Source of the DNA: Candidatus Aenigmatarchaeota archaeon
GTDB lineage: Archaea > Aenigmatarchaeota > Aenigmatarchaeia > GW2011-AR5
Length of the DNA stretch: 64,000 bases
Reading direction: 5' to 3'
Assembly (NCBI GenBank): GCA_016187335.1
Contig: JACPJW010000001.1
Location: 4,547-68,546, forward strand
Part shown: positions 1-64,000 of the stretch, one piece after another
Layout: every line of letters starts with the position of its first letter
Numbering within the stretch: position 1 is the stretch's first letter
Notes under the pieces: generated by a model
Databases searched by the model: none
What the model was told of the DNA's origin: nothing
What the model saw: the letters and a program-made list of their open reading frames with translations, nothing else
Made by a program: the position numbers and the translations under genes

Positions 1-453
1 AGTAACGTACAAATACAAATTTTCCTGAGCATGACCCCCATAAGGACCGAAAATTTTAGCAACAGCTTCGATAGTCCAATCTCCGGTTTTAACTGCCTTG
101 ATAGTCGCATTCAGTGTTATAACCTCGCCCCTTTCCATTTCACCACTCCATGACAAATTCCCTGCAACAAGTTCGAATCCTTCGGGCAGCAGAATCTTTA
201 CAGTCCCATTTACTGGTCTTTTAGGTGCTATTTCAGCTTGAACTGTAAAGGAGATTCCGACTGGTTTATTTAGAGAAGGCGACTCAAACAATACCAATTC
301 TTTTTGAAAAATTTGCTCTATGCCTGCGGGTGTTGACGCCACGTATGGGCCGGACCCACCTTTCCCTGCACACCCCAGCACCAAAACGACAAGAAGCAGC
401 AAGCTGAATATGAGAAATCCAATTCTGTATTTTTTCAATTTATGATTATTCAT
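1..453 (-). CDS. Secreted lipoprotein-like protein (paralog family 1), 3'-truncated by window edge
   Basis: Minus-strand ATG at 451-453 reads MNNHKLKKYRIGFLIFSLLLLVVLVLGCAG... (signal peptide plus lipobox-like Cys) with an ...LPEGFELVAGNLSWSGE... repeat shared with ORFs 597..1589 and 1591..2154. Not in the ORF track because it runs off the window. Confidence 0.5.
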   Translation of the reverse strand, partial: MNNHKLKKYRIGFLIFSLLLLVVLVLGCAGKGGSGPYVASTPAGIEQIFQKELVLFESPSLNKPVGISFTVQAEIAPKRPVNGTVKILLPEGFELVAGNLSWSGEMERGEVITLNATIKAVKTGDWTIEAVAKIFGPYGGHAQENLYLYVT

Positions 454-596
454 TTCCTTTCCTCTGTAATAATTATTTAGCCCAACAACCTTTTAAGTGC
501 TGTTTTGTGCCTTCTCGGATTCGGCATCCTTTCAGCCTCTTTCTGGGGAAAATCAAAAAATGTATAGTCAGTTTCGCTGCGTTCTAAGGTATTAGG

Positions 597-1589
597 TTAG
601 GCAGGAAACGGGATTTCGCTCACCGAAGCGGTGTCGCTGGAAACCCTGACATGCAAGCAGCCGCCTACAGTGTAGCCGTCCCGTGAACCGTTTTCCGTCA
701 TTCTGACAGTTGTGTCAAGACCGGGGCAGGTTACATCAAACGGGGGCTCATTTATCGGCAGCGCTACAATCTTCCACTCCCCGGTTTTCACGGCCTTTAT
801 TTTAATTTTGAATTCTGCCTGCTTGTCTTTCGGCAGGCGCTCGAATAGCACGACATCCATCGGGCTTCTTCCTTTGGATATAACTTCTCTGGATAATGTC
901 TCGTCGTCTGCTCGGATGAGTTCCCTCGGAACTGCCGGAAGATTTCCAGTCCATGACGTATTCCCTTCAACCAACTTGAACCCTTCCGGCAGGAAAATAT
1001 TCATATTGGCATCCGGTTGCTCTACAAGGGACGCTACACTTGCTGTTAGCTCCACTGTATTGTTCAGGTAAGGGGTTCCTGAAATGGCAAGCTTGATGAC
1101 ATAAGGACGGGACGGGACTTCAGGCTTTCGTGCTTTTGGGAAGGGATTCTTGCTCATCTGCGTGCCGCTCTCTGAAATTAAAAGGACAATCTGGTCGCTG
1201 TAGCCTCCGGCAGGCCTTCCGTATACAAACCATTCGCCTGTTTTCACGGCTTTGACTAAAGCCTTGAACTGCACTGTCTGGTTCGGCAGAAGGTCGCCTT
1301 CCCATGAGAGGTTTCCGCTCACGTATTCCAGCCCTTCAGGAAGGACTATTTCTCCAGAGAAGTTCGAGAAAGTGTATCTATATAGCGAGGTCATGGTGAA
1401 CGTTAACTCTGCTGTCTCGCCGAGGGCAGGAGCCCTGGAGATGTCAAGGCCGACTGAGATTGGCACTCTTGGAGCCCCTCCGCCTGTCGGTTTTTGCACG
1501 CACCCGGAGGCAAAAATTGAAATCAGTATTAAAACAGCAATCAAAATAGAAAATCCGGTTTTCCGGTTTTTCAACGTATTTTTCTTCAT
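597..1589 (-). CDS. Secreted lipoprotein-like protein with two internal beta-sandwich-like repeats (paralog family 1)
   Basis: N-terminal signal with SGC lipobox. Internal duplication carrying LPEGxxxVxGNxSWxG and KAVKTGEW motifs. Paralogous to the two neighbouring genes. Confidence 0.6.
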   Translation of the reverse strand: MKKNTLKNRKTGFSILIAVLILISIFASGCVQKPTGGGAPRVPISVGLDISRAPALGETAELTFTMTSLYRYTFSNFSGEIVLPEGLEYVSGNLSWEGDLLPNQTVQFKALVKAVKTGEWFVYGRPAGGYSDQIVLLISESGTQMSKNPFPKARKPEVPSRPYVIKLAISGTPYLNNTVELTASVASLVEQPDANMNIFLPEGFKLVEGNTSWTGNLPAVPRELIRADDETLSREVISKGRSPMDVVLFERLPKDKQAEFKIKIKAVKTGEWKIVALPINEPPFDVTCPGLDTTVRMTENGSRDGYTVGGCLHVRVSSDTASVSEIPFPA

Positions 1590-1590
1590 A

Positions 1591-2154
1591 TCATTGACCT
1601 AATTCGTATGTTAAGTTCGAATCCGGAGGAAGTTCCCCAACCATCGTTCTATTGCTGCGGGAATAATCCTGCAGTGGTGATTTGCTCACAGTTGCCGTTG
1701 TTTCCGATACATTTATGAAAAGCATGCTTCGTTTTCCAAAACCGAATCTCATACTTTTTGCATATGCTTCAATAGCCCAATACCCCGCCTCAACTGCTTT
1801 CACCGTGCTTCTGATCTGAATCGTTTCATTCTTTGCAATATCTCCGTTCCAAGACAGATTTCCGCTTATTAATGAAAATCCTTCAGGCAACATAACCTGA
1901 ATAAGGGTGTTTGGAGCGTCGGTAAGTGGTGTTACAGTAAAAGTGAGCTCAACAGGCTGATTTAATGAAGGCGTTCCTGTTAGAGACAAATTTACATACA
2001 TTGGAGCGGAGGGTTTCACTCCAAGTTGTGCTTCGAGTTCTTCACTTTCCTGGAGCTGTGTCTTCTCTAACCATCCCAACACCAAAACGACAAGAAGCAG
2101 CAAGCTGAATATCAAAATTATGCTCTTGCGATTCCACATTTTATGATTATTCAT
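1591..2154 (-). CDS. Secreted protein (paralog family 1)
   Basis: Signal peptide MNNHKMWNRKSIILIFSLLLLVVLVLG. Motif MLPEGFSLISGNLSWNGD...KAVEAGYW. The 5' coding ~70 nt are nearly identical to nt 390-455. Confidence 0.6.
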   Translation of the reverse strand: MNNHKMWNRKSIILIFSLLLLVVLVLGWLEKTQLQESEELEAQLGVKPSAPMYVNLSLTGTPSLNQPVELTFTVTPLTDAPNTLIQVMLPEGFSLISGNLSWNGDIAKNETIQIRSTVKAVEAGYWAIEAYAKSMRFGFGKRSMLFINVSETTATVSKSPLQDYSRSNRTMVGELPPDSNLTYELGQ

Positions 2155-2331
2155 TTCCTTCGTGCAAACTTATCCGGCAAATAACTAACCTGAAGGGTGC
2201 GGGCTGCCTGCAGAATTAACATAGACATAAGCGTTGGCTGAAACGCCAATATCATTCTTTTATCTCCTGTTTGGAAGTTTTCTTTAGTCAGGTTCAAACA
2301 AGAAGCTCCTCTTGGCTGTTCAGGATGCCGG

Positions 2332-3594
2332 TCAGCCGCATGTGCATGTTCCGTCCGATGCGACCCCGGAGGAGCATGTCCCGAAATTGCCGCCCGATTT
2401 GACGCATATTACCTTCCCGGTTCCGTCTCCCGAGACGCCGTCCGCTCTGATTTCGCCTGCAACGTCAAGCATGGCGTCGGGCGTCGTGTCGCCGATACCT
2501 ACATTACCGTTCTTGTCTATCCGCACGGCACTCACAGATCCAGCTCCGCCAGTAGTTCCATTATGCACGTTGATCTGGAGCTCGCCTTCATCCCCATCCG
2601 AACCCGGTTGGATTGCCAGTAATGAGACCGAGCGGAACAGAGTCGCGGCATCGCTATTCAGGTTGTTAAAAACGAGAAAGCCGAATGGATCTCCAGCCCC
2701 GCCCGGAGTTCCAGCAACGTTGAAGCTCGCCCTTGAAGAGCCGCCGTGCATCACGAAGACGTTCTTGTCATTGGTAATGGCTGTGGGGTCATTCGTCCCG
2801 ACAGCCAGTATGGAGTTGGCGTCGTCCCAATAGAACTTCGTGATGTTCTGCCTAAAAATCCCGTTTGCTCCTGAAAAAATGACTGAACCTGACGTGAATG
2901 TGGGATTCTGGATTGTTGATGCATTTAGGAATGTCGTAGCGTTGATACCCCCGCCGTGCACTATCACATTCGCGTTCTGGAAATCCACGTAAGTCCCGCT
3001 GCTCGCGTCCCCTATCCTGTTCACCTCGCCGCCCGTGCTGCGGAATTTCGTGGGGCCGCTTACAAGCTCGCTGTTAACGTAAATGCACATCCAGTAGTCG
3101 CGGTTGAAGTCCAGCCACAGTGTATCGCCTTCGCCAAGCGTGAGCGAGAACGTGCCGGAAGATATCGAGCTGCTGAACGTCTCGTCGTAGATGACGCCGG
3201 CGGTGCACGATGTCGCGTTGCTGACCTTGATCCTGACGGACCCGCTCGACAGCGCAGTGCCGTCCGTCTTGTTCGTCGCCTTGCCCTGCACGGACATAGT
3301 TGTCGGCTGGGAGTGATGCTCAAGCAGGTCTCCTTGCAGGGCAGAAGATATTCCCAACTGGGAGTTTTGAAGAGACTGGGCAAACCCGGCGTTTATCCGG
3401 CCTGGTGCAGAAGAATCCTTCGCCTCTGTCTGCAGCTGGTATTTAGTATCTTCATGTTCGGCATTGTCGTATTGCGAATCACTGAGAACGAGAGCAGCGG
3501 TAAAAACATAGACCGTAAGCATAAATACGGTTTTCAGAATAATTGAGCGCCCTTTGTTCATGCTTGCGCGCCCGGCCTTACGTCGCAGTCCCAT
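2332..3594 (-). CDS. Secreted surface protein with tail-fibre-like C-terminal motif
   Basis: N-terminal TM/signal. Gly/Ser/Thr/Asn-rich beta-helix-like repeats. C-terminal block IDKNGNVGIGDTTPDAMLDVAG resembles the NGNVGIGTTxPxxxLxV motif of tail-fibre domain proteins. C-terminal Cys cluster. Confidence 0.5.
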   Translation of the reverse strand: MGLRRKAGRASMNKGRSIILKTVFMLTVYVFTAALVLSDSQYDNAEHEDTKYQLQTEAKDSSAPGRINAGFAQSLQNSQLGISSALQGDLLEHHSQPTTMSVQGKATNKTDGTALSSGSVRIKVSNATSCTAGVIYDETFSSSISSGTFSLTLGEGDTLWLDFNRDYWMCIYVNSELVSGPTKFRSTGGEVNRIGDASSGTYVDFQNANVIVHGGGINATTFLNASTIQNPTFTSGSVIFSGANGIFRQNITKFYWDDANSILAVGTNDPTAITNDKNVFVMHGGSSRASFNVAGTPGGAGDPFGFLVFNNLNSDAATLFRSVSLLAIQPGSDGDEGELQINVHNGTTGGAGSVSAVRIDKNGNVGIGDTTPDAMLDVAGEIRADGVSGDGTGKVICVKSGGNFGTCSSGVASDGTCTCG

Positions 3595-3759
3595 TAGTTT
3601 TAACAGACGCTAATAAACTTCTTAAAGTAATTCATCTGGAAAATTTCTACTTTCATGTAGTCAAACGGGGCAGAGGAAGGTAAACCAAAACCGTTTTGAT
3701 GCTCAGAAAGCAAAGCTTTCCTTTCTGGCATTGCCAAAATCCCTTGGATTTTGCGCAAT

Positions 3760-3885
3760 GAAACTTTTCTGATTCCGTTTCCTTGAAGAACGAAGTTCTT
3801 CGAGGTCCCAAAGAATCTTCGATTCTTTGAGATGATGAAACTTTTCTGATTCCGTTTTGATGAAACTTTTCTGAAAAGTTTCTAC
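3760..3885. repeat. Cluster of short repeats and palindromes downstream of the P-type ATPase stop
   Basis: Two copies of gaaacttttctgattccgttt (3760-3780, 3837-3857). Third copy ends in the 19-bp palindrome AAACTTTTCTGAAAAGTTT (3863-3881). Additional palindromes lie at 3785-3801 and 3810-3828. Confidence 0.7.
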
Positions 3886-6536
3886 CACGCCATCATCCTG
3901 TAGAAATGGTGCGAATAGTACTTCTTTATCTCAACAACCACAAAAATCAGAGTCATGACAAATAAAATCTCCAGCCAGTTCTGCGCATCCAGCGGCACCG
4001 TGTCAAATATCGCGTTGAAGAAAGGCACGTAGACTATCATTAAATGCAGCAGCACGGATGACGCTATTGCCAGGAGCATTTTCTTGTTGCCGAACGGGTT
4101 TATTTTAAGCAGGCTTTTTTCCGTGCGCAGGTTGAGCGCCACGGCCATCTCGGCCATCACCAGCGTTGTGAATGCGACTGTGCGCGCCTTTGCTTCGCCG
4201 TTTCTGCCTAATTCAATGTAGAACATTGCTAAAGTGCCCAGAGCCATTATGAGCCCTACCGCTATGATGACAAACATGACTCTTTTGTTCAGCACCTTGT
4301 CTTTGGGATTTCTCGGCGGCCGGTTCATTACGTCAGCTTCCGGCGGCTCGAATCCCAGCGCAAGCGCGGGAAGGCCGTCAGTGACGAGGTTCAGCCACAA
4401 AAGCTGTATCGGGAAAAGCGGCAGCGGAAGATTGATGAGAATTGACGTGAATATCACGATGACTTCGCCGATGTTGCAGCTAAGCAGGTATAAAACAAAC
4501 TTGCGGATGTTGTCGTAAATCGTGCGCCCTTCTTCTATGGCTGTGACTATGGTCGCAAAATTGTCGTCGGTGAGGACCATGTCCGAAGCTTCCTTTGTTA
4601 CGTCGGTTCCTGTTATGCCCATGGCTATTCCGATATCAGAGCGCTTCAGCGCAGGCGCGTCGTTGACGCCGTCGCCGGTCATCGCCACAACATGGCCCTT
4701 CTTTTTCAGCGCATCAGTGATGCGGACTTTATGTTCCGGCGACACGCGGGCATAGACAGTTACCTCTTCAACAATATCCTCGAATTTTTTGTCGTCCAGG
4801 TCGTCCAGCTCTTCTCCCGTGAGCGCCAGCGAGCCGCTGCCGAGCATTCCCAGTTCTTTGGCAATGGCCACGGCCGTTTCCCTGTGGTCGCCTGTTATCA
4901 TGACAACCTTCATTCCTGCGCGCTTGCATTTGTCTATGGCATCAGCCACCTCCGGCCTTGGCGGGTCTATCATTGCCTGCAGCCCTATGAAAATCAGCTT
5001 GCTTTCTTCTGGTTTTTCTCCCGGCTTCAGCTTCTTTGTCGCAAAGCCGAGGACGCGCAGCGCGTTTTTCGCAAAAGAAGAGTTTGCAAGGAGTATTTCC
5101 TTCCTGTCCTTTTCCGTAAGCCTGTCAATCTTTCCGTCGCGCATTATCGCAACGCATTTTTTCAGGACTTCTTCGGGCGCGCCCTTTGTGTACATTGTCC
5201 TGCCGCTGATGTCGTAAACAACGCTCATCATCTTCCTTTCGGATTCAAAGGGTATTTCCCCGGTCCGCCTGTATTTGTCACGCAGGTCGTGCACGCCGGC
5301 CTTGGATGCCGATACGAGCAGCGCAGCTTCCGTAGGGTCGCCGATGACCCTGTCGCCGATGACAGCGTCGTTGCAGAGCTTTCCTGTTTCCAGAAGCATC
5401 CTTGCCGTTTCGCTTATTTTTATTTCCTTTCCGCTTCGCATGAACGCTCCTTTCGTGTCGTAGCCTTCGCCCGTAACGTCAATGACCTCGCCGTCAGCAT
5501 AGAGCTTTTTCACGGTCATCTGGCTCATCGTGAGCGTTCCAGTTTTGTCGCTGCATACAACTGTCGTTGATCCCAGCGTTTCCGCGGAAGGCAGTTTGCG
5601 GATTATTGCGTTCTTTTTCGCCATTTTCGTCAGCCCGATAGCCAGCGTTATCGTCACGATGGCCGGGAGCCCTTCCGGTATCGCTGCTACAGCCAGGGAA
5701 ACGGCGATAAGGAACATTTCCAGGGCGTCCCTTCCCTGAAGGAACCCGGCAAAGAAAACAACGGCGCATATTGCAAGTATGATTATTCCCAGGCCCTTCC
5801 CTAATTCTTCCAGCTTCTGCTGCAGCGGGGTTTTTATTTCCTGCTCCTGCTGCAGCAGCGAGGCAATCTTTCCGAATTCCGTTCTCATGCCTGTTTCAAC
5901 AACGAGAGCCTTGCAGCTGCCGTAAACTATGGTTGTACCTGAGAAAAGCATGTTCTTCCTGTCGGCTACGCTCTTGCCGTCTTTCATCGCGCTGGTGTTT
6001 TTTGGAACAGGGAGCGATTCTCCCGTCAGGACGGCCTCATCCGCCTTCAGGTTCAGTGCTTCCGTAATCCTGCAGTCCGCCGGAACCTTGTCGCCGACTT
6101 TAAGGATGATCAGATCGCCGGGAACAAGCTCCCTTGAGTTTATCTCTGAAACCTTTCCGTCGCGTATGACCTCGCTTTTCGGCGCGGCCATGCGCTTCAA
6201 TGCCTCCAGGGCCTTCTCGGCGCGCCTTTCCTGGATGAAGCCCAGGATTGCATTAAGAAAAACGATGGCCATGATAACCGAAGCGTCCAGAAGCTCGCCG
6301 AGATAAGCGGAAACCGCTGATGCTGCTATCAGGATAAGGACAAGGACGTTGTTGAACTGCCGCAAAAACTGGATCCACGAGGGCGTTCTTTTCTTCTCGC
6401 GTATCTCGTTATGCCCGTACCTTACGAGCCTTTTCGCAACTTCTTCATCGCTCAAGCCCTTTGGCGAGGATTCCAGGGCGCCGAAAGCTTCGTCTGCAGC
6501 AATCTTATGCCATTCTTTCGTCATCATCGCAAGCAC
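3882..6536 (-). CDS. Cation-transporting P-type ATPase, type II (Ca2+-ATPase-like)
   Basis: Motifs TGES, DKTGTLT, PEGLPA, TGDGVNDAPAL and a 10-TM topology. Confidence 0.93.
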   Translation of the reverse strand: MLAMMTKEWHKIAADEAFGALESSPKGLSDEEVAKRLVRYGHNEIREKKRTPSWIQFLRQFNNVLVLILIAASAVSAYLGELLDASVIMAIVFLNAILGFIQERRAEKALEALKRMAAPKSEVIRDGKVSEINSRELVPGDLIILKVGDKVPADCRITEALNLKADEAVLTGESLPVPKNTSAMKDGKSVADRKNMLFSGTTIVYGSCKALVVETGMRTEFGKIASLLQQEQEIKTPLQQKLEELGKGLGIIILAICAVVFFAGFLQGRDALEMFLIAVSLAVAAIPEGLPAIVTITLAIGLTKMAKKNAIIRKLPSAETLGSTTVVCSDKTGTLTMSQMTVKKLYADGEVIDVTGEGYDTKGAFMRSGKEIKISETARMLLETGKLCNDAVIGDRVIGDPTEAALLVSASKAGVHDLRDKYRRTGEIPFESERKMMSVVYDISGRTMYTKGAPEEVLKKCVAIMRDGKIDRLTEKDRKEILLANSSFAKNALRVLGFATKKLKPGEKPEESKLIFIGLQAMIDPPRPEVADAIDKCKRAGMKVVMITGDHRETAVAIAKELGMLGSGSLALTGEELDDLDDKKFEDIVEEVTVYARVSPEHKVRITDALKKKGHVVAMTGDGVNDAPALKRSDIGIAMGITGTDVTKEASDMVLTDDNFATIVTAIEEGRTIYDNIRKFVLYLLSCNIGEVIVIFTSILINLPLPLFPIQLLWLNLVTDGLPALALGFEPPEADVMNRPPRNPKDKVLNKRVMFVIIAVGLIMALGTLAMFYIELGRNGEAKARTVAFTTLVMAEMAVALNLRTEKSLLKINPFGNKKMLLAIASSVLLHLMIVYVPFFNAIFDTVPLDAQNWLEILFVMTLIFVVVEIKKYYSHHFYRMMAW

Positions 6537-6566
6537 ATCACTGACGGCTTAGTTTCCATCAACGGT

Positions 6567-6596
6567 CGTTTTGATTAAACTTTTATGAAAAGTTTA
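6567..6596. repeat. Copy of the cgttttgat-N-AAACTTTTnTGAAAAGTTT element upstream of the ATPase start
   Basis: cgttttgattaaacttttatgaaaagttta. The 19-bp palindrome spans 6577-6595 and is nearly identical to 3852-3882 and 52288-52317. Confidence 0.7.
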
Positions 6597-6797
6597 CTAG
6601 AAACAATTGTCGCTTCTGTTTTTAAAGAATTGCCGGCAGAAAAAGAAAATAGAGTTTAAATTCGCCATGCAAAGAGTGAATGGAAAATTTCCTCTCCGCA
6701 ATTCTCTTCACCACGAACCTCTTTTGAGCAATTAAACTTTGCAAAATAAAGTAATATTTTCTTTTCCGCAGACGCTTTTCTTTCCAAAGAAAAGGGC

Positions 6798-7721
6798 CTA
6801 CTTCACCACAATCCTCATGAGGTCATCGGCGATGCGCACGTTGCGGAAATCACTTATCTTGTCCTTGAGCAGCTGCTCGTTCTGGTAGCGCCGCGATATG
6901 TGCGTGAGCACCAGCTGCTTCACGCGTGCCTGCTTTGCCAGGCCTATCGCATCCTCAAAGCCGGCGTGCCTGTAGTTCTTCTCCTCTTCTTCTTCCTCGC
7001 CGAAAAATGTTGAGTCGTGTATGAGCATGTCCGCATTTTCCGCAAGGCGCAGCATGTTCTTGTTCACGGTCGTGTCGCCGGAATAGACGACTTTTTTGCC
7101 TTTTTCCATGAAAGAAATGTCCTCGAACGTTATCTCCTTTCCCTGGAAAACGGCGGAGCCCTTCTCCTTTATGTCGCGGTAAATCTTGTGCTTCTCGGGC
7201 AGCCCTAGTTTTTTCGCTTTCTCCCTGTCTATCTTGACGCGGTCTTTTTCCTCAAAGGCGTAAGCAACAGCCGGAATTGAATGCTTCATGGGCATGGCGG
7301 TGATTCTGAACTCGGCTTCGTCAAGCAGCGTTTGTTTCTCAATGCCTTCGTGCCAGACGTCCTTCGGGACAACATCAAAATCCTTTGTTGAATAGCCCAT
7401 GCTCAGCAAAATGTCCACGAATTTTTCCGCCTCAGGGGCGTAGATGTTCAATGCTTCTTTTCTGCCCTCGAGGTTCATGGTTTCCATGAGGCCCAGCAGG
7501 CCCGCGAAATGGTCCGCGTGCCAGTGCGTGATGAATATGTCGCTTATCCGCATGAAGTTGACGCCCGCGAAGAGCATCTGCCTCTGCGTGCCCTCGCCGC
7601 AGTCAAACAGGCAGTGATATTCCTGCTCGCTCTGGTATTTCAGAAAGACGGAAGCGTGATTCCGCTTCTTTGTCGGGACGCCCGCTGTCGTGCCCAAGAA
7701 CACTACTTCTATCTGGGTCAT
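6798..7721 (-). CDS. rnz: Ribonuclease Z (tRNA 3' endonuclease, metallo-beta-lactamase fold)
   Basis: HWHADH motif and a ~300 aa short-form RNase Z architecture. Confidence 0.85.
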   Translation of the reverse strand: MTQIEVVFLGTTAGVPTKKRNHASVFLKYQSEQEYHCLFDCGEGTQRQMLFAGVNFMRISDIFITHWHADHFAGLLGLMETMNLEGRKEALNIYAPEAEKFVDILLSMGYSTKDFDVVPKDVWHEGIEKQTLLDEAEFRITAMPMKHSIPAVAYAFEEKDRVKIDREKAKKLGLPEKHKIYRDIKEKGSAVFQGKEITFEDISFMEKGKKVVYSGDTTVNKNMLRLAENADMLIHDSTFFGEEEEEEKNYRHAGFEDAIGLAKQARVKQLVLTHISRRYQNEQLLKDKISDFRNVRIADDLMRIVVK

Positions 7722-7836
7722 AGTTTTACCTTGTTGCGATAATGATTAAAAATTAAGAAAAAGCAATCTCCGTTCCGGTTTGATTCCCGTAATTGGCATG
7801 TAAAGGTTTATAAACCGCCGCGGAGAATAAGTAAAC

Positions 7837-8064
7837 ATGGCCAGGAAGCAAAGGAAGCCGCTGCACAGGCACATATACGACAGGGTCGTGCAGCATGACA
7901 TCACCCTGGACAGGCATGACGAGGAAAAAGTGCTTCTGTTCGCCACGGGCATCCTGTTCGGCATAGGCATTTCCCTGTACTTCATGCGCGTCCTGTGGTT
8001 CACGGGCCTGTCGCTGCTCATCTTCGCGCTGATTCTCCTGTTCATCGAATCGAGGCAGAAATGA
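7837..8064 (+). CDS. Small membrane protein, hypothetical
   Basis: 75 aa with two predicted TM helices. No recognisable family. Confidence 0.3.
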   Translation: MARKQRKPLHRHIYDRVVQHDITLDRHDEEKVLLFATGILFGIGISLYFMRVLWFTGLSLLIFALILLFIESRQK

Positions 8065-8074
8065 AGGAACCCTT

Positions 8075-8884
8075 CTAAGATTTTTTTAGGGAGTTCAGAA
8101 ATGCTGCCGCAGCAATCCCTAATGAAATTCCAACGGGAGGAGTGAAAAGTAGAGAAAAAATGGAACTTAGAACTAAGGCCAGTATTATATACATTGGTCT
8201 TGGGTCTTTTTGCACACTACTTATTATTTTTTCTTTAAGAGTTTTTTCTCTCAGTTCCAAATCTGTAAATTTCTTTTCTCGAACTTTAATTTGATTTATA
8301 CTTTCTAGACTTCCAAGTGTGTTACGGTCAATGTATTTGTTGTTTAGAATTTCGATTGCAGTATCCTTTAAATTCGAAATTAGTGATTTATATATGATTA
8401 AAGAATCTTCTTTTAAAGCAATTTCAATTCTTTTCAAAAGTAATTCTATATTTCTTAGCGAATATAATATTGTAATGCTATTTTCATCCAATGTTTTTTC
8501 CATATCGATTTCATCAAAATAATCCTCCATAGTTTTTCTGAGTTGTCTAATGATATTCTCAATAGATTTTCGATTATTTTTACGAAGTTCTGATGATAAA
8601 CTGTAAAGATTGTAACTAATTTTTTTATATAAAGCAATTTTTTCTTGTGGAAATAATGAGTAAAGAAGTGCTCCGGTGAGTATAATGAAAAATATAAATG
8701 TAGAGGCAAAATTATTTTCGAATGTAGGGTTTGCAGTGTAAATAATCCTGTAAGGTGAAATAAAAGTTACTATCAAAGCAATTATAATTGTAAAAATAAG
8801 TATATTTCTTTTACGCTTTATGTTTTTGTCAATACGCTCTTTAATTTCATCTATTTTATCCTTTATTTCAGTTTCGTTTTCCAT
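8075..8884 (-). CDS. Hypothetical coiled-coil membrane protein (strongly AT-rich gene)
   Basis: 269 aa, Lys/Ile/Glu/Asn-rich. TM segments near residue 30-80 and at the C-terminus. Base composition is far more AT-rich than the flanking rnz and aspS. Confidence 0.45.
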   Translation of the reverse strand: MENETEIKDKIDEIKERIDKNIKRKRNILIFTIIIALIVTFISPYRIIYTANPTFENNFASTFIFFIILTGALLYSLFPQEKIALYKKISYNLYSLSSELRKNNRKSIENIIRQLRKTMEDYFDEIDMEKTLDENSITILYSLRNIELLLKRIEIALKEDSLIIYKSLISNLKDTAIEILNNKYIDRNTLGSLESINQIKVREKKFTDLELREKTLKEKIISSVQKDPRPMYIILALVLSSIFSLLFTPPVGISLGIAAAAFLNSLKKS

Positions 8885-10186
8885 TCAAGGCACCAGCCTG
8901 TTTACATCTCTTGGGAATAAGACAGCTTCTCTCACGTTCTTCAGGCCGAGCAGCTGCATTGTCAGTCGTTCAATTCCCAGGGCAAATCCTCCGTGGGGCG
9001 GGACGCCGTACTTGAAGAAGTCTGCGAACCACTTCACGCTCTCCGGCTTCATGCCTTTTTCTTTTGCTTGACCCATTATCTTCTCGTACCGATGCTCGCG
9101 CTGCCCTCCGCTGCTGAGCTCGACCCCGCGGTAAACCAAATCAGTGCTCCGCGCCCACGTCGGGTCGTCGTCGACGCGCATGACGTAGAACGGCTTTTCA
9201 GCAAAAGGAAACCTGTTGACAAAGAAGAAATCCGAGTTGTATTTTTTCTTCACCCACTCGCCCAAGAGCCTTTCACCTTCCGTGCCATAACTGCTTTTTC
9301 CCTTTTCATACTTCTCGCCCAGTTCATCAAGGATATCGTACAGCTTGGGAAATTCCAGCACCGGGAACTTGTCGGGAATGTCAATAGAAACATTCAATAA
9401 TTTCAGTTCGTCCCTTGCGTCTTTCACGAGCTTTTTCAGGGCGTATATTACCATTTCCTCTTCAAGCTTGATGATGTCGTGCTCGTCATCAATGAAAGCC
9501 ATCTCCGCCGCGCACACGCGGTGCTCCGTCAGGTGCCTTGTGGTGTGGCTCAGCTCGGCGCGCCATGCAGGGCCGATGTCGTAGATTTTTTCAAAGCCTC
9601 CGGCAATGGTAAGCTGGCGGTGCAGCTGCGGGTCCTGCCGTAGGAACGCTTCCTTGTCAAAGTAAACAACGGAAAAAACCTCCGAGCCCCCTTCTGAAGG
9701 CACTCCCAGAAGGCACGGCGTGAATATCTGCAGAAAGCCTTTTTCCTTGAGAAATAGTTGTATTTCCTGCATCAGTAATGACTGTATTTTGAATACCGCC
9801 TGGTTCTCGGGCCTGCGCAAATCAACGCTCCTGAAGTCCAGCCGCTTGTCGAGGTTCGTCTTTATCTGCGGCGACATGTCTATAGGCAGTTCCTCCGCTT
9901 CCGCAATTATTTTCATGTCCGCAGGAAGCACTTCTATGCCGCCGGGCGCGTTTTTATTGCTCACTGCTTCCCCTTCAACAGCAATTACCGTCTCTTTTTT
10001 CAGCCCTTCGAACAAGGAGAACATTGCCGCATCCGTCCTGTCTTTCTTCGCAGTGACCTGGATAAGCCCCGTATGGTCGCGCAGAACAAGAAATAAAATG
10101 CTGCCGAGCGCGCGCTTTTCAGAGACCCATCCGGCTATCTTGACTGGACCAGGTTTCAAGTCCTTCGAAAAATGCGTGCGCATCAT
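8885..10186 (-). CDS. aspS: Aspartyl-tRNA synthetase, archaeal type
   Basis: N-terminal OB anticodon-binding domain (FLVLRDHTGLIQV). Class II motifs FRAE...GGSE...GLGIERL. Confidence 0.9.
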   Translation of the reverse strand: MMRTHFSKDLKPGPVKIAGWVSEKRALGSILFLVLRDHTGLIQVTAKKDRTDAAMFSLFEGLKKETVIAVEGEAVSNKNAPGGIEVLPADMKIIAEAEELPIDMSPQIKTNLDKRLDFRSVDLRRPENQAVFKIQSLLMQEIQLFLKEKGFLQIFTPCLLGVPSEGGSEVFSVVYFDKEAFLRQDPQLHRQLTIAGGFEKIYDIGPAWRAELSHTTRHLTEHRVCAAEMAFIDDEHDIIKLEEEMVIYALKKLVKDARDELKLLNVSIDIPDKFPVLEFPKLYDILDELGEKYEKGKSSYGTEGERLLGEWVKKKYNSDFFFVNRFPFAEKPFYVMRVDDDPTWARSTDLVYRGVELSSGGQREHRYEKIMGQAKEKGMKPESVKWFADFFKYGVPPHGGFALGIERLTMQLLGLKNVREAVLFPRDVNRLVP

Positions 10187-10316
10187 GATGTAACACCGAT
10201 ATTTCTTTACTGCTTTCTTTTGACGAATAAATTTTAAATCTTCAAAAATTGCTCAGAATGAATTTTCTGGCTTGTCAATCGGGATGAAAAGGAATTCTTC
10301 TTTCCGCGCTGGCAGT

Positions 10317-11495
10317 TCATTTCCTGATTCTCGCAACGCCTGTTTCAGCAGCGGTTTTGGAAATATTCGCCGCTATTTTCCTGTGCACGTCCATGTCCGT
10401 CGTTTTCGGCAGAATGTAGTCTTCGGAAAGGTTTTTCTCCGCGATGCCGGCGAGCGTCAGCGCGGCGCCCAGCATCATCTTCTCGTTTATTTTTTTCGCC
10501 CTCACGTCAAGGACTCCGCGAAGCACCCCGGGGAAAACCAGGCTGTTGTTTATCTGGTTATGAAAATCTGACCTGCCGGTTGCGATTATCCTTGCGCCGC
10601 CTTTCTTCGCCTCTTCCGGACTTATCTCCGGGTCGGGATTGCTCAATGCGAACACGACAGCGTCCCTGCTCATTTTCCTTACCATTCCGCCTGTCAGTAT
10701 ATTGCTGCGACCGCTCACGCCGATGAAAACGTCCGCTCCGTTTATAGCTTCCTCGATGCCGCCTTTCATCTTTTCTTTGTTGGTTCTCCTTGCGAGTTCT
10801 TCCTTGTATTTATCCAGGCCGCTCCTGCCCTCGTATACAATGCCCTTGGAATCAAGAAGAAGCAGGTTTGTTGCGCCGAAGCTTAGCAGCATCTTGGCTG
10901 TGCCTATCCCGGCCGAGCCTGCGCCCATTATGACTATCCTCGCTTTCCTGATGTCCTTCTTCACGACCTTCATGGAATTTATCAGCGCTGCAAGGACGAC
11001 AATGCCCGTTCCCTGCTGGTCGTCGTGGAAAACCGGTATGTCCAGTTCTTCATTCAGTCTGTCAACTATCCCGAAGCATTTCGGGGAATCAATGTCCTCT
11101 ATGTTTATGGCGCCGAAGGTGGGCGAGATGTTTTTCACGATGTTTACTATTTCTTCAGCGTCCTTCGTTCCCAGGCATATCGGGAAAGAATCAACGTTGC
11201 CGAACAATTTGAAAATGACCGACTTTCCTTCCATCACGGGCATCGCGGCCTCCGGCCCGATGTCGCCGAGCCCGAGGACCCTTGTGCCGTCGGTCACGAT
11301 GGCTACGGAGTTCTGCTTTGACGTGTACTCGTAGACCTTTTCCCTGTCGTTGAAAATTTCCCTGGAGACTTCCGCCACGCCCGGCGTGTAAAGCAGGCTC
11401 AGGATCTTCATGTCCTTCACGGGCGTTTTGCTGTTGACCTCTAGCTTTCCCTTGAGTTTTCTGTGTATATCCAGGGCATCCTCTTTGAGTCCCAT
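10317..11495 (-). CDS. NAD(P)-dependent malic enzyme
   Basis: LSLLYTPGVAEVS, VTDGTRVLGLGDIG and GAGSAGIG Rossmann motif. Length ~390 aa. Confidence 0.85.
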   Translation of the reverse strand: MGLKEDALDIHRKLKGKLEVNSKTPVKDMKILSLLYTPGVAEVSREIFNDREKVYEYTSKQNSVAIVTDGTRVLGLGDIGPEAAMPVMEGKSVIFKLFGNVDSFPICLGTKDAEEIVNIVKNISPTFGAINIEDIDSPKCFGIVDRLNEELDIPVFHDDQQGTGIVVLAALINSMKVVKKDIRKARIVIMGAGSAGIGTAKMLLSFGATNLLLLDSKGIVYEGRSGLDKYKEELARRTNKEKMKGGIEEAINGADVFIGVSGRSNILTGGMVRKMSRDAVVFALSNPDPEISPEEAKKGGARIIATGRSDFHNQINNSLVFPGVLRGVLDVRAKKINEKMMLGAALTLAGIAEKNLSEDYILPKTTDMDVHRKIAANISKTAAETGVARIRK

Positions 11496-11498
11496 AGT

Positions 11499-11828
11499 TT
11501 ACCTCAGCGCGATGTTGTAGAAAAGAGTCCACGTGATGAGCCACGAAAGCAGCAGAACGAAAGCGGAGCCGTACCATTTGCCTGCTTCCATCTTGAGATA
11601 ATGCACCGAAAATGCGTAGCCCGCGCCCCCGGCGATCAAAGCAAAAAGCAGCCCCATGGTTGTGGTGTTGAGCACGAACGAAGCGTAGCCGGCTATGGTC
11701 CCCAGAATCATGTGGACAGCGGTCGCCTTCAGCTCGTCGTCAAAATATTCGTCGAATTTCACAATAATTACCTTTATCAAGGCGGATGAAAAGTTATAGT
11801 GAAGGACATAATATTTTGGACATATCAT
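11499..11828 (-). CDS. Small integral membrane protein, hypothetical
   Basis: 109 aa with three predicted TM helices. Confidence 0.35.
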   Translation of the reverse strand: MICPKYYVLHYNFSSALIKVIIVKFDEYFDDELKATAVHMILGTIAGYASFVLNTTTMGLLFALIAGGAGYAFSVHYLKMEAGKWYGSAFVLLLSWLITWTLFYNIALR

Positions 11829-11907
11829 ATGTCTTTCACATATAGTAAGGGCGTCATAATACGTTCAATTATTTACGTCCATTACTATAAAGTCAGGTGT
11901 TTTCCGC

Positions 11908-12588
11908 TTAATCTTCTGCTAACATTTCATCCCTGACGAATTTCCCGATTTTCGTCTGCTCCTTTTCTTCCATGATGAGCTGCGCGGTTATCCAGCTTTT
12001 TCGGACGAAGTCAGGAAATTCTTTATTTTCTTTAATCCAATTCTTTAAAAACCCGATTGTTGCTGAATCGGAAGGATAGCCCGAGCCGAAATAGCCGTAT
12101 TTTTTGTGCAGGGTTTCTATCTCCCTGTCCCTGCTCACCTTGGCTATCACGGAAGCGGCTGCGACCTCAATGTAATTCTTGTCGGCGAAGTTTTCCGCGG
12201 CAATCACTGACTTTGCTTTCAATCCGGAAGAAATTTTCTTTTTGAAATTGGCTACGTTGGCCTCGGGCGCGTCTATGATTACCTTGTCCGGCTCCAGCAG
12301 CTCTATCATCTGCCTCATCCTTTCTATTTCCAGCTTGTTTAAATTGCTGACCGTGCGCAGCCTGTCTATCTCGGCGGCAGGGATGTGGAAAACTATCATG
12401 TCGTCCGCGAGCTTTTTCACGTGACTGAACAAAAACTCCCTTTGCTTTTTGCTGAGCAGCTTTGAATCCGTAACGCCCAGTTTTTTCAGCTTTGTGACGC
12501 TCTTTTCCCTGATAAGATAGCCGCACATGACCATCGGGCCGATGACCGGCCCGCGCCCGGCTTCGTCGATGCCCAGGATTAATGACAA
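11908..12588 (-). CDS. rnhB: Ribonuclease HII
   Basis: N-terminal ILGIDEAGRGPVIGPMV motif. Length 226 aa. Confidence 0.9.
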   Translation of the reverse strand: MSLILGIDEAGRGPVIGPMVMCGYLIREKSVTKLKKLGVTDSKLLSKKQREFLFSHVKKLADDMIVFHIPAAEIDRLRTVSNLNKLEIERMRQMIELLEPDKVIIDAPEANVANFKKKISSGLKAKSVIAAENFADKNYIEVAAASVIAKVSRDREIETLHKKYGYFGSGYPSDSATIGFLKNWIKENKEFPDFVRKSWITAQLIMEEKEQTKIGKFVRDEMLAED

Positions 12589-12636
12589 TTATGACACCTC
12601 TAATTCATTTTTCAAATAGAATTAGGATTCAAGCAC

Positions 12637-13362
12637 TTAAATGGGGTGCAAACCTATCTGGAACGGGACAAAATGATCTGCAAAATCTGTAAAGTACTCC
12701 GGAGGAATCCTATTCCTTCCTCGCTTTATTTTTATTTTGCGTTTTCTTGCTAGGTCTGACATTCTAATCATGTATCCCATTCTGTCTGCCTCGTTTACTG
12801 GATAGAAATTCTCGTCGGCCTCGACCTCCATTCTAAGACTTTCAGCAGGAATGTTGAGCATAAATAATTCTTGCATTAAGGTTGCCATCCATGACTTTAC
12901 ATTATCAGGATTGGAAAATGCATCCATAATTATGTCTGCGTCTTCGCGCCCCAAGGCCTTTACGACATTACATACACCGATTATCCACGTAACGTCGTAG
13001 GGATTTGCATTAGCAAGAGAGTCTTGTTGGCTCGTTTGTTGTCTTTCGTACAGCCATTTCTGAACGCTTTGTAAATGTTGTGGTGTGACTACGGTATACC
13101 TGAAATTCAGGTGTGTTATGTAAATTCCGTTTGGATGCTGCCTTTCGTCTTGTTTGAAAAGTGTTGATCTTAGTTTGGGAAGGGGAGGTTGTGATCCGTT
13201 AAGCTCCGAATCAGCTTCGCAGCCGACTATATATGACTTTTCCTTAAGGAAGCATCCTGATTCATCGATACCGTATTTAGGTCGTAATATCGTTGAACCA
13301 GAAGAAGACTGGTATAGAACTGTGGATTGGGATACCCCGTCTAGCTGACAATTCTGCCCCAT
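12637..13362 (-). CDS. Hypothetical protein
   Basis: 241 aa ORF with no recognisable motif. Lies adjacent to a tRNA gene. Confidence 0.35.
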   Translation of the reverse strand: MGQNCQLDGVSQSTVLYQSSSGSTILRPKYGIDESGCFLKEKSYIVGCEADSELNGSQPPLPKLRSTLFKQDERQHPNGIYITHLNFRYTVVTPQHLQSVQKWLYERQQTSQQDSLANANPYDVTWIIGVCNVVKALGREDADIIMDAFSNPDNVKSWMATLMQELFMLNIPAESLRMEVEADENFYPVNEADRMGYMIRMSDLARKRKIKIKRGRNRIPPEYFTDFADHFVPFQIGLHPI

Positions 13363-13496
13363 TAAGCATTACTATATGGTTCGTACCTATATTTATCTTT
13401 TCGGAAATTTTCCGGCCGTCTGAATGTAATTTCCTCGTAATGCGCATGCATGCTGTCTTATTATTTAAGCATTTGCCGATAACTTGTTAGCGTCAT

Positions 13497-13619
13497 AGCG
13501 GAGTGGAGCAGCCTGGAGTGCTCGTCGAGCAACTGGCACGAATGGCCCATAGGCATGCTCTAGGATACCCGAAAGCAATTATGCCGGGAAGGTCGGCAGT
13601 TCAAATCTGCCCTCCGCTA
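13497..13619 (+). tRNA. Intron-containing tRNA (anticodon not resolved)
   Basis: 5' acceptor AGCGGAG pairs with 3' CTCCGCT. D-arm GAGC/GCTC. T-arm GGCAG-TTCAAAT-CTGCC plus discriminator A. About 48 extra nt between D-arm and T-arm indicate one or more introns. Confidence 0.6.
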
Positions 13620-13824
13620 TATTTTTTCATTAAGACGAAAAGATGAAATGCCCTATGCAACCATTTTGCAGGCAGCATGAAAATGCTTCGCATCTTCGGT
13701 TTGCTTTCTGCAAGTTGAGCATTTCTTTTGCAATCGCTTCGTTTATCGGAAAGCGGTTTTCGCGATGGCAAAATGAATCAGTTTTTGTTTCTTCTTTTTA
13801 AGCGCTTTCTTTCAAGGTATAATC

Positions 13825-15066
13825 ATGAACCTTGTAGACAAGGCGCAGAAAATCTTGCAGCAGCCTGTATGCGACCACTGCCTGGGCAGGCAGTTCGGCC
13901 AGCTGCTGAGCGGCTTCGGGAACGAGCAGCGCGGCTCGATCATGAGAACGCTCGCGGCGATGGCAGTTGACAAGGAAGACTACAAGGGCGATATTGATTT
14001 TTCCAATTTCGCCGGCTATTCGTTTCATAATTTGGAACTGAAACAAACTTTTCCGAAAAGTTTGACCAAAAGGGAAACCGAAAAATGCTCCGTGTGCTTC
14101 GGCTTGTTTGAGAAGCTGCCGCAGTGGCTGAAGAAAATAGAAGCGAAGGCGAAGAATCAGGAGTTCAGGACATTCCTCATAGGCACCAAGCTGTCTTCAG
14201 CGCTTATCGGCGCAGAGGAGGATCTGTGGGAAAGGGTGGGGATAGATTACTGCGAGCCCCTCAAGGCTGAGATAAACAGGGAAATAGGAAAAACTGTGGA
14301 AAGGAAGTTCGGGGTCCGCTTTAACCCGAAAAATCCCGACGTGAATTTCATTCTAGACTTTGATTCCGGCAGCGTTAGCATAGAAGTAAATCCGTTGTTC
14401 ATCTACGGCGAATACCAGAAGCTCATACGAGGGATTCCCCAGACGAGATGGCCTTCGAGGAAGTACAGGACGAGCGTCGAGCAGATTATAGCAAAGCCTT
14501 TCATGAAAGCGACGCACGGCGCTGCGCATGCTTTCCACGGCATGGGCAGGGAAGACATAGACGCCCGCTGCCTGGCATGGCGCCCTTTTGTTTTGGAAAT
14601 ATCAAGGCCGCGCATAAGGTCGGTTGATTTGAAAAAACTCCCAAGGCAGATCCCGAAAAAAGTAAGGGTCAGGAATCTGAAGTTTTCAGGCATAAACGAA
14701 GTCCGTGCAATCAAGGAAGCCAAGGCGGATAAGACATACCGCGCCGTCGTGGAGTGCAGCGATAAAATAAATAAGAACGACTTGAAAAGACTTTCCGCCC
14801 TTGTTGCAACAATATACCAGAAAACCCCCCGGCGCGTTTTGCACCGCAGGGCGGACAAGGGGCGGAAGCGGGCTGTGCGCTCGATAAAAGCAAAATACCT
14901 CGGCCCCAAGAAGTTCCTGTTTGTTGTCAGGGGCGAGGGGGGGCTCTATATTAAAGAGCTTGTGAGCGGCGACGAAGGCAGGACAAGACCGAGCGTAGCA
15001 GAGCTGTTGGGAACAGCGTGCAGCTGCAGGGACCTGGACGTGATCAAGATACATGTCAAGAAGTAG
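13825..15066 (+). CDS. pus10: tRNA pseudouridine synthase Pus10 (Psi54/55)
   Basis: N-terminal Zn-ribbon motif VCDHCLGRQFGQL typical of archaeal Pus10. Length ~410 aa. Confidence 0.7.
   Translation: MNLVDKAQKILQQPVCDHCLGRQFGQLLSGFGNEQRGSIMRTLAAMAVDKEDYKGDIDFSNFAGYSFHNLELKQTFPKSLTKRETEKCSVCFGLFEKLPQWLKKIEAKAKNQEFRTFLIGTKLSSALIGAEEDLWERVGIDYCEPLKAEINREIGKTVERKFGVRFNPKNPDVNFILDFDSGSVSIEVNPLFIYGEYQKLIRGIPQTRWPSRKYRTSVEQIIAKPFMKATHGAAHAFHGMGREDIDARCLAWRPFVLEISRPRIRSVDLKKLPRQIPKKVRVRNLKFSGINEVRAIKEAKADKTYRAVVECSDKINKNDLKRLSALVATIYQKTPRRVLHRRADKGRKRAVRSIKAKYLGPKKFLFVVRGEGGLYIKELVSGDEGRTRPSVAELLGTACSCRDLDVIKIHVKK
14045..14063. repeat. Intragenic 19-bp palindrome AAACTTTTCCGAAAAGTTT
   Basis: Perfect palindrome inside the pus10 CDS with the same arms as the intergenic elements at 3863, 6577 and 52298. 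Confidence 0.6.
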
Positions 15067-15616
15067 CCGGCACAAATATTTCTCTTTTCCTTTCAAATCT
15101 TCTTCTGAGATCCGCCTGTATTGCCTTCATGTCTTCAGGCGTATTGTTCTGGTAAATTATTACCTCGCATCCCAATTCTTCCGAGCAATCCGGGCTGATA
15201 CGCTCCCATTGTGACAGCTGTTCGGATAAAAGCTCTAAGGATTTTCCTTCATCGCGCACTCTTCTTTCCAGAATACCTCTGTCTACATTTATCACCAGGA
15301 GGTATTTCTCATCAGAAAATCCTGTGATCAAGGCATTTGCGCGATCCTGCTGCCGGCGGTACGCTCCTTCCATTGCCAAATCGCGGCCGCCTATGAGCCT
15401 GATATTTCTTAAAATGTAGCTTGCTTTTCTGACCGCTGGGAATATTTCTTCATAGTCAGGCCATAAACGGAATTTTGCATAAGGAACTCCATATGCCTGC
15501 TCGATCATTTCATCATGGGATACACCGGCAAATGCCAATTCCTCCTGCAGAAATCTTCGCACAGTAGTCTTCCCTGAGCCGATAACACCTGTAACGAGCA
15601 CGAGCCTGGGGTACAT
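15056..15616 (-). CDS. P-loop NTPase / putative nucleotide kinase
   Basis: Walker A LVLVTGVIGSGKTT at the N-terminus when started at the internal Met (MYPRLV...). The longer ORF to 15832 would overlap rpl21e. Confidence 0.5.
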   Translation of the reverse strand: MYPRLVLVTGVIGSGKTTVRRFLQEELAFAGVSHDEMIEQAYGVPYAKFRLWPDYEEIFPAVRKASYILRNIRLIGGRDLAMEGAYRRQQDRANALITGFSDEKYLLVINVDRGILERRVRDEGKSLELLSEQLSQWERISPDCSEELGCEVIIYQNNTPEDMKAIQADLRRRFERKREIFVPATS

Positions 15617-15789
15617 AATTTCTAACCTGCGAATTACAAATTTCAACGCTTTTAAGGTTTTGTTTCGGATTAGTAAGTTGAATGGTGGTTCTCGGAGGTA
15701 TCGGAACTGCCTATCTTGACATAATAATTTGGGGTTCTGATTATCTTCAAAAACCAAAAGTTTTTGAGATGTCAAAATCATAGGAGATT

Positions 15790-16074
15790 TTGAACATGGT
15801 CCGGAAATCATACGGGAAGATGCGCGGCACAAGAAAGAAGCTGCGGATGCGCAGGAAGCCCACTTTGACAGGCTATCTGCGCGGATTTGATGAGGGGCAG
15901 AAAGTCCATATTAAGATTGTTTCCTCGGGCAGTTTTCCTCAGCCGAAATTCCACGGAATGACGGGAATGGTCGTTGAAAGGCGGGGAAAATCTTATGCAA
16001 TCCAGGTCCGCGACGGCAACAAATCAAAAACAGTTTACCTTAGGCCCGAGCATCTGGAGCCTGTGAAAAAGTAA
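15790..16074 (+). CDS. rpl21e: 50S ribosomal protein L21e
   Basis: MVRKSYGKMRGTRKKL...GMTGMVVERRG, the characteristic L21e sequence. Confidence 0.9.
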   Translation: MNMVRKSYGKMRGTRKKLRMRRKPTLTGYLRGFDEGQKVHIKIVSSGSFPQPKFHGMTGMVVERRGKSYAIQVRDGNKSKTVYLRPEHLEPVKK

Positions 16075-16150
16075 GTGAAACGGAAAGGAAATGGCAAGTT
16101 TGTAAGAATCTGGAAATTGCACTAATAAATCATTTCCATCTTGACAAAAG

Positions 16151-16489
16151 GTGAATGTTATCGAAATCCTCAGCGAAGAAGACGTGAACATTGTTGAAGC
16201 AAAGAGAATTCTGGAAGAGCGCAAAAAAGAAAGGGATCTGGTTTACGAGCAGAAAATCTGCCTGGAGTACCTGGAAAGGATACCCAAGCTCACGCAGAGG
16301 CAGGCCGAGGACCTGGCGCAAGAGCTGGCAAAGATACCGGTCATGAAGCCCAGGTACATAAACATCGTAATCAGCGTGCTGCCGGAAACGGAGGAAGAAG
16401 TGGATGCCTTGTTCAGCAAAGAAAGGACCAACCTCAAGAAAGAGGAAATAAAGCAGATTGCGGAAATCGTCAGCAAGGCGAGAAGGTAA
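16151..16489 (+). CDS. rpoF: DNA-directed RNA polymerase subunit Rpo4/F
   Basis: ~110 aa acidic protein matching the Rpo4 pattern (VEAKRILEER...LEYLERIPKL...). Conserved position downstream of rpl21e. Confidence 0.65.
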   Translation: MNVIEILSEEDVNIVEAKRILEERKKERDLVYEQKICLEYLERIPKLTQRQAEDLAQELAKIPVMKPRYINIVISVLPETEEEVDALFSKERTNLKKEEIKQIAEIVSKARR

Positions 16490-16618
16490 TTAACGGAATG
16501 GGGCGGCTTCGTTAATAATTCATGTTCATTCTCAGAATGACAGAATCAAGTCAAACTGAAACTTGGATCGTTAAGAAATCATATCATGCTTGATCAATTT
16601 CTTTGCCTTTTCCTGGAT

Positions 16619-19294
16619 TTACGGGCAGTATTGCCCCCATTCGTCCTCGGTAGGCTCCGCTCCCGAGCAGCAGGCCTGTCCTTCGCTTATTGAATAATAT
16701 TGATCCACACAGCTTACTTGAGTGAATTTGTCTTCGCCGCCGGTTCCGCTACCTCCGCCTGATGAGGGGCAGTAATAATATCCGTAATAATCCTGGACAG
16801 GCTGCTCGCCGGAACAGCACTGCTGCGTATACGGGTCAACATCCATGTAGTCTTCAACGCAGCCCGCAGGAACAAAGTCGTCCCAATAACCACCGCCTCC
16901 TGACGACGAGCTGCTTGTTTGCGCCAGGAGGTTGCTGGTCGCATCGTCCGCCCACACCCAGCATTGCGTTTCCGCGTCTTCGCCTTCAAATGTCTCGTAG
17001 CTCCCTATGCAATCGCCAGTGCTTTCTGAATCCACGCACCAGTAAGAGTATCCCGTATCACTGCCAACATCCGTAACAGCGCAACCGTAGAATGCATTTT
17101 CGCCTGCTGTCGCTCCGGCTGGTTCAAATCCCGGACCTGCTGCGAGCGTGTCGGAAGGGAGTTCCCTTTCTATCTCTGCTATAGTCCTGGTTCGTGTCGC
17201 TGCTGGTGTGCATGTTTCAAGGGTTCTGCTGCATCCCAATCCTCTGTAAACATACGCATCAGCGCCCATATCGTATTCGCATGAACATGCTCCGGCTGTT
17301 GTTCCTGTTTTGCTCTGCGCTGCTGCAACCGTGCACTCTCTGTCAGCATATAAAGTGGAAAGACAGTCGCTTCTTGCTCCGCTGGGATAGCACTGGTATC
17401 TTCCGGAATTATCTTTGCATAACTGGCTCGTTTCCTGCGCGGAAGTGGTTTTCTGCGCCGCTGGTGTTCCTTCCTCTACAACGCAATAGCTGTTCTTTGA
17501 AACAAGCTTCTTTCCTGCATCATTTGCATCACAGCATTTCGCACCTGAATCAAGGAACCCTCTTTCCTTCACGCAAGCCTGCCGGCCGTAAGGGAAGGAA
17601 GTAACGGACTCCGCTGTCTTGGGTTCTTCTGGTTTTGCTGACGTTCCTTTGTCTCCCAGCGATTCGCGTTTCGCTCCCCATGTCAGGCAGCACGTGTCGC
17701 CTTCGCCGGCTGTAGTGCATGACTGGGATTCCCTTGAAGACGAGGAGCTTCGCAGCCATCCCTTGCTTATTACGCAGTTCTTGTATGCTTCGCTGCTGCT
17801 GCTTATGCATTCGCCCTTGAGCTGGGCGCAGTATGTCCTCTTTGCTGCCGCCGTCGTTGCCGCGCCGCTTTTCTTGGCTTCGCATTCTTCTTTTGTTGAA
17901 TAAGATGACAAAGTCCTGCTGGGGTCGCATTCTGTAACGCACACTTCTGCGTATTCTCCCGAATCCGGCTCGTCAAGGGCGCAAAGCTTGTATTTCTGTT
18001 CTGCTGCGGCCTCGCCGTATTTGACAATAACAGCAAACCTGTCGTAAGTCTTGCCGTCAGCAACAAGCTGGACAGTACCGGTGTCAATGCTTGCTATCGG
18101 CCTGCTTCTCGCTGATGCCCTTGTCCTTTCCCGCAGGACTTCTTCCGTTGGCACGCTTCCCAGCACGTCGCCCGGTTTCAATGTATCTTTATACTTATTC
18201 AAAGCCGCCTGGCATTGAGAAAGCGCTGTGGAGCCTGCATAGCCTTCTGCTTTCAACACATCAAAGCCTGTATCGTACGGCAGTTCGCCGGAGCTGTCCC
18301 CGCATTTCTGCCTGCAGTATATCTTTTCCGTCAATGATGCTTCGTCGTACGCGGAGCACGCAAAAACGTTCTGCGACACTGCTACGGGTTTCGTTACTGT
18401 GGTGACAGGTCGCGCTGGCGCTTTTGTTGCTGGGGGTTTTGCAGTAGTTATCGTGGGTTTTTTAGCAGCTGCCTCGCTCTCACGTTGTTTTGTCCTTGCC
18501 TCGGCTTCCGCTTTCTGGCGGGCGTTAAGAACTGACGGTTCCGCAGGCTCTTTCTTTCCGCCTATGTTTATGCAGCATTCCTCTTCAAGTTTGCACTCCG
18601 AGACAGTTCCCTGAAACACTGTCCCGCCCAACTGGTCGCACCCGCTGGCTCCAAGTACAGTGTTCTTTATTCTTGTGCATCTCCCGTTAAGAGGCTGGCC
18701 GCTGCATTTTGGCGCAGAGCCTACGCGAATACAGCTTTCCCACCATGAACATCCCTCGCGGTCCAATCCTTCTCTTCCAAAGCCTAAGAATCTGCATTCG
18801 CCTTTCCTTCCGTACTGGTCTGTATCCGTGCACTTCAGTTTTTGAGAAGTCGGCGCGGCGGCGGGCGGCGGAGCAGGAGATGACGCCTTTGAAGCATCGG
18901 TCTTTGCCTTTTCACATTCAGCTTTTGCATAAGGTCCGCCTTTCGCGTACTGGGATTCGTCATTACAGCTTTCAAGGCAGTCAAATCTTTTGCTGTCCCT
19001 TACATATCCGCACAGGTAAAATTTCCCTGCAGTCTGCATCCCCGTTATCGGAATAGCCGCCTCTTCCTGCAGCGCCGCTTTTTCCTCCTGCGGCTGCAGC
19101 GCAAAGTATGTTCCTTTGTCCGTGTCTACCTTCACAACAGAATACGAAGCGAAGCCCGTCGCAGCAGAAAGATTTATCTGGGAATAAAAAATTGCCATCG
19201 CAACCAGCAGGGAAGCTGCAAGAATGTAGCGCGACGAGGGCACATTATGGCTCTTTTCGCCTTTGGAATGCTTTCTGTATTTCCGTGGCATCAA
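16619..19294 (-). CDS. Very large secreted Cys-rich surface protein (paralog family 2)
   Basis: N-terminal signal/TM. About 60 Cys. Thr/Ala/Pro-rich linkers. Shares blocks with 19419..21632 (LNARQKAEAEARTKQ, KLKCTDTDQYGRKGEC..GFGREGLDREGC, KIYCRQKCG, SQSCTTAGEGDTCCL). Confidence 0.6.
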   Translation of the reverse strand: MMPRKYRKHSKGEKSHNVPSSRYILAASLLVAMAIFYSQINLSAATGFASYSVVKVDTDKGTYFALQPQEEKAALQEEAAIPITGMQTAGKFYLCGYVRDSKRFDCLESCNDESQYAKGGPYAKAECEKAKTDASKASSPAPPPAAAPTSQKLKCTDTDQYGRKGECRFLGFGREGLDREGCSWWESCIRVGSAPKCSGQPLNGRCTRIKNTVLGASGCDQLGGTVFQGTVSECKLEEECCINIGGKKEPAEPSVLNARQKAEAEARTKQRESEAAAKKPTITTAKPPATKAPARPVTTVTKPVAVSQNVFACSAYDEASLTEKIYCRQKCGDSSGELPYDTGFDVLKAEGYAGSTALSQCQAALNKYKDTLKPGDVLGSVPTEEVLRERTRASARSRPIASIDTGTVQLVADGKTYDRFAVIVKYGEAAAEQKYKLCALDEPDSGEYAEVCVTECDPSRTLSSYSTKEECEAKKSGAATTAAAKRTYCAQLKGECISSSSEAYKNCVISKGWLRSSSSSRESQSCTTAGEGDTCCLTWGAKRESLGDKGTSAKPEEPKTAESVTSFPYGRQACVKERGFLDSGAKCCDANDAGKKLVSKNSYCVVEEGTPAAQKTTSAQETSQLCKDNSGRYQCYPSGARSDCLSTLYADRECTVAAAQSKTGTTAGACSCEYDMGADAYVYRGLGCSRTLETCTPAATRTRTIAEIERELPSDTLAAGPGFEPAGATAGENAFYGCAVTDVGSDTGYSYWCVDSESTGDCIGSYETFEGEDAETQCWVWADDATSNLLAQTSSSSSGGGGYWDDFVPAGCVEDYMDVDPYTQQCCSGEQPVQDYYGYYYCPSSGGGSGTGGEDKFTQVSCVDQYYSISEGQACCSGAEPTEDEWGQYCP

Positions 19295-19418
19295 ATATCA
19301 ATTGTTATTTGTGATAAGTGAAATAAATAGATTTTCGCCAAGACGGGAAGATGAAATACTGCAGCTTCGTTCCATGAATTTCCGTTTGACAATATCATAA
19401 GGAATAGAATTATGCCCT

Positions 19419-21632
19419 CTACGCGCCGCAGTAAAAGCTGTCCCACCCTTCGCCGCATCCCTGATAGACGGAGTAGTCGAGGTCATAATCGTAAACGCAT
19501 TCGCATGTATCCGTCTGGTCAGACGTCGGCACGAATTCGTCTCCGCCTTCAAATCCGCCGCCTTCGGCCGGAGTTCCCTGCCATTCTGCAGCAGGCGCCT
19601 TCAGTTCCCTGCCTGTTTTTTGCTCGCATTCTTCTTTAGGCATGTCTGATTCAACAACAGTATCCCAGCCGCAATCAGATGCTTCAGAGCAGTATTTAAC
19701 ATTATAGACATCGCCGTAGTAATCCGTCTCCTCGTATGAGCACAGCACCCTCGGCTCAAACTTCAGGCAGCACGTGTCGCCCTTGCCTGCTGTAACGCAC
19801 GACTGCGAAGCTGATGAATATGAAGGGCTTGTCAGTTCCAATCCTGTATAACATGAATCAACGCTTGAATCCACGCACCTGCCTATGAGGTCCTCGCAAT
19901 AAGTCCTTTCTGCAGCAGGCTTCGCAGGCTCGGCCGGTTTCGCGGGCTCTGCAGGTTCAGCAGCTTCGGCAAATCTGATGATTACTGCTGTCCTGTCGTA
20001 AGTATTTCCTTCAACAGTCAGCGTCTGGTAGCCCAGGTCAACGCTTTTTATCAAGTCGCCGTGAAACAGCGACCCAGGACTCAATTCATCTTTGTATTTC
20101 TTCAAAGCGACCTGGCAGTCAGAAAGGTAATCAAATCCATTTGACCTCATGATGCCTGTATCGTAAGGGTCGTTGAATATTCCTTCCAGGGCGTCCCCTC
20201 CGTTCTCCGGCCCGCACTTCTGCCTGCAGTATATTTTCTGCAGCAGCTTATCAGGTAGCAGACTCCCCGGCGGTTCCCCTTCATATCTAGTGCACCCGTA
20301 AAACGTCGTGGCGCGCAGGACTTCGGACGTGGTCGTCGTTGCGCCGCGCGTAGGGGTTGGCGCGGGCGCTGAAGGTTTTGTAGCCGCTCTTGAAGGCACT
20401 GACGATTCAGTACATAAAACATTTCCCTGTTCATCATTAACAGGATTGAGTCCTCCGCAGCATGACTCCCCTGCTTTTGTTATGTAATCACCTTTCTTCA
20501 CGCAGGAAGGTCCTGGTGCTTCAGGCACGCCCGTTTCTCTTTCCAGCCTTTTCTTGACAACTTCGCATTGAGCAAGGGTGCTGAATCCGCTCTCAAATCC
20601 TTTCACACTTACTTGGTAATCCGTAGCTGTCTTGTCACACTCAAAACCGCAGTAATACGGAACGTTTGTCACTAAAAACGTGGTTCTGCATAATTTATAA
20701 TAGCGGGAAACAGAAGGCGCCGCAGGCACTGCAGAAGATTTTACGCACTGCCTGTTTTTGGAAACCAATCCTTCGCAACAGCTGTCTCCAGACCTTTCAA
20801 TAAACTGTCCTTCCTTGACACAAAACGTTCTTGCAGCAGGCTGCGCTGCTGCAGGCTTCACGCATTGTTTATTTTTGGAAACAAGACCTTCGCAGCATGC
20901 ATCCTTGGCTCTTTCAATATATTGTCCTTCCTTGACGCAGAATTGTGCCGGTGGCTGCGCTGATGGTGTGGTAACTTTGTAGCATGCACTCCAGAAATCA
21001 CATCCCTCGCGATCTTTTAGTTGTTCCCTGCCAAAGAAGCCTTGCCAAGTACATTCTCCTACAACACCTTTGGAATCCTCTTGCCAGCATTTGAGTTTAG
21101 CAGAAACCGAAGACTGTGCAGCTGCTGACGGCTGTGCTTGTGATAGCCCCGCGGATGCTGCAGCTCCCTGGGTGCTCTCGCTCTGCCTTGTTCTCGCCTC
21201 GGCTTCTGCCCTTTGGCGGGCGTTAAGTCCCGATGCTGCGGATGGAGTTGATGGCTGCACTGATGGAAGCGCTCCTCTAAGACAGCATGCACCTGTATAT
21301 CCGCATGAGCCAGCTACCTCGCTGTCAGGACATGGCGAACCAAGAAGAAAGTAGGGTTTTCCTTTGCACTCAGCGCTGATTCTTGGATTATTCGCGCATG
21401 TTTTTTGCTGAGGCCGTGTTCCGGCTTCTTCCGTCGCAAATCCCGTCACCGGCACCGCAGCCTTTTCTTCCTGCACGTCAACGTAAAAAGAGCCCTGGGC
21501 AAGCTCGGGGTGCGCTTCGGTAAAATCTGTCACAAGCCCCGTCACGGAGCCTTTCACGTCTAAAGCCGAATAGGCAAACGCGAGGGAAACAAATAAGAAA
21601 AGCACCCCTAACTCTTTCAGAATGCGGGACAT
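19419..21632 (-). CDS. Very large secreted Cys-rich surface protein (paralog family 2)
   Basis: Signal peptide. Shares conserved Cys-containing blocks with 16619..19294. The upstream ~25 nt (21633-21660) are similar to 19295-19320. Confidence 0.6.
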   Translation of the reverse strand: MSRILKELGVLFLFVSLAFAYSALDVKGSVTGLVTDFTEAHPELAQGSFYVDVQEEKAAVPVTGFATEEAGTRPQQKTCANNPRISAECKGKPYFLLGSPCPDSEVAGSCGYTGACCLRGALPSVQPSTPSAASGLNARQRAEAEARTRQSESTQGAAASAGLSQAQPSAAAQSSVSAKLKCWQEDSKGVVGECTWQGFFGREQLKDREGCDFWSACYKVTTPSAQPPAQFCVKEGQYIERAKDACCEGLVSKNKQCVKPAAAQPAARTFCVKEGQFIERSGDSCCEGLVSKNRQCVKSSAVPAAPSVSRYYKLCRTTFLVTNVPYYCGFECDKTATDYQVSVKGFESGFSTLAQCEVVKKRLERETGVPEAPGPSCVKKGDYITKAGESCCGGLNPVNDEQGNVLCTESSVPSRAATKPSAPAPTPTRGATTTTSEVLRATTFYGCTRYEGEPPGSLLPDKLLQKIYCRQKCGPENGGDALEGIFNDPYDTGIMRSNGFDYLSDCQVALKKYKDELSPGSLFHGDLIKSVDLGYQTLTVEGNTYDRTAVIIRFAEAAEPAEPAKPAEPAKPAAERTYCEDLIGRCVDSSVDSCYTGLELTSPSYSSASQSCVTAGKGDTCCLKFEPRVLCSYEETDYYGDVYNVKYCSEASDCGWDTVVESDMPKEECEQKTGRELKAPAAEWQGTPAEGGGFEGGDEFVPTSDQTDTCECVYDYDLDYSVYQGCGEGWDSFYCGA

Positions 21633-21859
21633 CAGATATCAGATGTTATTTGTGAGACCCAGAACTTAAAGTTTTTTTGCAGAATTGCCGGAATCTCTTC
21701 GCATCTAGGACAGGATTTAGACCTCAAGCAGCTTGAAGCACAAAGTGCTTCGGTTTGTTTGCCTTGATTAACAACCTTTTAAAAAGACTATTATCTAATA
21801 ACATGAAAACGGTAAAATCACAAAAATGATAGACATGAAAAAGAGGGCGATGGTTTGCT

Positions 21860-22414
21860 ATGAAAGAGGAGCATTGCGTAATCCTGGATTTCCTGCCGAA
21901 CGGATACCCGGATCGGCGTCACGCAGAACCGGTAGCCCAGGCTTTAGGCACCTCGTTCTTTTCCTTGCTTGAGCTTGTCCCGAGGGAAGGCATCAATTTA
22001 TCGCAGGAGGAAGAAGTCTACATCGGCGAAGGCAAGCGCGACAAGATAAGGTTCATCAAGGGGCAGCTGCAATACAACGAACTGACAAACATGGCGCAGA
22101 ACACGCTGGAAGACGTCATGAACAAGATAGTGAGCGGCAGCGAGGCCCAGTTCGTGGATTTTTTCAACAAGGCGAAAATGATCACCCCAAGGATGCACCA
22201 GCTGCAGTTATTGCCGGGCGTTGGAAAAAAGCACCTCAGCGACTTGCTGGACGAGCGGAGGAAAAAACCTTTCGAGAGCTTTGCTGACATAAACCAGCGC
22301 GTCAAGTTCTTCCCCGACCCGAAAAAAACAATCATAGCGCGGGTATTAGAGGAATTGCGCAACGACGAGAAGTACTGCTTATTTGTCAACAAGCCGAAGA
22401 AGAGGGAGTACTGA
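21860..22414 (+). CDS. DUF655-family protein (HhH-containing, conserved partner of rpl21e/rpoF)
   Basis: VILDFLPNGYPD...LLPGVGKKHLSDLLDERRKKPFESFADI matches the archaeal DUF655 family. Confidence 0.65.
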   Translation: MKEEHCVILDFLPNGYPDRRHAEPVAQALGTSFFSLLELVPREGINLSQEEEVYIGEGKRDKIRFIKGQLQYNELTNMAQNTLEDVMNKIVSGSEAQFVDFFNKAKMITPRMHQLQLLPGVGKKHLSDLLDERRKKPFESFADINQRVKFFPDPKKTIIARVLEELRNDEKYCLFVNKPKKREY

Positions 22415-22415
22415 A

Positions 22416-22645
22416 TCACAAAGATTCGTTAAATTCTTCAACTGTCAATCCTGCTTCCTTTATAATAGCATAAAGTGTCCCTTTCTTCATGTCCTTGTTA
22501 TGCATAGGAACAACAATTCTTTTCATTTTGTTTCTTTATGGCGCATAATAACATGACTGCCGCTCTGATGATGGATAAAGAATCCATGTTTTGCAAGAAT
22601 TCTTATAACTTCTTTCGGCTTAACAGAAGGTAGTTTAGAAGTCAT
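22416..22645 (-). pseudogene. hicA: hicA-like toxin gene disrupted by a +1/-1 frameshift
   Basis: Minus-strand translation gives MTSKLPSVKPKEVIRILAKHGFFIHHQSGSHVIMRHKETK then a stop in an A-run (~22535-22545). The next frame continues RIVVPMHNKDMKKGTLYAIIKEAGLTVEEF, the HicA signature. Confidence 0.55.
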
Positions 22646-22646
22646 C

Positions 22647-22901
22647 TCAATCTTCTATAGCGAATCTTATTTTTTCTCTTATGGGTATTTTCCTTATATC
22701 CGTTGGAAGTTCTTCCCCGTCTTTTACAAGGCTCTCGCAATAAAGCCTTATGGCTTCCCTTACGTTTTTCTTTGCTTCAGCCAGCGTGTCGCCTTCCGTT
22801 ATGCAACCCGGCAGAGAAGGAACCAAAACAGTATAGCCGCCTTCCGGTTGAGGCTCAAATATAACAGTGTATTCCAGATACTTCATTTTTTTCTTTCCCA
22901 C
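22647..22901 (-). CDS. hicB: HicB-family antitoxin
   Basis: YTVIFEPQPEGGYTVLVPSLPGCITEGDTLAEAKKNVREAIRLY, the HicB/UPF0150 signature. Confidence 0.75.
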   Translation of the reverse strand: MGKKKMKYLEYTVIFEPQPEGGYTVLVPSLPGCITEGDTLAEAKKNVREAIRLYCESLVKDGEELPTDIRKIPIREKIRFAIED

Positions 22902-22951
22902 AATTTCACCTGTAACTACATGCAGTCAGAAACTTATAAGCATATTTTCCT

Positions 22952-23221
22952 TCACGCGCAGCTGCACGCGCAGTAGTACACCGTATCGTTTGCTCCGGTC
23001 ACGTTCGCATTGTAGAAGGTGAGGTTGTTCCCGGTGCATGTGGTGTTGCACCAGCTGCTGCACATCTTGTTGGGAGTGAACGTGTCGTCTATGAGGGCAG
23101 CGGCGTAGAAGTCGCTTTTCAATAATTCAAGAGAGAATTCGCGCAAATTTGCAGATGATACGCACCCGGAAACAAGGAGAACCGCAGCAAGCGCGATTAA
23201 ATATTTCACAAAGACTTTCAT
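22952..23221 (-). CDS. Small secreted Cys-rich lipoprotein
   Basis: Internal Met start gives MKVFVKYLIALAAVLLVSGC lipobox. Mature part carries eight Cys (CSSWCNTTCTG...CACSCA). Confidence 0.4.
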   Translation of the reverse strand: MKVFVKYLIALAAVLLVSGCVSSANLREFSLELLKSDFYAAALIDDTFTPNKMCSSWCNTTCTGNNLTFYNANVTGANDTVYYCACSCA

Positions 23222-23256
23222 AAAGACTATCTTAAGGTGCAAAAATTTTAAAGACT

Positions 23257-24063
23257 TTAGAAACCGCTCTCCATCAGAATTTTCTCCGGGTTTTCCAAGA
23301 ACATTTTTTTCCAGATAACTTTTCCTTTCCTCCTGGTGTAATTTTTTACAATATAATATCCTATAGAATAGCCTGTCCACATTGGATATCTTACGCTGCC
23401 GTAAAGCACTTCCTGACGAAGATTGGGATTCTTGGAATTCAGCTTGTTTTTCATTCTTCTGAAAAAAGTTCTTGCTTCCTTTTCAGTAAGTGCTTTCGAC
23501 CAAGGGCTTGGCTTTCCGCTTAGAACAGATTCGCAAAAATCCTCTGCGATACCTTCATCTATCATCGCTTCTAATAGCGTTTTATTTTTGTGATAACCAG
23601 ACGTTGCGGCATGCGCATATTCGTGGCATATAGTGTTTGCAAGGGATTTTTGCCATTTGGATTTCGGATGGACAAAAATTGTAATTACATTTTTCCACAC
23701 GCAGAATCCGGAAGAACCTGACAAATTTTCCTTTACAAATCTGCTGTTCGTCGGAAAAATGAAAATCTTAATGTCAGAAAGCGGAACAGCTTTCTGGCAT
23801 TTTTTCAGCGCAGCAGTGATTATCCTTACTATTCTTTTTTCATCATTTTTTCCGAATGGTGGAATTCTGCCTCTGCCAATGCCCCACAAAAGATGCTTTC
23901 TCAACGCGGATTTTTGCCTGAACCCTGCATAGCCGGTATCAGAAAAGAAAAGAATTTCTTTTAGAACATCTTCAATAAAATCTTCTGTTCCGTCTTCATG
24001 ACTATTGATGAAAGTATATAGATGACTGTCGTAGATTCCTGCATTTATTTTGTAGTGCTTCAT
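23257..24063 (-). CDS. Putative Zn-dependent protease (DUF2268-like)
   Basis: HExxH-like ICHEYAHAAT motif at ~residue 135 of a ~270 aa protein. Confidence 0.45.
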   Translation of the reverse strand: MKHYKINAGIYDSHLYTFINSHEDGTEDFIEDVLKEILFFSDTGYAGFRQKSALRKHLLWGIGRGRIPPFGKNDEKRIVRIITAALKKCQKAVPLSDIKIFIFPTNSRFVKENLSGSSGFCVWKNVITIFVHPKSKWQKSLANTICHEYAHAATSGYHKNKTLLEAMIDEGIAEDFCESVLSGKPSPWSKALTEKEARTFFRRMKNKLNSKNPNLRQEVLYGSVRYPMWTGYSIGYYIVKNYTRRKGKVIWKKMFLENPEKILMESGF

Positions 24064-24073
24064 GAAATTATGT

Positions 24074-26464
24074 TTATTTCTTCCTTCTTATTTTTATTTT
24101 CCTTTTTCCGCCGGCTGTTTTCTTCTGCATGTAGAGCCAGTAGCCGAACGCCGCGATAAACAGCAGGCCGATCAGCTGCACAGAGCTGAATTCCGCAAGC
24201 CCTTCTGCGAATATGAGAACGGACCCCACAGCCTCGTACTTCTTCCCGCTGCTCCTGCTCGTCGCCGTGTATTTTATTCCGTACGAGCCGGAGCGGGCGG
24301 CCGTATCCATAAAAACTGAAACGCCCTTGCTGCCCAGTGCCGGAACATCAAGCACGGCTGCGTCGTTGTTGCCCTGGACAATTGAGCAGCCAGAAGGATT
24401 AGGGCATTCCGCGTGCATCCACTGCAGCGGCGTCACGGGGTCGTCCGACGGCTTTGAAGCTAAATCGAACGTTGCAGCTTCCAGGGGATTCCACACAGTG
24501 ACGTCGTAAGCCTTCTTATCCAGCTCGCCCGCGCTGAACCGCTTCTCAACAGGCACAACAGTGACGCGCGGCGTGCACGTGACAAAAAAGCGGAACTGGT
24601 TCACGGCGCTTAATCCCTTGTCAGGGTCCCTTGTCTTGTTCGAAAGTATGTACAAAGTATGGTAAGCGTCGCAGCTTAACGCTGCTGTAGGCGGGCTTCC
24701 GACAAATGCGTTGTCAAAATCATTCCAGCTCAGCTTTTTCCACTCAAACCTGTCTATGTCGTAAGACGCCTCGCAGTCGGCATCGTTGCATTCCTTCAGC
24801 GATGACGGATTCCCCAGAATGCCCTGCGTGACGCGCGCCAGAAAGTTGACGTTGGTGCCTCTGGTCAGGTTCGGCTCGCCTGTTGGCGTATAAGGAAACA
24901 ATTGGTTGACAACGTCAGGATATTCAACTGTGGTGCGCAAATAGCGGTTTGTCACATTCAGGTTCTTGCATCCAGGCGGAACGCACGGTGATGGCTGACC
25001 CGGCGGTATGGGTCCCGGAGGCTTCGGCTCGTTGGCAGCTGAGTATGTCACGCCGAATGTTCCGGGCTTCGTGGAGTTCCACGCCCCGGTATTGTCAACA
25101 GCAACTACGTAGGCGGTGTAGCTGCCTACGGCGAGCGATGATGTATCATAATAAGTGCACCTGTAGATGTTCCCGGAAAACAGCAGCATTTCACAGAACT
25201 TCGCCTCGCATCCGGTCGCCGTCACGTTGTTGCACGCCTTAACAGCGGAAACGGCAACATCGTCTGTCACGTCCGCGGAAAATATCACCTCGTTGCCTTG
25301 CATCACCATGCCGGGCACTATCGTGAAATTGCTTATCTGCGGCAGCAGGTTCACGCCGAAGGTGTCAGAGCCGCACCCCTCCAGCCCCTCGCTCTCAACG
25401 CATCCTGTTATTTCAGATTTGTACCTGCTCGTGTCAATCTCAACAACCCATCTCTTGTTGCTGTCGTCATAATTGCTGTTCTGGTTCCAGTTTTCCGCAA
25501 GCAGATAGTTCCTTTCCTTCGGCGTGCCTTTGTCTATGGTTATGCTTCTTATCGTAGTATCTGTCCTCGTGCAGTCCCTGCGGGCGCCCTGCGCATCGAC
25601 AAGGTAGCACGATATGTACGCGTAGACCTTCTCGCCCTCGCGCGGGTATTTGTTGGAAACAGCTGTTGTCACGTAGAGCCGCGCGGTTCCCTGCTCGAAG
25701 CGCTGCACAGTGAAGGTCGCTGTCTTTGTCGGCGAGAGCAGCGTCCCGTCGAAGGCCCTGCAATATACCGTCTTCGCCCCGGCTGAATTGCCCCACGGGT
25801 TCGTGTCAAACGTGCACGAAGGGTTCTGCGGCACGTAGCTGCTCGTGCACGCGTTGTTGCTTCCTTCAGCCGTTCCGCACTCCAGCCGGATGTTCTGGCC
25901 GTCCGGATCCGAGGCGCTGCTCGATATCGTTCCCCTTTCGTTATTGTCGGCGTTGATGACCGAAGGCGACACGCTTATCCAGTCAAGTGCCGGCGCCCTG
26001 TTCGGCTGCGATATGCACTGGCCATTTACGCACTGGTATTCGCACGCCTGGCAGTTCGATGACTGCGCTCTTGTTTGTGTCACGCTGTAGGTGCACTGGC
26101 CCTGGGTCGAGCTGCATGAATAATCCCTGTATTCCTGGTTCTGGAAAGTGCACTTCTGGTTGCCGGAGCATCCCTGGTAAGTTCCGCCGGTGTCGAACCA
26201 TCCGTTCTCGCGGCATTGCCACGTAACAATTAACGTGCACGAGCCGCAGTCGGCAGCGCATCTGCCGCAGTCTTCGTTGAACGTGAACCACATGCCGCTT
26301 TCGCATATGCCGTTGCCGCATAGAGGGTCCTCCGTGCCGCCGCGTCCCCCGTCATGGTCGGCGTAAACGATGCTTACTGAAAACATGACGGCAACAAAAA
26401 TGATTATTGTTGCTAAAAAAGCTGGCTTAGGGACCGCAATAACTTCATCCTTTTCGCGTGTCAT
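24074..26464 (-). CDS. Large Cys-rich cell-surface protein with C-terminal membrane anchor
   Basis: N-terminal signal. CGNGICE..CGRCAADCGSC module. Many Cys pairs and Ig/beta-sandwich-like regions. C-terminal TM followed by a basic tail (KKTAGGKRKIKIRRKK). Confidence 0.6.
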   Translation of the reverse strand: MTREKDEVIAVPKPAFLATIIIFVAVMFSVSIVYADHDGGRGGTEDPLCGNGICESGMWFTFNEDCGRCAADCGSCTLIVTWQCRENGWFDTGGTYQGCSGNQKCTFQNQEYRDYSCSSTQGQCTYSVTQTRAQSSNCQACEYQCVNGQCISQPNRAPALDWISVSPSVINADNNERGTISSSASDPDGQNIRLECGTAEGSNNACTSSYVPQNPSCTFDTNPWGNSAGAKTVYCRAFDGTLLSPTKTATFTVQRFEQGTARLYVTTAVSNKYPREGEKVYAYISCYLVDAQGARRDCTRTDTTIRSITIDKGTPKERNYLLAENWNQNSNYDDSNKRWVVEIDTSRYKSEITGCVESEGLEGCGSDTFGVNLLPQISNFTIVPGMVMQGNEVIFSADVTDDVAVSAVKACNNVTATGCEAKFCEMLLFSGNIYRCTYYDTSSLAVGSYTAYVVAVDNTGAWNSTKPGTFGVTYSAANEPKPPGPIPPGQPSPCVPPGCKNLNVTNRYLRTTVEYPDVVNQLFPYTPTGEPNLTRGTNVNFLARVTQGILGNPSSLKECNDADCEASYDIDRFEWKKLSWNDFDNAFVGSPPTAALSCDAYHTLYILSNKTRDPDKGLSAVNQFRFFVTCTPRVTVVPVEKRFSAGELDKKAYDVTVWNPLEAATFDLASKPSDDPVTPLQWMHAECPNPSGCSIVQGNNDAAVLDVPALGSKGVSVFMDTAARSGSYGIKYTATSRSSGKKYEAVGSVLIFAEGLAEFSSVQLIGLLFIAAFGYWLYMQKKTAGGKRKIKIRRKK

Positions 26465-27048
26465 AGCACTTCCCCCTCGAACCTCAGCACTTCCGTATCG
26501 GGCCCTATCTTGTCGAGGAAATCATCAACTGACCTGTAAACTCCGTCAGGAAAGATGTGCACGGCCATGAAAAGGTATCTTCCCTTTTCCTTTGGCGCAA
26601 AGCCCGCCACGTTGGCCGTGTGGAAGTCCTCGCCAAGCAGGGATTCAGTGCCGCATGAAATCCTGTTCACTAAATAAGTTCCCTCGAAATGCTCGTGCTG
26701 CGCAAATCTCTGCGGATAATTCACTTTCTCGACAGGCCCCCTGACAACGCAGACGTAATAAGTGTCATAATTAGCAAGGCGCTTCAGGTTCGCCTGAACC
26801 GAAAACAGCTCGCCCGGCTTGAAGCTGCTGCCCTTAAGCTGAACGAAATTGCCGTCCAGACCGCAAACAACGTAATCGCGGCCGCTGGTCAGCAGTTCGC
26901 TGGTGCACTGGTCGATGAAGGCGAGGATTTTCGCTTCCGTCAGCGGCGCTGCAGCAACAGGAGCGGATGCAGCGGGCTGTTTGATAGAAAATACAGCCAC
27001 GGCGGCAACGGCGGCGAGCACAAGAACCAATGCAGCGCCTTGTTTCAT
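26461..27048 (-). CDS. Secreted hypothetical protein
   Basis: Signal peptide MKQGAALVLVLAAVAAVAV. Stop overlaps the start of 24074..26464 by 4 nt, so likely co-transcribed. Confidence 0.45.
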   Translation of the reverse strand: MKQGAALVLVLAAVAAVAVFSIKQPAASAPVAAAPLTEAKILAFIDQCTSELLTSGRDYVVCGLDGNFVQLKGSSFKPGELFSVQANLKRLANYDTYYVCVVRGPVEKVNYPQRFAQHEHFEGTYLVNRISCGTESLLGEDFHTANVAGFAPKEKGRYLFMAVHIFPDGVYRSVDDFLDKIGPDTEVLRFEGEVL

Positions 27049-27267
27049 AAAACAACAAACCTCTTTTAATCAAACTTTGAAAATCGAATGACGCATAAAG
27101 TGCGTCTGTCTGCCTCAAAGTTTGGTTTCATGCTTTATTATTACACAGGGCGGTATAAAAATTTGTTTTGCGCTGCCTGACAGCGAAGAAAGTGCGTAAT
27201 TCCCCTGTAAAGCGCTGCCAAAAACAGAAAATGCAACTTATTTTAATCCCGTTCGGGAATAGTTAAT

Positions 27268-27927
27268 ATGCCCTACGAAGTCGAAGGCATGAGCGAGCAT
27301 CCTACCAAAAGGGCGATAGAATTTGTGCTTTTCCTGATAATCGTTTCCGCCGCGCTGACGCTCTGGTTCAACGCCGAGGCGCAGAAGCAGGAAAACGCGC
27401 CGGTATTTCCTGCCACAGGCAACGATGAGATAAACAGGATCCTGGCCACGAAGAACAACAACCTCGGCAAGAACATGAACGAGATATGGATGAGCAACTG
27501 CCGCGTTCCGAAAGAGCGCTCGCTCGTCAACCTTGTGCACATCAGCAAAAAAAGCGGCGGTTATGAAATCAGCTGCGAGTTCGGGCCTTCCTATGATTAC
27601 GTGTCGTACAATGTCGGCGGTTCGACCCCTTCCGTTTACGCCGGCTGGATCGCGGACAGGAAATGCGACGGGGAAATCGCGGCGGAAATCGACAAGGCCG
27701 TGAGGGAAGTGAACAGCTGCCCCGTGCTGCTGAGGGAAAAAATACCCGACGACCTGGCGGATTACTACGTGGTCTCGCTTTACTGCAGGAGCAATTTCAA
27801 GAAGGAATACGTGATATCCACCCGGGATATTCCAAAATGCGTGGAGCCGCTTTTGTCAGGTAATGTCGTGATACCGATTTCATACGACAGCGTCGTTGAC
27901 GTCAGGACGGGGAGGGCTTGGATTTAG
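27268..27927 (+). CDS. Membrane-anchored hypothetical protein
   Basis: Single N-terminal TM then an extracytoplasmic domain. C-terminal ~50 aa are duplicated at 28620-28784. Confidence 0.45.
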   Translation: MPYEVEGMSEHPTKRAIEFVLFLIIVSAALTLWFNAEAQKQENAPVFPATGNDEINRILATKNNNLGKNMNEIWMSNCRVPKERSLVNLVHISKKSGGYEISCEFGPSYDYVSYNVGGSTPSVYAGWIADRKCDGEIAAEIDKAVREVNSCPVLLREKIPDDLADYYVVSLYCRSNFKKEYVISTRDIPKCVEPLLSGNVVIPISYDSVVDVRTGRAWI

Positions 27928-27965
27928 AGATTAAAGCATATAATACTGGAAATTGAAATAAAATT

Positions 27966-28418
27966 ATGCCAGTTTCAGGACAATTTCCAAAACACCATAT
28001 AGACACATCTGTAATTATAGAGCCTGAAAATACCGAAGACGGAAGGTTCTGTAAACGTTATCTACAAAAACTCAATTATAATTATACCGGTATTTTATCA
28101 TTTCCAGTATTAAGCGAGATTTTTGTTATTCTCAATTCTTTGGAGGATTTCAATGAAAGATACGATTTTATAGAACCTCTGCTGGCTATGGTTAAATCAA
28201 GAAATATAGAGTTCTACGCTCCGAAAGATATAGGAAATCTTCTTAACAGCATTAAATCAACTGAGAAAAGAATTGGTTTTGTAGACAGCGAAATAGTTGC
28301 CTGCGCAGCTGAAGATAAAGCTGATGCCTTGATAACCCTTGATAGAGATTTGATAAACAACAAGAACCTGGAAAAGTTATTGAGAATAAGGATACTTCAT
28401 CCTAAAGATTTGCTGTAA
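27966..28418 (+). CDS. PIN-domain ribonuclease (VapC-like), no adjacent antitoxin
   Basis: Acidic PIN residues (IDTSVII...AAEDKADALITLDRDL). AT-rich relative to flanks. Confidence 0.65.
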   Translation: MPVSGQFPKHHIDTSVIIEPENTEDGRFCKRYLQKLNYNYTGILSFPVLSEIFVILNSLEDFNERYDFIEPLLAMVKSRNIEFYAPKDIGNLLNSIKSTEKRIGFVDSEIVACAAEDKADALITLDRDLINNKNLEKLLRIRILHPKDLL

Positions 28419-28577
28419 TTTATTTGTTATACTTTTTGTGCAATGACTTGTGTATGGCTTTGGCTTTTTCAAATACGCCCTTCGCTTCCGCCTTTCTGCG
28501 CAACATTTCGGCTCTCTTTTCTTCGTCTGTCATAATAGCACTAACCATATATCAGGCCAGAGAATATTTAAGGCTTC

Positions 28578-28784
28578 TTGCAAAAACATCAGAACCCTCC
28601 GCCCGCATCCAGCGAGCGGTCGGACTACCAAGTTTTCACGCTTTACTGCAGAGATTTCAAGAAAGAGTACTTGTCCTTGCGCAGCGACATACCTCAGTGC
28701 GTCTCGAAGATATTTGACAACGTCATTGTGGATGTGACAGTTACGGACGTCGTTGACGTCAGGACGGGAAGGTTCTGGGTGTAG
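28578..28784 (+). pseudogene. Duplicated 3' fragment of gene 27268..27927
   Basis: Translation ...YCRDFKKEYLSLRSDIPQCV...VDVRTGRFWV parallels the C-terminus ...YCRSNFKKEYVISTRDIPKCV...VDVRTGRAWI of the upstream gene. Nucleotide similarity is visible from 27770-27927 versus 28620-28784. Confidence 0.55.
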
Positions 28785-28793
28785 ATAAAGACA

Positions 28794-29906
28794 CTAAGCC
28801 GCTCTGTAAAGATTAATGTATTTTCCTTCTTCGATTCCGGTGACAACAATGCTTCTTTCTGGAACAAGCAAGCCGTCGCTTCTTTCCGAAAAGCCAAAAA
28901 GCTGCTCTAAAAATCTTCCTGCCTCTTCTAGAAATTCTCTTCGGCCCTCCTGCCTGTACAAGTCGGGCCTGCAAGGGTTTTTGAAAGGCGGAAAATATCT
29001 TGGCTCTGCTCTGAATGTTTTCTGTTCAAGGAAATTCTTTAAATCTCGTTTTTTCGGATCTAAATCTATTTTTCCTTTTTTACCAGACAGATAGGCATGA
29101 GCCCATTCTACTGCCCTGACTACTCGCGGCGTATATACAGATTCAGAATCAAAGTCTTCTCCTTTCTTGAATGAGGGATCCGTTCCCAATTCAAGTTCAT
29201 TAACTCTTTCTTCCGTTTCTTTCGCAACATTCTCAAAATCTACGTTAGGATTACTGCCATCATAGATAACAATGTTCCCTTTATCATCCCTAACAAAAAG
29301 CAGGAAGGGATTTACAGTCCTGACGACGTTGTATCTTTTGTTAGGATAACCTTTGTCTGTCCATTTTTGGTATCTTCCTCCCCGAAACCACGTTGGTACG
29401 ATACAGCCGAAATGAAGAACGTAATCTCCTTTTCTTGTACCTGTATTGCCGCCTTCACCTAGTTGAGTTGTTGGGGAAACATTTTGACCTAAAAATACGT
29501 TCCATGAATTCAAGTGCTGGTAATCTGTAAGATGTCCTAAACCGTGGCCAACTGTTACACTTTTGATTGAACCAAAACGGGTTTTGTAAGATGGTGGATC
29601 ATCTCCCCGATAAACCACAATCCCATTTCCTGCCGCCATAACTGGCGTGTAAGGCGGGCGCTCCCTTACTTTAAAATCTACTCCTCCCGGATCTATACCT
29701 AAATGGTTTTCATAACCCCCGCCTTCTATTATTACCGGTTGTCCTGGAACACATGCAGCAGGAGAAGAATAAGCGGATGGATTTCCAATAGCCTTTATAT
29801 CGGCATAAGACGGTCTAACCCCAAGTAAAGTTATACCATCGCCGATACTGCCTGCGACCAAGATTTTGACAACTTCTCTGCGCGTATACGAAGGACCTGA
29901 ACTCAT
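28794..29906 (-). CDS. M23-family metallopeptidase (LytM-like), Tat/Sec-exported
   Basis: RREVVKILVAG twin-Arg-like signal. HLGIDPGG (HxxxD) ... GHGLGHLTDYQHL ... GNTGTRKGDYVLHFG M23 motifs. Confidence 0.7.
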   Translation of the reverse strand: MSSGPSYTRREVVKILVAGSIGDGITLLGVRPSYADIKAIGNPSAYSSPAACVPGQPVIIEGGGYENHLGIDPGGVDFKVRERPPYTPVMAAGNGIVVYRGDDPPSYKTRFGSIKSVTVGHGLGHLTDYQHLNSWNVFLGQNVSPTTQLGEGGNTGTRKGDYVLHFGCIVPTWFRGGRYQKWTDKGYPNKRYNVVRTVNPFLLFVRDDKGNIVIYDGSNPNVDFENVAKETEERVNELELGTDPSFKKGEDFDSESVYTPRVVRAVEWAHAYLSGKKGKIDLDPKKRDLKNFLEQKTFRAEPRYFPPFKNPCRPDLYRQEGRREFLEEAGRFLEQLFGFSERSDGLLVPERSIVVTGIEEGKYINLYRAA

Positions 29907-29976
29907 AGATAATATTTATTTTTCATTACATTTAAAGGTTTCGTTTTTAATTACTTAAAAGAAGTAACGTTTTAAA

Positions 29977-30627
29977 TTATGGTTCACCACCACTGGTAAG
30001 TTGCTCACCTGTGCCACCGCCGGTTCCGCCAGAATTAGTGCCCTTTCCTCCTCCGCCAGCTGGCCCGCTCCCGGTCTGTATTTGAGGATCTACATTCCCT
30101 CCTCCGCTTGGCCCCCCTTGCTCGCTCCCGCCCCCCGGGCACCCCGTAAACGTCACCGTGCATGACCTGCCGCGCTGCACCACTGGGCCTGTGTCCGTGC
30201 AGCCGGTGGAGTAGCCCCTAATGTCGGCTTCAGAACCTGATCTTACTAGCTGAGCACCCCACCCATTGTCCGTCTCGAATGCTTGGCAGTCGCCGCTGCC
30301 GCATTGCTGCATAGCATAAGCAGCGCTTGCGCACGTTCCTGCCCTGTCGCAGCCGCCTTGGTCTTTGAACGATTCATATCCTGTTTCTGTTATTTGTGAA
30401 CCTCCACCAAACGAGCTGACAACAGCATTAGCAACCGCGCTTATTGCATCAACAATAGCATCAAAAAAATCTCTTACTGCGTCCCAAAACCCGAATTTAA
30501 CAAATTTTTTCCCGGATAGGTCTTCCGTATTTGTATTAAAAAGGAAAGATGAAACTGCACCTATTGCGTATATGAAAGAAGTCATGACAAGCAATGCCAC
30601 GAGAGAGGCAAGAAACTCGTTTCTCAT
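29977..30627 (-). CDS. Secreted Gly-rich Cys-containing protein
   Basis: Signal/TM at the N-terminus. Eight Cys in the middle. C-terminal GGxGG low-complexity tail. Confidence 0.4.
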   Translation of the reverse strand: MRNEFLASLVALLVMTSFIYAIGAVSSFLFNTNTEDLSGKKFVKFGFWDAVRDFFDAIVDAISAVANAVVSSFGGGSQITETGYESFKDQGGCDRAGTCASAAYAMQQCGSGDCQAFETDNGWGAQLVRSGSEADIRGYSTGCTDTGPVVQRGRSCTVTFTGCPGGGSEQGGPSGGGNVDPQIQTGSGPAGGGGKGTNSGGTGGGTGEQLTSGGEP

Positions 30628-30690
30628 GGTAATAGTATGAATAAAGCCGCAATAAATAGTTTTTGAACTAACCTTTGAAAACTTTGGATT

Positions 30691-31827
30691 TTAATTTCTT
30701 CTGAAATCACTTTCATAAATTTGGTAATATTTACCTCTTTCAAGGGCATCCATAATTTCCCATATTGTTTTACCTAACCTTTCTGTTCTAAGCGACTCAA
30801 TAAAATTCCTGCCTGCTGGTGTATGAGCTTTACGACCTTGTGGCGGTATTCCTTTCCTTTCGGGTGCAAGAAAATACCATATGCTAAGATCGTAATTATT
30901 ACGGGTCCTAGGACTTAACCATATGTCTGTAGCATATCCAGCCACATCGTATCTTATTCCTTCTATTGTCACCCTCCATCTTCCTTTAGGTGGTGGATCA
31001 AATTTTATAATTTGTAAATTAGCTCTGTTTTCATCTATTGGCAGTCTAACTCCTTCTAATCCCTTGATTCTACTCACATCAATTGTAGCGTAAATATTCA
31101 AATTTGGTGGATCGGCAGGGTCGTATTTGTTTTTAATCACTCTTATCAATAATTCGCCTTGGCCTATTGCCCTCAAAGAAAGCGGTTTCAGTTTCCCTGA
31201 ACCTGGAAAATAAACATCGTATCCTTTGCATGTGGCTGCAATTTCGCCCTTTCTTACGCCTTCTAAATAAGGTTCAGCAAAACCAGAAAATTTCAATGCT
31301 TGCGGGTTTCTGCGCAAAAGTTCACTAAGTTTAGAAAAGTCCCATCTTTCCGGTGTTGTTGAGCAAGGGAAAATAGGTGCCTCTTCCTGCGGTGTCGGTT
31401 GAGTCGTTACAGGCTGCTGCCCGTCTGCCGGCTGCTGGTCCTGTGCCGCTCCGGGCGGCGCTGGAGGAGGCGCATCCGTGCTCTGGCTTGCGCTAATATT
31501 CGGTGCGTAAGAAAGCGCTCCAAGCAATGCGATCGCTGTAAGTTCTGTTGCAAGCCGGGTTCTTTGGTTATATCCTCTTTTCATTACGCTTGCTTCCACA
31601 TTTTCCGGGTCCACAACATTCTGCTGCACATACCTTAAAGCGACATCACGCTGCTTTAACAGGTATTGTCCTGTCGCACTGGCACGATTCATTGCGGCAC
31701 TAAATTGGTCTCGTGCATAGCCTCGTGCGGCATTCCAGTAGCTTGCCAATGAACGACTTCCAGAAGTAACCCTGCCCATTATTTCTGTCCTTTGCTGCTG
31801 CTCCGTCGGCCTTAATACTATTCCCAT
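30691..31827 (-). CDS. Membrane-anchored protein with Pro-rich linker (paralog family 3)
   Basis: Cytoplasmic N-terminal domain, TM (LATELTAIALLGALSYAPNI), linker DAPPPAPPGAAQDQQPADGQQPVTTQPTPQEE, then a ~220 aa C-terminal domain. ~120 nt are near-identical to the paralog 31863..32987. Confidence 0.55.
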   Translation of the reverse strand: MGIVLRPTEQQQRTEIMGRVTSGSRSLASYWNAARGYARDQFSAAMNRASATGQYLLKQRDVALRYVQQNVVDPENVEASVMKRGYNQRTRLATELTAIALLGALSYAPNISASQSTDAPPPAPPGAAQDQQPADGQQPVTTQPTPQEEAPIFPCSTTPERWDFSKLSELLRRNPQALKFSGFAEPYLEGVRKGEIAATCKGYDVYFPGSGKLKPLSLRAIGQGELLIRVIKNKYDPADPPNLNIYATIDVSRIKGLEGVRLPIDENRANLQIIKFDPPPKGRWRVTIEGIRYDVAGYATDIWLSPRTRNNYDLSIWYFLAPERKGIPPQGRKAHTPAGRNFIESLRTERLGKTIWEIMDALERGKYYQIYESDFRRN

Positions 31828-31862
31828 CTTTTCAATGTTCATCTTATTTAGTTTTTTGTTAA

Positions 31863-32987
31863 TTAATGTTTAAATTCGTCAGAATGACGACCATAGTAAT
31901 TGCCTTTATTCATTTTATCTATAACTTCCCACATAATATCTCCAAATATTCTTGATTTATCAATATTTTTAAAATTCCTGCCAGCCGGTGTGTAGCCCTT
32001 GAACCCTTGCACGGGTGGTATCATTCCGGATTTAAAATACAATATACCAAAATCAAATTTGTTGGATGTTTTGGGGTTGAGCCACACATCTATTCCAAAT
32101 TCGGTTATATCGTATCTTATTCCTCCGAATGTTATTGGCCACCTTCCTTGAACAGATGGATCATATTTGTATACTCTTAAGTTAGGTCTATTTTCATTTA
32201 TTGGAAAGTTTATTTGCTCTAAGCCTCTAATTCCTTTTACAGTTATTACGAAATCAGTATTCAAATTCGTAGGGGCATCTGGGTAGTACTTATTTCCAAT
32301 GACATTCATCAACAATTCCCCATCGGGCCCAATAGCTCTGAGTGGGAAAGGCTTTTGCCCTCTTCTCAGGAAAGAAATATCATAACCTATGCACGTTGCT
32401 GTAGTTTCTCCTGATTCAACAGCTTTTACATAAGGCGCGGCATGACTGGAAAATTTCAGTACTCTCTGTCTTCTTGGACCTAAAAATAATTCTTTGAATT
32501 TAGGGTTGCTCGCATTCCATGTTTCTCCTGATTTGGCGCAAGGGAAAATAGTTCCTTCTTCCTGCGGTGCCGGTTGAGTCGTTACAGGCTGCTGCCCGTC
32601 TGCCGGAGGCTGGTCCTGCCCCGCTCCCGGTGGTGCAGGCGGCGGCGCATCCGTGCCCTGGCTTGCGCTAATATTCGGTGCGTAAAGCATTAGACCGGCT
32701 AAACCTGTGGCAAGCGCTCCGGCGCGTCTTTTTTGTGATGGTCTGTTCCGCAGTACGTCTCCTTCAACTTGAGCTGCCAGCTTCAATCCCGATAAATAAT
32801 CAGAAACAGCTTTGCTTTGCCTTCCGGCGTATTTTGAAAAAGTGTCCGCTTTATCTAAGGCATAAGTTCCAGCAGTTCTGGCTTGGCTTGACAAGTAACC
32901 TCTCACTGCGCCTAAGTAACCTCTTGGATTTCCGCTGACGATTTCTGCCCTGACCTGCTCTTCTGGCATTCGTATACTTATTCCCAT
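31863..32987 (-). CDS. Membrane-anchored protein with Pro-rich linker (paralog family 3)
   Basis: Same architecture and same linker sequence as 30691..31827. Confidence 0.55.
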   Translation of the reverse strand: MGISIRMPEEQVRAEIVSGNPRGYLGAVRGYLSSQARTAGTYALDKADTFSKYAGRQSKAVSDYLSGLKLAAQVEGDVLRNRPSQKRRAGALATGLAGLMLYAPNISASQGTDAPPPAPPGAGQDQPPADGQQPVTTQPAPQEEGTIFPCAKSGETWNASNPKFKELFLGPRRQRVLKFSSHAAPYVKAVESGETTATCIGYDISFLRRGQKPFPLRAIGPDGELLMNVIGNKYYPDAPTNLNTDFVITVKGIRGLEQINFPINENRPNLRVYKYDPSVQGRWPITFGGIRYDITEFGIDVWLNPKTSNKFDFGILYFKSGMIPPVQGFKGYTPAGRNFKNIDKSRIFGDIMWEVIDKMNKGNYYGRHSDEFKH

Positions 32988-33097
32988 CTCTACCCTCTCT
33001 TAACCACTCTTAAGTGACAAGTATAAATATATCCGCGGCGGTATATAAAGTTTCCGCCTGGACCCTGTTTATATAGGGCTTGAAAGGATTAAAGGGT

Positions 33098-33469
33098 TTA
33101 GACCTTCAGCGGAATTACTGGGATGCCCAGTTTCCCGTATTTCCTGTCAGAGCTTATTATGGGCTGGCCTTCTGCCAGGACGGCGTTGAAGGCGTCAAAA
33201 ACGCCCAGATTGTTATTCTTTATGTGATTTACAATTTCCATGCCCTGCTTTATCGTCATTCCTTTTATGTCAGCTATCTGGAAAATGGAAGCGACGATAT
33301 TTTCCATGTCCAAATTCTCCCTTTTCGCGACAAGTAGGAGTCCGGCCAGCGTAAGGACAGAAGTTTCTATACTGCCTTTGTATTCCTCGTAAATCTTCTT
33401 GGCGCCCGTCTTCAGCCAGTCTTCCTTTTTTATCATGGCGAGAAAAAAATCCGTGTCCGCGTAAACCAT
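33098..33469 (-). CDS. vapC: PIN-domain toxin VapC
   Basis: MVYADTDFFLA N-terminal PIN signature. 123 aa. Confidence 0.7.
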   Translation of the reverse strand: MVYADTDFFLAMIKKEDWLKTGAKKIYEEYKGSIETSVLTLAGLLLVAKRENLDMENIVASIFQIADIKGMTIKQGMEIVNHIKNNNLGVFDAFNAVLAEGQPIISSDRKYGKLGIPVIPLKV

Positions 33470-33470
33470 G

Positions 33471-33719
33471 CTATCTTCCTGCCTCTTTCAGCGCTTCCTC
33501 GTACGCCTCCTTTCGGAGCTGCTTTATCGTCTTGCCCTTTAGCTTTTCCCCTTCCTTCTGCAGTGTTTTTACCGGGTCCTTTGGCAGCGGCTTCAGCAGT
33601 ATCCCTTCTTTTTTGATTGGGATTACAACAAATTCGTCGGTTCCGAATTCTTCAACAACATCCCTGCTTAATGTAATTCTCCTTCTTTCGTCCATTCTTG
33701 TTTTTGTCATGCTTTTCAC
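33471..33719 (-). CDS. vapB: AbrB/SpoVT-type antitoxin VapB
   Basis: RRITLSRDVVEEFG swapped-hairpin motif. Stop abuts the vapC start. Confidence 0.65.
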   Translation of the reverse strand: MKSMTKTRMDERRRITLSRDVVEEFGTDEFVVIPIKKEGILLKPLPKDPVKTLQKEGEKLKGKTIKQLRKEAYEEALKEAGR

Positions 33720-33869
33720 CCACGTATATTCAATATGTGGGTAAATATTTAAATTTATGGGTAATTTAAACTATAACCCATTATTGAACTTTTCTCAGAA
33801 ATCACATCACAATCACACAAGCTCACGCTTATATACCGCCCACGACAAAAATTTATCTGAGGTGGATAC

Positions 33870-34154
33870 ATGCCGTTATTGAGCGTACATAACATGGATT
33901 TGCTCCTTGTGCTGTTCGCGGTCCTCTATTTGGGAAGGGCAGCGCTGTTCAGGGATAAGGTGCCGAACGGGTTCAAGTGGCTCGCGGCCGGAGGCCTGGT
34001 TATACTCGTGCCTGTGGGCCTGTCAGCTGTGAACTGGACACTGCTGGGAATGCTCGAGGTGTTCCGCACGGTCGACACGTGGCTGAGCCTGCTTGGAGGA
34101 CTTCTTATCCTGGCCGGTTCCGTCAAGACCCTGATGGAGCTCTTCAGCAAGTGA
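33870..34154 (+). CDS. Small membrane protein, hypothetical
   Basis: 94 aa with three predicted TM helices. Confidence 0.35.
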   Translation: MPLLSVHNMDLLLVLFAVLYLGRAALFRDKVPNGFKWLAAGGLVILVPVGLSAVNWTLLGMLEVFRTVDTWLSLLGGLLILAGSVKTLMELFSK

Positions 34155-34249
34155 CCCTTTTCACGAGTAAACGCGAAAAAGCGTCAACGGAAAAGTATAT
34201 GGCCCGGACAGAATTGAGAACGCTGACAGTTTTTTGCTTTTCTTTTTTC

Positions 34250-34272
34250 AATAAATATCTGCGGGCTAAAGC
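34250..34272 (+). promoter_or_regulatory. Conserved upstream motif AATAAATATCTGCGGG(C/A)TAAAGC
   Basis: Same 23-nt motif recurs at 40347-40369. Both copies sit ~20-45 nt upstream of +-strand start codons (34317 and 40390). Confidence 0.35.
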
Positions 34273-34316
34273 CCGAATGAGACAGGAAGCTGAGCATTCG
34301 CTTCCGCTTGTAGATA

Positions 34317-34958
34317 ATGATTTTTATGCCTAAAAGAAAACCGAAGCGGGCAGTGAAAAAGAAAAGCCCCCTTTACGTTATCCTTGTTCTAGGCGTCATC
34401 GCGCTGTTCGCTGTTGTGTATTCGTACCGCGGCGCTGCGCTGGTGAATGCCAGCGCGGACGACGATCCTTCGCTGGGCAGTGAAAACGCCCCTGTCACGA
34501 TGATAATGTTCAGCAATTACGCCTGTTCGTTCAGCAGGGACTTCTGGCAGGACACCTTCCCGCTTCTGAAGCAGCAGTATATAGACACGGGCAAAATCAG
34601 GTTCGTTTTCAGGGATTTCCCCGTTCAGACGCCAGGCGTCATTGATTCCTCGCTCGCTGCGGAGTGCGCCGACGACCAGGGGAAATTCTGGGAATACAAC
34701 AATGCGCTTGTCAATTCCGTCCGCATCGACAAGGACAGCCTGAAAGAATACGCTTCTGATCTTGGCCTGGATACGGAACAATTCAACAGCTGCCTCGATT
34801 CGCAGCAGCGTCTGGCAGAAGTCAGGAAGGACTTCAGCAACGGCGTTTCCTACGGCGTCCGCGGCACGCCCACGTTCTTCATCAACGGCCTGCGCGTCGA
34901 GGGCGGCGAGAGCTTTTCGTTCTTCGCGCAGCTGATTGAGAAGGAATTGGCGAAGTAA
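34317..34958 (+). CDS. DsbA-family thioredoxin-fold protein with CxxS active-site variant
   Basis: N-terminal TM. MIMFSNYACSFSRDF (C-S-F-S in place of CxxC). C-terminal RGTPTFFINGLRVEGG. Confidence 0.65.
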   Translation: MIFMPKRKPKRAVKKKSPLYVILVLGVIALFAVVYSYRGAALVNASADDDPSLGSENAPVTMIMFSNYACSFSRDFWQDTFPLLKQQYIDTGKIRFVFRDFPVQTPGVIDSSLAAECADDQGKFWEYNNALVNSVRIDKDSLKEYASDLGLDTEQFNSCLDSQQRLAEVRKDFSNGVSYGVRGTPTFFINGLRVEGGESFSFFAQLIEKELAK

Positions 34959-34998
34959 ATGGCTGATTTTCTCTAGACGGCCCTCATCGTTAATGCAG

Positions 34999-35625
34999 TT
35001 ACCTGATTTCTCTCAGTATTTTTTCCTTGAGCATCTTTATTTTCCTGGCGTCTTCTATTCCCAGGTAGCTGAACTCGCTTCTTGCGCCCCGGACTATTTC
35101 TTTCAGCCTTCTGGGATAATTTTCCATGCCGTATTTTTCCGCGGTGGCAATATAATTTTTCAGGCTTATTCCGGAATTCAGCAGCAGGTTAAGTATATCA
35201 ACCCTGTCCTTCTGCCCTTTTATGGAGTCTTTTCTTGCAAGCTCGGCCTGCTGTTTCAGGATCAGCAGTATTTCAGGCTTCGGCACCTTGAATCCTTCTA
35301 TTCTTATTGTATTCTTTTTCACCGCTTCTGCGGGAATAATAAACTTCGAATAAAACGGCACGTATATGTCCACGGATATTTCGTTTATTTTCGTTTCGTA
35401 TTTTTTCAGGAAATCCGTTTTCTTAATCCCGTGCGCCAGCTTAAGCTTTTCCAATCCTTCAAAGTCGACTATTATGTCGATGTCCTTGGACTTTATTGCC
35501 TTTGTGTGCAGGTAAACTGCCCAGCCTCCTATCAGGATGAAATCTATCTCCTTTGCCAGCGATATCAGAACGTCCCAGCTCCTGTCAACTATAAGGTCAT
35601 CCCAGAACTCGCTTGATGTGCTCAT
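34999..35625 (-). CDS. Nucleotidyltransferase (AbiEii/minimal NTase-like)
   Basis: LIGGWAVYLH...SKDIDIIVD nucleotidyltransferase motif. Confidence 0.5.
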   Translation of the reverse strand: MSTSSEFWDDLIVDRSWDVLISLAKEIDFILIGGWAVYLHTKAIKSKDIDIIVDFEGLEKLKLAHGIKKTDFLKKYETKINEISVDIYVPFYSKFIIPAEAVKKNTIRIEGFKVPKPEILLILKQQAELARKDSIKGQKDRVDILNLLLNSGISLKNYIATAEKYGMENYPRRLKEIVRGARSEFSYLGIEDARKIKMLKEKILREIR

Positions 35626-36184
35626 CTATCTTCGCCTCCAATGCCTTCAGGAATTCCTGCGCGTACCATGTGTTTATGTTCCAGAGATCAGCGAAAAGCT
35701 GGGCCATCGGCACGGATTTGAATTTCCTCAGGTGCTCATCCATTCTAAGGACGATGACATTCGGCTTCCCTTTTTTCAACGGGAACCTTTCAGCAATGTG
35801 CTCGTCGCCGTAGACGTAAACCTCGCCGTAATCAGACGGCACTGAACGGAAAAGCATCTTGTAGCCGGAATACGCTGTAAATACCACCTCAGGCATGCTT
35901 TTCTCTATCTCTTCAACAGGCGCATCAGAATGCGTTTGGTAAACAACATCCCTTTGCAGCTTCCTGACCGAGGCCCAGTAAAGCAGCATCTTCTTTGCAT
36001 CCAGTACCCTGAAGCCCATGTGCTTTTTTTCTATGGCGCCCATGCTTTCCAGCGGCTTCAGTGCGTGGTTAACGCTGCCTATTGATATGCCGCATTCCTC
36101 AGCAAGCTTTTTCTGGCTGAAGAAATTCTTCTTCTTTTCCAGCAACTGGAATAAAATCTCGCGATAAACCCGCTCAATTTTCAT
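35597..36184 (-). CDS. Winged-HTH transcriptional regulator (AbiEi-like partner)
   Basis: N-terminal HTH (LAEECGISIGSVNHALKPL). Overlaps the start of the downstream NTase gene. Confidence 0.5.
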   Translation of the reverse strand: MKIERVYREILFQLLEKKKNFFSQKKLAEECGISIGSVNHALKPLESMGAIEKKHMGFRVLDAKKMLLYWASVRKLQRDVVYQTHSDAPVEEIEKSMPEVVFTAYSGYKMLFRSVPSDYGEVYVYGDEHIAERFPLKKGKPNVIVLRMDEHLRKFKSVPMAQLFADLWNINTWYAQEFLKALEAKIDEHIKRVLG

Positions 36185-36221
36185 TTATTTCACTATTTCA
36201 TTTTTATAATAGATAATTATT

Positions 36222-36249
36222 TAAAGGTTTCAAATTTTATTGAAACCTT
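36222..36249. promoter_or_regulatory. Inverted repeat AAAGGTTTCAA-N6-TTGAAACCTTT upstream of the HTH gene
   Basis: Perfect 11-bp arms ~40 nt upstream of the 36184 start codon. Confidence 0.35.
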
Positions 36250-36302
36250 TATATTTTAATCAAAAAACAAATTGAAAGCAACAACCGATGCCATGCCATA
36301 AA

Positions 36303-36347
36303 GTTACTAATACAAATATTTCAATCTAGCTAAATTGTATTAGTAAC
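36303..36347 (-). terminator. Strong hairpin immediately 3' of the M50 protease gene
   Basis: GTTACTAATACAA-N19-TTGTATTAGTAAC, perfect 13-bp arms beginning 3 nt after the stop at 36350. Confidence 0.4.
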
Positions 36348-36349
36348 TT

Positions 36350-37606
36350 CTACCCGCCCACAATCGCCGGCCCTATGAAGTTGAAAATAAGCAGGAAAAC
36401 CATGAACATAGTTACTAACTTTACAATGAAAGCGTTGTTCTTTGTCAGGGCGCCGGTGAGCTCCTCGAAAAGCAGGCCTCCGTCCAGGGGTTTTATGGGA
36501 AGCAGGTTCACGATGCCGATGGCCACGCTGAACAGGAACGCCCAGAAGAGGATCAGGTAGAGCCATAAAGGCCCGGTAAAGCTGCCGGCAGGCACGGGGT
36601 TGGCAATCCCGAGCATCGCCTTGCCCTCCTGCTGCGGATGCTCTGCCAGCGTTATTGTATAGATTTTTTCTTTGTCGCCCTGGACAACAAACCCTCCGCC
36701 GCCGAAAACGCTGCTTAAGCTGGGGCTGAGTTTTGCCGCAGGCGCGAAATCCTTGTTGCTGAGCGTTTTCACAGAAATGACATCGCCCGGCTTCTTTTCG
36801 CCGAGCAGTCCGGCTATGTCCTCGTGCGTTACAATCTTTTTGCCGTCTATTTCAACTATATTGCCGCTCATGTTCGCATTGTAAGCAGGCGTATTGTTCA
36901 GGACGAAAAATGCGACGCCGTTCTGCGTGAACGCGAAAGACAGCCATGCGCTGAGCAGCACCAGAATGATAAAGCCTACAACGAAATTTGCAAATGAGCC
37001 CGCGGCGTACACCTTCAGCTTTGTGCTTCGCTTCGCCCGCTGCAGCTGCTTCTCGTCCGGCTCAACAAAAGCGCCCGGCAGGAACAAAAGGAACAGCCAG
37101 CCGACGGATTTTATCCTTATCTTATCAAGCCTGCACACGATGCCATGGGCTGTCTCGTGCGGAAACATGACAACAGCGACGCCGATAACCCATATCCACC
37201 ACGGGATGATGAACAAACCCGGCAGCGTGACAGGTGTAGAAGCGGGCCCGGGCAGAAGCAGTCCTACGCCGGGTGTTTTTGTCGCGCCCGTGTATATCCT
37301 GAACGCCTGCTCCATAAGCATTAACGAGCCCAGGATCATCGCGGCTGTTGCGACAAAAACGCCAAGCAAAGCAAGCCTGTTCCAGAATCTAGGGTGCTTC
37401 CTTGCTATGCCGTCAATAACGCCGATGCCTTTTCTTGTCCTGTGTATGATCACAATGCCTTCCCTTTTCACGGAGCCGCGCTTCATGTAGATGAACAAGG
37501 CTATGCTGATCAGGAAGAGGAAGAATAATAGTATGTCCATTGAAATGAAACCAAGAAAGTTCGCTCCCAGCAGCGCAGCAACGACAAGCGCAAAAACGTA
37601 GAACAT
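36350..37606 (-). CDS. Site-2 protease (M50 family) with PDZ domain
   Basis: HETAHGIV (HExxH in TM), NLLPIKPLDGG motif and a PDZ-like middle region. Confidence 0.8.
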   Translation of the reverse strand: MFYVFALVVAALLGANFLGFISMDILLFFLFLISIALFIYMKRGSVKREGIVIIHRTRKGIGVIDGIARKHPRFWNRLALLGVFVATAAMILGSLMLMEQAFRIYTGATKTPGVGLLLPGPASTPVTLPGLFIIPWWIWVIGVAVVMFPHETAHGIVCRLDKIRIKSVGWLFLLFLPGAFVEPDEKQLQRAKRSTKLKVYAAGSFANFVVGFIILVLLSAWLSFAFTQNGVAFFVLNNTPAYNANMSGNIVEIDGKKIVTHEDIAGLLGEKKPGDVISVKTLSNKDFAPAAKLSPSLSSVFGGGGFVVQGDKEKIYTITLAEHPQQEGKAMLGIANPVPAGSFTGPLWLYLILFWAFLFSVAIGIVNLLPIKPLDGGLLFEELTGALTKNNAFIVKLVTMFMVFLLIFNFIGPAIVGG

Positions 37607-37659
37607 GACTTTAACATAGAGGCAGAATGCTAATAAAGATATAAAATAAGTTCGGTAAA

Positions 37660-38553
37660 TTGATAGCTATGAGCTGGTTTTTGTTCGTGCTTCTTGCCGT
37701 CAATTTGTGGTCATTTTCCAATATAATTGACAAGCACGTCGTGAGCAATCACGTAAAGAATCCCATGATACCTATAAGTGTGCAGGCTCTCGGCATAGCG
37801 GTTTATATTGTCTTTATAGCGCTCATATGGGGAATTTCTGTTCCATCACCACTGTACATAGTACTGTCTCTTTTCAGCGGATTTCTACTGTTTTCCGGAA
37901 TTGTTCTATACTTCGAGGCTCTGAAGCATGATGAAGTTTCAAGGGTAATGCCTCTTTTTGCCACTGCCCCGATATTTACGCTGATATTTGCAACATTCTT
38001 CCTCGGAGAACTCTTTACGGCAGACAAATATATAGGAATAGCCTTGCTGGTTCTGGGCTCCGTTATTATCTCATACAGACGCAATCAACAATACAAATTC
38101 AGCAAAGGGGTTATTTTCATGCTTGCCTCCTCTCTCATTTTCAGCATTAGCTACATTATAACCAAATATCTTAGCGGTTCAATGGACGTTCTCAATATAT
38201 TTCTTCTGACGGAACTAGGCCTTGCTTTTTTTGGCGGTATCGTTTTCCTGAAGTATAGGTCCGAGATCTCGAGTATTTATAGAAAAAATAGCAAGGTCAT
38301 CTACTTTATAATTCTGTCTGGAGCGTTCGGTTTCTTTGGCTTCCTGCTATATTTCAGCGCCATTTCCCAGGGGTCTGTATCTCTTGTAGTCGCTCTGGAC
38401 AACACCCAATGGGTCTTTGTCCTATTTTATGCAACGCTGATAAGCATCTTCCTGCCCGGTGTGCTTAAGGAAGATCTGAAAGGCTCTGTTGTGGCTTTAA
38501 AATTGCTCGCGATAGCAATCATATTTGCCGGAGCGTATTTGGTATCGGTGTAA
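37660..38553 (+). CDS. EamA/DMT-family transporter
   Basis: ~10 TM helices in two repeated halves. Confidence 0.55.
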   Translation: MIAMSWFLFVLLAVNLWSFSNIIDKHVVSNHVKNPMIPISVQALGIAVYIVFIALIWGISVPSPLYIVLSLFSGFLLFSGIVLYFEALKHDEVSRVMPLFATAPIFTLIFATFFLGELFTADKYIGIALLVLGSVIISYRRNQQYKFSKGVIFMLASSLIFSISYIITKYLSGSMDVLNIFLLTELGLAFFGGIVFLKYRSEISSIYRKNSKVIYFIILSGAFGFFGFLLYFSAISQGSVSLVVALDNTQWVFVLFYATLISIFLPGVLKEDLKGSVVALKLLAIAIIFAGAYLVSV

Positions 38554-38556
38554 TTT

Positions 38557-40164
38557 ATGGCTGTTGAACATTTCACATGGGCTGACAAGATCGCTGGCGA
38601 ACTGCTGAAAAGAGGCAGGAAGCATATAGTTCACGGCATGTGGACGCCTTCCGGCTACTTTCACATAGGCAACGCGCGCGGCGAGCTGCTTGTTCCTGCG
38701 ATGGTGGCGCGCGCGGTGAAGGATGCAGGAGGCTCCGCAAGGCAGAATTTCCTGGCTGACGACTTCGACGACATGGACAAGGTCCCGGCCGGGATTGCTG
38801 TAAACGCAGAGAAATACAATGAGTTTTTAGGAAAGCCGCTGAGAGAATGTCCTTCGCCCGTGAAAGGCTACGACAACTGGGCTTCCTATTTCACGGAACT
38901 CGCGCTGGAAGACATGGAAAAGTTTACAGAGAAGCCGAAGTTCCATTCCGTTTACGACGAATACAGGAAAGGGAAATACGACAAGGTGATAAGGATTGTT
39001 CTGGATAATGCCGGCAAGGTCCGCGACCTGTGGGAAATAATCGCAGGGACGCACAAGCCGGAAAACTGGCTGCCCGTGATGGTTGTGTGCGAAAACTGCG
39101 GCAGAAGCGCCACGACAAAAGCGGTGTCATGGGACGGAAAAAAACTGGGCTATGTTTGCAGCGAGGCCCGCGAATACGCAAAGCCATGCCGTCATGAAGG
39201 AGAAATTATACCGCGCAAAGGCAACGTCAAACTGCCTTGGCGCGTCCACTGGCCTGCCACGTGGTTTGTTTTCGGAACCACGTTTGAATCGGCGGGAAAG
39301 GACCACTTCACGAAAGGCGGCTCTGTTGATACGGGCCACGCTTTCATGCGCGAAGTGTTCGGCAAGGAGCCGCCGTATCAGGTCGGCACGGAATTCATCC
39401 AGTTAGCCGGCCAGAAAATCTCCGGGTCGCGCGGCAACGTAATCACGCTTAAGGACTGGCTGGAAGTGGCTGAGCCTGAGCTTCTCCGCTTCATGATGAT
39501 TTCCTACCAGCCTTCGACAGCTATAGATTTCGACATGCATTCCGGAAAATTATTCCTGCTCGAGCAGAGGCACCACGAATCCGAGGCGGTTTATTACGGC
39601 CAGAAGTCGCTGGGCGAGAAAAGGGACAGTCAGCTGAAAAGGGAATACATGCTTTCGCAGGTAAAGAAGCCCGCAAAACAGATGCCTGTCCAGCTGGATT
39701 ATTCCCTGCTCACGATGGTCGTCCAGATGTATCCGCACAAGAGCATGGGAAAAATCATTGAGCTGCTGCATTCCCTGAAAGCCCTGAAGAAAGACAAACT
39801 GGCAAAAGGTGATGAGCAGAGAATTTCTGTCATGATAAATCGCGCGCGGGTCTGGGTGGAAAAATACGCGCCTGATGACTTGAAATTGAAGCTGAACGAA
39901 ACAGCCCCGCTGCTCAACCTGACTGAAGACGAGATTGACGCCGTGTTCACTTTGAGCAAAGAGCTGAGCAAGGACTGGACCGAGCAGGACTTGCAGTCAA
40001 GGATTTACGAGATAGCGCGCGAGGAAGACGTGGAGCCGAGGAGGTTCTTCCAGATTTTGTATAAAATTCTTCTCAACCGCGAATCCGGCCCGCGCCTTGG
40101 TCCGTTCATCATCGTGGTCGGGAAAGAAAAAATCAGGGAAATCCTTGATACCCTGAAGAAGTAA
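38557..40164 (+). CDS. lysK: Lysyl-tRNA synthetase, class I
   Basis: PSGYFHIGNARGE (HIGH-type) and KISGSRG (KMSKS-type). ~535 aa. Confidence 0.85.
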   Translation: MAVEHFTWADKIAGELLKRGRKHIVHGMWTPSGYFHIGNARGELLVPAMVARAVKDAGGSARQNFLADDFDDMDKVPAGIAVNAEKYNEFLGKPLRECPSPVKGYDNWASYFTELALEDMEKFTEKPKFHSVYDEYRKGKYDKVIRIVLDNAGKVRDLWEIIAGTHKPENWLPVMVVCENCGRSATTKAVSWDGKKLGYVCSEAREYAKPCRHEGEIIPRKGNVKLPWRVHWPATWFVFGTTFESAGKDHFTKGGSVDTGHAFMREVFGKEPPYQVGTEFIQLAGQKISGSRGNVITLKDWLEVAEPELLRFMMISYQPSTAIDFDMHSGKLFLLEQRHHESEAVYYGQKSLGEKRDSQLKREYMLSQVKKPAKQMPVQLDYSLLTMVVQMYPHKSMGKIIELLHSLKALKKDKLAKGDEQRISVMINRARVWVEKYAPDDLKLKLNETAPLLNLTEDEIDAVFTLSKELSKDWTEQDLQSRIYEIAREEDVEPRRFFQILYKILLNRESGPRLGPFIIVVGKEKIREILDTLKK

Positions 40165-40285
40165 ATTATTCAGCTGATGCAATTCTTTTTATAATTTTTG
40201 GTTCTTTCTATAAATAATCTTGGTCCATCTCGCAACGGTTTATTTCTGCTGCAAAAATTTTGACTTAGCGGGCGCGGTGATCGAT

Positions 40286-40351
40286 ATGAGCAGGGACATT
40301 ATGGAATTTGATGACGACGACTATCCTGAAGGGTTCGACGACGACGAATAA
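40286..40351 (+). CDS. Possible 21-aa highly acidic micro-ORF (MSRDIMEFDDDDYPEGFDDDE)
   Basis: ATG..TAA reading frame. The stop is embedded in the conserved upstream motif at 40347-40369. Speculative. Confidence 0.2.
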   Translation: MSRDIMEFDDDDYPEGFDDDE

Positions 40352-40389
40352 ATATCTGCGGGATAAAGCTCTGGCAAAAAGTATACTGG

Positions 40390-40593
40390 ATGGTGGTACG
40401 GATGCCTAGGTACGGCAAACTGGCGCAGAAATACGTTAAGAGCGCGTTAAAGCGCATGAAAAAAGGCACCCTGAAAAGCGGCAGGAGCGGGAAAATTGTA
40501 AGGAGCAGGAAGCAGGCAATAGCCATAGGGCTTTCGGAAGCGAGGGAAAAAGGCGGGAAAGTACCTAGACCGCCAAAAAGGAAAGGGAGATAG
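40390..40593 (+). CDS. Small basic protein, hypothetical
   Basis: 67 aa, Lys/Arg-rich. Preceded by the conserved motif at 40347-40369. Confidence 0.4.
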   Translation: MVVRMPRYGKLAQKYVKSALKRMKKGTLKSGRSGKIVRSRKQAIAIGLSEAREKGGKVPRPPKRKGR

Positions 40594-41143
40594 AGGACTG
40601 TTTCTATTGCGAAAAGATATGACCGTAATTACTTCGGCTGGTACTCGGCGTGCTTGCTCAGTGCTTCCTTCACCGGCACAGGCGGCCTGTCGCCGGCGTA
40701 AATGAAATATCCCATTGAGCAGAGAACAGGATAAGCTCTTTCATCAGGTTTTCTGTCTGAATTCGCTTCGTTCAGCCTGATGTCCGTCTGAAGCATTGTA
40801 TCATCTTTGATGCAAATCTTAAGAAACAATCTTATGGATCCGAGACCCTCAATGCAAATGCCTCTAATTCTTTTTGGAACAGCGTATAAGCAGCTCTTTC
40901 AAAAATGCGCCTGTGAGTTGCATCGTCGGACTTCGCCGCGGCTCTCGCAAAGAAATCCGAAGCCTCGTAAAAAACTGCCGCTCCGTCGTCTTCATCTATA
41001 CGGCCTTCCATTAATGTACGATATAATTTTCATTTTTATCTTCTCAATATAGCATGCGCAGATTTCCGGCGGCACATTTCCTGTTACTGTTTCTATCATT
41101 AGAGATGGTAAAATAACAAAGCTTAAATGTGCATCGTAATAGT

Positions 41144-42199
41144 CTATTGAACAAATTCGTTTAGTCGTCTTAATGCCCTCGTTTTGTCAACGTTGCCGAG
41201 CTTCGCTTCTTCCACCGCGGACTTCAGCATGCTTATCGTATTGTCGTAAGTTTTTTTGTCAACAGGCATCGGGATTCCGTCCTTCCCGCCGTGGCTGAAG
41301 GAAAACTTCGCCGGGTCCTGCCATGACAATTCCGTGCCGTAAACCAGATTCGCCGTCAAAGCAAGAGCCCGCACTGCAGCAGGCCCCAAGCCGCGTATCG
41401 CTATTAATTCCTCATAGTTCGCGGGATTTATTTCCCTCGCCTGGTTGAGCGCTTTCACAACCTGCTTGCTTAATTCAATGTGATGGTGTTCAGGCATGCT
41501 CAGCGTCTTCATTTCCTCTTTTCTTTTCAGCTTCGCATAGTCGCCTTCGTTCAATGCATCTACTGACGCAAAGCGCGCGACAGTACTCTGCTTCGCCGTC
41601 ATGTCAAGAGCATGCGCGGAGCGCGCGTCACAGCATATCGCGGCATGCGGCTCGTCAACAAAGCTCCTTGCAATCCTTGAAGACCAGTGATACCTGCGCG
41701 CGTATTTGTTTTCATCATTCATGCCCTGCTGCACCACCGTCCAGTCGTCTTTTGAAAAGAAAAACGAATGTTGGTAAAGCGAATAACCGTCCTGGACGCA
41801 GGCGTTGTCAACCTTAGCCGAAAGCTTGCTTGCCCTGACAAGCGAGGCGCTGTTGCTAAAACCGAGCCTGTCGCTCAATTCTATAATCTGCTCCGGAGCT
41901 TGCAGTGATTTTTTTCCCTTCCCTCCAGCAACGCCTATTCCTATTTCTTCCAGCCCGCATTCTTTCAGCGCGCCGCACACGGTTGTTGTGACGCCCGACG
42001 AGTGCCAGTCAAACCCGAGGACACAGCCGAATGCCTGGAACCAGTATGGGTCAGCAAGCCGGCGCAAAAATTCCTCTTCGCTGTATTCATTTACAACAGC
42101 TTCTGCTACGGGCCTTGCCAGCTGCTTCATCTTGCTGAAAAGCCAAGGCGGGCAGTGGCCTGAATGCAGCGGAAGATTTGCTGTCCCAGTGCGGCGCAT
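41144..42199 (-). CDS. Conserved hypothetical protein (DUF763-like)
   Basis: LPLHSGHCPPWLFSKMKQLA N-terminal region reminiscent of the archaeal DUF763 family. Assignment from memory only. Confidence 0.4.
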   Translation of the reverse strand: MRRTGTANLPLHSGHCPPWLFSKMKQLARPVAEAVVNEYSEEEFLRRLADPYWFQAFGCVLGFDWHSSGVTTTVCGALKECGLEEIGIGVAGGKGKKSLQAPEQIIELSDRLGFSNSASLVRASKLSAKVDNACVQDGYSLYQHSFFFSKDDWTVVQQGMNDENKYARRYHWSSRIARSFVDEPHAAICCDARSAHALDMTAKQSTVARFASVDALNEGDYAKLKRKEEMKTLSMPEHHHIELSKQVVKALNQAREINPANYEELIAIRGLGPAAVRALALTANLVYGTELSWQDPAKFSFSHGGKDGIPMPVDKKTYDNTISMLKSAVEEAKLGNVDKTRALRRLNEFVQ

Positions 42200-42248
42200 G
42201 GTTAACTAAGAACAAAAGGGGAATATATTTTTTTCGGTCAGGAAACGG

Positions 42249-42470
42249 CTATTTCTTCGCCTTCACGAGAAAATAATACAGAATCGCCCCGATGACGTTA
42301 AGGAAAAGCAGGACAAGGACCCATATCAGGCGCTCGTTGCCGCCCTTGTTCGGGAAATTCCTGTCTTTTCTTGTCAGGCAGTCAACAAGCATCCACAGCC
42401 AGAAAACTACGGCTAAAACTATCAGGATCATGAATACCGCCATCGCGCCGAACATCCAGGCAAAGACCAT
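42249..42470 (-). CDS. Small membrane protein
   Basis: 73 aa with two TM helices. Confidence 0.35.
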   Translation of the reverse strand: MVFAWMFGAMAVFMILIVLAVVFWLWMLVDCLTRKDRNFPNKGGNERLIWVLVLLFLNVIGAILYYFLVKAKK

Positions 42471-42601
42471 TCAAATCTAAACTCATTTGATGCAGCAGGA
42501 ATATAAAAAGATTCGAACAGGCGAAACTGATAGAAAAAATCAACAAAAAATGTCATTATAGATTATTGGTTCCTCAAATGACAGAATTTTTAAAATAGAC
42601 A

Positions 42602-44005
42602 CTAAATGAATATTGAATATGTCGTCAAAGCTACATTATCATTTCCGTTTTTTGCCCAAAGTACAACAGTATAGACTCCACTCCCCTTAGAAAGAAGCGG
42701 TTGAATATTCGCTGTAATTGCAAAGCTTCCTCCGTTTACGTGCCATCTTGATGCCTCAACGTATTTGTAATTCATACTTGAAGTGTCATAATAAGAGCCT
42801 AGAGGTGGTGGTGCCAAAATATATCCTGCTTCATCTCCAAGACTATAAGCACCTCTATAAAAATAACTTAGCAAATCGCTCTGAGTAAGCCGCACAGGAG
42901 TCAGGTCATAATAGAGTGCAACATTCTGTATTGTTCCTAAAGACGATGTGCCTTCCATACTAAGAATTCCAGAACTGTAACTTATTGGTTCTGACCACAA
43001 AATGTAATCATCCTCGAAATCCTGCACATATGCAAGATGCGTGCTGTCATAAGCGATTCCTATGTTGACTTTATTATGATTTTTATCAAGAATGTTATCT
43101 CTATGTCCCCAATTTGAGTCCGCATCATCATTTACCATTTGATATTCATGAGTTTCGATACTTTCTTTCGGATCTATTGTTACGGCATTAGGTTCATAAT
43201 AAAAGAAACCAGAAAACGCAGCATTTTCGGCTATAGACCCTTTGCCTCCTGCCTTTGTATATCGCATATATGGTTTAGACCCGTCGCTCCCCCAATGAGA
43301 AAGAAATCGGTTTTCAATCATATCTTCTGCATGTTGTTGGGCTGCGTTATTATTGCCTAATGCTACGGGCTTAAGCCCATTTTGTGTTCTATCCTCGTTA
43401 ATCAATTGTAATGCATAATTGCGCAATTCCTGAAGTGTATACTGCTTTGGTTGTGCAAACCTTGTTTCTACCGTCGGTCTATAAACTTGTCTACTAAAAT
43501 TAAGTGTTATTTTGTTAGTGTCGTTAAAAGAAATGTTGGGCAAATAACTCGATACTTTGCTCCAATTAGTGTAAATCAGAAACCCAGCTACTATCAGAAC
43601 GATAATAAAAACCACAGTTCTTGACACTTTTATTTCGTCTTTTTTTGCACGTTCATATGGTATCGGAATACCATCTTTGAAAACAACAGACGGCTCTTCG
43701 TGATGCTTGATTGGCTTCGACTTTACAAACTTATCTAAGGCCTCTTTATATTGTTGCAGTTTTCGTTTGTTTTCTTCTTCCCAATGCTCCAAATAAGGTG
43801 GACAAGGATGTCCTCCAGGCTTATGCCATTCTTCCATAAAAAGTCTGTCTTTCTGAGTAGAACCTTCAAATCTAGGAAGGCCAGCCGGCTTTGGCCTGAT
43901 ATGCACATTGCAGAAATACTTTTGGCAATACCGACATTTTTTGAAGAATTTGTTACCCATGTCGCATAAATGGTAATTGCATTCTATCCTCCGATTTTTA
44001 ACCAT
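42602..44005 (-). CDS. Membrane protein: N-terminal AN1-like zinc finger, TM, extracellular CAP/SCP-like domain
   Basis: Cys/His cluster CNYHLC..CRYCQKYFCNVH..H..HPC. One TM. LSHWGSDGSKPYMRY...GENAA CAP-domain-like block. AT-rich gene. Confidence 0.5.
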   Translation of the reverse strand: MVKNRRIECNYHLCDMGNKFFKKCRYCQKYFCNVHIRPKPAGLPRFEGSTQKDRLFMEEWHKPGGHPCPPYLEHWEEENKRKLQQYKEALDKFVKSKPIKHHEEPSVVFKDGIPIPYERAKKDEIKVSRTVVFIIVLIVAGFLIYTNWSKVSSYLPNISFNDTNKITLNFSRQVYRPTVETRFAQPKQYTLQELRNYALQLINEDRTQNGLKPVALGNNNAAQQHAEDMIENRFLSHWGSDGSKPYMRYTKAGGKGSIAENAAFSGFFYYEPNAVTIDPKESIETHEYQMVNDDADSNWGHRDNILDKNHNKVNIGIAYDSTHLAYVQDFEDDYILWSEPISYSSGILSMEGTSSLGTIQNVALYYDLTPVRLTQSDLLSYFYRGAYSLGDEAGYILAPPPLGSYYDTSSMNYKYVEASRWHVNGGSFAITANIQPLLSKGSGVYTVVLWAKNGNDNVALTTYSIFI

Positions 44006-44063
44006 CTAGTCACTAAAAAACTTTAGTTTGGTTCTTTAAAAAATCTCCTTTTTTATATAATTT

Positions 44064-44297
44064 ATGAAAAAGAACGGACTAAGGAATAGACACAAAATTA
44101 AAATAAAGTCAAAAGTTAGAAAAACAAAACCTAAATTTAGCTACGATATTCTTGTCGATAAGTTCATTTATTCTGATTTTAACAGTAGTGAAATGCCGCT
44201 TGAGTTGGAAATTATGAAATTTATGGAAGTGAATAGAATTCCAGAGAAACATTTTGAGATATTATTTTCAAAGGTAAATAGAAAATTTTATGGATGA
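44064..44297 (+). CDS. Hypothetical small protein (AT-rich)
   Basis: ORF only. Confidence 0.2.
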   Translation: MKKNGLRNRHKIKIKSKVRKTKPKFSYDILVDKFIYSDFNSSEMPLELEIMKFMEVNRIPEKHFEILFSKVNRKFYG

Positions 44298-44345
44298 CAG
44301 TTTATTGTAATAAAAAATAGTCTTTATTCCTTTAAAGATAATTAA

Positions 44346-44582
44346 TTACTCATACGGTTCTCCGGATGGTGTTACCCAAGTTTTTAGTTTTCCACATCTT
44401 CGACATCTTGAATGGTGATCAACAACATGGGAAGCACCGTGAAAAATTGATGTTGATGGTCCATAATCATGAAGTCCTAATTTACATTTTAAGGATCTTC
44501 CAAAATCAATTTTATAATATCCACGTATTAAAGCATAGGGGAAAGTAATAATTCTAAGTATCCATTTTATTATCCGATTCAT
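44346..44582 (-). CDS. Hypothetical small protein
   Basis: 78 aa ORF with C-terminal C..C/H..H pattern. Confidence 0.3.
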   Translation of the reverse strand: MNRIIKWILRIITFPYALIRGYYKIDFGRSLKCKLGLHDYGPSTSIFHGASHVVDHHSRCRRCGKLKTWVTPSGEPYE

Positions 44583-44637
44583 TTGATCATCTTAATATTC
44601 TCAGATTTCAAGTGTTTGCACCTACCCTTTTTATATG

Positions 44638-44793
44638 CGAGGGGCCGGATTCGAACCGACGAAGGCACTAAGCCACTAGGTATCTCACATGAGACCAGAT
44701 GGCTCCATGGCCTGAACATAGCCTCAGGACCTAAGCTTGGCTTACAGCTGTTACCTGATCTAGCCCCTTTGTCCACTCGGGAACCCTCGCTTA
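44638..44793 (-). tRNA. Long intron-containing tRNA, class II-like (probably Leu)
   Basis: Minus strand: 5' GCGAGGG...T-arm GTCGG-TTCGAAT-CCGGC-CCCTCGC-A. D-arm TTCCCGAGTGGACAAAGGG is class II-like. A variable-arm hairpin is present. CTTAGG/CTGAGG candidate anticodon loops both read Leu. ~65 extra nt imply one or more introns. Confidence 0.55.
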
Positions 44794-45414
44794 AGGCTTT
44801 TGAATTATTGCAACAATATCCATCGGGAACAATTTAAACGCTTTATGGCTGCTGTCAAAGACTCTTAGAACTTTAAAGCCGCTTTCTTCCAGAAGCTTTC
44901 TTAGCTCCTTTCTTGAGAAGAAGTAATAGTAACGATGATACTCATTATCTCCTATTTTCCACCGCACGAAATCCTCCTTCCTTTTGAAATTAAGCCTTGG
45001 CTGGTTCTTGTTCCAGACGCTTATTATTGCTGACGATCCGGGCTTCATTACCCTCCACATTTCCATTACGGATTTCTTTCTTGGTTCTTCTCCCTCAATC
45101 TGGTGGATAACATTTGCCGCGACAACAGCGTCGAAAACATTATCCTTGAACGGCATCGCATCTGCACGCGCGACGGCAAAAAAGGCTTTTATTTTTTCCT
45201 TAGAGGCTTTTTCCTTAGCAAGTTTGATCATTTTCTCTGCAAAATCAAAACCCACATATTTTTTCCCTTTGATCATGTGTCTGCCAGATCCACATCCTAA
45301 ATCAAGAATCAAGCCTTCTGAATTAGAGATGAAATCCACTATATCTTTATGGGGCTTTGTCCTCAAGCGATGCCATTCCGGAGCAATAGAATTCCATACT
45401 TCCCTTTGTTTCAT
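44791..45414 (-). CDS. Class I SAM-dependent methyltransferase
   Basis: LDLGCGSGRH motif I and DAVVAANVIHQ motif. Confidence 0.75.
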   Translation of the reverse strand: MKQREVWNSIAPEWHRLRTKPHKDIVDFISNSEGLILDLGCGSGRHMIKGKKYVGFDFAEKMIKLAKEKASKEKIKAFFAVARADAMPFKDNVFDAVVAANVIHQIEGEEPRKKSVMEMWRVMKPGSSAIISVWNKNQPRLNFKRKEDFVRWKIGDNEYHRYYYFFSRKELRKLLEESGFKVLRVFDSSHKAFKLFPMDIVAIIQKP

Positions 45415-45476
45415 GGTAATAATCAGAAAAAAGCCCTTTTAAAATATAGTTTGTAATTTGTTACAGTCTTCAAATT

Positions 45477-45723
45477 GCTCCCGTAGTCTAGCCCGGCAAA
45501 GGAGAAACTGCGTTTCTCCCTTTACCCTCTTCCTTTCTGAAAAAGAAGGGAATGAGGTTACAAGGAGAGAACCGTAGGTTCTTCTCCTGTTAGGATATCG
45601 GCCTCTCAGCACCCTTTCTTTTGAAAAAGAAAGTGTGCACGGAAAGAAAACTTCAGAAAAGCGTGAACGGAAAGAATGGGTGGAAGTTCGCCGAAGACGC
45701 GGGTTCAAATCCCGCCGGGAGCA
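45477..45723 (+). tRNA. Very long tRNA-like gene with probable multiple introns (anticodon unresolved)
   Basis: 5' GCTCCCG-TA-GTCTAGCCCGG... and 3' ...GCGGG-TTCAAAT-CCCGC-CGGGAGC-A give a perfectly paired acceptor and T-arm ~247 nt apart. Interior contains palindromic hairpins (CTTTCTTTTGAAAAAGAAAG). Confidence 0.5.
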
Positions 45724-45791
45724 TAGAATTATCGGGATATATATAGCAACGGAAAAATTGAACGCTGACGTATATCCTGAAGAATATAGAA

Positions 45792-47252
45792 TTATGGTGA
45801 CTGACAGTCAAATGTAATATTCATAAAAACTTGTGAGTTTATAGGCATAGACAATTGTGTAAAGGTGAATCCATTGTTGTCGTTATTTGAAAATGAGTTC
45901 CTCGTAGAAGCCCAGAATATTCTCCTACTTGTTTCTATATCACAATAATTTGAATTTGTGCAAGTTGAAAGTCTAACATCTTCAATAATCGTTGCGTTAC
46001 TAAATTTACCAGTCACATTAGTAATTGAGCATAACCTTCCTATGTTCTGGAAAGCTTGAAGAAAGACTTCTTGAATTACAAGATCTTTTGGAAGGTTGTT
46101 TGTAATATTAACTTCAAAATAAGATACGTTGTAGATTTTTCTAACGTCTGTTTTTGGGATTTTGATTTTATCAATATTTCCTTGATCCAATACAAATCCA
46201 GTGAGATTTATCGACCTAAAAGAGAAGTTTGACCCAGTCAAAACAATTACGTTAGAATTATTGTAGTATATTACTTCCTTAAGTCCAATCTTATTGAATT
46301 CGTCATACTTTTGTTTTAAAGAAATTGGGTATGTTCTATATGTTTCATTAACATTCAATATTACTCCAAAATAATTTTGATATGCATAATTGAAATCCAG
46401 ATCATTAACAGTATAGTTTCCAATTTCAAACGGTACCCATCCATAAAACCCTTCATTTTCTATTTCAAATTGTTGAGATTTGTGTTTGTAAAGAACTGCA
46501 TTATTGAAACTTTCAAAACTACTAACAGAAGTACCATTACCGTCCAAGTAATAGAAATCAGTACTTTCTGAAATGAAATGTGTCTGTGGCATAGAGGAAT
46601 AACTTATTAAAGTAAAAATTATCAAAGACGCGATAAGAAAACTAATCAAAAATTTCCTTTCGAATGGCTTTAGAGTTACAACGGGTAGTTCATATTTGAT
46701 CTTATTGTTCTTATACAAAGTCAAACATACCAACGATAAAATTACTAATGAAAATGATGTTTGAAGAAGAATAATAGAAAATATTCCATATGCCGAAAAT
46801 ATTGCTGTTGCGCTATTCAGAAGAATTACGCAGGACAAAATGAAGAAAGCAATAATACCCATTTCTAAAGCTAGAAATGAATTTTCACGCTCTTTTTTTG
46901 AAAATACTCCACCCCATACAAAAACAATACTTAGAAGTAAGATAAAACTTATTATGTAATTCAAACTATCAATAATATTTTTATTATATAGGAAAATATT
47001 GTTCGAATAAACTAAAAATCCACCTATAACAATGTAAAGTGTAATGTATACAATTAGCCCAAGTCCTCCTGAAAGAATTAACTTATCAACATCGCTCAAT
47101 CCAAATCTAAATTTTTTTGATTTGAAATCGTAAGTTGATGCAAAAATTAACGAATATCCAAGAAATAAGACCAATACTTTAACGAGCGTATTAGCACCGA
47201 AATAATCAAAGGCTGCATTTACAGCGTCTGCAATTCCAAGTGGGTCTGCCAT
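45792..47252 (-). CDS. Polytopic membrane protein with large C-terminal extracytoplasmic domain (AT-rich)
   Basis: ~8 N-terminal TM helices then a ~250 aa Asn/Ile-rich domain. No family recognised. Confidence 0.45.
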   Translation of the reverse strand: MADPLGIADAVNAAFDYFGANTLVKVLVLFLGYSLIFASTYDFKSKKFRFGLSDVDKLILSGGLGLIVYITLYIVIGGFLVYSNNIFLYNKNIIDSLNYIISFILLLSIVFVWGGVFSKKERENSFLALEMGIIAFFILSCVILLNSATAIFSAYGIFSIILLQTSFSLVILSLVCLTLYKNNKIKYELPVVTLKPFERKFLISFLIASLIIFTLISYSSMPQTHFISESTDFYYLDGNGTSVSSFESFNNAVLYKHKSQQFEIENEGFYGWVPFEIGNYTVNDLDFNYAYQNYFGVILNVNETYRTYPISLKQKYDEFNKIGLKEVIYYNNSNVIVLTGSNFSFRSINLTGFVLDQGNIDKIKIPKTDVRKIYNVSYFEVNITNNLPKDLVIQEVFLQAFQNIGRLCSITNVTGKFSNATIIEDVRLSTCTNSNYCDIETSRRIFWASTRNSFSNNDNNGFTFTQLSMPINSQVFMNITFDCQSP

Positions 47253-47398
47253 AATTCACATACTTCAGTGAATTATTAAACAGTCTAATTACGGACTTTT
47301 TCGGACCCTTCAACTTCTCCACTTTTCCCTGCCTTTCGCGGGAGCATTTTTCACGCCCTTCTGAACGCTATTAATTCGTTCCTGTCCTATTCTTCATG

Positions 47399-47992
47399 AT
47401 GAGGGAGTTCATAATGCGCGCGAGGAAGGCGCACACGAAGCCTGACGTGAACCTTAACGAGCTGCCGCAGCAGGGGAAGATGGACTCGGTCTGCGCGGCG
47501 ATAGCAGGCGCGCTGTGGATATCAGGCGACGTGAGGAGGGACACGGCCATCCATGTCGTGCTGGAGGGTCCCGGCAACGCGCCGAAGACCATAAGCTTCT
47601 ACGGCTCCGAGATAAGGGGCCTGCGCCACGATGAAAGATCTATGGCTTCGTACATTGCCGACGCGCTGAAGAAGGGCGCGTGGCTGGAACTGAACGAAGA
47701 GGCAAAGGTCAGGACGGGGATAAGGGTCGCCAAGAAAAGTTTTGAAAGGCTGGTTTGGGAAAAGAAAGGAAAGAAGATGTTCGTCCTCGACAAGGACGGC
47801 AGGGACATAAGGGACGCCGAGATTCCCGCGGATTGCGTCATAATCTTCGGCTCCGCGGAGGGCCTGCCGGCAAAAACAGAAAAGCTCTTTCGCGACCTCA
47901 GGGCGGAAAAAATAAGCCTCGGGCCGACGATGCTCTTTGCCGCCCACTGCCCGGTGATCGTTAACAACGAGATGGACAGGAGAAAGCCCTGA
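47399..47992 (+). CDS. trmY: tRNA (pseudouridine54-N1)-methyltransferase TrmY (SPOUT, DUF358)
   Basis: MREFI..., RRD, ISLGP..LFAAHC match archaeal TrmY almost residue-for-residue at conserved positions. Confidence 0.85.
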   Translation: MREFIMRARKAHTKPDVNLNELPQQGKMDSVCAAIAGALWISGDVRRDTAIHVVLEGPGNAPKTISFYGSEIRGLRHDERSMASYIADALKKGAWLELNEEAKVRTGIRVAKKSFERLVWEKKGKKMFVLDKDGRDIRDAEIPADCVIIFGSAEGLPAKTEKLFRDLRAEKISLGPTMLFAAHCPVIVNNEMDRRKP

Positions 47993-48299
47993 AAGCGAGC
48001 CAAAAAGTCCGCTTGCCGTGCATAATCAGTCCTAACTCAGAAGAATTATTTTTAGTAAAAAGTTTTAATAAAAAAGGAAAAAAATTGAGAACTAAGTTTT
48101 CATTATGTGCTTGCCGGCGCGCCTGTATTTTACCCTTCCTCTTCCGCCAGGCCTCTTGGCCGCCCTTTTAATTGCCATTTTCATCCTTATTCCTCTTGTT
48201 TTCTTGGCCATTCTTATCCACCCCATTGAATGAAGGTGCAGGCAATAGAAATTTATACAGGTAAATCATCTCAACGGGCGCCTGTTTTCATTCTGTGAG

Positions 48300-49046
48300 T
48301 CACTCGATGAAAACAAGCAGGTACATCGTGGCTATGCCGAGGGTTATCGACAAGAATTGTATTATGGAATTTCTTATATCGTTTTTCTTGTGCAGCTCCG
48401 GTATGAGGTCTGCCCCTGCTATGTAAACGAAGCCGCCGGCGGCAAAGGCTACCATGACCGGGAGCGAGCTTTCTATGTAAGTGCTGATGAATATTGACAC
48501 GACTGCGCCGAAGACTGCAAAGAGCGCCGAGATAAAATTCCAGAACAGCGCCTTCTTTCTGGAAAAGCCTCCGTGCAGCAGGACCCCGAAATCGCCTATT
48601 TCCTGGGGTATTTCATGGAAAACAACGGCAATAGTGGTTGCTATGCCTATGGGCACGCTGACCAGATAGGAAGCTGCCACGACAGCGCCGTCGATGAAAT
48701 TATGGATGGCGTCGCCGAACAGGTTCATGTAGGCGAAAGGCTGCGGGCGCGAAGCGGGAGCCAGTGTATGCTTGTGCTTCCAGTGCACGATCTTCTCGAC
48801 GATGAACGAAACCACGATGCCCAGCAGTATGTACAGTGATATGGAAGCGCTGAATCCGCCTTCAGCTGCCTCCGGGATCAGGTGTATGAACGCGTCCCCC
48901 AGGAGCGCGCCCGCCGAGAATCCCACGAGCAGGGGCAGTATGTTCCGTATCATTCTGTCGTTGACTACAAGCGTAATCACGCCTATGAAAGACACGAGGC
49001 TGACGACGGCCACGCTGGCCAGCGACATCAGGACCGGATCGACCAT
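48300..49046 (-). CDS. zupT: ZIP-family zinc transporter
   Basis: HEIPQEIGDFGVLLHGG motif and 8 TM helices. Confidence 0.85.
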   Translation of the reverse strand: MVDPVLMSLASVAVVSLVSFIGVITLVVNDRMIRNILPLLVGFSAGALLGDAFIHLIPEAAEGGFSASISLYILLGIVVSFIVEKIVHWKHKHTLAPASRPQPFAYMNLFGDAIHNFIDGAVVAASYLVSVPIGIATTIAVVFHEIPQEIGDFGVLLHGGFSRKKALFWNFISALFAVFGAVVSIFISTYIESSLPVMVAFAAGGFVYIAGADLIPELHKKNDIRNSIIQFLSITLGIATMYLLVFIE

Positions 49047-49058
49047 GAAAATATCTAT

Positions 49059-49091
49059 TGTTATTAAATTTAAGCTTTGTTGTTAATAACA
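49059..49091. promoter_or_regulatory. Candidate NikR operator: TGTTATTAA-N15-TTAATAACA
   Basis: Perfect 9-bp inverted arms with a 15-nt spacer in the 84-nt divergent zupT/nikR intergenic region. The architecture resembles known two-half-site NikR operators. Confidence 0.4.
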
Positions 49092-49130
49092 TACATGGGC
49101 TCTAGGATGAAAATTTAATAAGGCGGTTTC

Positions 49131-49517
49131 ATGGCGAAGATAATCAGCGTGTCTTTGGGCGAAGAGCTGCTCAGTGAAATAGACAGCGTGCAGAAAGACG
49201 TGGGGTTTTCAGGCCGCTCTGAAGCCATAAGGTCCGGAATGAAGCTTCTGCTTGACGACCTGAAGGAAAAGGAAAAACTGAAGGGCCACGCCGAGTGCGT
49301 TCTTGTCCTTGCTCACGACAGGAAGTTCGAAGACGCGTTCACGCAGGCGAAGCACGACCATGAGGACATCATAAGCACCCAGATTCACAGCAATTTCTGC
49401 AATAACAAGTGCCTCGAGGTGTTCGTGCTGCACGGCTCTGCTGACAAGATAAGGGATTTCTTTTCGGAAATAAGGAAAAACAAGCGCTCGGAATACGTGA
49501 AGCTGATAGTGCCTTGA
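49131..49517 (+). CDS. nikR: Nickel-responsive regulator NikR (RHH + metal-binding domain)
   Basis: N-terminal ribbon-helix-helix (SVSLGEELLSEIDSV...GRSEAIRSGM). C-terminal His/Cys ligands (HAECVLVLAHDRK...H..H...C). Confidence 0.7.
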   Translation: MAKIISVSLGEELLSEIDSVQKDVGFSGRSEAIRSGMKLLLDDLKEKEKLKGHAECVLVLAHDRKFEDAFTQAKHDHEDIISTQIHSNFCNNKCLEVFVLHGSADKIRDFFSEIRKNKRSEYVKLIVP

Positions 49518-49554
49518 TTCGGGTTTTTATAATTATCCCTTCCCCACTTTATTT

Positions 49555-49701
49555 ATGGCGCTATTGGAACTGGTATTCAGCATAATTGTCCTAGCCGCGG
49601 CGTTCTACCTGGGCATCAAGATAATCGGGAACATCATTTACACTGTCCTGCTGATCGCAGCCCTGTTCCTGCTCCTGTGGTTCGCCGGATTCCTGGCATG
49701 A
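49555..49701 (+). CDS. Possible 48-aa membrane peptide
   Basis: MALLELVFSIIVLAAAFYLGIKIIGNIIYTVLLIAALFLLLWFAGFLA. Overlaps the 3' end of the convergent glycosylase gene. Speculative. Confidence 0.2.
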   Translation: MALLELVFSIIVLAAAFYLGIKIIGNIIYTVLLIAALFLLLWFAGFLA

Positions 49702-50279
49702 GCCTTCCCGTCTTCGACAATCAGGGCGTGGAATTCCCTGAACATGTTAACATCTTTGGGCAGGGCTTTCTCAAAAAGCTGCCTTATTTCCTCGTAGCCT
49801 TCGCCGCCGCCGATCAGGCCCAGCCGTGACAGCATGCGCCGCGTATAGGCATCAACGACAAAGCAGGGCCTGCCGCAGGCGTAAAGCAGGATGCTGTCCG
49901 CGGTCTCGCGGCCGATGCCGTTTAATGCAAGCAGTTGTTCGCGTGTCACTTCTTTGTAGAAATTCCCGTTGAAATTTTTCACGAAAACGCAGAAATTCTT
50001 CAGGCGCTTTGATTTCTGGCGGTAAAATCCTGAGGGCTTTATGAGTTTCTGCAATTTCGGCAAGGGCATTTCTGCTATTTTATCCGCCGATGTGATTTTT
50101 GCGTCGCTGAGGTTTTGCAGCGCCTTCTCGGCGTTCCGCCAGCTGGTGTTCTGCGTCAGGATTGCCCCGACGCATATTTCAAATTCCTGCGGAGCAAAGC
50201 TGTGCTTGACAGGCCACCATTTCTGCGGGCCGTGCTTGGCGAGCAGCGATTCGTAGAGTTGTTTGTAAAGGGCTTTCAT
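49638..50279 (-). CDS. HhH-GPD DNA glycosylase (EndoIII-like, no Fe-S cluster motif)
   Basis: LLALNGIGRETADSILLYA helix-hairpin-helix/GPD motif. No C-terminal Cys4 cluster. Confidence 0.65.
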   Translation of the reverse strand: MKALYKQLYESLLAKHGPQKWWPVKHSFAPQEFEICVGAILTQNTSWRNAEKALQNLSDAKITSADKIAEMPLPKLQKLIKPSGFYRQKSKRLKNFCVFVKNFNGNFYKEVTREQLLALNGIGRETADSILLYACGRPCFVVDAYTRRMLSRLGLIGGGEGYEEIRQLFEKALPKDVNMFREFHALIVEDGKAHARNPANHRSRNRAAISRTV

Positions 50280-50295
50280 GAGAAAAACTGTCCGC

Positions 50296-52092
50296 TCAAT
50301 TTTTAATTGTTTGCTTCCGGGCTTTCCTGTATTTCCTCCACATTCTGCCGAATTCCTTGGTCTTCATGATTTCGCCGAAGCTGCCGCTTGCCACGAGCCT
50401 GCCCCCCCTGAAGACGTAAATCCTGTCGAACATAGGAAGCAGGTGAAGCCTATGGACCGAGGAAAGTATAGTCCTGTCCTTGAACTCGCGGAATATATTC
50501 GTGTATATCGCCATTTCATTGACCGTGTCCACGCTGCTGGTCGGTTCGTCAAGAAGTATTATCGGCGAGTCTTCCGCCGCAAGCAGCCCGCGGGCCAGAG
50601 CCAGCCTTTGCTTCTCGCCCGTGCTCAGGTTCACGCCCCTCTCCTTGATGTGGGAATTGTATTTCTTCGGAAGCCTTGCCGCCACTTTGGCGAATCGCGC
50701 GATCCCCGCATATTTCTGGATTTTCTTCATGCTTGCGCGCCTCAGCATCGTTATGTTATCCTTCACGGTCGCGTCAAACAATTCCGGGTCCTGCGGAAGC
50801 AGCGTCATGTTCCCGGCCAGTGGCTCGAAGTCCTTGAATTTCCTGCCGTTTATCTCGATAAGGACATGCTTGGGCTTGTAGAGTGCTCTTATCAGCTTGA
50901 GGAACGTGGTTTTCCCGCCGCCGCTCTCGCCTACAAGAGCTATTTTCTCGCCGTTGCGTATTTCCAGCGAAACGTTATTGAGGTGAAGATTGCTTTCCGC
51001 ATCATGATAGTGGAAAGAAAGGCCTGTAATTTTCATTTTTTCCCATGGCATACTAAGATCAAAAGATCTGGTCATATCCTTTTTCCCGAATTCCTTGCTT
51101 ATCTCGTTGGCATTCTGCATCGCTGTCTTCTGCCTTACCAGATCGCTGTAGCTGGCTGCGAACTGGAAGAAGCTCTCGCGTATTTTACCGACATAACCGT
51201 AGAATATGTACACCGTCCCTATCAGCACCGCGCTTCCTGCCGCGTAGCTGCCCAGAATATATGATATGAGCACTGCGGCGAACATCACCGCGCCCAGGAT
51301 GGACACGAGAAACCATTTTGTTTCGTTGGTCTTCGACGCACTGCTGTGCATGGAGAATGGTGCGATTATTTTCCTGTACATCATGTTCGATGAAAGCCTT
51401 TCAAGCCTGAGTATTACGACGGTCGCTATATTGCTTATTATGTCAAATACCTTCGCGGATATCTCGTTCTCGGCCCTGAAAATCTTCCTGTACATGATTA
51501 TCAGGGTCCTGTCAAGCCGCAATACAATCAGAAAGCTGAGCAGTGTTATTATCCCCACGATGTACGCGGAATTTATGTCAAACAATGCGAGCACGATGTA
51601 CGCGGTAATGAAGCCCACGATTATTCTTATTATCTGCCAGGAGTTCTGCGAGAAATTGTAGATGCTGCTGGCCCCTTTCTCTATCCTGTCTATTGTTTCG
51701 CCTGAATGGTGCTCGGCATGCCACTTCATTGGCAGGCTCATCGTGCCCTCAAGCATCCGCTTCCTGTATCTCGCCCTTGCGTAGAAAGCGTTGTTCGTTT
51801 CGATCACCCTCGAAGGACCGTGAAAAACCCAGAATCCCACCTCTATTGTTACCAGCGCCGCGATAAGCCAGAATATCGCATTGGTGCTGGAAGCGGTGAT
51901 GCCCTGCGTCTGTATCGTGTTGAGCATCATCGCGAAAATCACGGGCTCAAGCAGGGATATCAGATTGGCTATCGTCGACAGGGCGAGGTAAAGCACGACC
52001 ATGCGCCTGTTGCCTTCGGAGTACTTCCACATCTCCCGCGCCATGTAAATTAGAGGGTTTTCGCCTGTTTTCATGCGGCTCACTGTAATCAT
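50296..52092 (-). CDS. ABC exporter, fused permease/ATPase
   Basis: 6-TM N-terminal domain. Walker A GESGGGKTT, signature LSTGEKQRLALARGLL, Walker B ILLDEPTSSVD. Confidence 0.85.
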   Translation of the reverse strand: MITVSRMKTGENPLIYMAREMWKYSEGNRRMVVLYLALSTIANLISLLEPVIFAMMLNTIQTQGITASSTNAIFWLIAALVTIEVGFWVFHGPSRVIETNNAFYARARYRKRMLEGTMSLPMKWHAEHHSGETIDRIEKGASSIYNFSQNSWQIIRIIVGFITAYIVLALFDINSAYIVGIITLLSFLIVLRLDRTLIIMYRKIFRAENEISAKVFDIISNIATVVILRLERLSSNMMYRKIIAPFSMHSSASKTNETKWFLVSILGAVMFAAVLISYILGSYAAGSAVLIGTVYIFYGYVGKIRESFFQFAASYSDLVRQKTAMQNANEISKEFGKKDMTRSFDLSMPWEKMKITGLSFHYHDAESNLHLNNVSLEIRNGEKIALVGESGGGKTTFLKLIRALYKPKHVLIEINGRKFKDFEPLAGNMTLLPQDPELFDATVKDNITMLRRASMKKIQKYAGIARFAKVAARLPKKYNSHIKERGVNLSTGEKQRLALARGLLAAEDSPIILLDEPTSSVDTVNEMAIYTNIFREFKDRTILSSVHRLHLLPMFDRIYVFRGGRLVASGSFGEIMKTKEFGRMWRKYRKARKQTIKN

Positions 52093-52153
52093 TCGGAGGA
52101 CTAGGCTTTAATGAGTTCAAATGGGCACGACAGGATATTCGCCACTGACCTCT

Positions 52154-52184
52154 TTTGATGAAACTTTGGAGCAGCAAAGTTTCT
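52154..52184. repeat. Variant copy of the ttttgatgAAACTTT palindromic element
   Basis: ttttgatgaaactttg-gagcag-caaagtttc with 9-bp inverted arms, immediately 5' (plus coordinates) of the tRNA-like fragment. Confidence 0.55.
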
Positions 52185-52185
52185 A

Positions 52186-52230
52186 TGAGCCCGATGGGAT
52201 TCGAACCCACGACCTTCTTGGACCTATTCT
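52186..52230 (-). other. Orphan tRNA 3' fragment (T-arm + acceptor 3' strand) or highly non-canonical tRNA
   Basis: Minus strand GGTCGTGGG-TTCGAAT-CCCAT-CGGGCTC-A is a clean T-arm and 3' acceptor. No matching 5' acceptor strand could be found within 100 nt. Confidence 0.4.
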
Positions 52231-52287
52231 TACATCACTGCAAAAACAGTCGGTCCGAAGCCGGACGCTCTATTTGCCACAACTTTT

Positions 52288-52317
52288 CGTTTTGATGCAA
52301 CTTTTCTGAAAAGTTGC
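52288..52317. repeat. Copy of the cgttttgatgcAACTTTTCTGAAAAGTTg element
   Basis: Near-identical over ~30 nt to 3852-3882 and 6567-6596. Palindrome spans 52298-52316. Confidence 0.7.
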
Positions 52318-52382
52318 CCTGGCTAAGCTACGGGCCCAGCAGCATAATGATGTATGTTAGAACAAGCGCTTATAAATTATAT

Positions 52383-53747
52383 TCATCCGAGGTATTTCAT
52401 CATAACCTTGCGGATTGTCGCGGGGTCGCCTCTTCCTTCTGTCTTCCGCATGACCTGGCCTACAAGGAAATTGAATGCTTCCTGCTTGCCAGATTTGTAA
52501 TCAACGACAGCAGAAGCGTTCTCCGCAATCGTCTGCTTCACTGACTGCTCCAGAACTGTTTCATCATAAATGCGCTTTCTCGTGCCGACTGCTTTTTCAG
52601 GATCCGTCGGCCGCAGGACCATCTCGCGCAGCAGCATCTCCGCGCTGCGCTCCGTGATTGCTTTCTCTTGTACCATTTTCAGCAGTTTCACCAGCCCTTC
52701 CTCTGTCAGCTCGCTTTCAGATATCCGCAGAGTGTTGTAGTTCAGCGTCTTTTTGATTTCCCCGGCGAACCATTTCGCGGCCAATTGAACGTCTGTTTTC
52801 TTTATTACTTTTTCGAACATGTCGGCAAGATCAGGCTCTGATGCTATGGCTTCGGCTATTTCCTGCTGCAGCTTCGTTTCCTTCACGTAACGCCGCACTT
52901 TCTGCTCCGCGAATTCGGGCATCAGCTTTTTCAGCTCATCCGTTTTCTTCGCGTCAATGGTTATTTTCACTAGGTCCGGTTCCATGATGTATCCGTAGTC
53001 CTCTTCCTCTTCCTTCGTGCGCAGCGTTTTCGTCGTTCCCGAGACAGGATCCCATCCGCGCGTTTCTCTTACAATTTTCCTGCCGTGCCTCAGCATGTAG
53101 TTCTGCCTGACAATTTCATAGTTCAATGCTTTTTCCACGTCTTTAAAACCGGAAATGTTCTTCACTTCCACCCTTTCCTTCTTGACGGAAATGTTTGCGT
53201 CAACCCTCATCGAGCCTTCTATGTTAGGGTCAAAAACTCCCAGGTATTGCAGGATGCTTGAAAGCTTCTGCAAAAAGATGCGCGCTTCCTTGACGTCAAC
53301 AAAGCTGGGTTCAGTTACAATCTCGCAGAGCGGCGTTCCGCTGCGGTTGTAATCAACAAGAACGTAGTCGCCTGCGTGAACGAGCCGCGCAGGGTCTTCC
53401 TCAAGGTTGATTCTTCTGATTTCAATCCTTTTCTCCCCGATGCTCAGCCATCCGTTCTGCGCCAGCGGGATTTCATACTGCGTTATCTGGTAGTTCTTGG
53501 AAAGGTCCGGATAGAAATACGATTTTCTTGAAAAGAATGTTTCCTTCGGGAACTTGCAGTTCAATGCCAAAGCTACCTTCATCCCGTATTCTATTGCTTT
53601 TTTATTGACCCTCGGCTTGCTTCCGGGAAATCCCAAACAGGTTTCACAGGTTAAAGTATTCGGCTCTTTCACAAATTCGTTCCTGCAGCCGCAGAACATC
53701 TTTGTCTGCGTGAGCAGCTGTGTGTGGATTTCCAGGCCGATTTTCAT
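52383..53747 (-). CDS. gatB: Asp-tRNA(Asn)/Glu-tRNA(Gln) amidotransferase subunit B
   Basis: MKIGLEIHTQL...CGC...CETCLGFPG GatB N-terminus. Start set at the internal Met whose ATG overlaps the upstream stop (ATGA). Confidence 0.85.
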   Translation of the reverse strand: MKIGLEIHTQLLTQTKMFCGCRNEFVKEPNTLTCETCLGFPGSKPRVNKKAIEYGMKVALALNCKFPKETFFSRKSYFYPDLSKNYQITQYEIPLAQNGWLSIGEKRIEIRRINLEEDPARLVHAGDYVLVDYNRSGTPLCEIVTEPSFVDVKEARIFLQKLSSILQYLGVFDPNIEGSMRVDANISVKKERVEVKNISGFKDVEKALNYEIVRQNYMLRHGRKIVRETRGWDPVSGTTKTLRTKEEEEDYGYIMEPDLVKITIDAKKTDELKKLMPEFAEQKVRRYVKETKLQQEIAEAIASEPDLADMFEKVIKKTDVQLAAKWFAGEIKKTLNYNTLRISESELTEEGLVKLLKMVQEKAITERSAEMLLREMVLRPTDPEKAVGTRKRIYDETVLEQSVKQTIAENASAVVDYKSGKQEAFNFLVGQVMRKTEGRGDPATIRKVMMKYLG

Positions 53748-54358
53748 GCGTGAACACCATAATTGCGCAAAGCCCTTTCCAGCTGCTTCGCATTTTTGAA
53801 CATGATAGTTTTCGCGCCCGTTTTTTTCACGGCTTCCAGAAATTCTTTTGAATCGTCCACGACGATGCATTCCGCAGGGCGAAGCCGCATTTTCCTTGCG
53901 GCGCTTTTGAAAAGCCTGACATCAGGCTTGGCAAAGCCATGGTCAAAAGAAAAGTGGTGCCCGTGAAATTCCTTCAGAACTCTGTATTTCCTGTCAAGAT
54001 AGCGCACCCTTTCCCGTATGTTTCCGGAAAGGACTACAACCCGGTATTTTTTCCTTAATTTCCTGACAAGCTGTTTCATTTCTCGCAGCGGAACATACGA
54101 AGAAAACCATATCTTTTCCATTTCTCTTGCCTGTTTTCTGGAAATTTTGAGCTTTCCTGATACCCCTTTCCAGAATTCCGCGGGCCCTGCCTTGCCTTCA
54201 TGGTATTTCTTATAATAGTTTCCGCTGAACGAGCCTGCAACGGTCTTTTCAGGCATCATGAATTTTCTTGCTATCCTTTTCATGCCGATGCTTCTGCCGT
54301 GGGTGAAATAAACGCCGCCGAAATCCAGCATGATGACGGGTTTGTCGTTGGTTTTCAT
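53744..54358 (-). CDS. HAD-superfamily hydrolase
   Basis: IMLDFGGV (DxDG-type motif I) and VVDDS motif IV. Start at internal Met; the longer ORF to 54418 would overlap the NUDIX gene. Confidence 0.6.
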   Translation of the reverse strand: MKTNDKPVIMLDFGGVYFTHGRSIGMKRIARKFMMPEKTVAGSFSGNYYKKYHEGKAGPAEFWKGVSGKLKISRKQAREMEKIWFSSYVPLREMKQLVRKLRKKYRVVVLSGNIRERVRYLDRKYRVLKEFHGHHFSFDHGFAKPDVRLFKSAARKMRLRPAECIVVDDSKEFLEAVKKTGAKTIMFKNAKQLERALRNYGVHA

Positions 54359-54362
54359 TTGT

Positions 54363-54902
54363 TCACCTTTTTTTCTTATGAGTTTGTAAATATCTTCTTG
54401 CAAGGTACAATGACGCAATTACCCTTGCTTCAGTAAGTTGTTTTTTATCAATGAATTTTTCAAAATGTTCAAAAGGGATTTTTGTTAATTCCATTTCTTC
54501 ATCTTCGTCGCCCGGCAGTTTGTTTTTGGCCAGTTTCCTTGCCAGATACACATGGGTCTTGTGTCTTGTATTTCCTGGAGAAACAATCAGAGTGCCTAAT
54601 GAAATAAGCTCGCCTGCTTTGTAGCCGATCTCTTCCTGCAGTTCCCTGTTTGCAGCTTCCAGAGGATTTCCAGAATCAACCCTGCCTTTAGGCAGGCTAA
54701 GTTGGTAATCATCGATAGCAGCAAAATACTCCTTTATCAATATCAACTTTCCGTCATCAGTTATAGGCACAATCAAAGATGAGTCCTTTTTCTCTACTAA
54801 ATTGAACGTAATTTTTTTATCGTTTTTCAGCTTCAGGTCTATTTCCTTTATGGTGAAAATGCTAGTCTTGAAAACTTCTCTTTCCGCTATTACTTTTTTC
54901 AT
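54363..54902 (-). CDS. NUDIX hydrolase
   Basis: Nudix box GRVDSGNPLEAANRELQEEIGY. Confidence 0.75.
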   Translation of the reverse strand: MKKVIAEREVFKTSIFTIKEIDLKLKNDKKITFNLVEKKDSSLIVPITDDGKLILIKEYFAAIDDYQLSLPKGRVDSGNPLEAANRELQEEIGYKAGELISLGTLIVSPGNTRHKTHVYLARKLAKNKLPGDEDEEMELTKIPFEHFEKFIDKKQLTEARVIASLYLARRYLQTHKKKR

Positions 54903-56299
54903 TTTTGCTCACGCTCGAAAGCCGCGGCTGTTTCTATCAGTTTCGCTTCAGCGAGATGGTCCCCCAGTAAATGCAAGCCTACCGGCATGTTGTTGGTGAA
55001 TCCGCAATTGATTGATAAATGCGGAATGCCTGCGAGGTTAGCAGGCACGGTCAAAACGTCCATCTGGTAGTTCTGCAGCGGCGTTAATTTTGCAATGTCA
55101 GCAAATTTGGGCGGCGCCACGGGCATCGTCGGTGCCGCGATGACGTCGTACTTGCCGAATGCTTTCTTGAAGTCCCTGATTATCAGCGTGCGCACCTGCA
55201 TTGCCTTGAGGTAATAAGCGTCCCTGTAGCCGGACATGCGCGCGAAAGTTCCCAGCATCACGCGGCGCTTCGCTTCCGTGCCCAAGCCGGCGGCGCGCAC
55301 CTTTGAGAAATATTCGTTGTATGTTCCTTCCAGGGGCATGTGCAGCCCGTACCTCATGCCGCAGTATTTCGCAAGGTTCGTTGATGCCTCGGCAGTTGCG
55401 ATAATGTAGTAAGCGGCTAAAGCATACTTCGTCGTCGGAAGCGAGAACTCGCTGTAGGATGCGCCCAGGCTTTCCAGGCGCTCTATGGCTGACCAAACAT
55501 TCCTGCTCACGGCTTCGTCGACGTTTTCAAAGTATTCCTTCGGCACTCCAATGCGCAATCCCGACAAATCTTTTTTCGCGGCATGCTTCGTGTAATCCTT
55601 TTTCTTTTCCTGCAGCGAGGTGCTATCCCTTGCATCATGTCCTGCGATGCACGAAAGCAGCAGTGCAACATCGTAAACCTGCCTTCCTATTAAGCCTATC
55701 TTGTCCAGGGAATTCGCGTAATCGATAAGCCCGTAGCGCGAAACCAGGCCGTAAGTGGGCGTCAGGCCGACAACGCCGCAGAAAGAAGCAGGGCATGAAA
55801 TGCTCCCTCCTGTTGATTCTGCTAACGCCACGTGCGGCATGTTCAATGCGGCAGCAAGCCCTGCAGCGCCGCCTGACGAGCCGCCTGTGCTTCTTTGCGG
55901 GTCGTAAGGGTTTTTCGGCACGCCGTAAGCGCTGTTGGTGCTGAATGTGCCGAAGCCGAACTCGTCCTGCTGCGTCTTTCCTAAAATCCTGCAGCCTTCA
56001 GCGCGCAGCCTTTCAACAGCCGTGGCGTCGAAGTGCGGGACATAGCCTTCCAGAATCCTAGACCCTGCCGTGCTTTGTATCCTTGCAGTGCATATGTTGT
56101 CCTTCACGCTTATCGGCAATCCGAAGAAGGAAGGCTCTATCGAAACAAACTTTGTCAGGTCTTCTATCGTTATGAGGAAATTATACTGCTCGTCCAGGGC
56201 GCGCGTTTTTTCCATCAGCTTCGCGACGAAATCAAGATAATCTATATTGCCGGCTTTCGACTGCTCAAGGAACTCGCGGACGGTGATGCTGTATTTCAT
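54899..56299 (-). CDS. gatA: Glu-tRNA(Gln)/Asp-tRNA(Asn) amidotransferase subunit A
   Basis: Amidase signature GGSSGGAAGLAA...GGSISCPASFCGVVGLTPTYG. Confidence 0.9.
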   Translation of the reverse strand: MKYSITVREFLEQSKAGNIDYLDFVAKLMEKTRALDEQYNFLITIEDLTKFVSIEPSFFGLPISVKDNICTARIQSTAGSRILEGYVPHFDATAVERLRAEGCRILGKTQQDEFGFGTFSTNSAYGVPKNPYDPQRSTGGSSGGAAGLAAALNMPHVALAESTGGSISCPASFCGVVGLTPTYGLVSRYGLIDYANSLDKIGLIGRQVYDVALLLSCIAGHDARDSTSLQEKKKDYTKHAAKKDLSGLRIGVPKEYFENVDEAVSRNVWSAIERLESLGASYSEFSLPTTKYALAAYYIIATAEASTNLAKYCGMRYGLHMPLEGTYNEYFSKVRAAGLGTEAKRRVMLGTFARMSGYRDAYYLKAMQVRTLIIRDFKKAFGKYDVIAAPTMPVAPPKFADIAKLTPLQNYQMDVLTVPANLAGIPHLSINCGFTNNMPVGLHLLGDHLAEAKLIETAAAFEREQK

Positions 56300-57033
56300 G
56301 CCAGGGATTCGCCTCCGTCAACATTGTAGGCAGAACCTGTAACAAAGCTTGCGTCGTCCGAAGCCAGAAACAGGGCGACGTTCGCCACTTCTTCGGGTTT
56401 TCCCAGTCTCTTGAAAAGCGTGTGGTGGTCTATGTAATCTTTCAGGCCTTTTTTATCGAACGATTTTCTCAGCAATGGCGTGTCTATAGGCCCGGGACAG
56501 ATGCAATTAACCCTTATGTTCTGCTTTGCATAGGTCAGCGCCATTACCTTTGTCAGGTGTATAACCGCAGCCTTGGAAGCGCAATAAGCAGGCGATCCGG
56601 TTTCAGGAATTATTCCAAGCTCGGATGCAGTGTTAATAATAACTCCGGATTTTTTTCTTATCATTCCGGGGATGACGTATTTCGAGCACAGAAAAACTCC
56701 TTTCAGATTCACGTCGATGATTCTGTCCAATGTTTCCTCGGGAACCTCATGCAGAGGCATGTCTTCCCCGTAGATTCCTGCATTGTTGAACATAATATCA
56801 GTTTTGCCGTATTTTCTGAGCGTAGCTGAAACCAGGTTTTTTACGTCCTCGGGGTTGGAAACGTCGCATTTTACGAACAATCCTTTAATTTTATCCGCGA
56901 CCCGTTTCCCTTCCATCTCGTTTACATCAGCTACAACAACCTTTGCGCCTTCCTTGGCAAACAGCAGCGCGGTGGCTTTCCCTATTCCTGATGCGCCGCC
57001 TGTAACAATGGCAACCCTGTCTCTGAGTTTCAT
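56296..57033 (-). CDS. Short-chain dehydrogenase/reductase (SDR)
   Basis: VAIVTGGASGIGKA and YCASKAAV catalytic motif. Start at the internal MKLRDR. Confidence 0.8.
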   Translation of the reverse strand: MKLRDRVAIVTGGASGIGKATALLFAKEGAKVVVADVNEMEGKRVADKIKGLFVKCDVSNPEDVKNLVSATLRKYGKTDIMFNNAGIYGEDMPLHEVPEETLDRIIDVNLKGVFLCSKYVIPGMIRKKSGVIINTASELGIIPETGSPAYCASKAAVIHLTKVMALTYAKQNIRVNCICPGPIDTPLLRKSFDKKGLKDYIDHHTLFKRLGKPEEVANVALFLASDDASFVTGSAYNVDGGESLA

Positions 57034-57035
57034 AT

Positions 57036-57347
57036 TCAAACAACCTTCGGTCCCTTGAAAAATCCCTTCTCCTTGTGGTCGGTATTGAACAAGGCGCGCT
57101 CCTGCGTTATGCATTTTTCCGCGCTGTCTTCCCTCAAAACGTCGGCGAGCGGCAGCGGCTGGAACGACGGCTCCACATTCTTTGTATCAACACTATCGAG
57201 AACACGAAAAGCTGCAAGGATTTCGTTGAGGTCCTTCAGGAAGCGTTTTTTCTCGTCTTCTGTCAGGTCCAGGCGTGCCAGAGAAGCGACATGCTCGATG
57301 ACAGCTGGGGTTATCCCGCCTGTTTTTTTCTTGGTCTTCGGAAGCAT
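57036..57347 (-). CDS. gatC: Amidotransferase subunit C
   Basis: ITPAVIEHVASLARLDLTEDEKKRFLKDLNEIL, the GatC pattern. ~100 aa. Confidence 0.7.
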   Translation of the reverse strand: MLPKTKKKTGGITPAVIEHVASLARLDLTEDEKKRFLKDLNEILAAFRVLDSVDTKNVEPSFQPLPLADVLREDSAEKCITQERALFNTDHKEKGFFKGPKVV

Positions 57348-57382
57348 ACATTTTAATTGGAAATAAACTATAAAAATTAGAA

Positions 57383-57934
57383 ATGTCAAAACAAAAAGCT
57401 CTCTCGGAACTGAAAGCTTTTATGCTTCGCGCCTTTCCGGGCAGGAAGCTCGTTTTTGGTCATGACAGGCTGAACGCAAAGACAGCGCTTATAGGCGAGG
57501 CGCCTGGCAAAGAAGAAGAAAGGACAGGAAAGCCCTTCGTCGGCAGGGCGGGAAAGCTGCTTGATAAAGCTCTGGAAAATGCAGGAATCAGCCGCAGCGG
57601 TGCTTACATAACAAACGTCGTGAAATTCCGCCCAACCAAGGGCAAGGCGAACAGGAAGCCAAATAAAAATGAAGTCCAGGCGTTCGCTCCTTTTTTGATA
57701 AAAGAACTGAAAATAATAAAGCCGCGTGTCGTCTGCACTTTAGGCGCAACTGCACTTGAGGCTCTTACAGGCAGGAAGGAAATAACAAAACTTCGGGGAA
57801 AGATAATAAAAATAAAATCCGGCGGCCCGGTTTTGATTATTCTGCCGACTTATCATCCTGCTGCTGTCCTGCGCTTCCGCAGGCTGCAGGGAAAATTTTT
57901 CAGCGACATCAGAAAACTGAAGAAGCTTGCGTGA
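57383..57934 (+). CDS. udg: Uracil-DNA glycosylase, family 4
   Basis: GEAPGKEEERTGKPFVGRAGKLL motif. Confidence 0.8.
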   Translation: MSKQKALSELKAFMLRAFPGRKLVFGHDRLNAKTALIGEAPGKEEERTGKPFVGRAGKLLDKALENAGISRSGAYITNVVKFRPTKGKANRKPNKNEVQAFAPFLIKELKIIKPRVVCTLGATALEALTGRKEITKLRGKIIKIKSGGPVLIILPTYHPAAVLRFRRLQGKFFSDIRKLKKLA

Positions 57935-59335
57935 TTACTCCTTGTAGCCCATGAATCTCTGCTCCGCTTCTCTTCCCCAGTCAATGCTGCCCGCGGCGCG
58001 CTGCACGACCTCTGACGCCGCAGGATGTATATGCACGGTGCCGGCAAGCTGGTCTGCCGTCAGGCCGCATTTCATCGCGATGATTGCTTCATGTATCAGC
58101 GTGGGGGCTTCAGGACCCATAATGTGGCAGCCGAGGATTTTCCTGCTGCGCCTGTCGGCAAGGATTTTCGCAAATCCGTTTTCCTCCGCTATTGCCAGAC
58201 CCATTCCCGTGTCCTTGTAATGGTAAACCCCTTTTGCGTAATCCTTTTTCATCTCCTGCAATTCCTGCTCTGTATAGCCGGCAGCAGCAATCTGGGGCGA
58301 AGTGAATATGGCGTGCCCCATGGGCCAGTAATCAACGGGGTGCTTGTGCTTTGTAAAGGCATTGTGCCAGACGTATTCCGCCTCGAGGTTCGCGCTGTGC
58401 TTCAATAAGTATTTCCCTACAATGTCGCCGAGCGCCCACGTGCCCGGCGCTGTCGTTTCCAAGAATTTGTTGACCTTGACAAAGCCCTTCTCATTCACAG
58501 CGATGCCGCCTTTTTTAACGTCAAGCAGGTCCGTGTTCGGCACGCGCCCTGTCGCGACAAGCAGCGATTCCGCGCTGAGCTTTATCTGCCTTTTCTTCTG
58601 GTTTTCTGCAATAATGTAAATGCCGCCGGATTTTTTCTTCGCTTCCTTTGGCGTGTAGCCTAAAACTACTTTATGCTTTTTTGAAAACGCGTGCGTGAAT
58701 GCTTCAGCAATCTCCCTGTCCTCCTCGCGCAGCATCACGCTTCTCTGCAATATTGTAACCTTTGTTCCGAGAGCGCCGAAGAAGTGTCCCAGCTCAGCGG
58801 CGATGTACCCGCCGCCGAGAATTATCATTGATTTTGGCTGCTTCGTGATGCGCATTGCATTGTCGCTTGTCAGGTACTCTATGTCCTGCAGTCCTTCGAT
58901 TAGCGGCACCGAAGGCCTTGTGCCCGCGGCCACGACGACTTTCCTGCCGCGTATTTTCTTGCTGCCCACGGCGATCGTCCTTTCGCCGACGAAGCGCCCC
59001 CGCTTCTTGAAAAGCTCCATATTCTTGGCATGCCGGATGCTCTCCTCGATTTCCCTTGCTTCTTTATCAACAGCAGCGGACGCGCGCCTTGTTACTCTGG
59101 CAAAATCTATTTTCTGTATTTTAGAAATCACGCCGAACAGATGCGAAGTGCTTATGGTCTCCGCCACGTCCGCGGAATGTATTATCATCTTGCTTGGTAT
59201 GCACCCGCGGTTCAGGCACGTCCCGCCCATGGGACCTTCCTCGACTATTGCAACCGAGAGCCCTTGCTCCGCAGCGGCCGAGGAAATATGCAGCCCCGAG
59301 CCCGCGCCGATGACGATGACGTCGAATTCCTTCAT
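57935..59335 (-). CDS. FAD-dependent pyridine nucleotide-disulfide oxidoreductase (dihydrolipoamide dehydrogenase family)
   Basis: VIVIGAGSGL FAD motif, redox-active GGTCLNRGCIPSK, C-terminal dimerisation domain HPAASE. Confidence 0.75.
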   Translation of the reverse strand: MKEFDVIVIGAGSGLHISSAAAEQGLSVAIVEEGPMGGTCLNRGCIPSKMIIHSADVAETISTSHLFGVISKIQKIDFARVTRRASAAVDKEAREIEESIRHAKNMELFKKRGRFVGERTIAVGSKKIRGRKVVVAAGTRPSVPLIEGLQDIEYLTSDNAMRITKQPKSMIILGGGYIAAELGHFFGALGTKVTILQRSVMLREEDREIAEAFTHAFSKKHKVVLGYTPKEAKKKSGGIYIIAENQKKRQIKLSAESLLVATGRVPNTDLLDVKKGGIAVNEKGFVKVNKFLETTAPGTWALGDIVGKYLLKHSANLEAEYVWHNAFTKHKHPVDYWPMGHAIFTSPQIAAAGYTEQELQEMKKDYAKGVYHYKDTGMGLAIAEENGFAKILADRRSRKILGCHIMGPEAPTLIHEAIIAMKCGLTADQLAGTVHIHPAASEVVQRAAGSIDWGREAEQRFMGYKE

Positions 59336-59712
59336 TAGAAATAATTATGCAGAACTGCAAATAAAAGCGATGTTTAACACAAGCTTTTCCGTTTTGATAA
59401 ATTTTTGATGCAAATTTTTCCGTCACAAGCAGAACACCGTTCTGCTGTGCAACAGAAACGAAGTTTCTGTTTGCAACGATTTTTGCGAAGCAAAAAGGGT
59501 TGAAAGAAAGAGGGGCGGCCGGCAAGGGGACTTGAATTTTAGGTTCTTGTCCTCAAACCAGCCGCCGTCTTTCGTGGGGTGTGGTCAGTATCAGGGTGAA
59601 AATCCAACAGGCGTTTCTGCGCTGTCTGGACCTATCATCGCTGTTTTCTGGACAGCGAAGGAATCTCAGAAAATTTTATTTCCCGAGATGGATGATGACA
59701 TTTCCGTCTTTG

Positions 59713-61026
59713 CTATTTCTTCAATATTTTGATTCCGAGCTCTTTTTCCAGTGATTCCTGCTTCCTCGGCAGGGAGCCCATGATGTACGGCGATTTGACG
59801 CCCGTGATGATGGTGATGACCTGGACCTTGTGCGCAAATTCCGGCAGTATGCGCGCGCCCCAGATTACCTGCGCGCTCGGGTCCAGCTGCGACTGCACGT
59901 AGTTGCCTATCCTGTTCACTTCCTCCAGGCGCAAATCAGGCCCGCCCGTAACGTGAACCATTGCTCCCTTTGCGCCGTTGTAGTCGACGTTGAGCAGCGG
60001 GTGGTTCATGGCTCGCTGCACCGCAAGCTCAGCGCGGTCCTCGTCCTCGGCATTCCCTACGCCGATAGCGGCAACGCCTCCGTAGCGCATTATGGCCTTC
60101 ACGTCGGCGTAATCCAGGTTGATGAGGGACGGCTCGTAGATGGTCTCTGTTATCCCTTTTATCATTGAAGCAATCAGCCCGTCAGCAATGCCGAAAGCAG
60201 TCTTGAGCGGCAGGCTCTTGCCTAATTCAAGCAGTCGCTGGTTTTCTATGGCGATTACGGTGTCGCAGCTCTGGCGCAGCGCAACCAGGCCCTCTTCGGC
60301 TTTGACGGCGCGGGCGCCTTCCAGCTTGAGCGGCAACGTCACTGCAGCAATAACTATGGCGCCGGCATCCTTGGCAAATTTTGAGATAACAGGCGCGGCT
60401 CCCGTTCCTGTTCCGCCGCCGAGTCCGCATGTCACAAAAACCAGGTCTGTGTCCGCGAGCAGCTCCTTCAGTTCTCTTTTATTTTCCATGGCGGCGTTCT
60501 TGCCGACATCCGGATATCCGCCGGCTCCCAGGCCCTTTGTCAGGTTTTTTCCGATAAGCACCTTCTGCTGCGCCTTCGTTATGTGAAGGTGTTTTGCGTC
60601 AGTATTGACAGCCACGGTCATCGCCCCGCTCACGCCCTTTTCGGTCAGCGCGGTTATGGTGTTGTTCCCTGCGCCGCCGACGCCGATGACCAGGATGCGC
60701 GCCTTGAACGCTTGGAATTCTTGCACATTATCAAAAGTAAGCCCGCTGTTCTTCTTCGGCTCTGGTGGAACCTGCTCTACCACGGGTTCTGCTATGGGTT
60801 CTGCTGCAGGCTCTATAGAAATAGGCTCATTTTGTACAGCCGGTTGTGCTTCTTGCATATCAGGAACTACAACTTCTTGTATTTCTGCAGCAGGAAGTGT
60901 TTCCTGGCTTTCAGCAGAAAAAACCTCTTGAACAGGTTCAGCTGGCCCTGCTGCCGGCACTGACGCTTCCGCATTTTCAGCAGCCGCAGCCTCGGTATTT
61001 TCTGTTATTTTTTCTTCCTCGGACAT
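59713..61026 (-). CDS. ftsZ: Cell division GTPase FtsZ with ~110-aa acidic/Pro-rich N-terminal extension
   Basis: VIGVGGAGNN and GGGTGTGAAPV tubulin motifs. Start chosen at MSEEEK (ATG 61024-61026); the ORF continues upstream to 61203 without an obvious alternative. Confidence 0.85.
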   Translation of the reverse strand: MSEEEKITENTEAAAAENAEASVPAAGPAEPVQEVFSAESQETLPAAEIQEVVVPDMQEAQPAVQNEPISIEPAAEPIAEPVVEQVPPEPKKNSGLTFDNVQEFQAFKARILVIGVGGAGNNTITALTEKGVSGAMTVAVNTDAKHLHITKAQQKVLIGKNLTKGLGAGGYPDVGKNAAMENKRELKELLADTDLVFVTCGLGGGTGTGAAPVISKFAKDAGAIVIAAVTLPLKLEGARAVKAEEGLVALRQSCDTVIAIENQRLLELGKSLPLKTAFGIADGLIASMIKGITETIYEPSLINLDYADVKAIMRYGGVAAIGVGNAEDEDRAELAVQRAMNHPLLNVDYNGAKGAMVHVTGGPDLRLEEVNRIGNYVQSQLDPSAQVIWGARILPEFAHKVQVITIITGVKSPYIMGSLPRKQESLEKELGIKILKK

Positions 61027-61041
61027 GGTTCTCCCACGGTT

Positions 61042-61049
61042 GTATATAA
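61042..61049 (-). promoter_or_regulatory. TATA-box-like element for ftsZ
   Basis: TTATATA on the minus strand ~20-25 nt upstream of the chosen ATG. Confidence 0.3.
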
Positions 61050-61380
61050 CCGAAAATATACTTTCAGGCATCAAAAACTTCTTTTTAACCCCGTGATATA
61101 TTCCCATGTCCAAAGAATTAGTCCAAACGGTAAATATTTCCAAATTCGCTAGAAAATGTCCCAATTGTCCAACCGATTGTCCAGATCGGAAGTGCAATAA
61201 CATTACGTCCCTGTCCAGGGGATGTAACTGATTCTTTTTTCTTTACCCAAGTTAAAAAGGATTTGTTTACTGGAGCATATATGTTAAATTGGCGGGTGGT
61301 TTCCTGTTTTATTCTGAATGTTAACCTACGCGAGTTGTAAGGGAAGAGTAGCTTAACGGAACAGAAAGATGTAAATATAA

Positions 61381-61740
61381 TTAATCCTCTTTCTCTAACC
61401 ATGCTGTCTTGTTTTTTCCGTCGATTATCAGCTTGAAGCCGTGTTCAACAAGAAAGTTGATACCTATGAGATTAGGGGATTCAATACTTCCGTCCGTGTT
61501 TTCAATTGTGTCTCGTGTTGCCTTAAGCTCTTTAAAGCGCATCACATGAACACCTTCTTTACCATCATCATTTATTTTCTTGACCCAAAGAGTAACGTTT
61601 CGGACATAACCCATTTTGAACGGAGTTTCACCCCAGTAAATCAAATCCTTTTTTGTTCGGTATCTTATCGGTAAATTAAGTCTTTGGGAATCAGCGCCAC
61701 CAATAAATGTCGTTGGGCTTCCGGTATAAACATAATCCAC
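61381..61740 (-). CDS. Hypothetical protein
   Basis: 119 aa ORF in an AT-rich stretch. Confidence 0.3.
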   Translation of the reverse strand: MDYVYTGSPTTFIGGADSQRLNLPIRYRTKKDLIYWGETPFKMGYVRNVTLWVKKINDDGKEGVHVMRFKELKATRDTIENTDGSIESPNLIGINFLVEHGFKLIIDGKNKTAWLEKED

Positions 61741-61962
61741 CGACTAAAGTCGGTGGTATTTTGGAGAAATACCACATATCTTATTTGTGGATTATGTTAT
61801 ACAGAACATACCACTCATAATACCACCATCTGAAGATAGGTGGTATGTTCTTGTATCAATGGCAAAAAACAATCTACCCATTTTACCCATTCTTTCACAA
61901 AGCATTACACAGGAAAAGCCGATTTCATCTGTAAAAATCAGGGGGATCTTCATACTATATGT

Positions 61963-62211
61963 TTACCAGATAACAACAAAATCCTTTTCGGGTATGAATT
62001 TTATAACAAGCTCTGCCGGATTTTCTCCTCTTTTCTTAAGTTTTTTAATTAATTTATCTAGTTTCTTATCAGTTTCAATAACTTTCCCATCTTTAACTGC
62101 AACATATTCGTTCTTGTATTCTTTTCTTACGGCCTCTTTATTTTCTGTAAGCCAAAGAAAATCCTTTTCGAACGCTTTTAGTGATTCTAGAATTTGTGCC
62201 TCCTCTTCCAT
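61963..62211 (-). CDS. Small DUF5678-like protein
   Basis: EYKNEYVAVKDGKVIETDKKLDKLIKKLKKRGENPAELVIKFIP pattern seen in a family of small archaeal proteins. Assignment from memory. Confidence 0.4.
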   Translation of the reverse strand: MEEEAQILESLKAFEKDFLWLTENKEAVRKEYKNEYVAVKDGKVIETDKKLDKLIKKLKKRGENPAELVIKFIPEKDFVVIW

Positions 62212-62435
62212 TGGCGTTCCCTCTCGACCACTTTATTTTATTTGATTTTCCGTGATATATAAGCGTAGTTTTATATTTTTCTTATTAAACCACAAGATAC
62301 TTAAGCCGCTACCGCTCGCCAAGCTTACCGCTCCAAAAACCCTTTATCATCACTCGTTTCTTGAACGATAATGCTGGAGAATATATGTTAATCAGCCTCA
62401 TAAGGGTGCTTTGCACAAAAATTTTGCCTTAGAAT

Positions 62436-63575
62436 CTAAACCCTGCTTTCCAGGCTGAACAGCACAGGCGCCAGAACTACCGTCAGCACGATGAACGATA
62501 TCAGGATGGTGTAAATCTCACTGCTTATCAGGCCTTTCGTCAGCGCCACCTGCGAAATGACTATGCCGTACTCGCCGCGCGGTATCATGCCGACGGCGAA
62601 AATCCTCTGCGCCCTTCCGTCAAAGCCCGCGTAGCGCGACAAATAGCCGGAGCCGACAGCCTTTGCAGCGACGCCTGCGAAAAGTATGAGAAGTATGGTG
62701 TCGTAGTGCCTGAACATCGTAGGTATGTCAATGAAGACGGCGCTGTAGGCGAAGAACACGGGGATTATGAAATATCCCAGCGTGTTTATTTTAGGGGTGA
62801 TCAGCGAATCCTTCAGCTCGCTCCTGCTCAAAGCCATGCCGGCAAGGAACGCCCCGCTTATCGCCGCCAGGTGGATTGATTCGCTGACAAAGGCGACGAT
62901 GAAGACTATAGCCATCGGTATGGCAAGAAAAACCCCCTCGTCGTGCATCACTGTGAACATGTTGACGAAGCGGTTGATTATCTTGTCGCCCACTGCGTAT
63001 ATCAGGAATATGAATCCCAGAATAGCAAAGAAAAGCTTTGCCACGCCGTACAGGGAAATGCCCGCTCCTGAAAAGAATGCCACAAGCAGCGACAATGCAA
63101 GGATGGCTATTATGTCGTCAGCTATTGCCATTATGGCAAACACTTTGCCCATGCGCGTGTGATACTGCCCCCTGTCAATGAGTATTTTCAGCGGTATTGC
63201 CGTGCTCGTTGAAATCATCGCGACGCCGACCACGATGCCGGTTTTCCAGTCAGCGAAAATCAGGTCGCCCATCAGAAAGCCTGCCATGAACGTGAGCAAA
63301 GCCCCGCTGAAGGCAAGAGCGGAGCCGGTGTAAATGTCCCTCTGCAGATCCTCGAATTTCGTTTCCATGCCTATGAGGAACGCAAGAATCATGATGCCCA
63401 GAAGAGAAAATATCTCCAGAGCCCCGCTGGGATGAACCAGGCCGAGGACAGGCCCGGCAATAAGTCCTGCAGAAATCTGTCCCACAAGCGGGCTCATTCT
63501 CATCCTGCGGGTTATTTCCCCGAGGACGGTCGCGAGAAGTATTATCGTGCCCAGGTCCAGCAGCAGCTCGGACAT
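62436..63575 (-). CDS. Cation:proton antiporter (CPA/Kef-type Na+/H+ exchanger family)
   Basis: ~12 TM helices in a 379 aa protein with a typical CPA hydrophobic pattern. Confidence 0.65.
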   Translation of the reverse strand: MSELLLDLGTIILLATVLGEITRRMRMSPLVGQISAGLIAGPVLGLVHPSGALEIFSLLGIMILAFLIGMETKFEDLQRDIYTGSALAFSGALLTFMAGFLMGDLIFADWKTGIVVGVAMISTSTAIPLKILIDRGQYHTRMGKVFAIMAIADDIIAILALSLLVAFFSGAGISLYGVAKLFFAILGFIFLIYAVGDKIINRFVNMFTVMHDEGVFLAIPMAIVFIVAFVSESIHLAAISGAFLAGMALSRSELKDSLITPKINTLGYFIIPVFFAYSAVFIDIPTMFRHYDTILLILFAGVAAKAVGSGYLSRYAGFDGRAQRIFAVGMIPRGEYGIVISQVALTKGLISSEIYTILISFIVLTVVLAPVLFSLESRV

Positions 63576-63694
63576 GAAAGTAATTACGCCGCTTCAATAT
63601 TAAAAGAAAGGGCTCGGGACGGCAGTAAAACAGGAATTTTTGACAAATTCACCACTTAATCATAGTTTAAATTTCTAACGGTTAATGACAAAAC

Positions 63695-64000
63695 ATGGCA
63701 GACCTTGCATACAGGCTTGCAGAGCATGAAAGAATACTAAGAAGGCACGAACAACTTCTGCAAGTAATTGCCACTATGCGTGGATACGAAGAATATTTGG
63801 AAGATCATTCTCATTACAGGGATGAAGTTGACATTTTAACAGACGGTGCTACGGTCAAGAAGAGACGCAAAGTCGCGCAGAAAATCCTTCCAATAGTTTT
63901 TAGAAGTCCGGAACCATTGCGAATATACAGGCGCGAACCCATTTCGCATCCGAAATTCGGAAATCCTCTCAGATGGTTAGAAAATAATTTGCAAGAAATG
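63695..64000 (+). CDS. Hypothetical protein, 3'-truncated by window edge
   Basis: ATG at 63695; 102 codons open to the end of the window (MADLAYRLAEHERILRRHEQLL...). Confidence 0.3.
   Translation, partial: MADLAYRLAEHERILRRHEQLLQVIATMRGYEEYLEDHSHYRDEVDILTDGATVKKRRKVAQKILPIVFRSPEPLRIYRREPISHPKFGNPLRWLENNLQEM

Follow-up and report, generated by a model that had tools for sequence, protein, structure and literature searches.

A low-GC PIN-domain gene with a convergent mini-gene, set between diverged copies of a gene end in an Aenigmatarchaeota genome

Between an intact gene and a diverged repeat of that gene's 3′ end, the genome of Candidatus Aenigmatarchaeota archaeon carries a low-GC interval with two convergent genes, which encode a VapC-like PIN-domain nuclease and a 37-residue protein. 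The stretch analysed, called the window below, comprises 64,000 nt of assembly GCA_016187335.1 (contig JACPJW010000001.1, forward strand, 4,547–68,546). Sequence comparison best explains the interval as a compact, self-contained and horizontally mobile two-gene module in which each gene has its own promoter. The small protein is probably the antitoxin of the PIN nuclease. With moderate confidence, we favour an account that combines such a mobile module with a recombination scar, the duplicated gene end being part of the scar.

A two-gene cassette in a variable slot

The GC content of the interval 27928–28582 is 34.5%, compared with 47.3% for the window and 53.6% for the upstream gene A. Stop codons set both limits of the cassette, that of gene A on the left and that of a short relic of the downstream gene (G-relic) on the right, and the PIN gene and the mini-ORF are the only ORFs inside the cassette. 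The initial annotation had described an AT-rich PIN/VapC-like gene between the two copies, and both the composition and a Pfam PIN match agree with this, the match scoring 25.0 bits and so only just exceeding the cut-off of 23.6.

Table 1. Features of the locus, with coordinates in the window
Feature	Coordinates	Strand	Description
Gene A	27268..27927	+	ORF; 219 aa, N-terminal membrane helix, several Cys; intact upstream neighbour of the slot
Left copy (WL)	27757..27927	+	Last 56 codons of gene A plus stop codon
Exact 21-nt core CGTCGTTGACGTCAGGACGGG	27891..27911 and 28748..28768	+	Repeat family D1; candidate crossover/gene-conversion tract
Two-gene cassette	27928..28582		About 655 nt; PIN promoter, PIN, convergent mini-gene and its promoter
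TATA-like box ATATAATA	27938..27945	+	Sequence reading; 28 nt upstream of the PIN ATG
VapC-like PIN-domain nuclease, probable toxin	27966..28418	+	150 aa; Pfam PIN, AlphaFold, Foldseek, conserved acidic residues
Mini-gene MTDEEKRAEMLRRKAEAKGVFEKAKAIHKSLHKKYNK, probable antitoxin	28420..28533	-	37 aa, pI 10; conserved ORF, predicted two-helix hairpin
Mini-gene TATA box TTAAATAT	28564..28571	-	Matches the archaeal consensus
G-relic, SDRSLDAGGGF plus stop	28583..28618	-	Last 11 codons and stop of the downstream Gly-rich neighbour
Right copy (WR)	28620..28784	+	5′-truncated relic of a gene A homolog, 54 codons plus stop
M23 peptidase gene	28794..29906	-	42.9% GC; within the variable slot; missing from syntenic L072
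Gly-rich secreted protein gene	29977..30627	-	Downstream slot neighbour

The PIN protein, named 'VapC family toxin' by NCBI, yielded a confident AlphaFold model (pLDDT 94.5), whose best Foldseek matches are FitB and VapC toxins (TM 0.62–0.76, E down to 8e-06); the predicted fold most resembles those of FitB and the VapC proteins of Shigella, Mycobacterium, Rickettsia and Haemophilus. A sequence search of the PIN family against the PDB returned no match, and the fold search alone gave matches. The acidic residues D13, E51, D107 and D126 are invariant across 28 PIN homologs. Predicted structure and sequence thereby give the protein the three-layer alpha/beta/alpha PIN fold and the four acidic active-site residues of a PIN nuclease.

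The PIN ATG follows the gene A stop codon after only 38 nt, and transcription from the TATA-like box would produce a leaderless or near-leaderless PIN mRNA. A consensus TATA is not enriched at this position across loci (10/32 vs 7/32 in the control interval), and the PIN promoter is therefore weak or variable. No upstream co-directional ORF is conserved across related PIN loci.

Pfam and NCBIfam scans found no family match for gene A. Its full-length ortholog (P0049, 61% identity) lies on L072, a contig from a related archaeon that is syntenic with the window at 70–73% nucleotide identity. L072 answers the proposal of the initial annotation to look for the locus in related genomes: it has a single copy of gene A without the duplicate, and its slot holds a different toxin–antitoxin (TA) pair, UPF0175/DUF3368. 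Of these two assignments, UPF0175 was reproduced by Pfam scan and DUF3368 is a precomputed match that was not reproduced at E ≤ 0.01. In distant gene A homologs, a DsbA gene lies next downstream and the cassette is absent. Among any of the fetched loci, no relative of the M23 peptidase was found. The best explanation is that gene A and the Gly-rich protein gene, two convergent surface-protein genes, border a variable slot in which the cassette lies. No empty site or strain variant was recovered, all nine metagenome contigs with the locus being 100% identical to the window, and no donor allele for the slot was found among the sequences searched. tRNA and Rfam scans over the window gave no matches; the cassette is therefore not a tRNA-targeting element.

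Cassettes with PINs 67–71% identical to that of the window lie between other genes in at least five other contexts. The cassette has a lower GC content than its flanks in 22/28 loci, and some genomes contain tandem arrays with a period of approximately 730–745 nt (L051, L049 and L052). No relative of the PIN gene or cassette was found in IMG/VR viral contigs.

A conserved convergent partner

The initial annotation regarded the PIN gene as a solo, antitoxin-less toxin. This part of its description has to be given up: a protein-coding gene on the opposite strand accompanies the PIN gene in every one of the 37 loci compared, which are the non-redundant loci, mostly Aenigmarchaeota MAGs, with an intact homologous PIN and readable downstream sequence. 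In each of them, a convergent ORF of 27–42 aa terminates at the PIN stop codon or no more than 8 nt from it. In the window, 1 nt lies between the two stop codons, and in most relatives they overlap; an ORF overlap, most commonly of 11 nt, is present in 29 of the 37 loci. No locus among those with readable downstream sequence has an intact PIN without the mini-ORF, and the PIN has decayed beside an intact mini-ORF in L025, L057, L058, L045 and L052. The longest ORF in the window reaches 28548 (42 aa), and the ATG at 28531–28533 was taken as the start because it is favoured by the homologs and by the position of the TATA box.

Differences between mini-ORFs are distributed 30/22.5/47% over the three codon positions. 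Correspondingly, pN is 0.09–0.25 with pS saturated, giving a dN/dS of about 0.06–0.16, and in most loci every alternative frame but one opposite-strand frame is interrupted by stops. As judged from these patterns, the mini-gene is clearly protein-coding and under strong purifying selection. Furthermore, 25/34 loci have a TATA box with at most one mismatch 22–39 nt ahead of the mini-gene ATG, and 3/34 have one in a control stretch (Fisher P = 6.5e-08).

Several features connect the two proteins. Their divergence is correlated across loci (r = 0.74, Mantel P = 0.0005) and their charges are complementary, +5.7 for the mini-protein and -4.2 for PIN. The mini-protein is modelled as a two-helix hairpin (pLDDT 82.8). 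Searches of Pfam, NCBIfam, PADLOC and the PDB gave no consistent match to it and matched no antitoxin family; at 27–42 aa, it has no AbrB, RHH, PHD/YefM or HTH DNA-binding domain. The protein is rarely called by annotation pipelines: only four clusters were found among 5.8 billion proteins, and it is missing from the NCBI record.

It is probable, on the basis of this genomic association alone, that the mini-protein is the antitoxin of PIN. Expressed from its strong consensus promoter, it would neutralise the acidic PIN protein by direct binding. As the PIN gene and the mini-gene end on each other, the 3′ ends of both transcripts must overlap, and this overlap may contribute antisense control of PIN.

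It is unlikely, albeit not negligibly so, that the mini-ORF has another role. Its peptide would then be incidental to purely antisense control, or the two genes would have no TA function, the PIN acting for instance as a housekeeping RNase that uses the small protein as cofactor or regulator. A convergent, 3′-overlapping layout is known as a hallmark of some type I systems, and the mini-protein has neither a DNA-binding domain nor a match to an antitoxin family. However, an incidental peptide or an RNA-only function fits poorly with strong protein-level purifying selection where synonymous change is saturated. A housekeeping role is opposed by the patchy, multi-context, low-GC and sometimes tandem distribution and by the decay of PIN genes, and the best matches of the PIN fold to VapC and FitB toxins speak against a function outside TA systems.

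Origin of the duplicated gene end

The initial annotation claimed that the 3′ end of gene A recurs in diverged form at 28620–28784, and formal alignment confirms a significant similarity. WL and WR are identical at 28/56 residues (50%; BLASTP E 1e-09) and at 103/165 aligned nucleotide positions (62%), and in tblastn searches of the whole 64-kb window the only other match of each copy is its partner (E 9e-15 with the fragment as query, and 6e-06). The alignment contains two 3-nt indels, both in frame, and a TAG stop codon terminates each copy. Seeming similarity to gene A at 28613–28619 is part of the G-relic, hence the start of WR at 28620. WR has no ATG or GTG start and its frame opens only with a TTG at 28578; one gene caller reports it as a gene (P0065). 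WR is best read as a remnant, and not as a small antitoxin-like peptide, the alternative that the initial annotation proposed to check.

The copies, which are direct repeats spaced 857 nt apart, share an exact 21-nt core that is unexpected at their overall divergence (P = 0.0014 by column shuffle, 0.008 by codon shuffle). Within the core, WL and WR agree at seven synonymous sites; the L072 ortholog differs at four of these and at one non-synonymous site. The core is thus under no nucleotide-level constraint, as the ortholog differs at those sites. Overall, WL, WR and the ortholog are equidistant (59.5/63/61.7% nucleotide identity), but informative sites group them differently along their length. 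In the first 12 codons, the ortholog agrees with WL at five sites and with WR at one; in the core, WL and WR agree with each other at five sites, against 0 and 1 for the other groupings; and in the last three codons, the ortholog agrees with WR at five sites and with WL at none. The head–tail difference rests on few sites (Fisher P = 0.015), and the five tail sites are confined to two codons and therefore represent approximately two events. Read directly from the alignment, the tail of WR matches the ortholog at 17/18 positions and that of WL at 10/18.

A second relic adjoins the first. The G-relic corresponds to PDRSLDAGGGH plus stop at the edge of the L072 slot, and when the L072 C-terminus is searched against the whole window by tblastn, it is the best match (9/9 identical, E 0.01). 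Its local DNA alignment score is 48, compared with 20 ± 3.9 for shuffles (maximum 37). It lies at the cassette edge against WR, 5′-truncated end to 5′-truncated end.

In the account favoured above, WR and the G-relic together (28620–28784 and 28583–28618) would be a recombination scar, formed when the resident slot was fused with a differing version of it carried on DNA from a related lineage. A circularised patch consisting of the 3′ end of A′, the cassette and the 3′ end of G′ may have integrated by a single crossover within the exact 21-nt core at the gene A end, which would have kept gene A intact and generated the flanking direct repeats. Taken on its own, this circle and single-crossover step is a serious possibility to which we give somewhat less than an even chance. 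Such a crossover would more likely be the work of host-mediated short-homology recombination than of a dedicated enzyme, because there is no integrase, the repeats are locus-specific rather than a fixed att site, and orientation relative to the target varies.

A linear route has a lower, though appreciable, probability. Here, homology-facilitated illegitimate recombination between two slot haplotypes would have acted without a circle and without a crossover in the core. Either donor DNA with gene A, the cassette and the beginning of G′ took the place of the resident gene A in its 5′ part, or a donor carrying the 3′ end of A″, M23 and G″ was joined inside the resident Gly-rich gene; both variants require a single homologous anchor plus a single illegitimate joint near 28619–28622. 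The final gene order and the joint between the two relics would be identical. In line with such an exchange, the M23 gene, missing from L072, has a GC content below that of its flanks, and the present C-terminus of the Gly-rich protein is unlike both that of L072 and that of the relic. Recombination of this kind is reportedly well documented in naturally transformable bacteria. It nevertheless leaves unexplained both the exact core shared by WL and WR, which the ortholog reveals to be unconstrained, and the switch in ortholog grouping between head and tail, and it would need an added, later short gene conversion.

The initial annotation had offered two origins, insertion of a toxin cassette with partial duplication of its target and recombination between paralogs. 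From the first, the foreign cassette between the copies stands and the target duplication does not, because each copy is no closer to the other than to the ortholog and a second relic adjoins the duplicate. It is very improbable that insertion duplicated the target in situ, through a transposition-like staggered cut or slippage during replication, and that WR then decayed neutrally. The near-identical repeats of 29–59 nt in L033, L026 and L016 do resemble fresh duplications. Moreover, WL and WR have a dN/dS of 0.36, and random-substitution simulations do not reject neutral decay (P = 0.16 for the absence of stops, P = 0.25 for amino acid identity); dN/dS and the stop-free frame are compatible with neutral decay of one copy and are suggestive only. 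Against duplication stand the distance between WR and WL, equal to that from another organism's ortholog, the ortholog-like tail of WR, an exact core unexpected in a decaying copy, the in-frame indels, and differences by codon position (24/11/27) that spare second positions, together with the same dN/dS. Nor would duplication explain the G-relic, and there are neither terminal inverted repeats nor a transposase, with repeat lengths that range from 29 to about 170 nt.

From the second proposal, recombination stands, with chance rejected as the origin of the arrangement, but its partners seem to be allelic forms of one locus in related lineages rather than paralogs. It is highly improbable that WR descends from an ancient tandem paralog of gene A whose 5′ part was later deleted or overwritten by the cassette. 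The 50% amino acid divergence is paralog-like, and tandem paralogs do occur nearby (30691–31842 and 31863–32987). However, gene A is single-copy in syntenic L072, and none of 41 gene A family members has two complete tandem copies. The cassette directly follows the intact copy and precedes the truncated one, with the G-relic between cassette and fragment, and neither the core nor the mosaic pattern is expected of paralogs.

Comparable repeats flank some other cassettes. Locus-specific direct repeats that include the 3′ end of a neighbouring gene occur in L033 (59 nt, 95%), L026 (38 nt, 100%) and L016 (29 nt), which with the window makes 4/33 loci, compared with 3/299 pseudo-cassette controls (P = 0.002); the window and L033 are not alike in orientation relative to the target. 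Flanking repeats as a general property of the cassette were considered, and this idea was weakened, only 7/33 loci reaching 31 bits or more. Excluded from the locus-specific class were L051, a tandem array, and L046 and L050, which have a common 30-nt motif (three copies in L050); L060, L063 and L071 have no flanking repeats. As approximately 26 of the 33 cassettes are without flanking repeats, the repeats are not an obligatory product of insertion.

Comparison with known systems and significance

The pair resembles VapBC and FitAB in its PIN toxin of approximately 150 aa with four acidic residues, its small two-gene format and its patchy, mobile distribution. Unlike in VapBC, where the antitoxin gene lies immediately upstream and is co-transcribed, no vapB precedes the PIN gene on the same strand; its partner is convergent, and the stop codons of the two genes overlap or abut. 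Nor does this partner of 27–42 aa, expressed from its own promoter, have the type II antitoxin structure of an N-terminal DNA-binding part and a C-terminal toxin-binding region, as it contains no AbrB, RHH, PHD or HTH domain. A canonical vapBC pair in the usual layout is also present in the window (33098–33719).

In Bacillus subtilis, txpA/RatA and bsrG/SR4 are type I TA systems with convergent, 3′-overlapping genes. The module has in common with them converging transcription, a 3′ overlap and separate promoters. In those systems, however, a small membrane peptide toxin is paired with an untranslated antitoxin RNA, whereas the toxin candidate here is a soluble enzyme of 150 aa and its partner is a protein under purifying selection. 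The defining type I combination, a hydrophobic peptide toxin with a non-coding RNA antitoxin, was thus not found.

As in Campbell integration of elements that target gene 3′ ends, the target is intact and the far junction carries a displaced 3′ end; like attL and attR, the repeats contain an exact 21-nt core flanked by diverged similarity. An identical core and a restored 3′ end of gene A are therefore present, and homologous single-crossover integration yields the same. In contrast to such elements, the 0.86-kb unit has no integrase, no ORF between the repeats encoding a tyrosine or serine recombinase, and the repeats are locus-specific (29–170 nt) with no fixed att site. A transposon or IS with target-site duplication was rejected: the duplicate is approximately 165–170 nt long and only 62% identical, there are no terminal inverted repeats at 27928/28582, and no transposase lies inside, where only PIN and the mini-ORF are found.

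Homology-facilitated illegitimate recombination has been described experimentally in bacteria; we know of no experimental description in DPANN archaea. A patch from a related genome, one illegitimate joint and truncated relics are likenesses to it, but the process alone does not explain the identical core. Integron gene cassettes often carry TA modules, and small TA cassettes in variable slots, whether promoter-bearing or promoter-less, with tandem arrays in some relatives, are reminiscent of them; the flanking repeats here, however, are pieces of neighbouring genes. Inverted repeats of 26500–30000, taken from a general repeat listing rather than a dedicated attC model, include no attC-like palindrome, and there is no integrase or IntI in the immediate neighbourhood among the part of the window's genes that was scanned.

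The probable toxin is of a known kind, VapC, and its convergent mini-partner is non-canonical; a literature search found no description of a PIN gene in this layout. More tentatively, the several features may together amount to an undescribed TA architecture in which a VapC-type toxin, a convergent mini-antitoxin of approximately 35 aa, an antisense layer and spread through short homology are combined. Such a system would be a promoter-complete unit of 0.65 kb, found mostly in Aenigmarchaeota MAGs, whose antitoxin lacks a DNA-binding domain and has its own strong promoter. It would move between related genomes through approximately 20–60 nt of homology at the 3′ ends of neighbouring genes, with no dedicated recombinase.

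Annotation pipelines label the PIN gene as a VapC toxin that is seemingly orphaned because its partner of approximately 35 aa is almost never called; where small archaeal genomes seem to have 'solo' toxins, the cause may often be a mini-gene overlooked on the opposite strand. If the mini-protein is the antitoxin, two rules of type II systems are broken, operon organisation and autoregulation by a DNA-binding antitoxin, and the mini-protein would exemplify a minimal peptide that naturally inhibits a VapC nuclease. The locus also displays, at the sequence level, the remodelling of a slot between surface-protein genes in a 0.9-Mb DPANN genome, with different TA pairs occupying one slot in related organisms and relics of gene ends marking the joints.

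The duplicated gene end and the gene it flanks

The window is part of a contig 918 kb long, from a metagenome-assembled genome of Candidatus Aenigmarchaeota (DPANN), and nine metagenome contigs carrying the locus are all 100% identical to it. Secreted or membrane proteins are encoded around the locus. Gene A (219 aa; NCBI locus HYW26_00145) ends in 56 codons that align in frame with a downstream relic, up to a TAG stop common to both. This repeat was reported in the initial annotation, and formal alignment of the two segments bears it out: 28/56 amino acids are identical (E = 1e-09), nucleotide identity is 62% with two 3-nt indels, both in frame, and each segment is the other's sole match within the window. 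The structure is real and non-trivial. An exact 21-nt run (27891–27911 = 28748–28768) is too long for the divergence of the two copies (P = 0.0014 by column shuffle, 0.008 by codon shuffle). At least one gene caller annotated the relic as a 68-aa protein (28578–28784, plus strand; P0065 in a 50%-identity representative library), a spurious 'protein' added to databases.

Features of the locus and its surroundings (window coordinates)
Feature	Position	Strand	Remark
HicB-like gene	~22647–22901	minus	84 aa; L001 621–875
796-aa protein gene			neighbourhood of gene A
195-aa protein gene			weak match to archaeal pilin N-terminus, below Pfam cut-off
Gene A	27268–27927	plus	
Left copy (gene A end)	27757–27927	plus	
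PIN gene	27966–28418	plus	
Mini-ORF	28420–28533	minus	
Gly-rich 3′-end relic	28583–28618	minus	
Gene A 3′-end relic (right copy)	28620–28784	plus	
M23 peptidase gene	28794–29906	minus	stop codon 9 nt from gene A relic stop
Gly-rich protein gene	29977–30627	minus	
Tandem paralogs	30691–31842, 31863–32987	minus	383 and 374 aa, no Pfam family
Canonical vapBC operon	33098–33719	minus	

The interval between the copies (34.5% GC, versus 53.6% in gene A) does contain the AT-rich PIN/VapC-like gene originally described. Its 150-aa product scores narrowly above the Pfam PIN cut-off, its structure model is confident (pLDDT 94.5) with FitB and VapC toxins as best structural matches, and four acidic residues are invariant across 28 homologs; the PIN fold and catalytic residues are established. 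The protein database holds 42 relatives at 46–71% identity, and about 60 loci with such relatives were gathered, the named source genomes being nearly all Aenigmarchaeota MAGs. A perfect 13-nt inverted repeat (TAATACTGGAAAT / ATTTCCAGTATTA; 27941–27953/28100–28112) has one arm in the PIN promoter region and the other 135 nt into the coding sequence, and may reflect chance or regulatory pairing.

The variable slot and the recombination scar

An exhaustive HMMER search recovered a full-length ortholog of gene A (P0049, 61% identical). This ortholog lies on contig L072, which shares synteny with the window: nucleotide identity is 70–73% over gene A and the genes for the 796-aa and 195-aa proteins, and the match resumes in the Gly-rich gene. 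Directly after the gene A ortholog (L072 2874–3664) lies a different TA-like pair, comprising a confirmed UPF0175 gene and a gene with a precomputed-only DUF3368/PIN-like hit; L072 lacks the PIN cassette, the duplicate and the M23 gene. The slot is variable, and resembles a TA-module hotspot. The M23 gene, found in no other fetched locus either, has 42.9% GC against about 53–55% in the flanking genes and is apparently a further variable insert, sharing the slot with the cassette. Beyond the Gly-rich gene, the tandem paralogs are nearly identical over some stretches (169 nt at 86% and 63 nt at 94%, for instance), and short-read contigs end within them, at position 31425. Some 5 kb upstream of the locus, the HicB-like gene (a precomputed antitoxin hit) adjoins an 89-aa ORF, possibly forming another TA pair.

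A second relic is present at the junction. The segment preceding the gene A relic encodes, on the minus strand, SDRSLDAGGGF and a stop, the counterpart of the C-terminal PDRSLDAGGGH and stop of the L072 Gly-rich protein, which sit at the slot edge there. Nowhere else in the window does that C-terminus have a better match (E = 0.01), and the DNA alignment score is 48 against 20 ± 3.9 for shuffles. The order in the window is thus gene A, cassette, Gly-rich relic, gene A relic, M23 gene and Gly-rich gene, and the two relics join, 5′-truncated end to 5′-truncated end, near 28619–28622. A target-site duplication cannot yield this order, and the partial target duplication proposed initially is disfavoured; the accompanying proposal of insertion and recombination stands. 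The duplication is an ordinary, nicely resolved recombination scar.

Ortholog, left copy and right copy are about equidistant (59.5, 63 and 61.7% nucleotide identity), and the right copy is therefore not a recent copy of the left. Their informative sites form a mosaic. Ortholog–left, ortholog–right and left–right agreements number 5, 1 and 1 in the first 12 codons, 16, 19 and 18 in the middle 33 codons, 0, 1 and 5 in the 24-nt core region, and 0, 5 and 0 in the last three codons. Head and tail differ (Fisher P = 0.015), with tail sites confined to two codons; in the alignment, the right copy's tail matches the ortholog's at 17/18 positions. Four synonymous sites in the core read differently in the ortholog, so the identity of left and right copies there reflects shared ancestry rather than constraint.

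The account with the fewest assumptions is a single crossover in the core, in which resident gene A would have recombined with an incoming patch made up of codons −55 to stop of a donor-lineage gene A, the cassette, and the last 11 codons of a donor-lineage Gly-rich gene. Such a patch would be a circular permutation of a donor locus ordered gene A, cassette, Gly-rich gene, and may have entered as a circle via the 21-nt core. Linear homology-facilitated illegitimate recombination, in either direction, could also have yielded the same gene order; it requires an extra gene conversion for the core. The insert encodes no recombinase. Neither an empty site nor a donor allele turned up (all nine population contigs match the window exactly), and IMG/VR viral contigs yielded no vehicle.

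Mobility of the cassette

The cassette is mobile. Relatives of it with PINs 67–71% identical to that of the window occur at no fewer than five other sites, each between unrelated genes. In 22/28 loci the cassette has a lower GC content than its flanks, and tandem arrays repeating every ~730–745 nt are present in some genomes. A subfamily with peptides ending in …KKDW (L049, L051, L052) forms arrays of PIN and mini-ORF with a period of ~726–745 nt and up to three units per contig. The window cassette is tight, with 9 nt from the gene A stop to the start of the PIN TATA box and about 11 nt from the mini-gene TATA/BRE to the next relic's stop codon.

In L033 (59 nt, 95%), L026 (38 nt, 100%) and L016 (29 nt), cassettes are flanked by direct repeats that are specific to the locus and take in the 3′ end and stop codon of a neighbouring gene. 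Four loci have flanking repeats, against a background of 3/299 pseudo-cassette positions, where a single tandem paralog pair accounts for all three (P = 0.002). Because most cassettes examined lack them, such repeats are an occasional by-product of acquisition, not an obligatory signature. A 30–36-nt motif, TTGTTCAATGCATTAAATTCAATCAG, brackets cassettes in L050 (225–254, 1052–1081, 3689–3718) and L046 (184–219, 925–960), and recurs ahead of a second PIN copy. It is absent from the window and could be a subfamily-specific cassette-end or recombination site.

The convergent partner of the PIN gene

The PIN gene had been described as antitoxin-less, which is wrong. A 37-aa ORF, counted from an ATG shared by homologs, lies 1 nt past the PIN stop on the opposite strand, and all 37 non-redundant loci with post-PIN sequence have an opposite-strand ORF of 27–42 aa that terminates at the PIN stop or no more than 8 nt from it. 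Overlap between the ORFs occurs in 29/37 loci and is most commonly 11 nt long. The peptide alignment reads M-[TS]-x-[DE]-E-K-x-L-E-x-L-Y-K-K-x-x-K-x-G-[VI]-F-E-K-x-K..., and the partner is established as conserved, translated and driven by its own promoter.

Differences fall on codon positions 1/2/3 at 30/22.5/47%, synonymous change is saturated (pN 0.09–0.25; dN/dS about 0.06–0.16), and all alternative frames but one opposite-strand frame contain stops in most loci. On these sequence criteria, the mini-ORF is a protein gene and not merely an antisense RNA. Its ATG is preceded, at a distance of 22–39 nt, by a consensus archaeal TATA box in 25/34 loci, versus 3/34 for a control interval. The same test for PIN was not significant (10/32 versus 7/32), which suggests a weaker promoter than that of the mini-gene.

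PIN and peptide diverge together, with a correlation of r = 0.74 between their pairwise identities (Mantel P = 0.0005). The PIN is acidic (pI 5.4, charge −4.2), and the peptide, with a predicted helix-turn-helix hairpin fold, is basic (pI 10, charge +5.7). In L025, L045, L052, L057 and L058, PIN has frameshifts, stops or deletions next to an intact peptide ORF. L022 and L056 show damage to both, and no gathered locus has an intact PIN without a peptide ORF. This asymmetry of decay is the pattern expected of a toxin and its antidote. In L022 (~4490–4715), the decayed PIN's C-terminus is replaced by sequence with a repeated element (…GLQSAG… / …GLQSAD… in translation), perhaps a small repeat or MITE whose insertion eliminated the mini-ORF.

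Together, these observations point to PIN as the toxin and the peptide as an antitoxin that would act through binding, and overlap of the transcripts at their 3′ ends may add to control. The canonical vapBC operon nearby has the normal layout, with an 82-aa AbrB/SpoVT-like antitoxin ORF (…RRRITLSRDVVEEFG…) upstream of, and on the same strand as, a 123-aa PIN (Pfam 22.8 bits, just below cut-off), whereas the cassette PIN has a convergent partner; the genome therefore has both standard and convergent layouts. The peptide is almost never called as a gene and matches no family in Pfam, NCBIfam, PADLOC or PDB, and no description of such a pair was found in the literature searched. This non-canonical module of a PIN and a convergent mini-protein, present at ~37 independent loci, is a more interesting result than the duplication.

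Follow-up and report, generated by a model that had tools for sequence, protein, structure and literature searches.

Four neighbouring genes from a small groundwater archaeon, labelled 'Candidatus Aenigmarchaeota' at NCBI, are best read, at a probability of roughly 45%, as part of a lineage-specific island that codes for secreted and surface proteins; an exported, divergent M23 protein would act on bacterial peptidoglycan, accompanied by two stalked paralogs. The cluster adds one modest case to a theme already known and falls short of demonstrating a new system. The enzyme-plus-accessory surface system proposed in the initial annotation is not supported, its one basis being adjacency in a single genome, and nothing found here supports pseudomurein, which had been suggested as a target.

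Genomic Setting of the Cluster

The window, i.e., the whole 64,000-nucleotide stretch analysed, carries the archaeal markers class I LysRS, Pus10, DUF655, and DUF763, which together with the NCBI naming bear out the presumed archaeal origin of the genome. All four open reading frames described initially are present and lie on one strand; because this is the minus strand, the M23-first order given for them has to be reversed, with transcription running from paralog B through paralog A and the Gly-rich protein to the M23 protein, which comes last. Paralog B (31863-32987) has 374 aa, or 368 aa from Met7 in the NCBI record HYW26_00175, and is followed by paralog A (30691-31842, 383 aa; HYW26_00170, MBI2578105.1), by a Gly-rich, Cys-rich exported orphan protein (29977-30627, 216 aa; HYW26_00165, MBI2578104.1), and by the M23/LytM-domain protein (28794-29906, 370 aa; MBI2578103.1), annotated at NCBI as 'M23 family metallopeptidase'. 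Paralogs A and B are probably co-transcribed, since only 20 nt separate them, and AT-rich gaps of 63 and 70 nt, which precede the Gly-rich and M23 genes, respectively, could hold separate promoters.

The cluster lies in a lineage-specific insertion of 13.9 kb (22415..36349) between the genes for DUF655 and an M50 protease. In the relatives L011 and L012 the DUF655, M50, and LysRS genes are contiguous, whereas the source genome has the 13.9 kb between DUF655 and M50-LysRS; the order AspRS, RNase HII, Pus10, DUF655, M50, LysRS is collinear with L011. We read the insertion as an island in a chromosome backbone that is otherwise conserved in Aenigmarchaeota. Besides the cluster, the cargo includes a truncated HicA-like ORF beside a HicB-like gene, a DUF2268 protease, two PIN genes, an NTase/HTH pair, a DsbA-like gene, and orphan secreted proteins of 796, 195, and 219 aa; the island encodes many exported orphans that are Cys-rich.

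Because the cluster sits in an insertion full of orphan secreted genes and toxin-antitoxin modules, fortuitous adjacency is a serious alternative, and one that we regard as quite possible. The four genes would then form no system, being independent, fast-evolving secreted or surface genes that stand side by side, with only A and B related, by tandem duplication. The lineage-specific island is packed with unrelated products of this type, and at other places in the window, too, orphan genes have been duplicated in tandem (10-453 / 597-1589 / 1591-2154 and 16619-19294 / 19419-21632). Moreover, the majority of DPANN lineage-specific families are reported to lack a predicted function and to be membrane-bound or extracellular (Castelle et al., PMC8204110), and the AT-rich gaps ahead of the Gly-rich and M23 genes would suit independent genes. 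On the other hand, all four genes share a strand with short gaps between them, all four products look exported, and nothing positive speaks for separate transcription.

M23 Domain and Catalytic Residues

The M23 assignment made initially is sound, as the Pfam PF01551 match (residues 75-167) has an E-value of 6.4e-11 and scores 42.7 bits against a curated cutoff of 28.7. M23 chains in the PDB also match the protein, down to E=4.7e-07, and its closest matches, among solved structures as well as NCBIfam models, are without exception peptidoglycan endopeptidases or LytM factors; DipM is the top-scoring PDB match, and DipM/ActS models are among the NCBIfam matches. PF01551 is the sole domain recognised, no cell-wall-binding domain was found, and the C-terminal 180 aa (residues 190-370) have no match in Pfam, NCBIfam, or the PDB. 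Structure predictions gave pLDDT values of 36 and 31 (30.9 for the M23 protein, with AlphaFold2 on the single sequence) and no usable structure.

The M23 family is defined by two motifs, H(x)nD and HxH, and the first His of HxH, which is not a zinc ligand (PMC9662197), activates water and is strictly conserved in active enzymes (PMC9662197, PMC6978369). The catalytic core of the archaeal protein (residues 68-167; 29406..29705, minus strand) was aligned with six bacterial and phage M23 domains, which gave H68, D77, Y129, H131, and L164 as invariant columns. Each of the six reference domains has its ligand His in the column of H68. Its Asp partner is ambiguous, as the sequence reads HLGID and then directly PGGVD: D77 is selected by the multiple alignment and by the phage domain, while pairwise alignments give either H68/D72, in the canonical HxGxD register, or H68/D77, as in the phage H(x)7D motif. 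The Pfam register, taken alone, places P73 at the His position of this motif. H165, in VLHFG, corresponds to the second His of HxH and matches the LHF of Pgp3, of DipM, and of all but one of the six fetched domains; the exception, from Acaryochloris, reads LDF, so that the column holds His in six of seven sequences. H131, in DYQHL, corresponds to the conserved catalytic His that lies ∼30 residues before HxH (H260 in LytM).

By alignment, the three zinc ligands (H68, D72 or D77, and H165) are therefore kept. The first His of HxH is absent, with GDYVLHF in place of GPH-LHF or GCH-LHF, and Y162/V163 stand at its position. Thus, the catalytic site expected of an M23 peptidase holds for four of the five canonical residues and departs from expectation at the first His of HxH, now Tyr/Val.

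The consequences of this loss can be approached through Pgp3, in which the matching His was changed (H247A) to impair catalysis: complexes with substrates could be crystallised, unlike with the wild type, whose crystals turned the substrates over while those of H247A bound them (PMC6978369). Accordingly, the archaeal domain might be catalytically dead and serve as a binding module, or 'substrate trap', that grips peptidoglycan peptides or a protein partner for adhesion or regulation. DipM, a non-catalytic LytM regulator with QLHF at the same site, is a parallel, and degenerate M23 folds do work as protein interaction hubs (PMC9662197, PMC10336132). We consider this reading possible but unlikely: classic LytM factors lose metal ligands, with DipM keeping one of three (PMC10336132), whereas the archaeal protein keeps all three in addition to H131. 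Furthermore, the window ORFs searched with Pfam, which come from a genome of 918 kb, include no amidase, lytic transglycosylase, or other autolysin partner, and an archaeon lacks any murein that such a factor would regulate. The sole 'Amidase' match, PF01425, lies beside GatB and is read as GatA.

Judged from its sequence, the M23 protein is most likely a binder or cutter of bacterial peptidoglycan. In our preferred reading, a very divergent bacterial-type M23/LytM zinc-peptidase domain, which retains its three zinc ligands and one of two water-activating His residues, the other having been lost, would bind bacterial peptidoglycan outside the cell, at peptide stems or cross-bridges, and cleave it there, probably slowly or with altered chemistry. 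It could serve to contact nearby bacteria, to feed on them, or to antagonise them.

Putative Export Signal and Known Systems

The Tat motif suggested initially was recovered when the translation was read by eye. Residues 1-35 (29802..29906, minus strand) contain the Tat-like motif T8-R-R-E-V-V-K14, a weakly hydrophobic h-region (ILVAGSIGDGITLLGV), and a cleavage-type site, RPSYA↓D. The M23 protein is thus predicted to be exported, probably folded and through a Tat-type route; the window ORFs scanned included neither TatA nor TatC.

That an archaeon should encode an M23 domain is less unexpected than the initial annotation implied: secreted, Tat-signalled M23 peptidoglycan hydrolases are published for archaea, four genomes of the DPANN group Nanoarchaeia encode M23 homologues, and one such archaeal enzyme has been shown to kill bacteria (Strock et al. 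2025, PMC12352652). The protein described here resembles archaeal M23 hydrolases such as Woldo of Halogranum salarium in combining an M23 domain with a Tat-like signal in a murein-less archaeon, and shares with them a patchy, lineage-specific distribution that suggests horizontal acquisition (PMC12352652), although no donor can be named because no close homologue was found anywhere. In contrast to these modular hydrolases, which join a catalytic domain to a recognised cell-wall-binding domain (Strock et al. 2025, PMC12352652), it lacks PG_binding_1, LysM, and SH3 domains, carries an unmatched C-terminal region instead, misses the first His of HxH, and comes from Aenigmarchaeota.

With LytM, lysostaphin, Pgp3, ShyA, and MepM, the protein has in common the Pfam M23 core, the zinc ligands of H(x)nD and the second His of HxH, the His ∼30 residues before HxH, and the consensus elements TPV.A...G.V, Y.HL, and G.TG. 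It differs from active bacterial M23B endopeptidases in its archaeal context, in the ambiguity of H(x)nD, and in an HxH that reads Y-V-L-H, with a one-residue insertion. With the degenerate LytM factor DipM, it shares the lack of the first His; DipM, EnvC, NlpD, and ActS lose metal ligands, regulate amidases or lytic transglycosylases of their own murein, which archaea do not have, and carry LysM or coiled-coil domains, which the archaeal protein lacks.

Extracellular murein-degrading domains of DPANN archaea have been proposed to help the cells attach to bacteria or attack them (PMC8204110, PMC10936187), as for the large murein-lytic-transglycosylase proteins of Woesearchaeota and Pacearchaeota (PMC8204110), with which the M23 protein shares a bacterial wall-degrading domain. 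The cluster also resembles the DPANN lineage-specific families in consisting of orphan, exported or membrane-bound proteins of a narrow lineage (Castelle et al. 2021, PMC8204110). However, the paralogs are confined to one genome rather than forming a phylum-level module, and the enzyme belongs to the M23 peptidases instead of the transglycosylases.

Glycine-Rich Protein

The Gly-rich protein, which we would regard as a third exported orphan, has an N-terminal hydrophobic signal or anchor (residues 5-30); its helix at residues 46-66 is strongly amphipathic, and a seven-Cys region and a Gly tail complete it. Glycine makes up 20% of the protein overall and 43% of its last 56 residues, and GGG and GGGG runs are present. 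No other genome was found to carry this gene, either paralog, or the M23 protein's C-terminal half.

Among M23 enzymes, those of the lysostaphin type are glycyl-glycine endopeptidases, and proteins, too, are cleaved by LasA. The M23 peptidase might act on proteins, e.g., at Gly-Gly bonds of the adjacent Gly-rich protein or on surface proteins of the cell or of a host, an idea to which the glycine runs and tail of its neighbour, and an organism without murein of its own, lend some appeal. It is nevertheless improbable, because the argument is purely circumstantial, the glycine richness may mark only a flexible tail, and a conserved pairing of such genes was found nowhere.

Paralogs A and B

Paralogs A and B are 45% identical (E=2e-97) and share one architecture. 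Paralog B (31863..32987, minus strand) consists of an N-terminal region of ∼85 aa, KRR with a weak hydrophobic segment, the sequence YAPNISA↓SQ, a Pro/Gln stalk, and a ∼228-aa ectodomain with two conserved Cys residues; the common plan has an N-terminal region of ∼95 aa and a two-Cys ectodomain of ∼225 aa. The true start of paralog A is likely to be Met6, at 31827, since it aligns with the start of paralog B.

The membrane anchor attributed to this family is plausible, with positive residues standing before the hydrophobic segment, but the segment is weak (19-residue Kyte-Doolittle windows stay at or below 1.4) and is followed by the conserved YAPNISA↓SQ, so that a cleavable signal is also possible. 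If anchored, the paralogs would be oriented N-in/C-out, with a disulfide-bonded ∼225-aa ectodomain kept off the membrane by the Pro/Gln-rich stalk.

That the family is unrecognised, as first proposed, is supported. Pfam, NCBIfam, PHROGs, PADLOC, and the PDB gave nothing below E=0.03, and no other relative appeared among ∼15 billion proteins, in searches that included sets of 5.8 billion and 1.84 billion; a profile search of the 1.84 billion representatives brought up nothing beyond the two paralogs and one repeat protein, the latter with an hhalign probability of 12%.

The linker had been described as identical in the two genes, which it is not. A direct repeat of 169 nt, 86% identical, joins 31342-31510 in paralog A to 32517-32685 in paralog B (both on the minus strand), spanning the end of the signal or anchor, the Pro/Gln linker, and the first part of the ectodomain; all Logan contigs break inside the copy in paralog A. 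At the coordinates first given for the linker, identity is 84% after a 5-nt shift, with no more than 36 nt matching exactly in a row. Windows of twenty codons have 85-90% nucleotide identity in the linker versus 40-67% elsewhere, and the synonymous difference (pS) is 0.28 in the linker versus 0.67-0.73 in the rest of the genes. From this high identity and low synonymous divergence, we infer a gene-conversion tract. In both the N-terminal and C-terminal parts pN is lower than pS. Conversion may have homogenised the anchor and stalk as the ectodomains went on diverging under purifying selection, a pattern that would fit paralogous binding modules on one common anchor.

Other Readings of the Cluster

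It is very improbable that the island derives from a virus or plasmid once integrated here, with the M23 protein as a virion- or element-associated lysin, because, although PHROGs matches of the domain include tape-measure, minor head, and endolysin families, the best phage tblastn matches are Streptomyces phage tape-measure proteins, toxin-antitoxin modules are present, and the M23 gene has 42.9% GC versus 47.3% for the window, no integrase, capsid, terminase, or replication gene occurs among the island ORFs scanned, no direct repeats >10 nt flank the island, there is no tRNA, the paralogs have no relatives in IMG/VR, phage, or plasmid collections (nor the full-length M23 protein in IMG/VR), and phage similarity is limited to the generic M23 core, at 37-40% identity.

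Very improbable, too, is that the four genes encode a DPANN cell-contact device, in which the stalked paralogs would dock a naturally attenuated (His to Tyr/Val), zinc-loaded M23 protein that grips, and does not destroy, the peptide stems in the wall of a bacterial host, while the amphipathic, Gly-rich protein would act on the host membrane. Such a device would be a previously undescribed, bacteria-directed apparatus for attachment and feeding, and the paralogs would present variable ectodomains on anchors kept uniform by gene conversion.

Returning to the island itself, its DsbA-like gene (34317..34958, plus strand) encodes a membrane-anchored DsbA/thioredoxin-like protein, which could plausibly oxidise those exported proteins that contain Cys.

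The Four-Gene Cluster and Its Genomic Setting

The four genes lie close together on the minus strand, with gaps of 20, 63, and 70 nt, so that the order of transcription is paralog B (HYW26_00175, 31863-32987, 374 aa), paralog A (MBI2578105.1, 30691-31842, 383 aa, whose Met6, at 31827, corresponds to the start of B), the Gly-rich protein (MBI2578104.1, 29977-30627, 216 aa), and the M23-domain protein (MBI2578103.1, 28794-29906, 370 aa), the last already annotated as "M23 family metallopeptidase". The cluster is therefore as the initial annotation described it, with minor corrections and with the order, which had the peptidase first, reversed; the accompanying interpretation, an undescribed enzyme-plus-accessory surface system, is supported in part. 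With a probability of roughly 0.45, we read the locus as a lineage-specific secreted or surface island, in which the M23 protein would be exported and act on bacterial peptidoglycan outside the cell, binding and perhaps slowly cutting it, and the paralogs would present stalked surface binding modules.

The remainder of the window resembles an ordinary archaeal chromosome (class I LysRS, Pus10, DUF655, and DUF763), in agreement with the archaeal source, and also encodes AspRS, RNase HII, FtsZ, and GatB, the last adjoined by an amidase-family gene that is probably GatA. Related Aenigmatarchaeota were found by searching species-representative genomes with the neighbouring LysRS, and in two of them, L011 and L012, the genes for DUF655, the M50 protease, and LysRS follow one another directly. 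L011 is a 549-kb contig with 57% LysRS identity to the window; its DUF655-M50 gap is 9 nt, and its order AspRS, RNase HII, Pus10, DUF655, M50, LysRS is collinear with that of the window, where DUF655 ends at 22414 and M50 ends at 36350. The 13.9 kb that separate them here are therefore a lineage-specific insertion.

Besides the cluster, the island encodes a small Cys-rich protein that has LLVSGC as a lipobox-like motif (22952-23221, minus), a Cys-rich orphan surface protein of 796 aa that is hydrophobic near both termini and has a Lys/Arg tail (24074-26464, minus), orphan exported proteins of 195 and 219 aa (the latter at 27268-27927, plus), a DUF2268 zinc protease, and two PIN genes (one at 27966-28418), one of which adjoins an 82-aa ORF without a Pfam match, a possible antitoxin. 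A membrane-anchored DsbA/thioredoxin-like protein (34317-34958, plus) suggests, together with the Cys-rich proteins, that disulfides may be formed outside the cytoplasm specifically for what the island secretes. The surroundings of the cluster are thus a hotspot for the accumulation of fast-evolving secreted genes, which weakens any function inferred from adjacency alone, and a locus whose four genes, co-oriented and closely spaced as they are, have no functional link with one another is a substantial possibility.

The M23 Protein

Residues 75-167 match Pfam PF01551 (42.7 bits against a cutoff of 28.7), NCBIfam gives sub-threshold local matches to DipM, Pgp3, Pgp6, MepM, ShyA, and ActS, and among PDB chains the top matches are to DipM (E about 5e-7), Pgp3, ShyA, and zoocin A. 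For the catalytic residues, the protein was aligned with six bacterial or phage M23 domains taken from tblastn searches of phage and plasmid collections. H68 aligns with the zinc-ligand His in all six, H131 (DYQHL) stands in an invariant column, and H165 (VLHF) corresponds to the second HxH His, conserved in every reference except the Acaryochloris domain (Asp). The zinc-ligand Asp is D77 in the multiple alignment, and likewise against the H(x)7D motif of a tape-measure domain from a Streptomyces phage; the alternative, D72, is in perfect HxGxD register with a Pseudarthrobacter enzyme, and the segment HLGID-PGGVD allows both. The proposed peptidase therefore has its catalytic residues in these alignments but for the first His of HxH, which is missing (GDYVLHF against GPH-LHF).

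The M23 family is defined by H(x)nD and HxH, and the first His of the latter is a non-ligand residue proposed to activate water (PMC9662197). Work on Pgp3 terms its counterpart there, H247, strictly conserved; with the H247A variant, built to impair catalysis, substrate complexes could be obtained as crystals, while crystals of the wild type turned the substrates over (PMC6978369). The LytM factor DipM, which is truly non-catalytic, retains one of the three metal ligands (PMC10336132), in contrast to the present protein, in which the ligand residues are there and the first HxH His is not. Given the strict conservation in Pgp3 and the ligand loss in DipM, the M23 protein fits neither the canonical active enzymes nor the classic degenerate factors, and it probably binds zinc, with an impaired or altered catalytic step. 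A dead domain, retaining its ligand residues and serving for binding or as a "trap" after loss of the His, is unlikely, albeit a contender. With the zinc ligands intact, the change from His to Tyr/Val is a natural experiment on the first HxH His, and raises the question of whether this residue is dispensable or whether its change turns a hydrolase into a binder.

Export is suggested by the N-terminus, MSSGPSY-TRREVVK-ILVAGSIGDGITLLGV-RPSYA|D, which to judge by its sequence is a good fit to the Tat-type pattern; the Tat motif to be checked according to the initial annotation thus has a Tat-like candidate (TRREVVK), but no Tat genes were seen in the 64-kb window. Residues 190-370 have no match in Pfam, NCBIfam, the PDB (chance-level hits only), or plasmids (tblastn). 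As a homologue query, the full protein returned its own sequence alone, and the M23 domain gave seven candidates, none of which scored; a scan of IMG/VR viral contigs was empty, and generic M23 domains, with 33-40% identity across some 110 aa, are the nearest relatives in the databases searched. It is plausible that the domain came from a bacterium or phage, without a nameable donor. The AlphaFold2 model from the single sequence was unusable (pLDDT 30.9).

About 5% of archaeal genomes, with Nanoarchaeota prominent among them, encode modular peptidoglycan hydrolases; roughly one-third of the archaeal hydrolases have recognised signal peptides, 35% of them Tat, and M23 homologues are reported from ten archaeal genomes, four of them Nanoarchaeia, with Woldo, a Tat-signalled M23 enzyme, shown to kill bacteria (PMC12352652). 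Extracellular murein-degrading proteins have also been described in DPANN archaea, most of whose lineage-specific families, including an Aenigmarchaeota-specific module, have no known function and are either exported or bound to the membrane (PMC8204110). The locus fits the themes of Strock et al. (archaeal M23 hydrolases) and Castelle et al. (DPANN orphan exported families), being a known theme, a secreted archaeal M23 homologue, flanked here by orphan genes. Unlike the cases described by these authors, the M23 protein lacks a wall-binding domain and carries the His to Tyr/Val change, and all its partner genes are orphans found in a single genome. If it acts on bacterial walls, this groundwater member of the Aenigmarchaeota would interact with bacteria, and the recently recognised archaeal set of peptidoglycan hydrolases would gain a non-modular enzyme without one catalytic histidine, a wider significance that we infer from a single genome.

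The Gly-Rich Protein

In the neighbour of the M23 protein, the N-terminus is hydrophobic (residues 5-30) and, as far as its residues tell, possibly cleaved at IYA|IG. A strongly amphipathic helix at residues 46-66 (hydrophobic moment 0.60, mean hydrophobicity 0.30) comes next, then a seven-Cys region and a 43% Gly tail. No family or relative was found in Pfam, NCBIfam, PHROGs, JGI metagenome contigs, or plasmids (tblastn), matches to PDB sequences were at chance level, and PADLOC defence models found nothing in the four-gene cluster. With such a tail encoded next to it, the M23 domain might process Gly-rich proteins, its neighbour included, a role that we regard as improbable.

The Island Borders and Other Insertions

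At the left edge, a truncated HicA-like ORF of 40 aa, cut by a stop (22523-22645, minus), lies beside a HicB-like antitoxin gene (22647-22901, minus; Pfam PF15919), and the two are probably a decaying toxin-antitoxin pair; judged by eye, the rest of the HicA-like sequence seems to continue downstream in another frame. At the right edge, the gene for a DUF6036-like nucleotidyltransferase (34999-35625, minus) overlaps that for a winged-helix protein weakly similar to the HTH part of Csa3/CARF regulators (35597-36184, minus), possibly a further toxin-antitoxin or defence-type pair. No integrase was found in the island, no att-like flanking repeats at its borders, and no tRNA genes or Rfam families in the window; an origin of the island as what is left of a virus or mobile element is very unlikely.

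A 68-aa ORF (28578-28784, plus), which lies just downstream of the PIN gene at 27966-28418, is derived by duplication from the C-terminal part of the 219-aa orphan and has diverged from it (tblastn, 50% identity across 56 aa), and it looks as if the PIN gene was inserted into the orphan gene or was duplicated together with part of it. An EamA transporter gene (37660-38553, plus) lies between M50 and LysRS both in the window and in its closest relative, L010 (80% LysRS identity), and is missing from this position in L011, L012, and L016; the backbone thus carries another lineage-specific insertion, smaller than the island. Outside the island, the gene at 42602-44005 (minus) encodes a further candidate secreted protein, of 467 aa and with a CAP/SCP (cysteine-rich secretory protein) domain.

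The Tandem Paralogs

Paralogs A and B share 45% identity (E=2e-97) and one architecture. Some 85-95 aa at the N-terminus are rich in Ala, Arg, Gln, and Tyr and lead to a cluster of basic residues (A, KRGYNQRTR; B, RNRPSQKRR), after which 15-18 residues form a weakly hydrophobic segment. There follow an invariant YAPNISASQ, a stalk of about 40 aa rich in Pro, Gln, and Thr, and, as initially described, a domain of extracellular type, here about 225 aa with two conserved Cys. Their charge distribution argues for an N-in/C-out orientation, in line with the proposed membrane anchoring, but the segment's hydrophobicity is weak and, together with the A-x-A-like site ISA|S, leaves cleavage as a possibility. 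The roughly 90-aa N-terminal extension is genuinely coding; an ORF-calling artefact is ruled out by open ORFs, in-frame indels, and pN (0.48) below pS (0.73). The ectodomain has a dN/dS of about 0.24, with dS saturated, and AlphaFold2 on its two-sequence alignment gave an unusable model (pLDDT 36.4).

That the paralogs belong to no known family was upheld in Pfam, NCBIfam, PHROGs, PADLOC, and a PDB profile search (chance level only). A word-indexed search of 5.8 billion clusters with paralog A returned A and B alone, tblastn with A against phages and plasmids returned nothing, and DNA-level profile scans of IMG/VR viral contigs and JGI metagenome contigs were empty. A full HMMER profile scan of 1.84 billion representatives added one 1,235-aa repeat protein, P0004, rejected as a relative because its match depends on a short "IKYDPSGQxxW" hairpin motif and has an hhalign probability of 12%. 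The family thus has no third member in the databases searched. A bacterial-wall-gripping contact apparatus, to which stalked modules and an M23 protein would both belong, is a very unlikely reading, and for pseudomurein, initially suggested as an M23 target, nothing was found in support.

The linkers, at first described as identical, are strongly alike but not identical: their DNA is 85-90% identical, with a longest exact run of 36 nt (31396-31431 and 32571-32606). As their pS of 0.28 is also far below the 0.67-0.73 found elsewhere in the genes, this likeness is read as gene conversion between tandem copies. Among the matches listed, independent Logan assemblies from nine samples carry the same M23 gene, and the longer contigs begin inside the 36-nt exact repeat, as a real repeat would lead one to expect; five of the nine contigs start at the same base (window 31425), which falls within it. 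These starts are a repeat-induced assembly break, so the linker repeat is real. Together with the 45% identity of the copies, the nine-sample assemblies rule out a strain-variant assembly artefact as the source of the tandem pair. The paralogs would illustrate how DPANN surface genes arise and diversify, with a tandem duplication, an anchor subject to gene conversion, and ectodomains that diverge; recombination between the direct repeats of the linkers could also yield A/B chimeras.

The source genome seems to duplicate orphan genes in tandem as a general habit. Three paralogous orphans without a Pfam match lie in tandem at 10-453, 597-1589, and 1591-2154 (minus; 27-45% identity), the third copy, at 10-453, extending past the window start, and a further pair, at 16619-19294 and 19419-21632 (minus), encodes proteins of 891 and 737 aa that have no Pfam match, nor any match in the L011 stretch, and are 27-54% identical to each other over several segments.

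Follow-up and report, generated by a model that had tools for sequence, protein, structure and literature searches.

In the tRNA-associated islands and integrated elements of archaea, of the pNOB8 and SSV types (Reiter 1989; She 2004; via PMC3293823), atypical AT-rich DNA lies directly 3′ of tRNA genes and occurs sporadically among relatives. Archaeal dark-matter islands, or flexible genomic islands, are contiguous runs of uncharacterized, compositionally distinct genes that are rich in membrane and secreted proteins and vary among relatives (Makarova, Wolf and Koonin; PMC6393860). Both descriptions also apply to a locus in the genome of Candidatus Aenigmatarchaeota archaeon (GCA_016187335.1, contig JACPJW010000001.1), a DPANN archaeon of the Aenigmarchaeota, of which we analyzed a stretch of 64,000 nt (hereafter, the window). 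The features of this locus are listed in Table 1.

Table 1. Features of the tRNA-Leu/tRNA-Glu locus (nucleotide positions are those of the window; aa, residues of CAP467)
Feature	Position	Strand	Evidence and remarks
PLDc_N small membrane protein, left backbone flank	42249-42470	-	Pfam PLDc_N; GC3 0.70, core-like
Left AT-rich accessory block	42471-44635	.	GC 0.29-0.40; directly 3′ of tRNA-Leu
9-bp direct repeat TCATTTGAT	42483-42491 and 44579-44587	+	brackets left block; longest word common to junction windows
CAP467, 467 aa	42602-44005	-	AN1-like finger, TM helix, CAP/SCP domain, Ig-like domain; GC3 0.32
CAP467 divergent AN1-like zinc finger, cytoplasmic	aa ~9-68		zf-AN1 E=0.12, sub-threshold
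CAP467 single TM helix	aa ~128-148
CAP467 CAP/SCP domain, extracellular	aa 199-330		Pfam CAP E=2.5e-10; fold match
CAP467 Ig-like beta-sandwich, family-specific	aa ~335-467
orf77, small basic hypothetical protein	44064-44297	+	ORF listing; gene call in Logan assemblies; GC3 0.28
orf78, possible small protein, C...H/CxxC zinc-ribbon-like motif	44346-44582	-	ORF listing; uncertain gene; GC3 0.17
tRNA-Leu(UAG), 155 nt	44636-44790	-	BHB scan; spliced form = Leu(tag) in ARAGORN; resident gene
tRNA-Leu(UAG) intron 37/38, 48 nt	44682-44729	-	predicted, BHB scan
tRNA-Leu(UAG) intron 30/31, 23 nt	44737-44759	-	predicted, BHB scan
MT207, class I SAM-dependent methyltransferase	44791-45414	-	Pfam Methyltransf_11/25 E~1e-18; core gene of cassette
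tRNA-Glu(CUC), 247 nt	45477-45723	+	BHB scan; spliced form folds as Glu(ctc); resident gene
tRNA-Glu(CUC) intron, D-loop/D-stem junction, 93 nt	45500-45592	+	splice site +/-1 nt
tRNA-Glu(CUC) intron 37/38, 80 nt	45609-45688	+	predicted, BHB scan
Right AT-rich accessory block	45724-47395	.	GC 0.28-0.32; directly 3′ of tRNA-Glu
mem486, 486 aa	45792-47252	-	seven TM helices aa 7-220; beta-rich ectodomain aa 223-483; GC3 0.25
trmY, right backbone flank	47396-47992	+	Pfam PF04013 E=2e-50; GC3 0.77, core-like

The mean GC content of the window was 47.3% (1-kb windows: mean 0.474, SD 0.054). In 42501-47000, GC was at most 0.41 in all 1-kb windows, with the lowest value of the whole window (0.285) at 46001-47000, and 42.5-47.3 kb was the most AT-rich stretch in the window. 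A preliminary description of this DNA had likewise called the region AT-rich relative to its neighbors, and the composition was indeed not uniform: the GC3 values of CAP467, orf77, orf78 and mem486 deviated from that of the high-GC3 (core) gene class (0.649 ± 0.058, n = 33) by z = -5.7 to -8.3. Amino acid composition does not explain the low GC, because GC3 itself was low and the window's other polytopic membrane proteins had a GC3 of 0.65-0.69. The steps in composition were sharp at both edges and were located in intergenic spacers, not within the flanking genes. Low-GC3 genes were not confined to the region; GC3 was below 0.45 in 16 of the 55 window genes of at least 100 aa, and the region holds the largest block of such genes. 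Codon usage was correlated between CAP467 and mem486 (r = 0.76; either versus core genes, about -0.25), but this likeness is not specific to the two blocks, because the whole low-GC class of the window shares a common codon usage (r = 0.66-0.84). By Karlin delta*, the two blocks differed from each other by 63 and the two flanks by 39, and comparisons of a block with a flank gave 117-164 (117-134 for the left block).

Default ARAGORN and Rfam detected no tRNA anywhere in the window. However, both long intron-rich tRNAs reported in the preliminary description yielded clean cloverleaves after in silico splicing and are real genes with two introns each. The exons of tRNA-Leu were 100% identical to those of the related locus L111, every difference being an indel within the predicted introns, and the tRNA-Leu of locus L103 has both intron positions as in the window and a compensatory change in the anticodon stem. 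The tRNA-Glu of L111 lacks the 37/38 intron, the predicted junction being contiguous there, and that of locus L112 lacks the D-loop intron. All four tRNA genes of the window contain introns, so that intron richness is not a mark of the proposed island. Nothing here differs fundamentally from the disrupted tRNA genes with several introns that are known from Thermoproteales, M. kandleri and DPANN archaea. In these, too, BHB-type introns are found at 37/38 as well as in non-canonical places (D-loop, 30/31, T-loop), and standard predictors fail; the tRNA-Glu of M. kandleri combines a D-loop intron with the canonical intron, like tRNA-Glu here (Kaneta et al. 2018, PMC5829648; Yoshihisa 2014, PMC4090602). 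What is new is that, at a single locus, the tRNA-Leu and tRNA-Glu orthologues of Aenigmarchaeota document the gain, loss and size turnover of introns.

The order of the backbone was lysK, DUF763, PLDc_N, [tRNA-Leu (leftward), MT207, tRNA-Glu (rightward)], trmY, ZIP and nikR. For MT207, which the preliminary description did not list, 221 homologues were found across DPANN, their identities declining gradually from 75 to 40%. Orthologous tRNAs enclose it in L109, L111 and L112. In L111 and L109, the arrangement is tRNA-Glu(-)/MT207(+)/tRNA-Leu(+), the T-arms being identical and the acceptor stems nearly so; in L112, the tRNA-Glu was parsed by hand. In L103, tRNA-Leu and MT207 adjoin lysK. Judged from these comparisons, the tRNA-Leu/MT207/tRNA-Glu cassette is an old resident that four related loci conserve. 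AT-rich DNA forms two outer blocks on this conserved backbone; the earlier picture of a single island around the tRNAs was not supported.

The other part of that picture, in which the flagged genes were additions at tRNA loci, stood: they are lineage-specific and lie beside the tRNAs, and the same genes were not found at the same locus in relatives. The loci compared had 45-82% protein identity and were mostly short contigs, none of which joins both flanks. In L111, PLDc_N (a 76% identical orthologue) begins 75 bp after tRNA-Leu, and CAP467, orf77 and orf78 are all absent from between them. The 3′ side of tRNA-Glu is occupied by a GNAT and a Big_7 protein in L111, by a flavin reductase and small ORFs in L109, and by an integrase and AT-rich cargo in L112. 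This integrase is intact (PF00589, E=2e-19), shares the strand of tRNA-Glu and begins 57 bp beyond its 3′ end; it is followed by an AT-rich stretch (23-34% GC versus 42-49% in the backbone), a pNOB8-type border as described in PMC3293823. Further, synteny with relatives ends at the block edges: lysK-DUF763 is kept in L100, and trmY-ZIP-endoIII in L107, where the upstream side differs. L094 is collinear with the core genes of the window and lacks 16.6-21.6 kb and 22.6-36.2 kb; the mosaic is genome-wide, and the genes absent from L094 are the low-GC3 ones.

As the preliminary description had stated, the window contained no integrase; nor did we find an integrase remnant or other mobile-element hallmark there. 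The window also lacked a tRNA-derived direct repeat, the blocks being bracketed only by a 9-bp and an 8-bp repeat. The 9-bp repeat TCATTTGAT was equalled in 69 of 2000 shuffles (3.5%) and is only a weak hint of a bracket; the 8-bp repeat was reached in 7.7% of shuffles. Thus, the window has no convincing att repeat. Neither the CAP467 nor the mem486 family occurred on IMG/VR viral contigs, and no donor of the blocks was found, the closest homologues being 57% (CAP467) and 37% (mem486) identical.

The cargo of both blocks codes for cell-envelope proteins. CAP467 is predicted to be an N-in single-pass protein with the CAP and Ig-like domains outside the cell and the AN1-like zinc finger inside. 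The AN1-like/TM/CAP part of this architecture had been suggested earlier, and the family alignment, in which C9, C14, C24, C27, C32 and H35 are kept, supports the finger. Bacterial and eukaryotic proteins of the CAP/SCP/PR-1 superfamily include YkwD, Borrelia BB0689, enterococcal PrgA and GAPR-1; the ectodomain of CAP467 passes the gathering threshold of Pfam CAP, and its model superposes on CAP structures (GAPR-1, PR-1, BB0689 and the PrgA CAP domain). Unlike those proteins, CAP467 has a TM-linked N-terminal cytoplasmic AN1-like finger and, after the CAP domain, a family-specific Ig-like domain. To our knowledge, prokaryotic members of the superfamily have no known biochemical function. An identical protein in NCBI is named as from a Candidatus Aenigmarchaeota MAG. 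The combination had been considered rare in archaea; however, CAP467 has 424 homologues (named sources include Aenigmarchaeota, Hecatellaceae, Nitrosocaldus and Nitrosopumilaceae), and PF01428 and PF00188 occur together in about one quarter of the top 120, so that the architecture recurs as a family of hundreds of proteins. The stretch 44064-44582, previously read as one gene, comprises two small ORFs on opposite strands. orf77 had no match in Pfam, PHROG or NCBIfam. orf78 had no gene call in Logan assemblies and gave weak PHROG matches (E=4e-4), and its motif is weakly similar to the C-terminus of an L113 protein (E=0.006).

The ectodomain of mem486 contains 11 N-glycosylation sequons, with none elsewhere in the protein, and four invariant Cys; mem486 is thus a predicted seven-helix membrane protein with a disulfide-bonded and N-glycosylated ectodomain. 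A search of 1.84e9 representatives returned only five relatives (24-37% identity), and mem486 is an orphan family. Its AF2 model (pLDDT 72) had no meaningful fold match in PDB. Relatives of mem486 and of AN1-CAP proteins were also found in dark-matter neighborhoods with Laminin_G_3, LemA and Ig-repeat proteins.

Given the atypical composition, tRNA adjacency, resident cassette, empty site and different cargo in relatives, and the integrase that one relative has beside its orthologous tRNA-Glu, all demonstrated here, the locus is probably a tRNA-linked hotspot with integrase-less accessory cargo, in which a conserved backbone gained AT-rich blocks 3′ of each tRNA. Lineage-specific AT-rich DNA would have accumulated 3′ of tRNA-Leu (about 2.1 kb; CAP467, orf77 and orf78) and 3′ of tRNA-Glu (about 1.6 kb; mem486). 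We infer that the blocks were acquired horizontally from a gene pool of lower GC, probably within DPANN. They would most likely have come with tyrosine-integrase elements targeting tRNA 3′ ends, with integrase and att repeats lost after arrival, and this host-dependent archaeon may retain them as variable cargo that codes for surface proteins.

A single event is the least unlikely of the alternatives and is close to the one-island view of the preliminary description. Here, the whole of 42.5-47.3 kb, including the cassette, would have replaced the resident version by homologous recombination via the conserved flanks or the cassette, from a lower-GC Aenigmarchaeote donor whose tRNAs were already beside CAP467 and mem486. 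The intermediate GC3 of MT207 (0.44, z = -3.6) and its codon usage (RSCU correlation r = 0.55 to the low-GC class and blocks, r = 0.11 to the core) fit such an event better than two separate blocks, and in relatives the composition of MT207 is that of their own backbone. GC at or below 0.42 is unbroken from 42.5 to 47.2 kb, and the dinucleotide signature is common to the two blocks (delta* 63). Further, in L113/L114 a mem486 relative is found within 4 kb of an AN1 module like that of CAP467, which argues against two unrelated insertions. However, the codon usage shared by the blocks is that of the whole low-GC class, other backbone genes also show intermediate GC3, and the identity of MT207 to L109 (58%) is in line with those of the neighboring ZIP (64%) and nikR (52%), as vertical descent predicts. 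Homologous crossovers would also be expected inside flanking genes, whereas the composition steps lie in spacers.

We consider it improbable that CAP467 and mem486 are old residents lost by relatives, their AT-richness reflecting low expression, relaxed selection or membrane-protein composition rather than foreign origin. Both families are diverse and old, integrase, att site and donor were all not found, and the low-GC3 class covers about one quarter of the window genes, as this reading would have it. Against it, GC3 is largely independent of amino acids (0.25-0.32 versus 0.65-0.69 in the other polytopic membrane proteins), the tRNA-Glu 3′ side differs in content in all four relatives with a clean empty site at tRNA-Leu in one, and the low-GC3 genes are those missing from the collinear L094. 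A chimera, in which assembly or binning mis-joined AT-rich segments to the backbone at conserved tRNA sequences, is most improbable: several short assemblies from this population stop inside tRNA-Leu (44659-44675) or tRNA-Glu (45608), but the locus is not an assembly artefact because L001, L002 and L003, three assemblies made independently from different runs, span both blocks, both flanks and the tRNAs with 100% identity, and the contig of the NCBI MAG measures 918 kb.

The hotspot with accessory cargo that we favor thus departs from the described systems in several respects. Unlike pNOB8- and SSV-type elements (PMC3293823), the window has no integrase, tRNA-derived direct repeat, or plasmid or viral genes, the cargo is just 1.6-2.1 kb per side, and both tRNAs of one cassette are occupied. 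Unlike dark-matter islands (PMC6393860), the islets here carry no defence or toxin genes, are very small and are anchored precisely at tRNA 3′ ends.

The region 42500-47300 had been read in the preliminary description as one horizontally acquired AT-rich island at tRNA loci. Each 1-kb interval in 42501-47000 had a GC content of at most 41%, compared with a window mean of 47.3%, and the lowest 1-kb value of the whole window (28.5%) was found at 46001-47000. The GC content of the left block (CAP467, orf77 and orf78) and the right block (mem486) was 0.28-0.40 versus 0.47, and delta* between the blocks and their flanks was 117-164. When compared with the high-GC3 gene class (n = 33, 0.649 ± 0.058), the GC3 values of CAP467 (0.32), orf77 (0.28), orf78 (0.17) and mem486 (0.25) corresponded to z = -5.7 to -8.3, and those of the direct flanks, PLDc_N (0.70) and trmY (0.77), were core-like. 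The gene-level comparison placed the bias at synonymous positions. Further, polytopic membrane proteins elsewhere in the window had a GC3 of 0.65-0.69, indicating that membrane-protein composition is not its cause. The AT-rich composition was thus confirmed by the atypical GC, GC3 and delta* of these genes, and both the sliding-window GC and the codon usage deviated from the host backbone. Low-GC3 genes were also found outside this region (GC3 < 0.45 in 16 of the 55 window genes of at least 100 aa), showing that the genome is a mosaic in which this region is the largest low-GC block.

Neither default ARAGORN nor a Rfam gathering scan detected a tRNA in the entire window, and Rfam at relaxed thresholds recognized only the T-arm of tRNA-Glu. 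We nevertheless located two tRNA genes between the blocks, one on either side of the gene of the methyltransferase MT207, and two further intron-bearing tRNA genes elsewhere in the window (see table). When spliced in silico, tRNA-Glu(ctc) (74 nt) and tRNA-Leu(tag) (84 nt) formed clean cloverleaves in ARAGORN. In three of the four introns, 3-4 of the 4 pairs of helix H agreed in register with the splice sites we had selected; the flanking helices were frequently short. For the D-loop intron of tRNA-Glu, only a relaxed bulge-helix-bulge (BHB) motif could be fitted, and its predicted splice site was ambiguous by 1 nt. This 93-nt intron also contains a long near-perfect hairpin (45503-45582) that gave spurious weak Rfam matches to miRNA precursors. 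The His and Met identities obtained from ARAGORN with one forced long intron at both loci were implausible and were dropped after multi-intron modelling. A tRNA-Leu model with the stem CTAGA/TCTGG was likewise rejected, as it called for a third intron and failed to fold.

Positions of the tRNA genes and of the accompanying genes and blocks in the window
Feature	Position	Strand	Remarks
tRNA gene	13496-13620	+	intron-bearing; missed by default ARAGORN and Rfam
Left block	42471-44635		CAP467, orf77, orf78
CAP467	42602-44005	-	
tRNA-Leu(UAG)	44636-44790	-	predicted introns at 30/31 (23 nt) and 37/38 (48 nt); BHB scan and cloverleaf reasoning
MT207	44791-45414	-	SAM-dependent methyltransferase
tRNA-Glu(CUC)	45477-45723	+	predicted introns at D-loop/D-stem junction (93 nt) and 37/38 (80 nt); BHB scan and cloverleaf reasoning
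Right block	45724-47395		mem486
mem486	45792-47252	-	
tRNA gene	52185-52338	-	intron-bearing; missed by default ARAGORN and Rfam

Comparison with orthologous tRNA genes in related loci (L103:2395-2605; L109:3343-3496 and 4180-4263; L111:2125-2211 and 2940-3139; L112:7652-7810) showed that the number, position and length of the introns varied and that the exons were nearly identical. The tRNA-Leu orthologues possessed zero to three introns, and those of tRNA-Glu possessed D-loop, 37/38 or T-loop introns in differing combinations. The tRNA-Leu exons of the window and L111 were 100% identical, all differences being indels within the predicted introns. The tRNA-Leu of L103 shared the same two intron positions and possessed a third intron, together with a compensatory anticodon-stem change. 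The tRNA-Glu of L111 lacked the 37/38 intron, and the predicted exon junction was contiguous there; that of L112 lacked the D-loop intron. Further, the orthologue of the tRNA gene at 13496-13620 (L094:3369-3512) had a different intron complement. Because all four tRNA genes of the window are disrupted, intron-rich tRNAs are a genome-wide trait, in agreement with the many disrupted tRNA genes published for DPANN lineages (PMC5829648).

We then compared the locus with its relatives, which were 45-82% identical at the protein level and included no close genome. L094 was collinear with the core genes of the window between 8.9 kb and lysK and lacked the stretches at 16.6-21.6 kb and 22.6-36.2 kb, indicating a conserved backbone into which accessory stretches have been inserted. 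In L100, lysK-DUF763 was kept (79-82%) and the sequences diverged beyond it; in L107, trmY-ZIP-endoIII was kept and the region upstream of trmY was different. The cassette tRNA-Glu(-)/MT207(+)/tRNA-Leu(+) was conserved in L111 and L109 and was also present in L112, and lysK, tRNA-Leu and MT207 were found together in L103. The view of the tRNAs as part of the island was therefore not upheld, as the cassette is conserved in relatives and all four window tRNAs carry introns. In L111, PLDc_N (76% identical) begins 75 bp past tRNA-Leu, so that the left block is precisely absent (an empty site). The right block was replaced in three loci. The 3' side of tRNA-Glu was occupied by GNAT and a Big_7 surface protein in L111, and by a flavin reductase and small ORFs followed by ZIP-nikR in L109. 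In L112, an intact tyrosine integrase (6279-7595, minus strand) lay on the same strand as tRNA-Glu, 57 bp 3' of the tRNA, and beyond it was a stretch of 23-34% GC (L112:2001-6000) with uncharacterized genes including a Laminin_G_3 protein. A genome-contig search with DUF763 revealed no common synteny among the best matches listed (~53% identical). The idea that L100 and L111 form one genome fragment was set aside as speculative, as they shared no nucleotide overlap.

Several other accessory stretches were observed in these loci. The stretches absent from L094 (LysK 57%), at 16619-21632 and 22647-36184, encode large Pfam-less proteins (891, 737 and 796 aa), an M23 peptidase, a DUF2268 protease, a PIN-domain gene and two similarly sized Pfam-less ORFs in tandem (30691-31842 and 31863-32987). 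The genome backbone contains many such accessory insertions. In the more distant relative L103, a putative two-gene toxin-antitoxin-like pair (L103:2666-3156; RelE/ParE-like by eye) lies between tRNA-Leu and the MT207 homologue and would be a further small accessory insertion at tRNA-Leu. In L106 (4737-12978; TrmY 74% identical), trmY is followed by a Vsr endonuclease, helicase, PLDc_2 and DNA methylase, a set that looks like a defence-type island bordering trmY.

The left block begins at the 3' end of tRNA-Leu (44636) and the right block at the 3' end of tRNA-Glu (45723). Neither PF00589 nor any other recombinase was detected in the blocks or in the other window ORFs scanned, and tblastn of the whole window with the L112 integrase gave chance matches only (E ≥ 1.7), in accord with the earlier remark that no integrase is present. 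No tRNA-derived repeat was found in the window (seed 10; blastn-short, word 7). The blocks were bracketed only by 9-bp and 8-bp non-tRNA repeats, which were attained in 3.5% and 7.7% of shuffles, respectively. The att-site searches in the window and L112 yielded nothing beyond chance, and no attR was found within the 16.6-kb L112 locus. Further, the CAP467 and mem486 families were not found on IMG/VR viral contigs; a phage, defence or viral origin was rejected, given this result and PHROG matches that were weak or generic only.

The preliminary description assigned CAP and AN1 domains to CAP467 and regarded their fusion as rare. Residues 199-330 matched the full Pfam CAP profile (PF00188; 41.7 bits, cut-off 21.1, E = 2.5e-10). 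The structural model matched GAPR-1 (4aiw), PR-1 (9lyt) and BB0689 (4d53, TMt 0.72) with a Foldseek probability of 1.00 and the PrgA CAP domain (6z9k) with 0.98; the CAP region is accordingly modelled as an alpha-beta-alpha sandwich, followed by an Ig-like beta-sandwich. H225, E260 and H301 were invariant in the family alignment and are putative counterparts of the CAP His/Glu tetrad. Residues 9-38 matched zf-AN1 (PF01428) at 13 bits, below the cut-off of 27.9 (E = 0.12). When tested against the AN1 ligand pattern C-x2-C-x9-12-C-x1-2-C-x4-C-x2-H-x5-H-x-C, the first six ligands (C9, C14, C24, C27, C32 and H35) were present with a first spacing of x4, and the terminal H-x-C (H66-P-C68) was shifted by ~25 residues. 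The first six ligands were invariant or nearly so in the family alignment, typical members of which are canonical AN1, and PF01428 was present in many full-length homologues. Thus, the CAP assignment held by both Pfam and fold, and the family alignment supports the N-terminus as a putative AN1-like finger, albeit a divergent one. The supposed rarity was not borne out: we found 424 homologues, in several archaeal phyla and some Chloroflexota, and about one quarter of the best 120 had both domains.

The predicted topology of mem486 comprises seven TM helices followed by an ectodomain rich in beta structure, which carries 11 N-glycosylation sequons as well as four cysteines that are invariant in the family. 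Only five relatives were found among 1.84 billion representatives, and the fold search gave no informative match, only spurious beta-sandwich matches (TM ≤ 0.29). The orf77 and orf78 products had no significant family matches in Pfam, PHROG or NCBIfam, and orf78 is possibly not a genuine gene; its similarity to the C-terminus of an L113 protein (E = 0.006) was too weak for use. For MT207, 221 homologues were found across DPANN, with identities forming a gradient. Its best NCBIfam equivalog match was TIGR01934 (62 bits, cut-off 158), and none of the named equivalogs (UbiE/MenG, TRM9, etc.) exceeded its curated cut-off; MT207 is a generic class I SAM methyltransferase, for which no more than this fold is established. 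L113 encodes a WLM-like HExxH protein (3305-4426, minus strand) with a CAP467-type extended AN1 module (43% identity over 95 aa; zf-AN1 E = 1e-3), and a mem486-family gene (8001-9473, plus strand) lies ~4 kb away, with Laminin_G_3 and LemA between them. The arrangement of the two genes was identical in L114, and they possibly form a recurrent neighbourhood.

Our preferred reading of the region is a tRNA/methyltransferase/tRNA cassette resident at this locus, with AT-rich lineage-specific envelope-protein cargo that would have accumulated at each of the two outward tRNA 3' ends. Since neither an integrase or its remnant, a tRNA-derived att repeat nor an occurrence on viral contigs was found, we only infer that the cargo arrived via integrase-bearing elements, which then decayed. 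The acquired, tRNA-linked genes of the initial reading are thereby retained, and the single island is not. The main rival explanation is an en-bloc replacement from a lower-GC relative, in which both blocks have a single linked origin. The intermediate GC3 of MT207, the codon usage of which is nearer to the low-GC class than to the core, and the proximity of the CAP467-like module to a mem486 relative in L113 and L114 favour this explanation. However, the similarity between the blocks is not specific, because all low-GC genes of the window share a common codon usage (r = 0.66-0.84).

Mis-assembly as the source of the blocks was excluded because three independent assemblies span both blocks and flanks at 100% identity. 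The same-population contigs, obtained from several runs of one SRA series, differed by a single 47-nt indel and were otherwise 100% identical; as exact matches they represent one population only and are uninformative on presence or absence. The indel lies at 41028/41029, in the spacer near the DUF763 3' end, where all longer Logan assemblies crossing the point have 47 extra nt and the ORFs called by Logan are correspondingly different (104 aa and 55 aa); it is either a true indel or a MAG assembly error. Four independent short same-population assemblies end within tRNA-Leu (44659-44675) or tRNA-Glu (45608), which could reflect tRNA sequence common to co-occurring genomes or strain-level variation.

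Beyond the cassette with cargo, surface-protein genes may have been repeatedly exchanged at this cassette as an Aenigmarchaeota-wide recombination hotspot. The rapid intron gain, loss and size change in precisely these tRNA genes would then be the trace left by an arms race against tRNA-targeting integrases, in which introns break att sites or come with the elements, as has been proposed for Caldiarchaeum (PMC3293823). Further, the AN1-type module and mem486 could be a co-transferred envelope module for symbiont-host contact or surface exclusion. We regard it as unlikely that these three proposals hold jointly.

AT-rich accessory genes beside tRNAs are expected biology and no surprise; the added value lies in multi-intron tRNAs that standard detection overlooks and that show intron turnover, and in a conserved cassette resembling an integration hotspot. 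All four tRNA genes of the 64-kb window escaped the default finders, and claims of an "island at a tRNA" or a "missing tRNA" in such DPANN MAGs therefore call for intron-aware analysis. The cassette is a tractable natural experiment in which relatives show an empty site, other cargo or an intact integrase, and its intron differences could be used to test the influence of tRNA introns on mobile-element integration. Two envelope families are also of note in host-dependent archaea, namely the widespread AN1-TM-CAP proteins and the extremely sparse seven-TM proteins with a predicted glycosylated ectodomain. The tRNA-Glu/integrase border of L112 corresponds to an integration border of the pNOB8 type (PMC3293823), and the window region fits the already known kind of dark-matter, tRNA-linked accessory islets.
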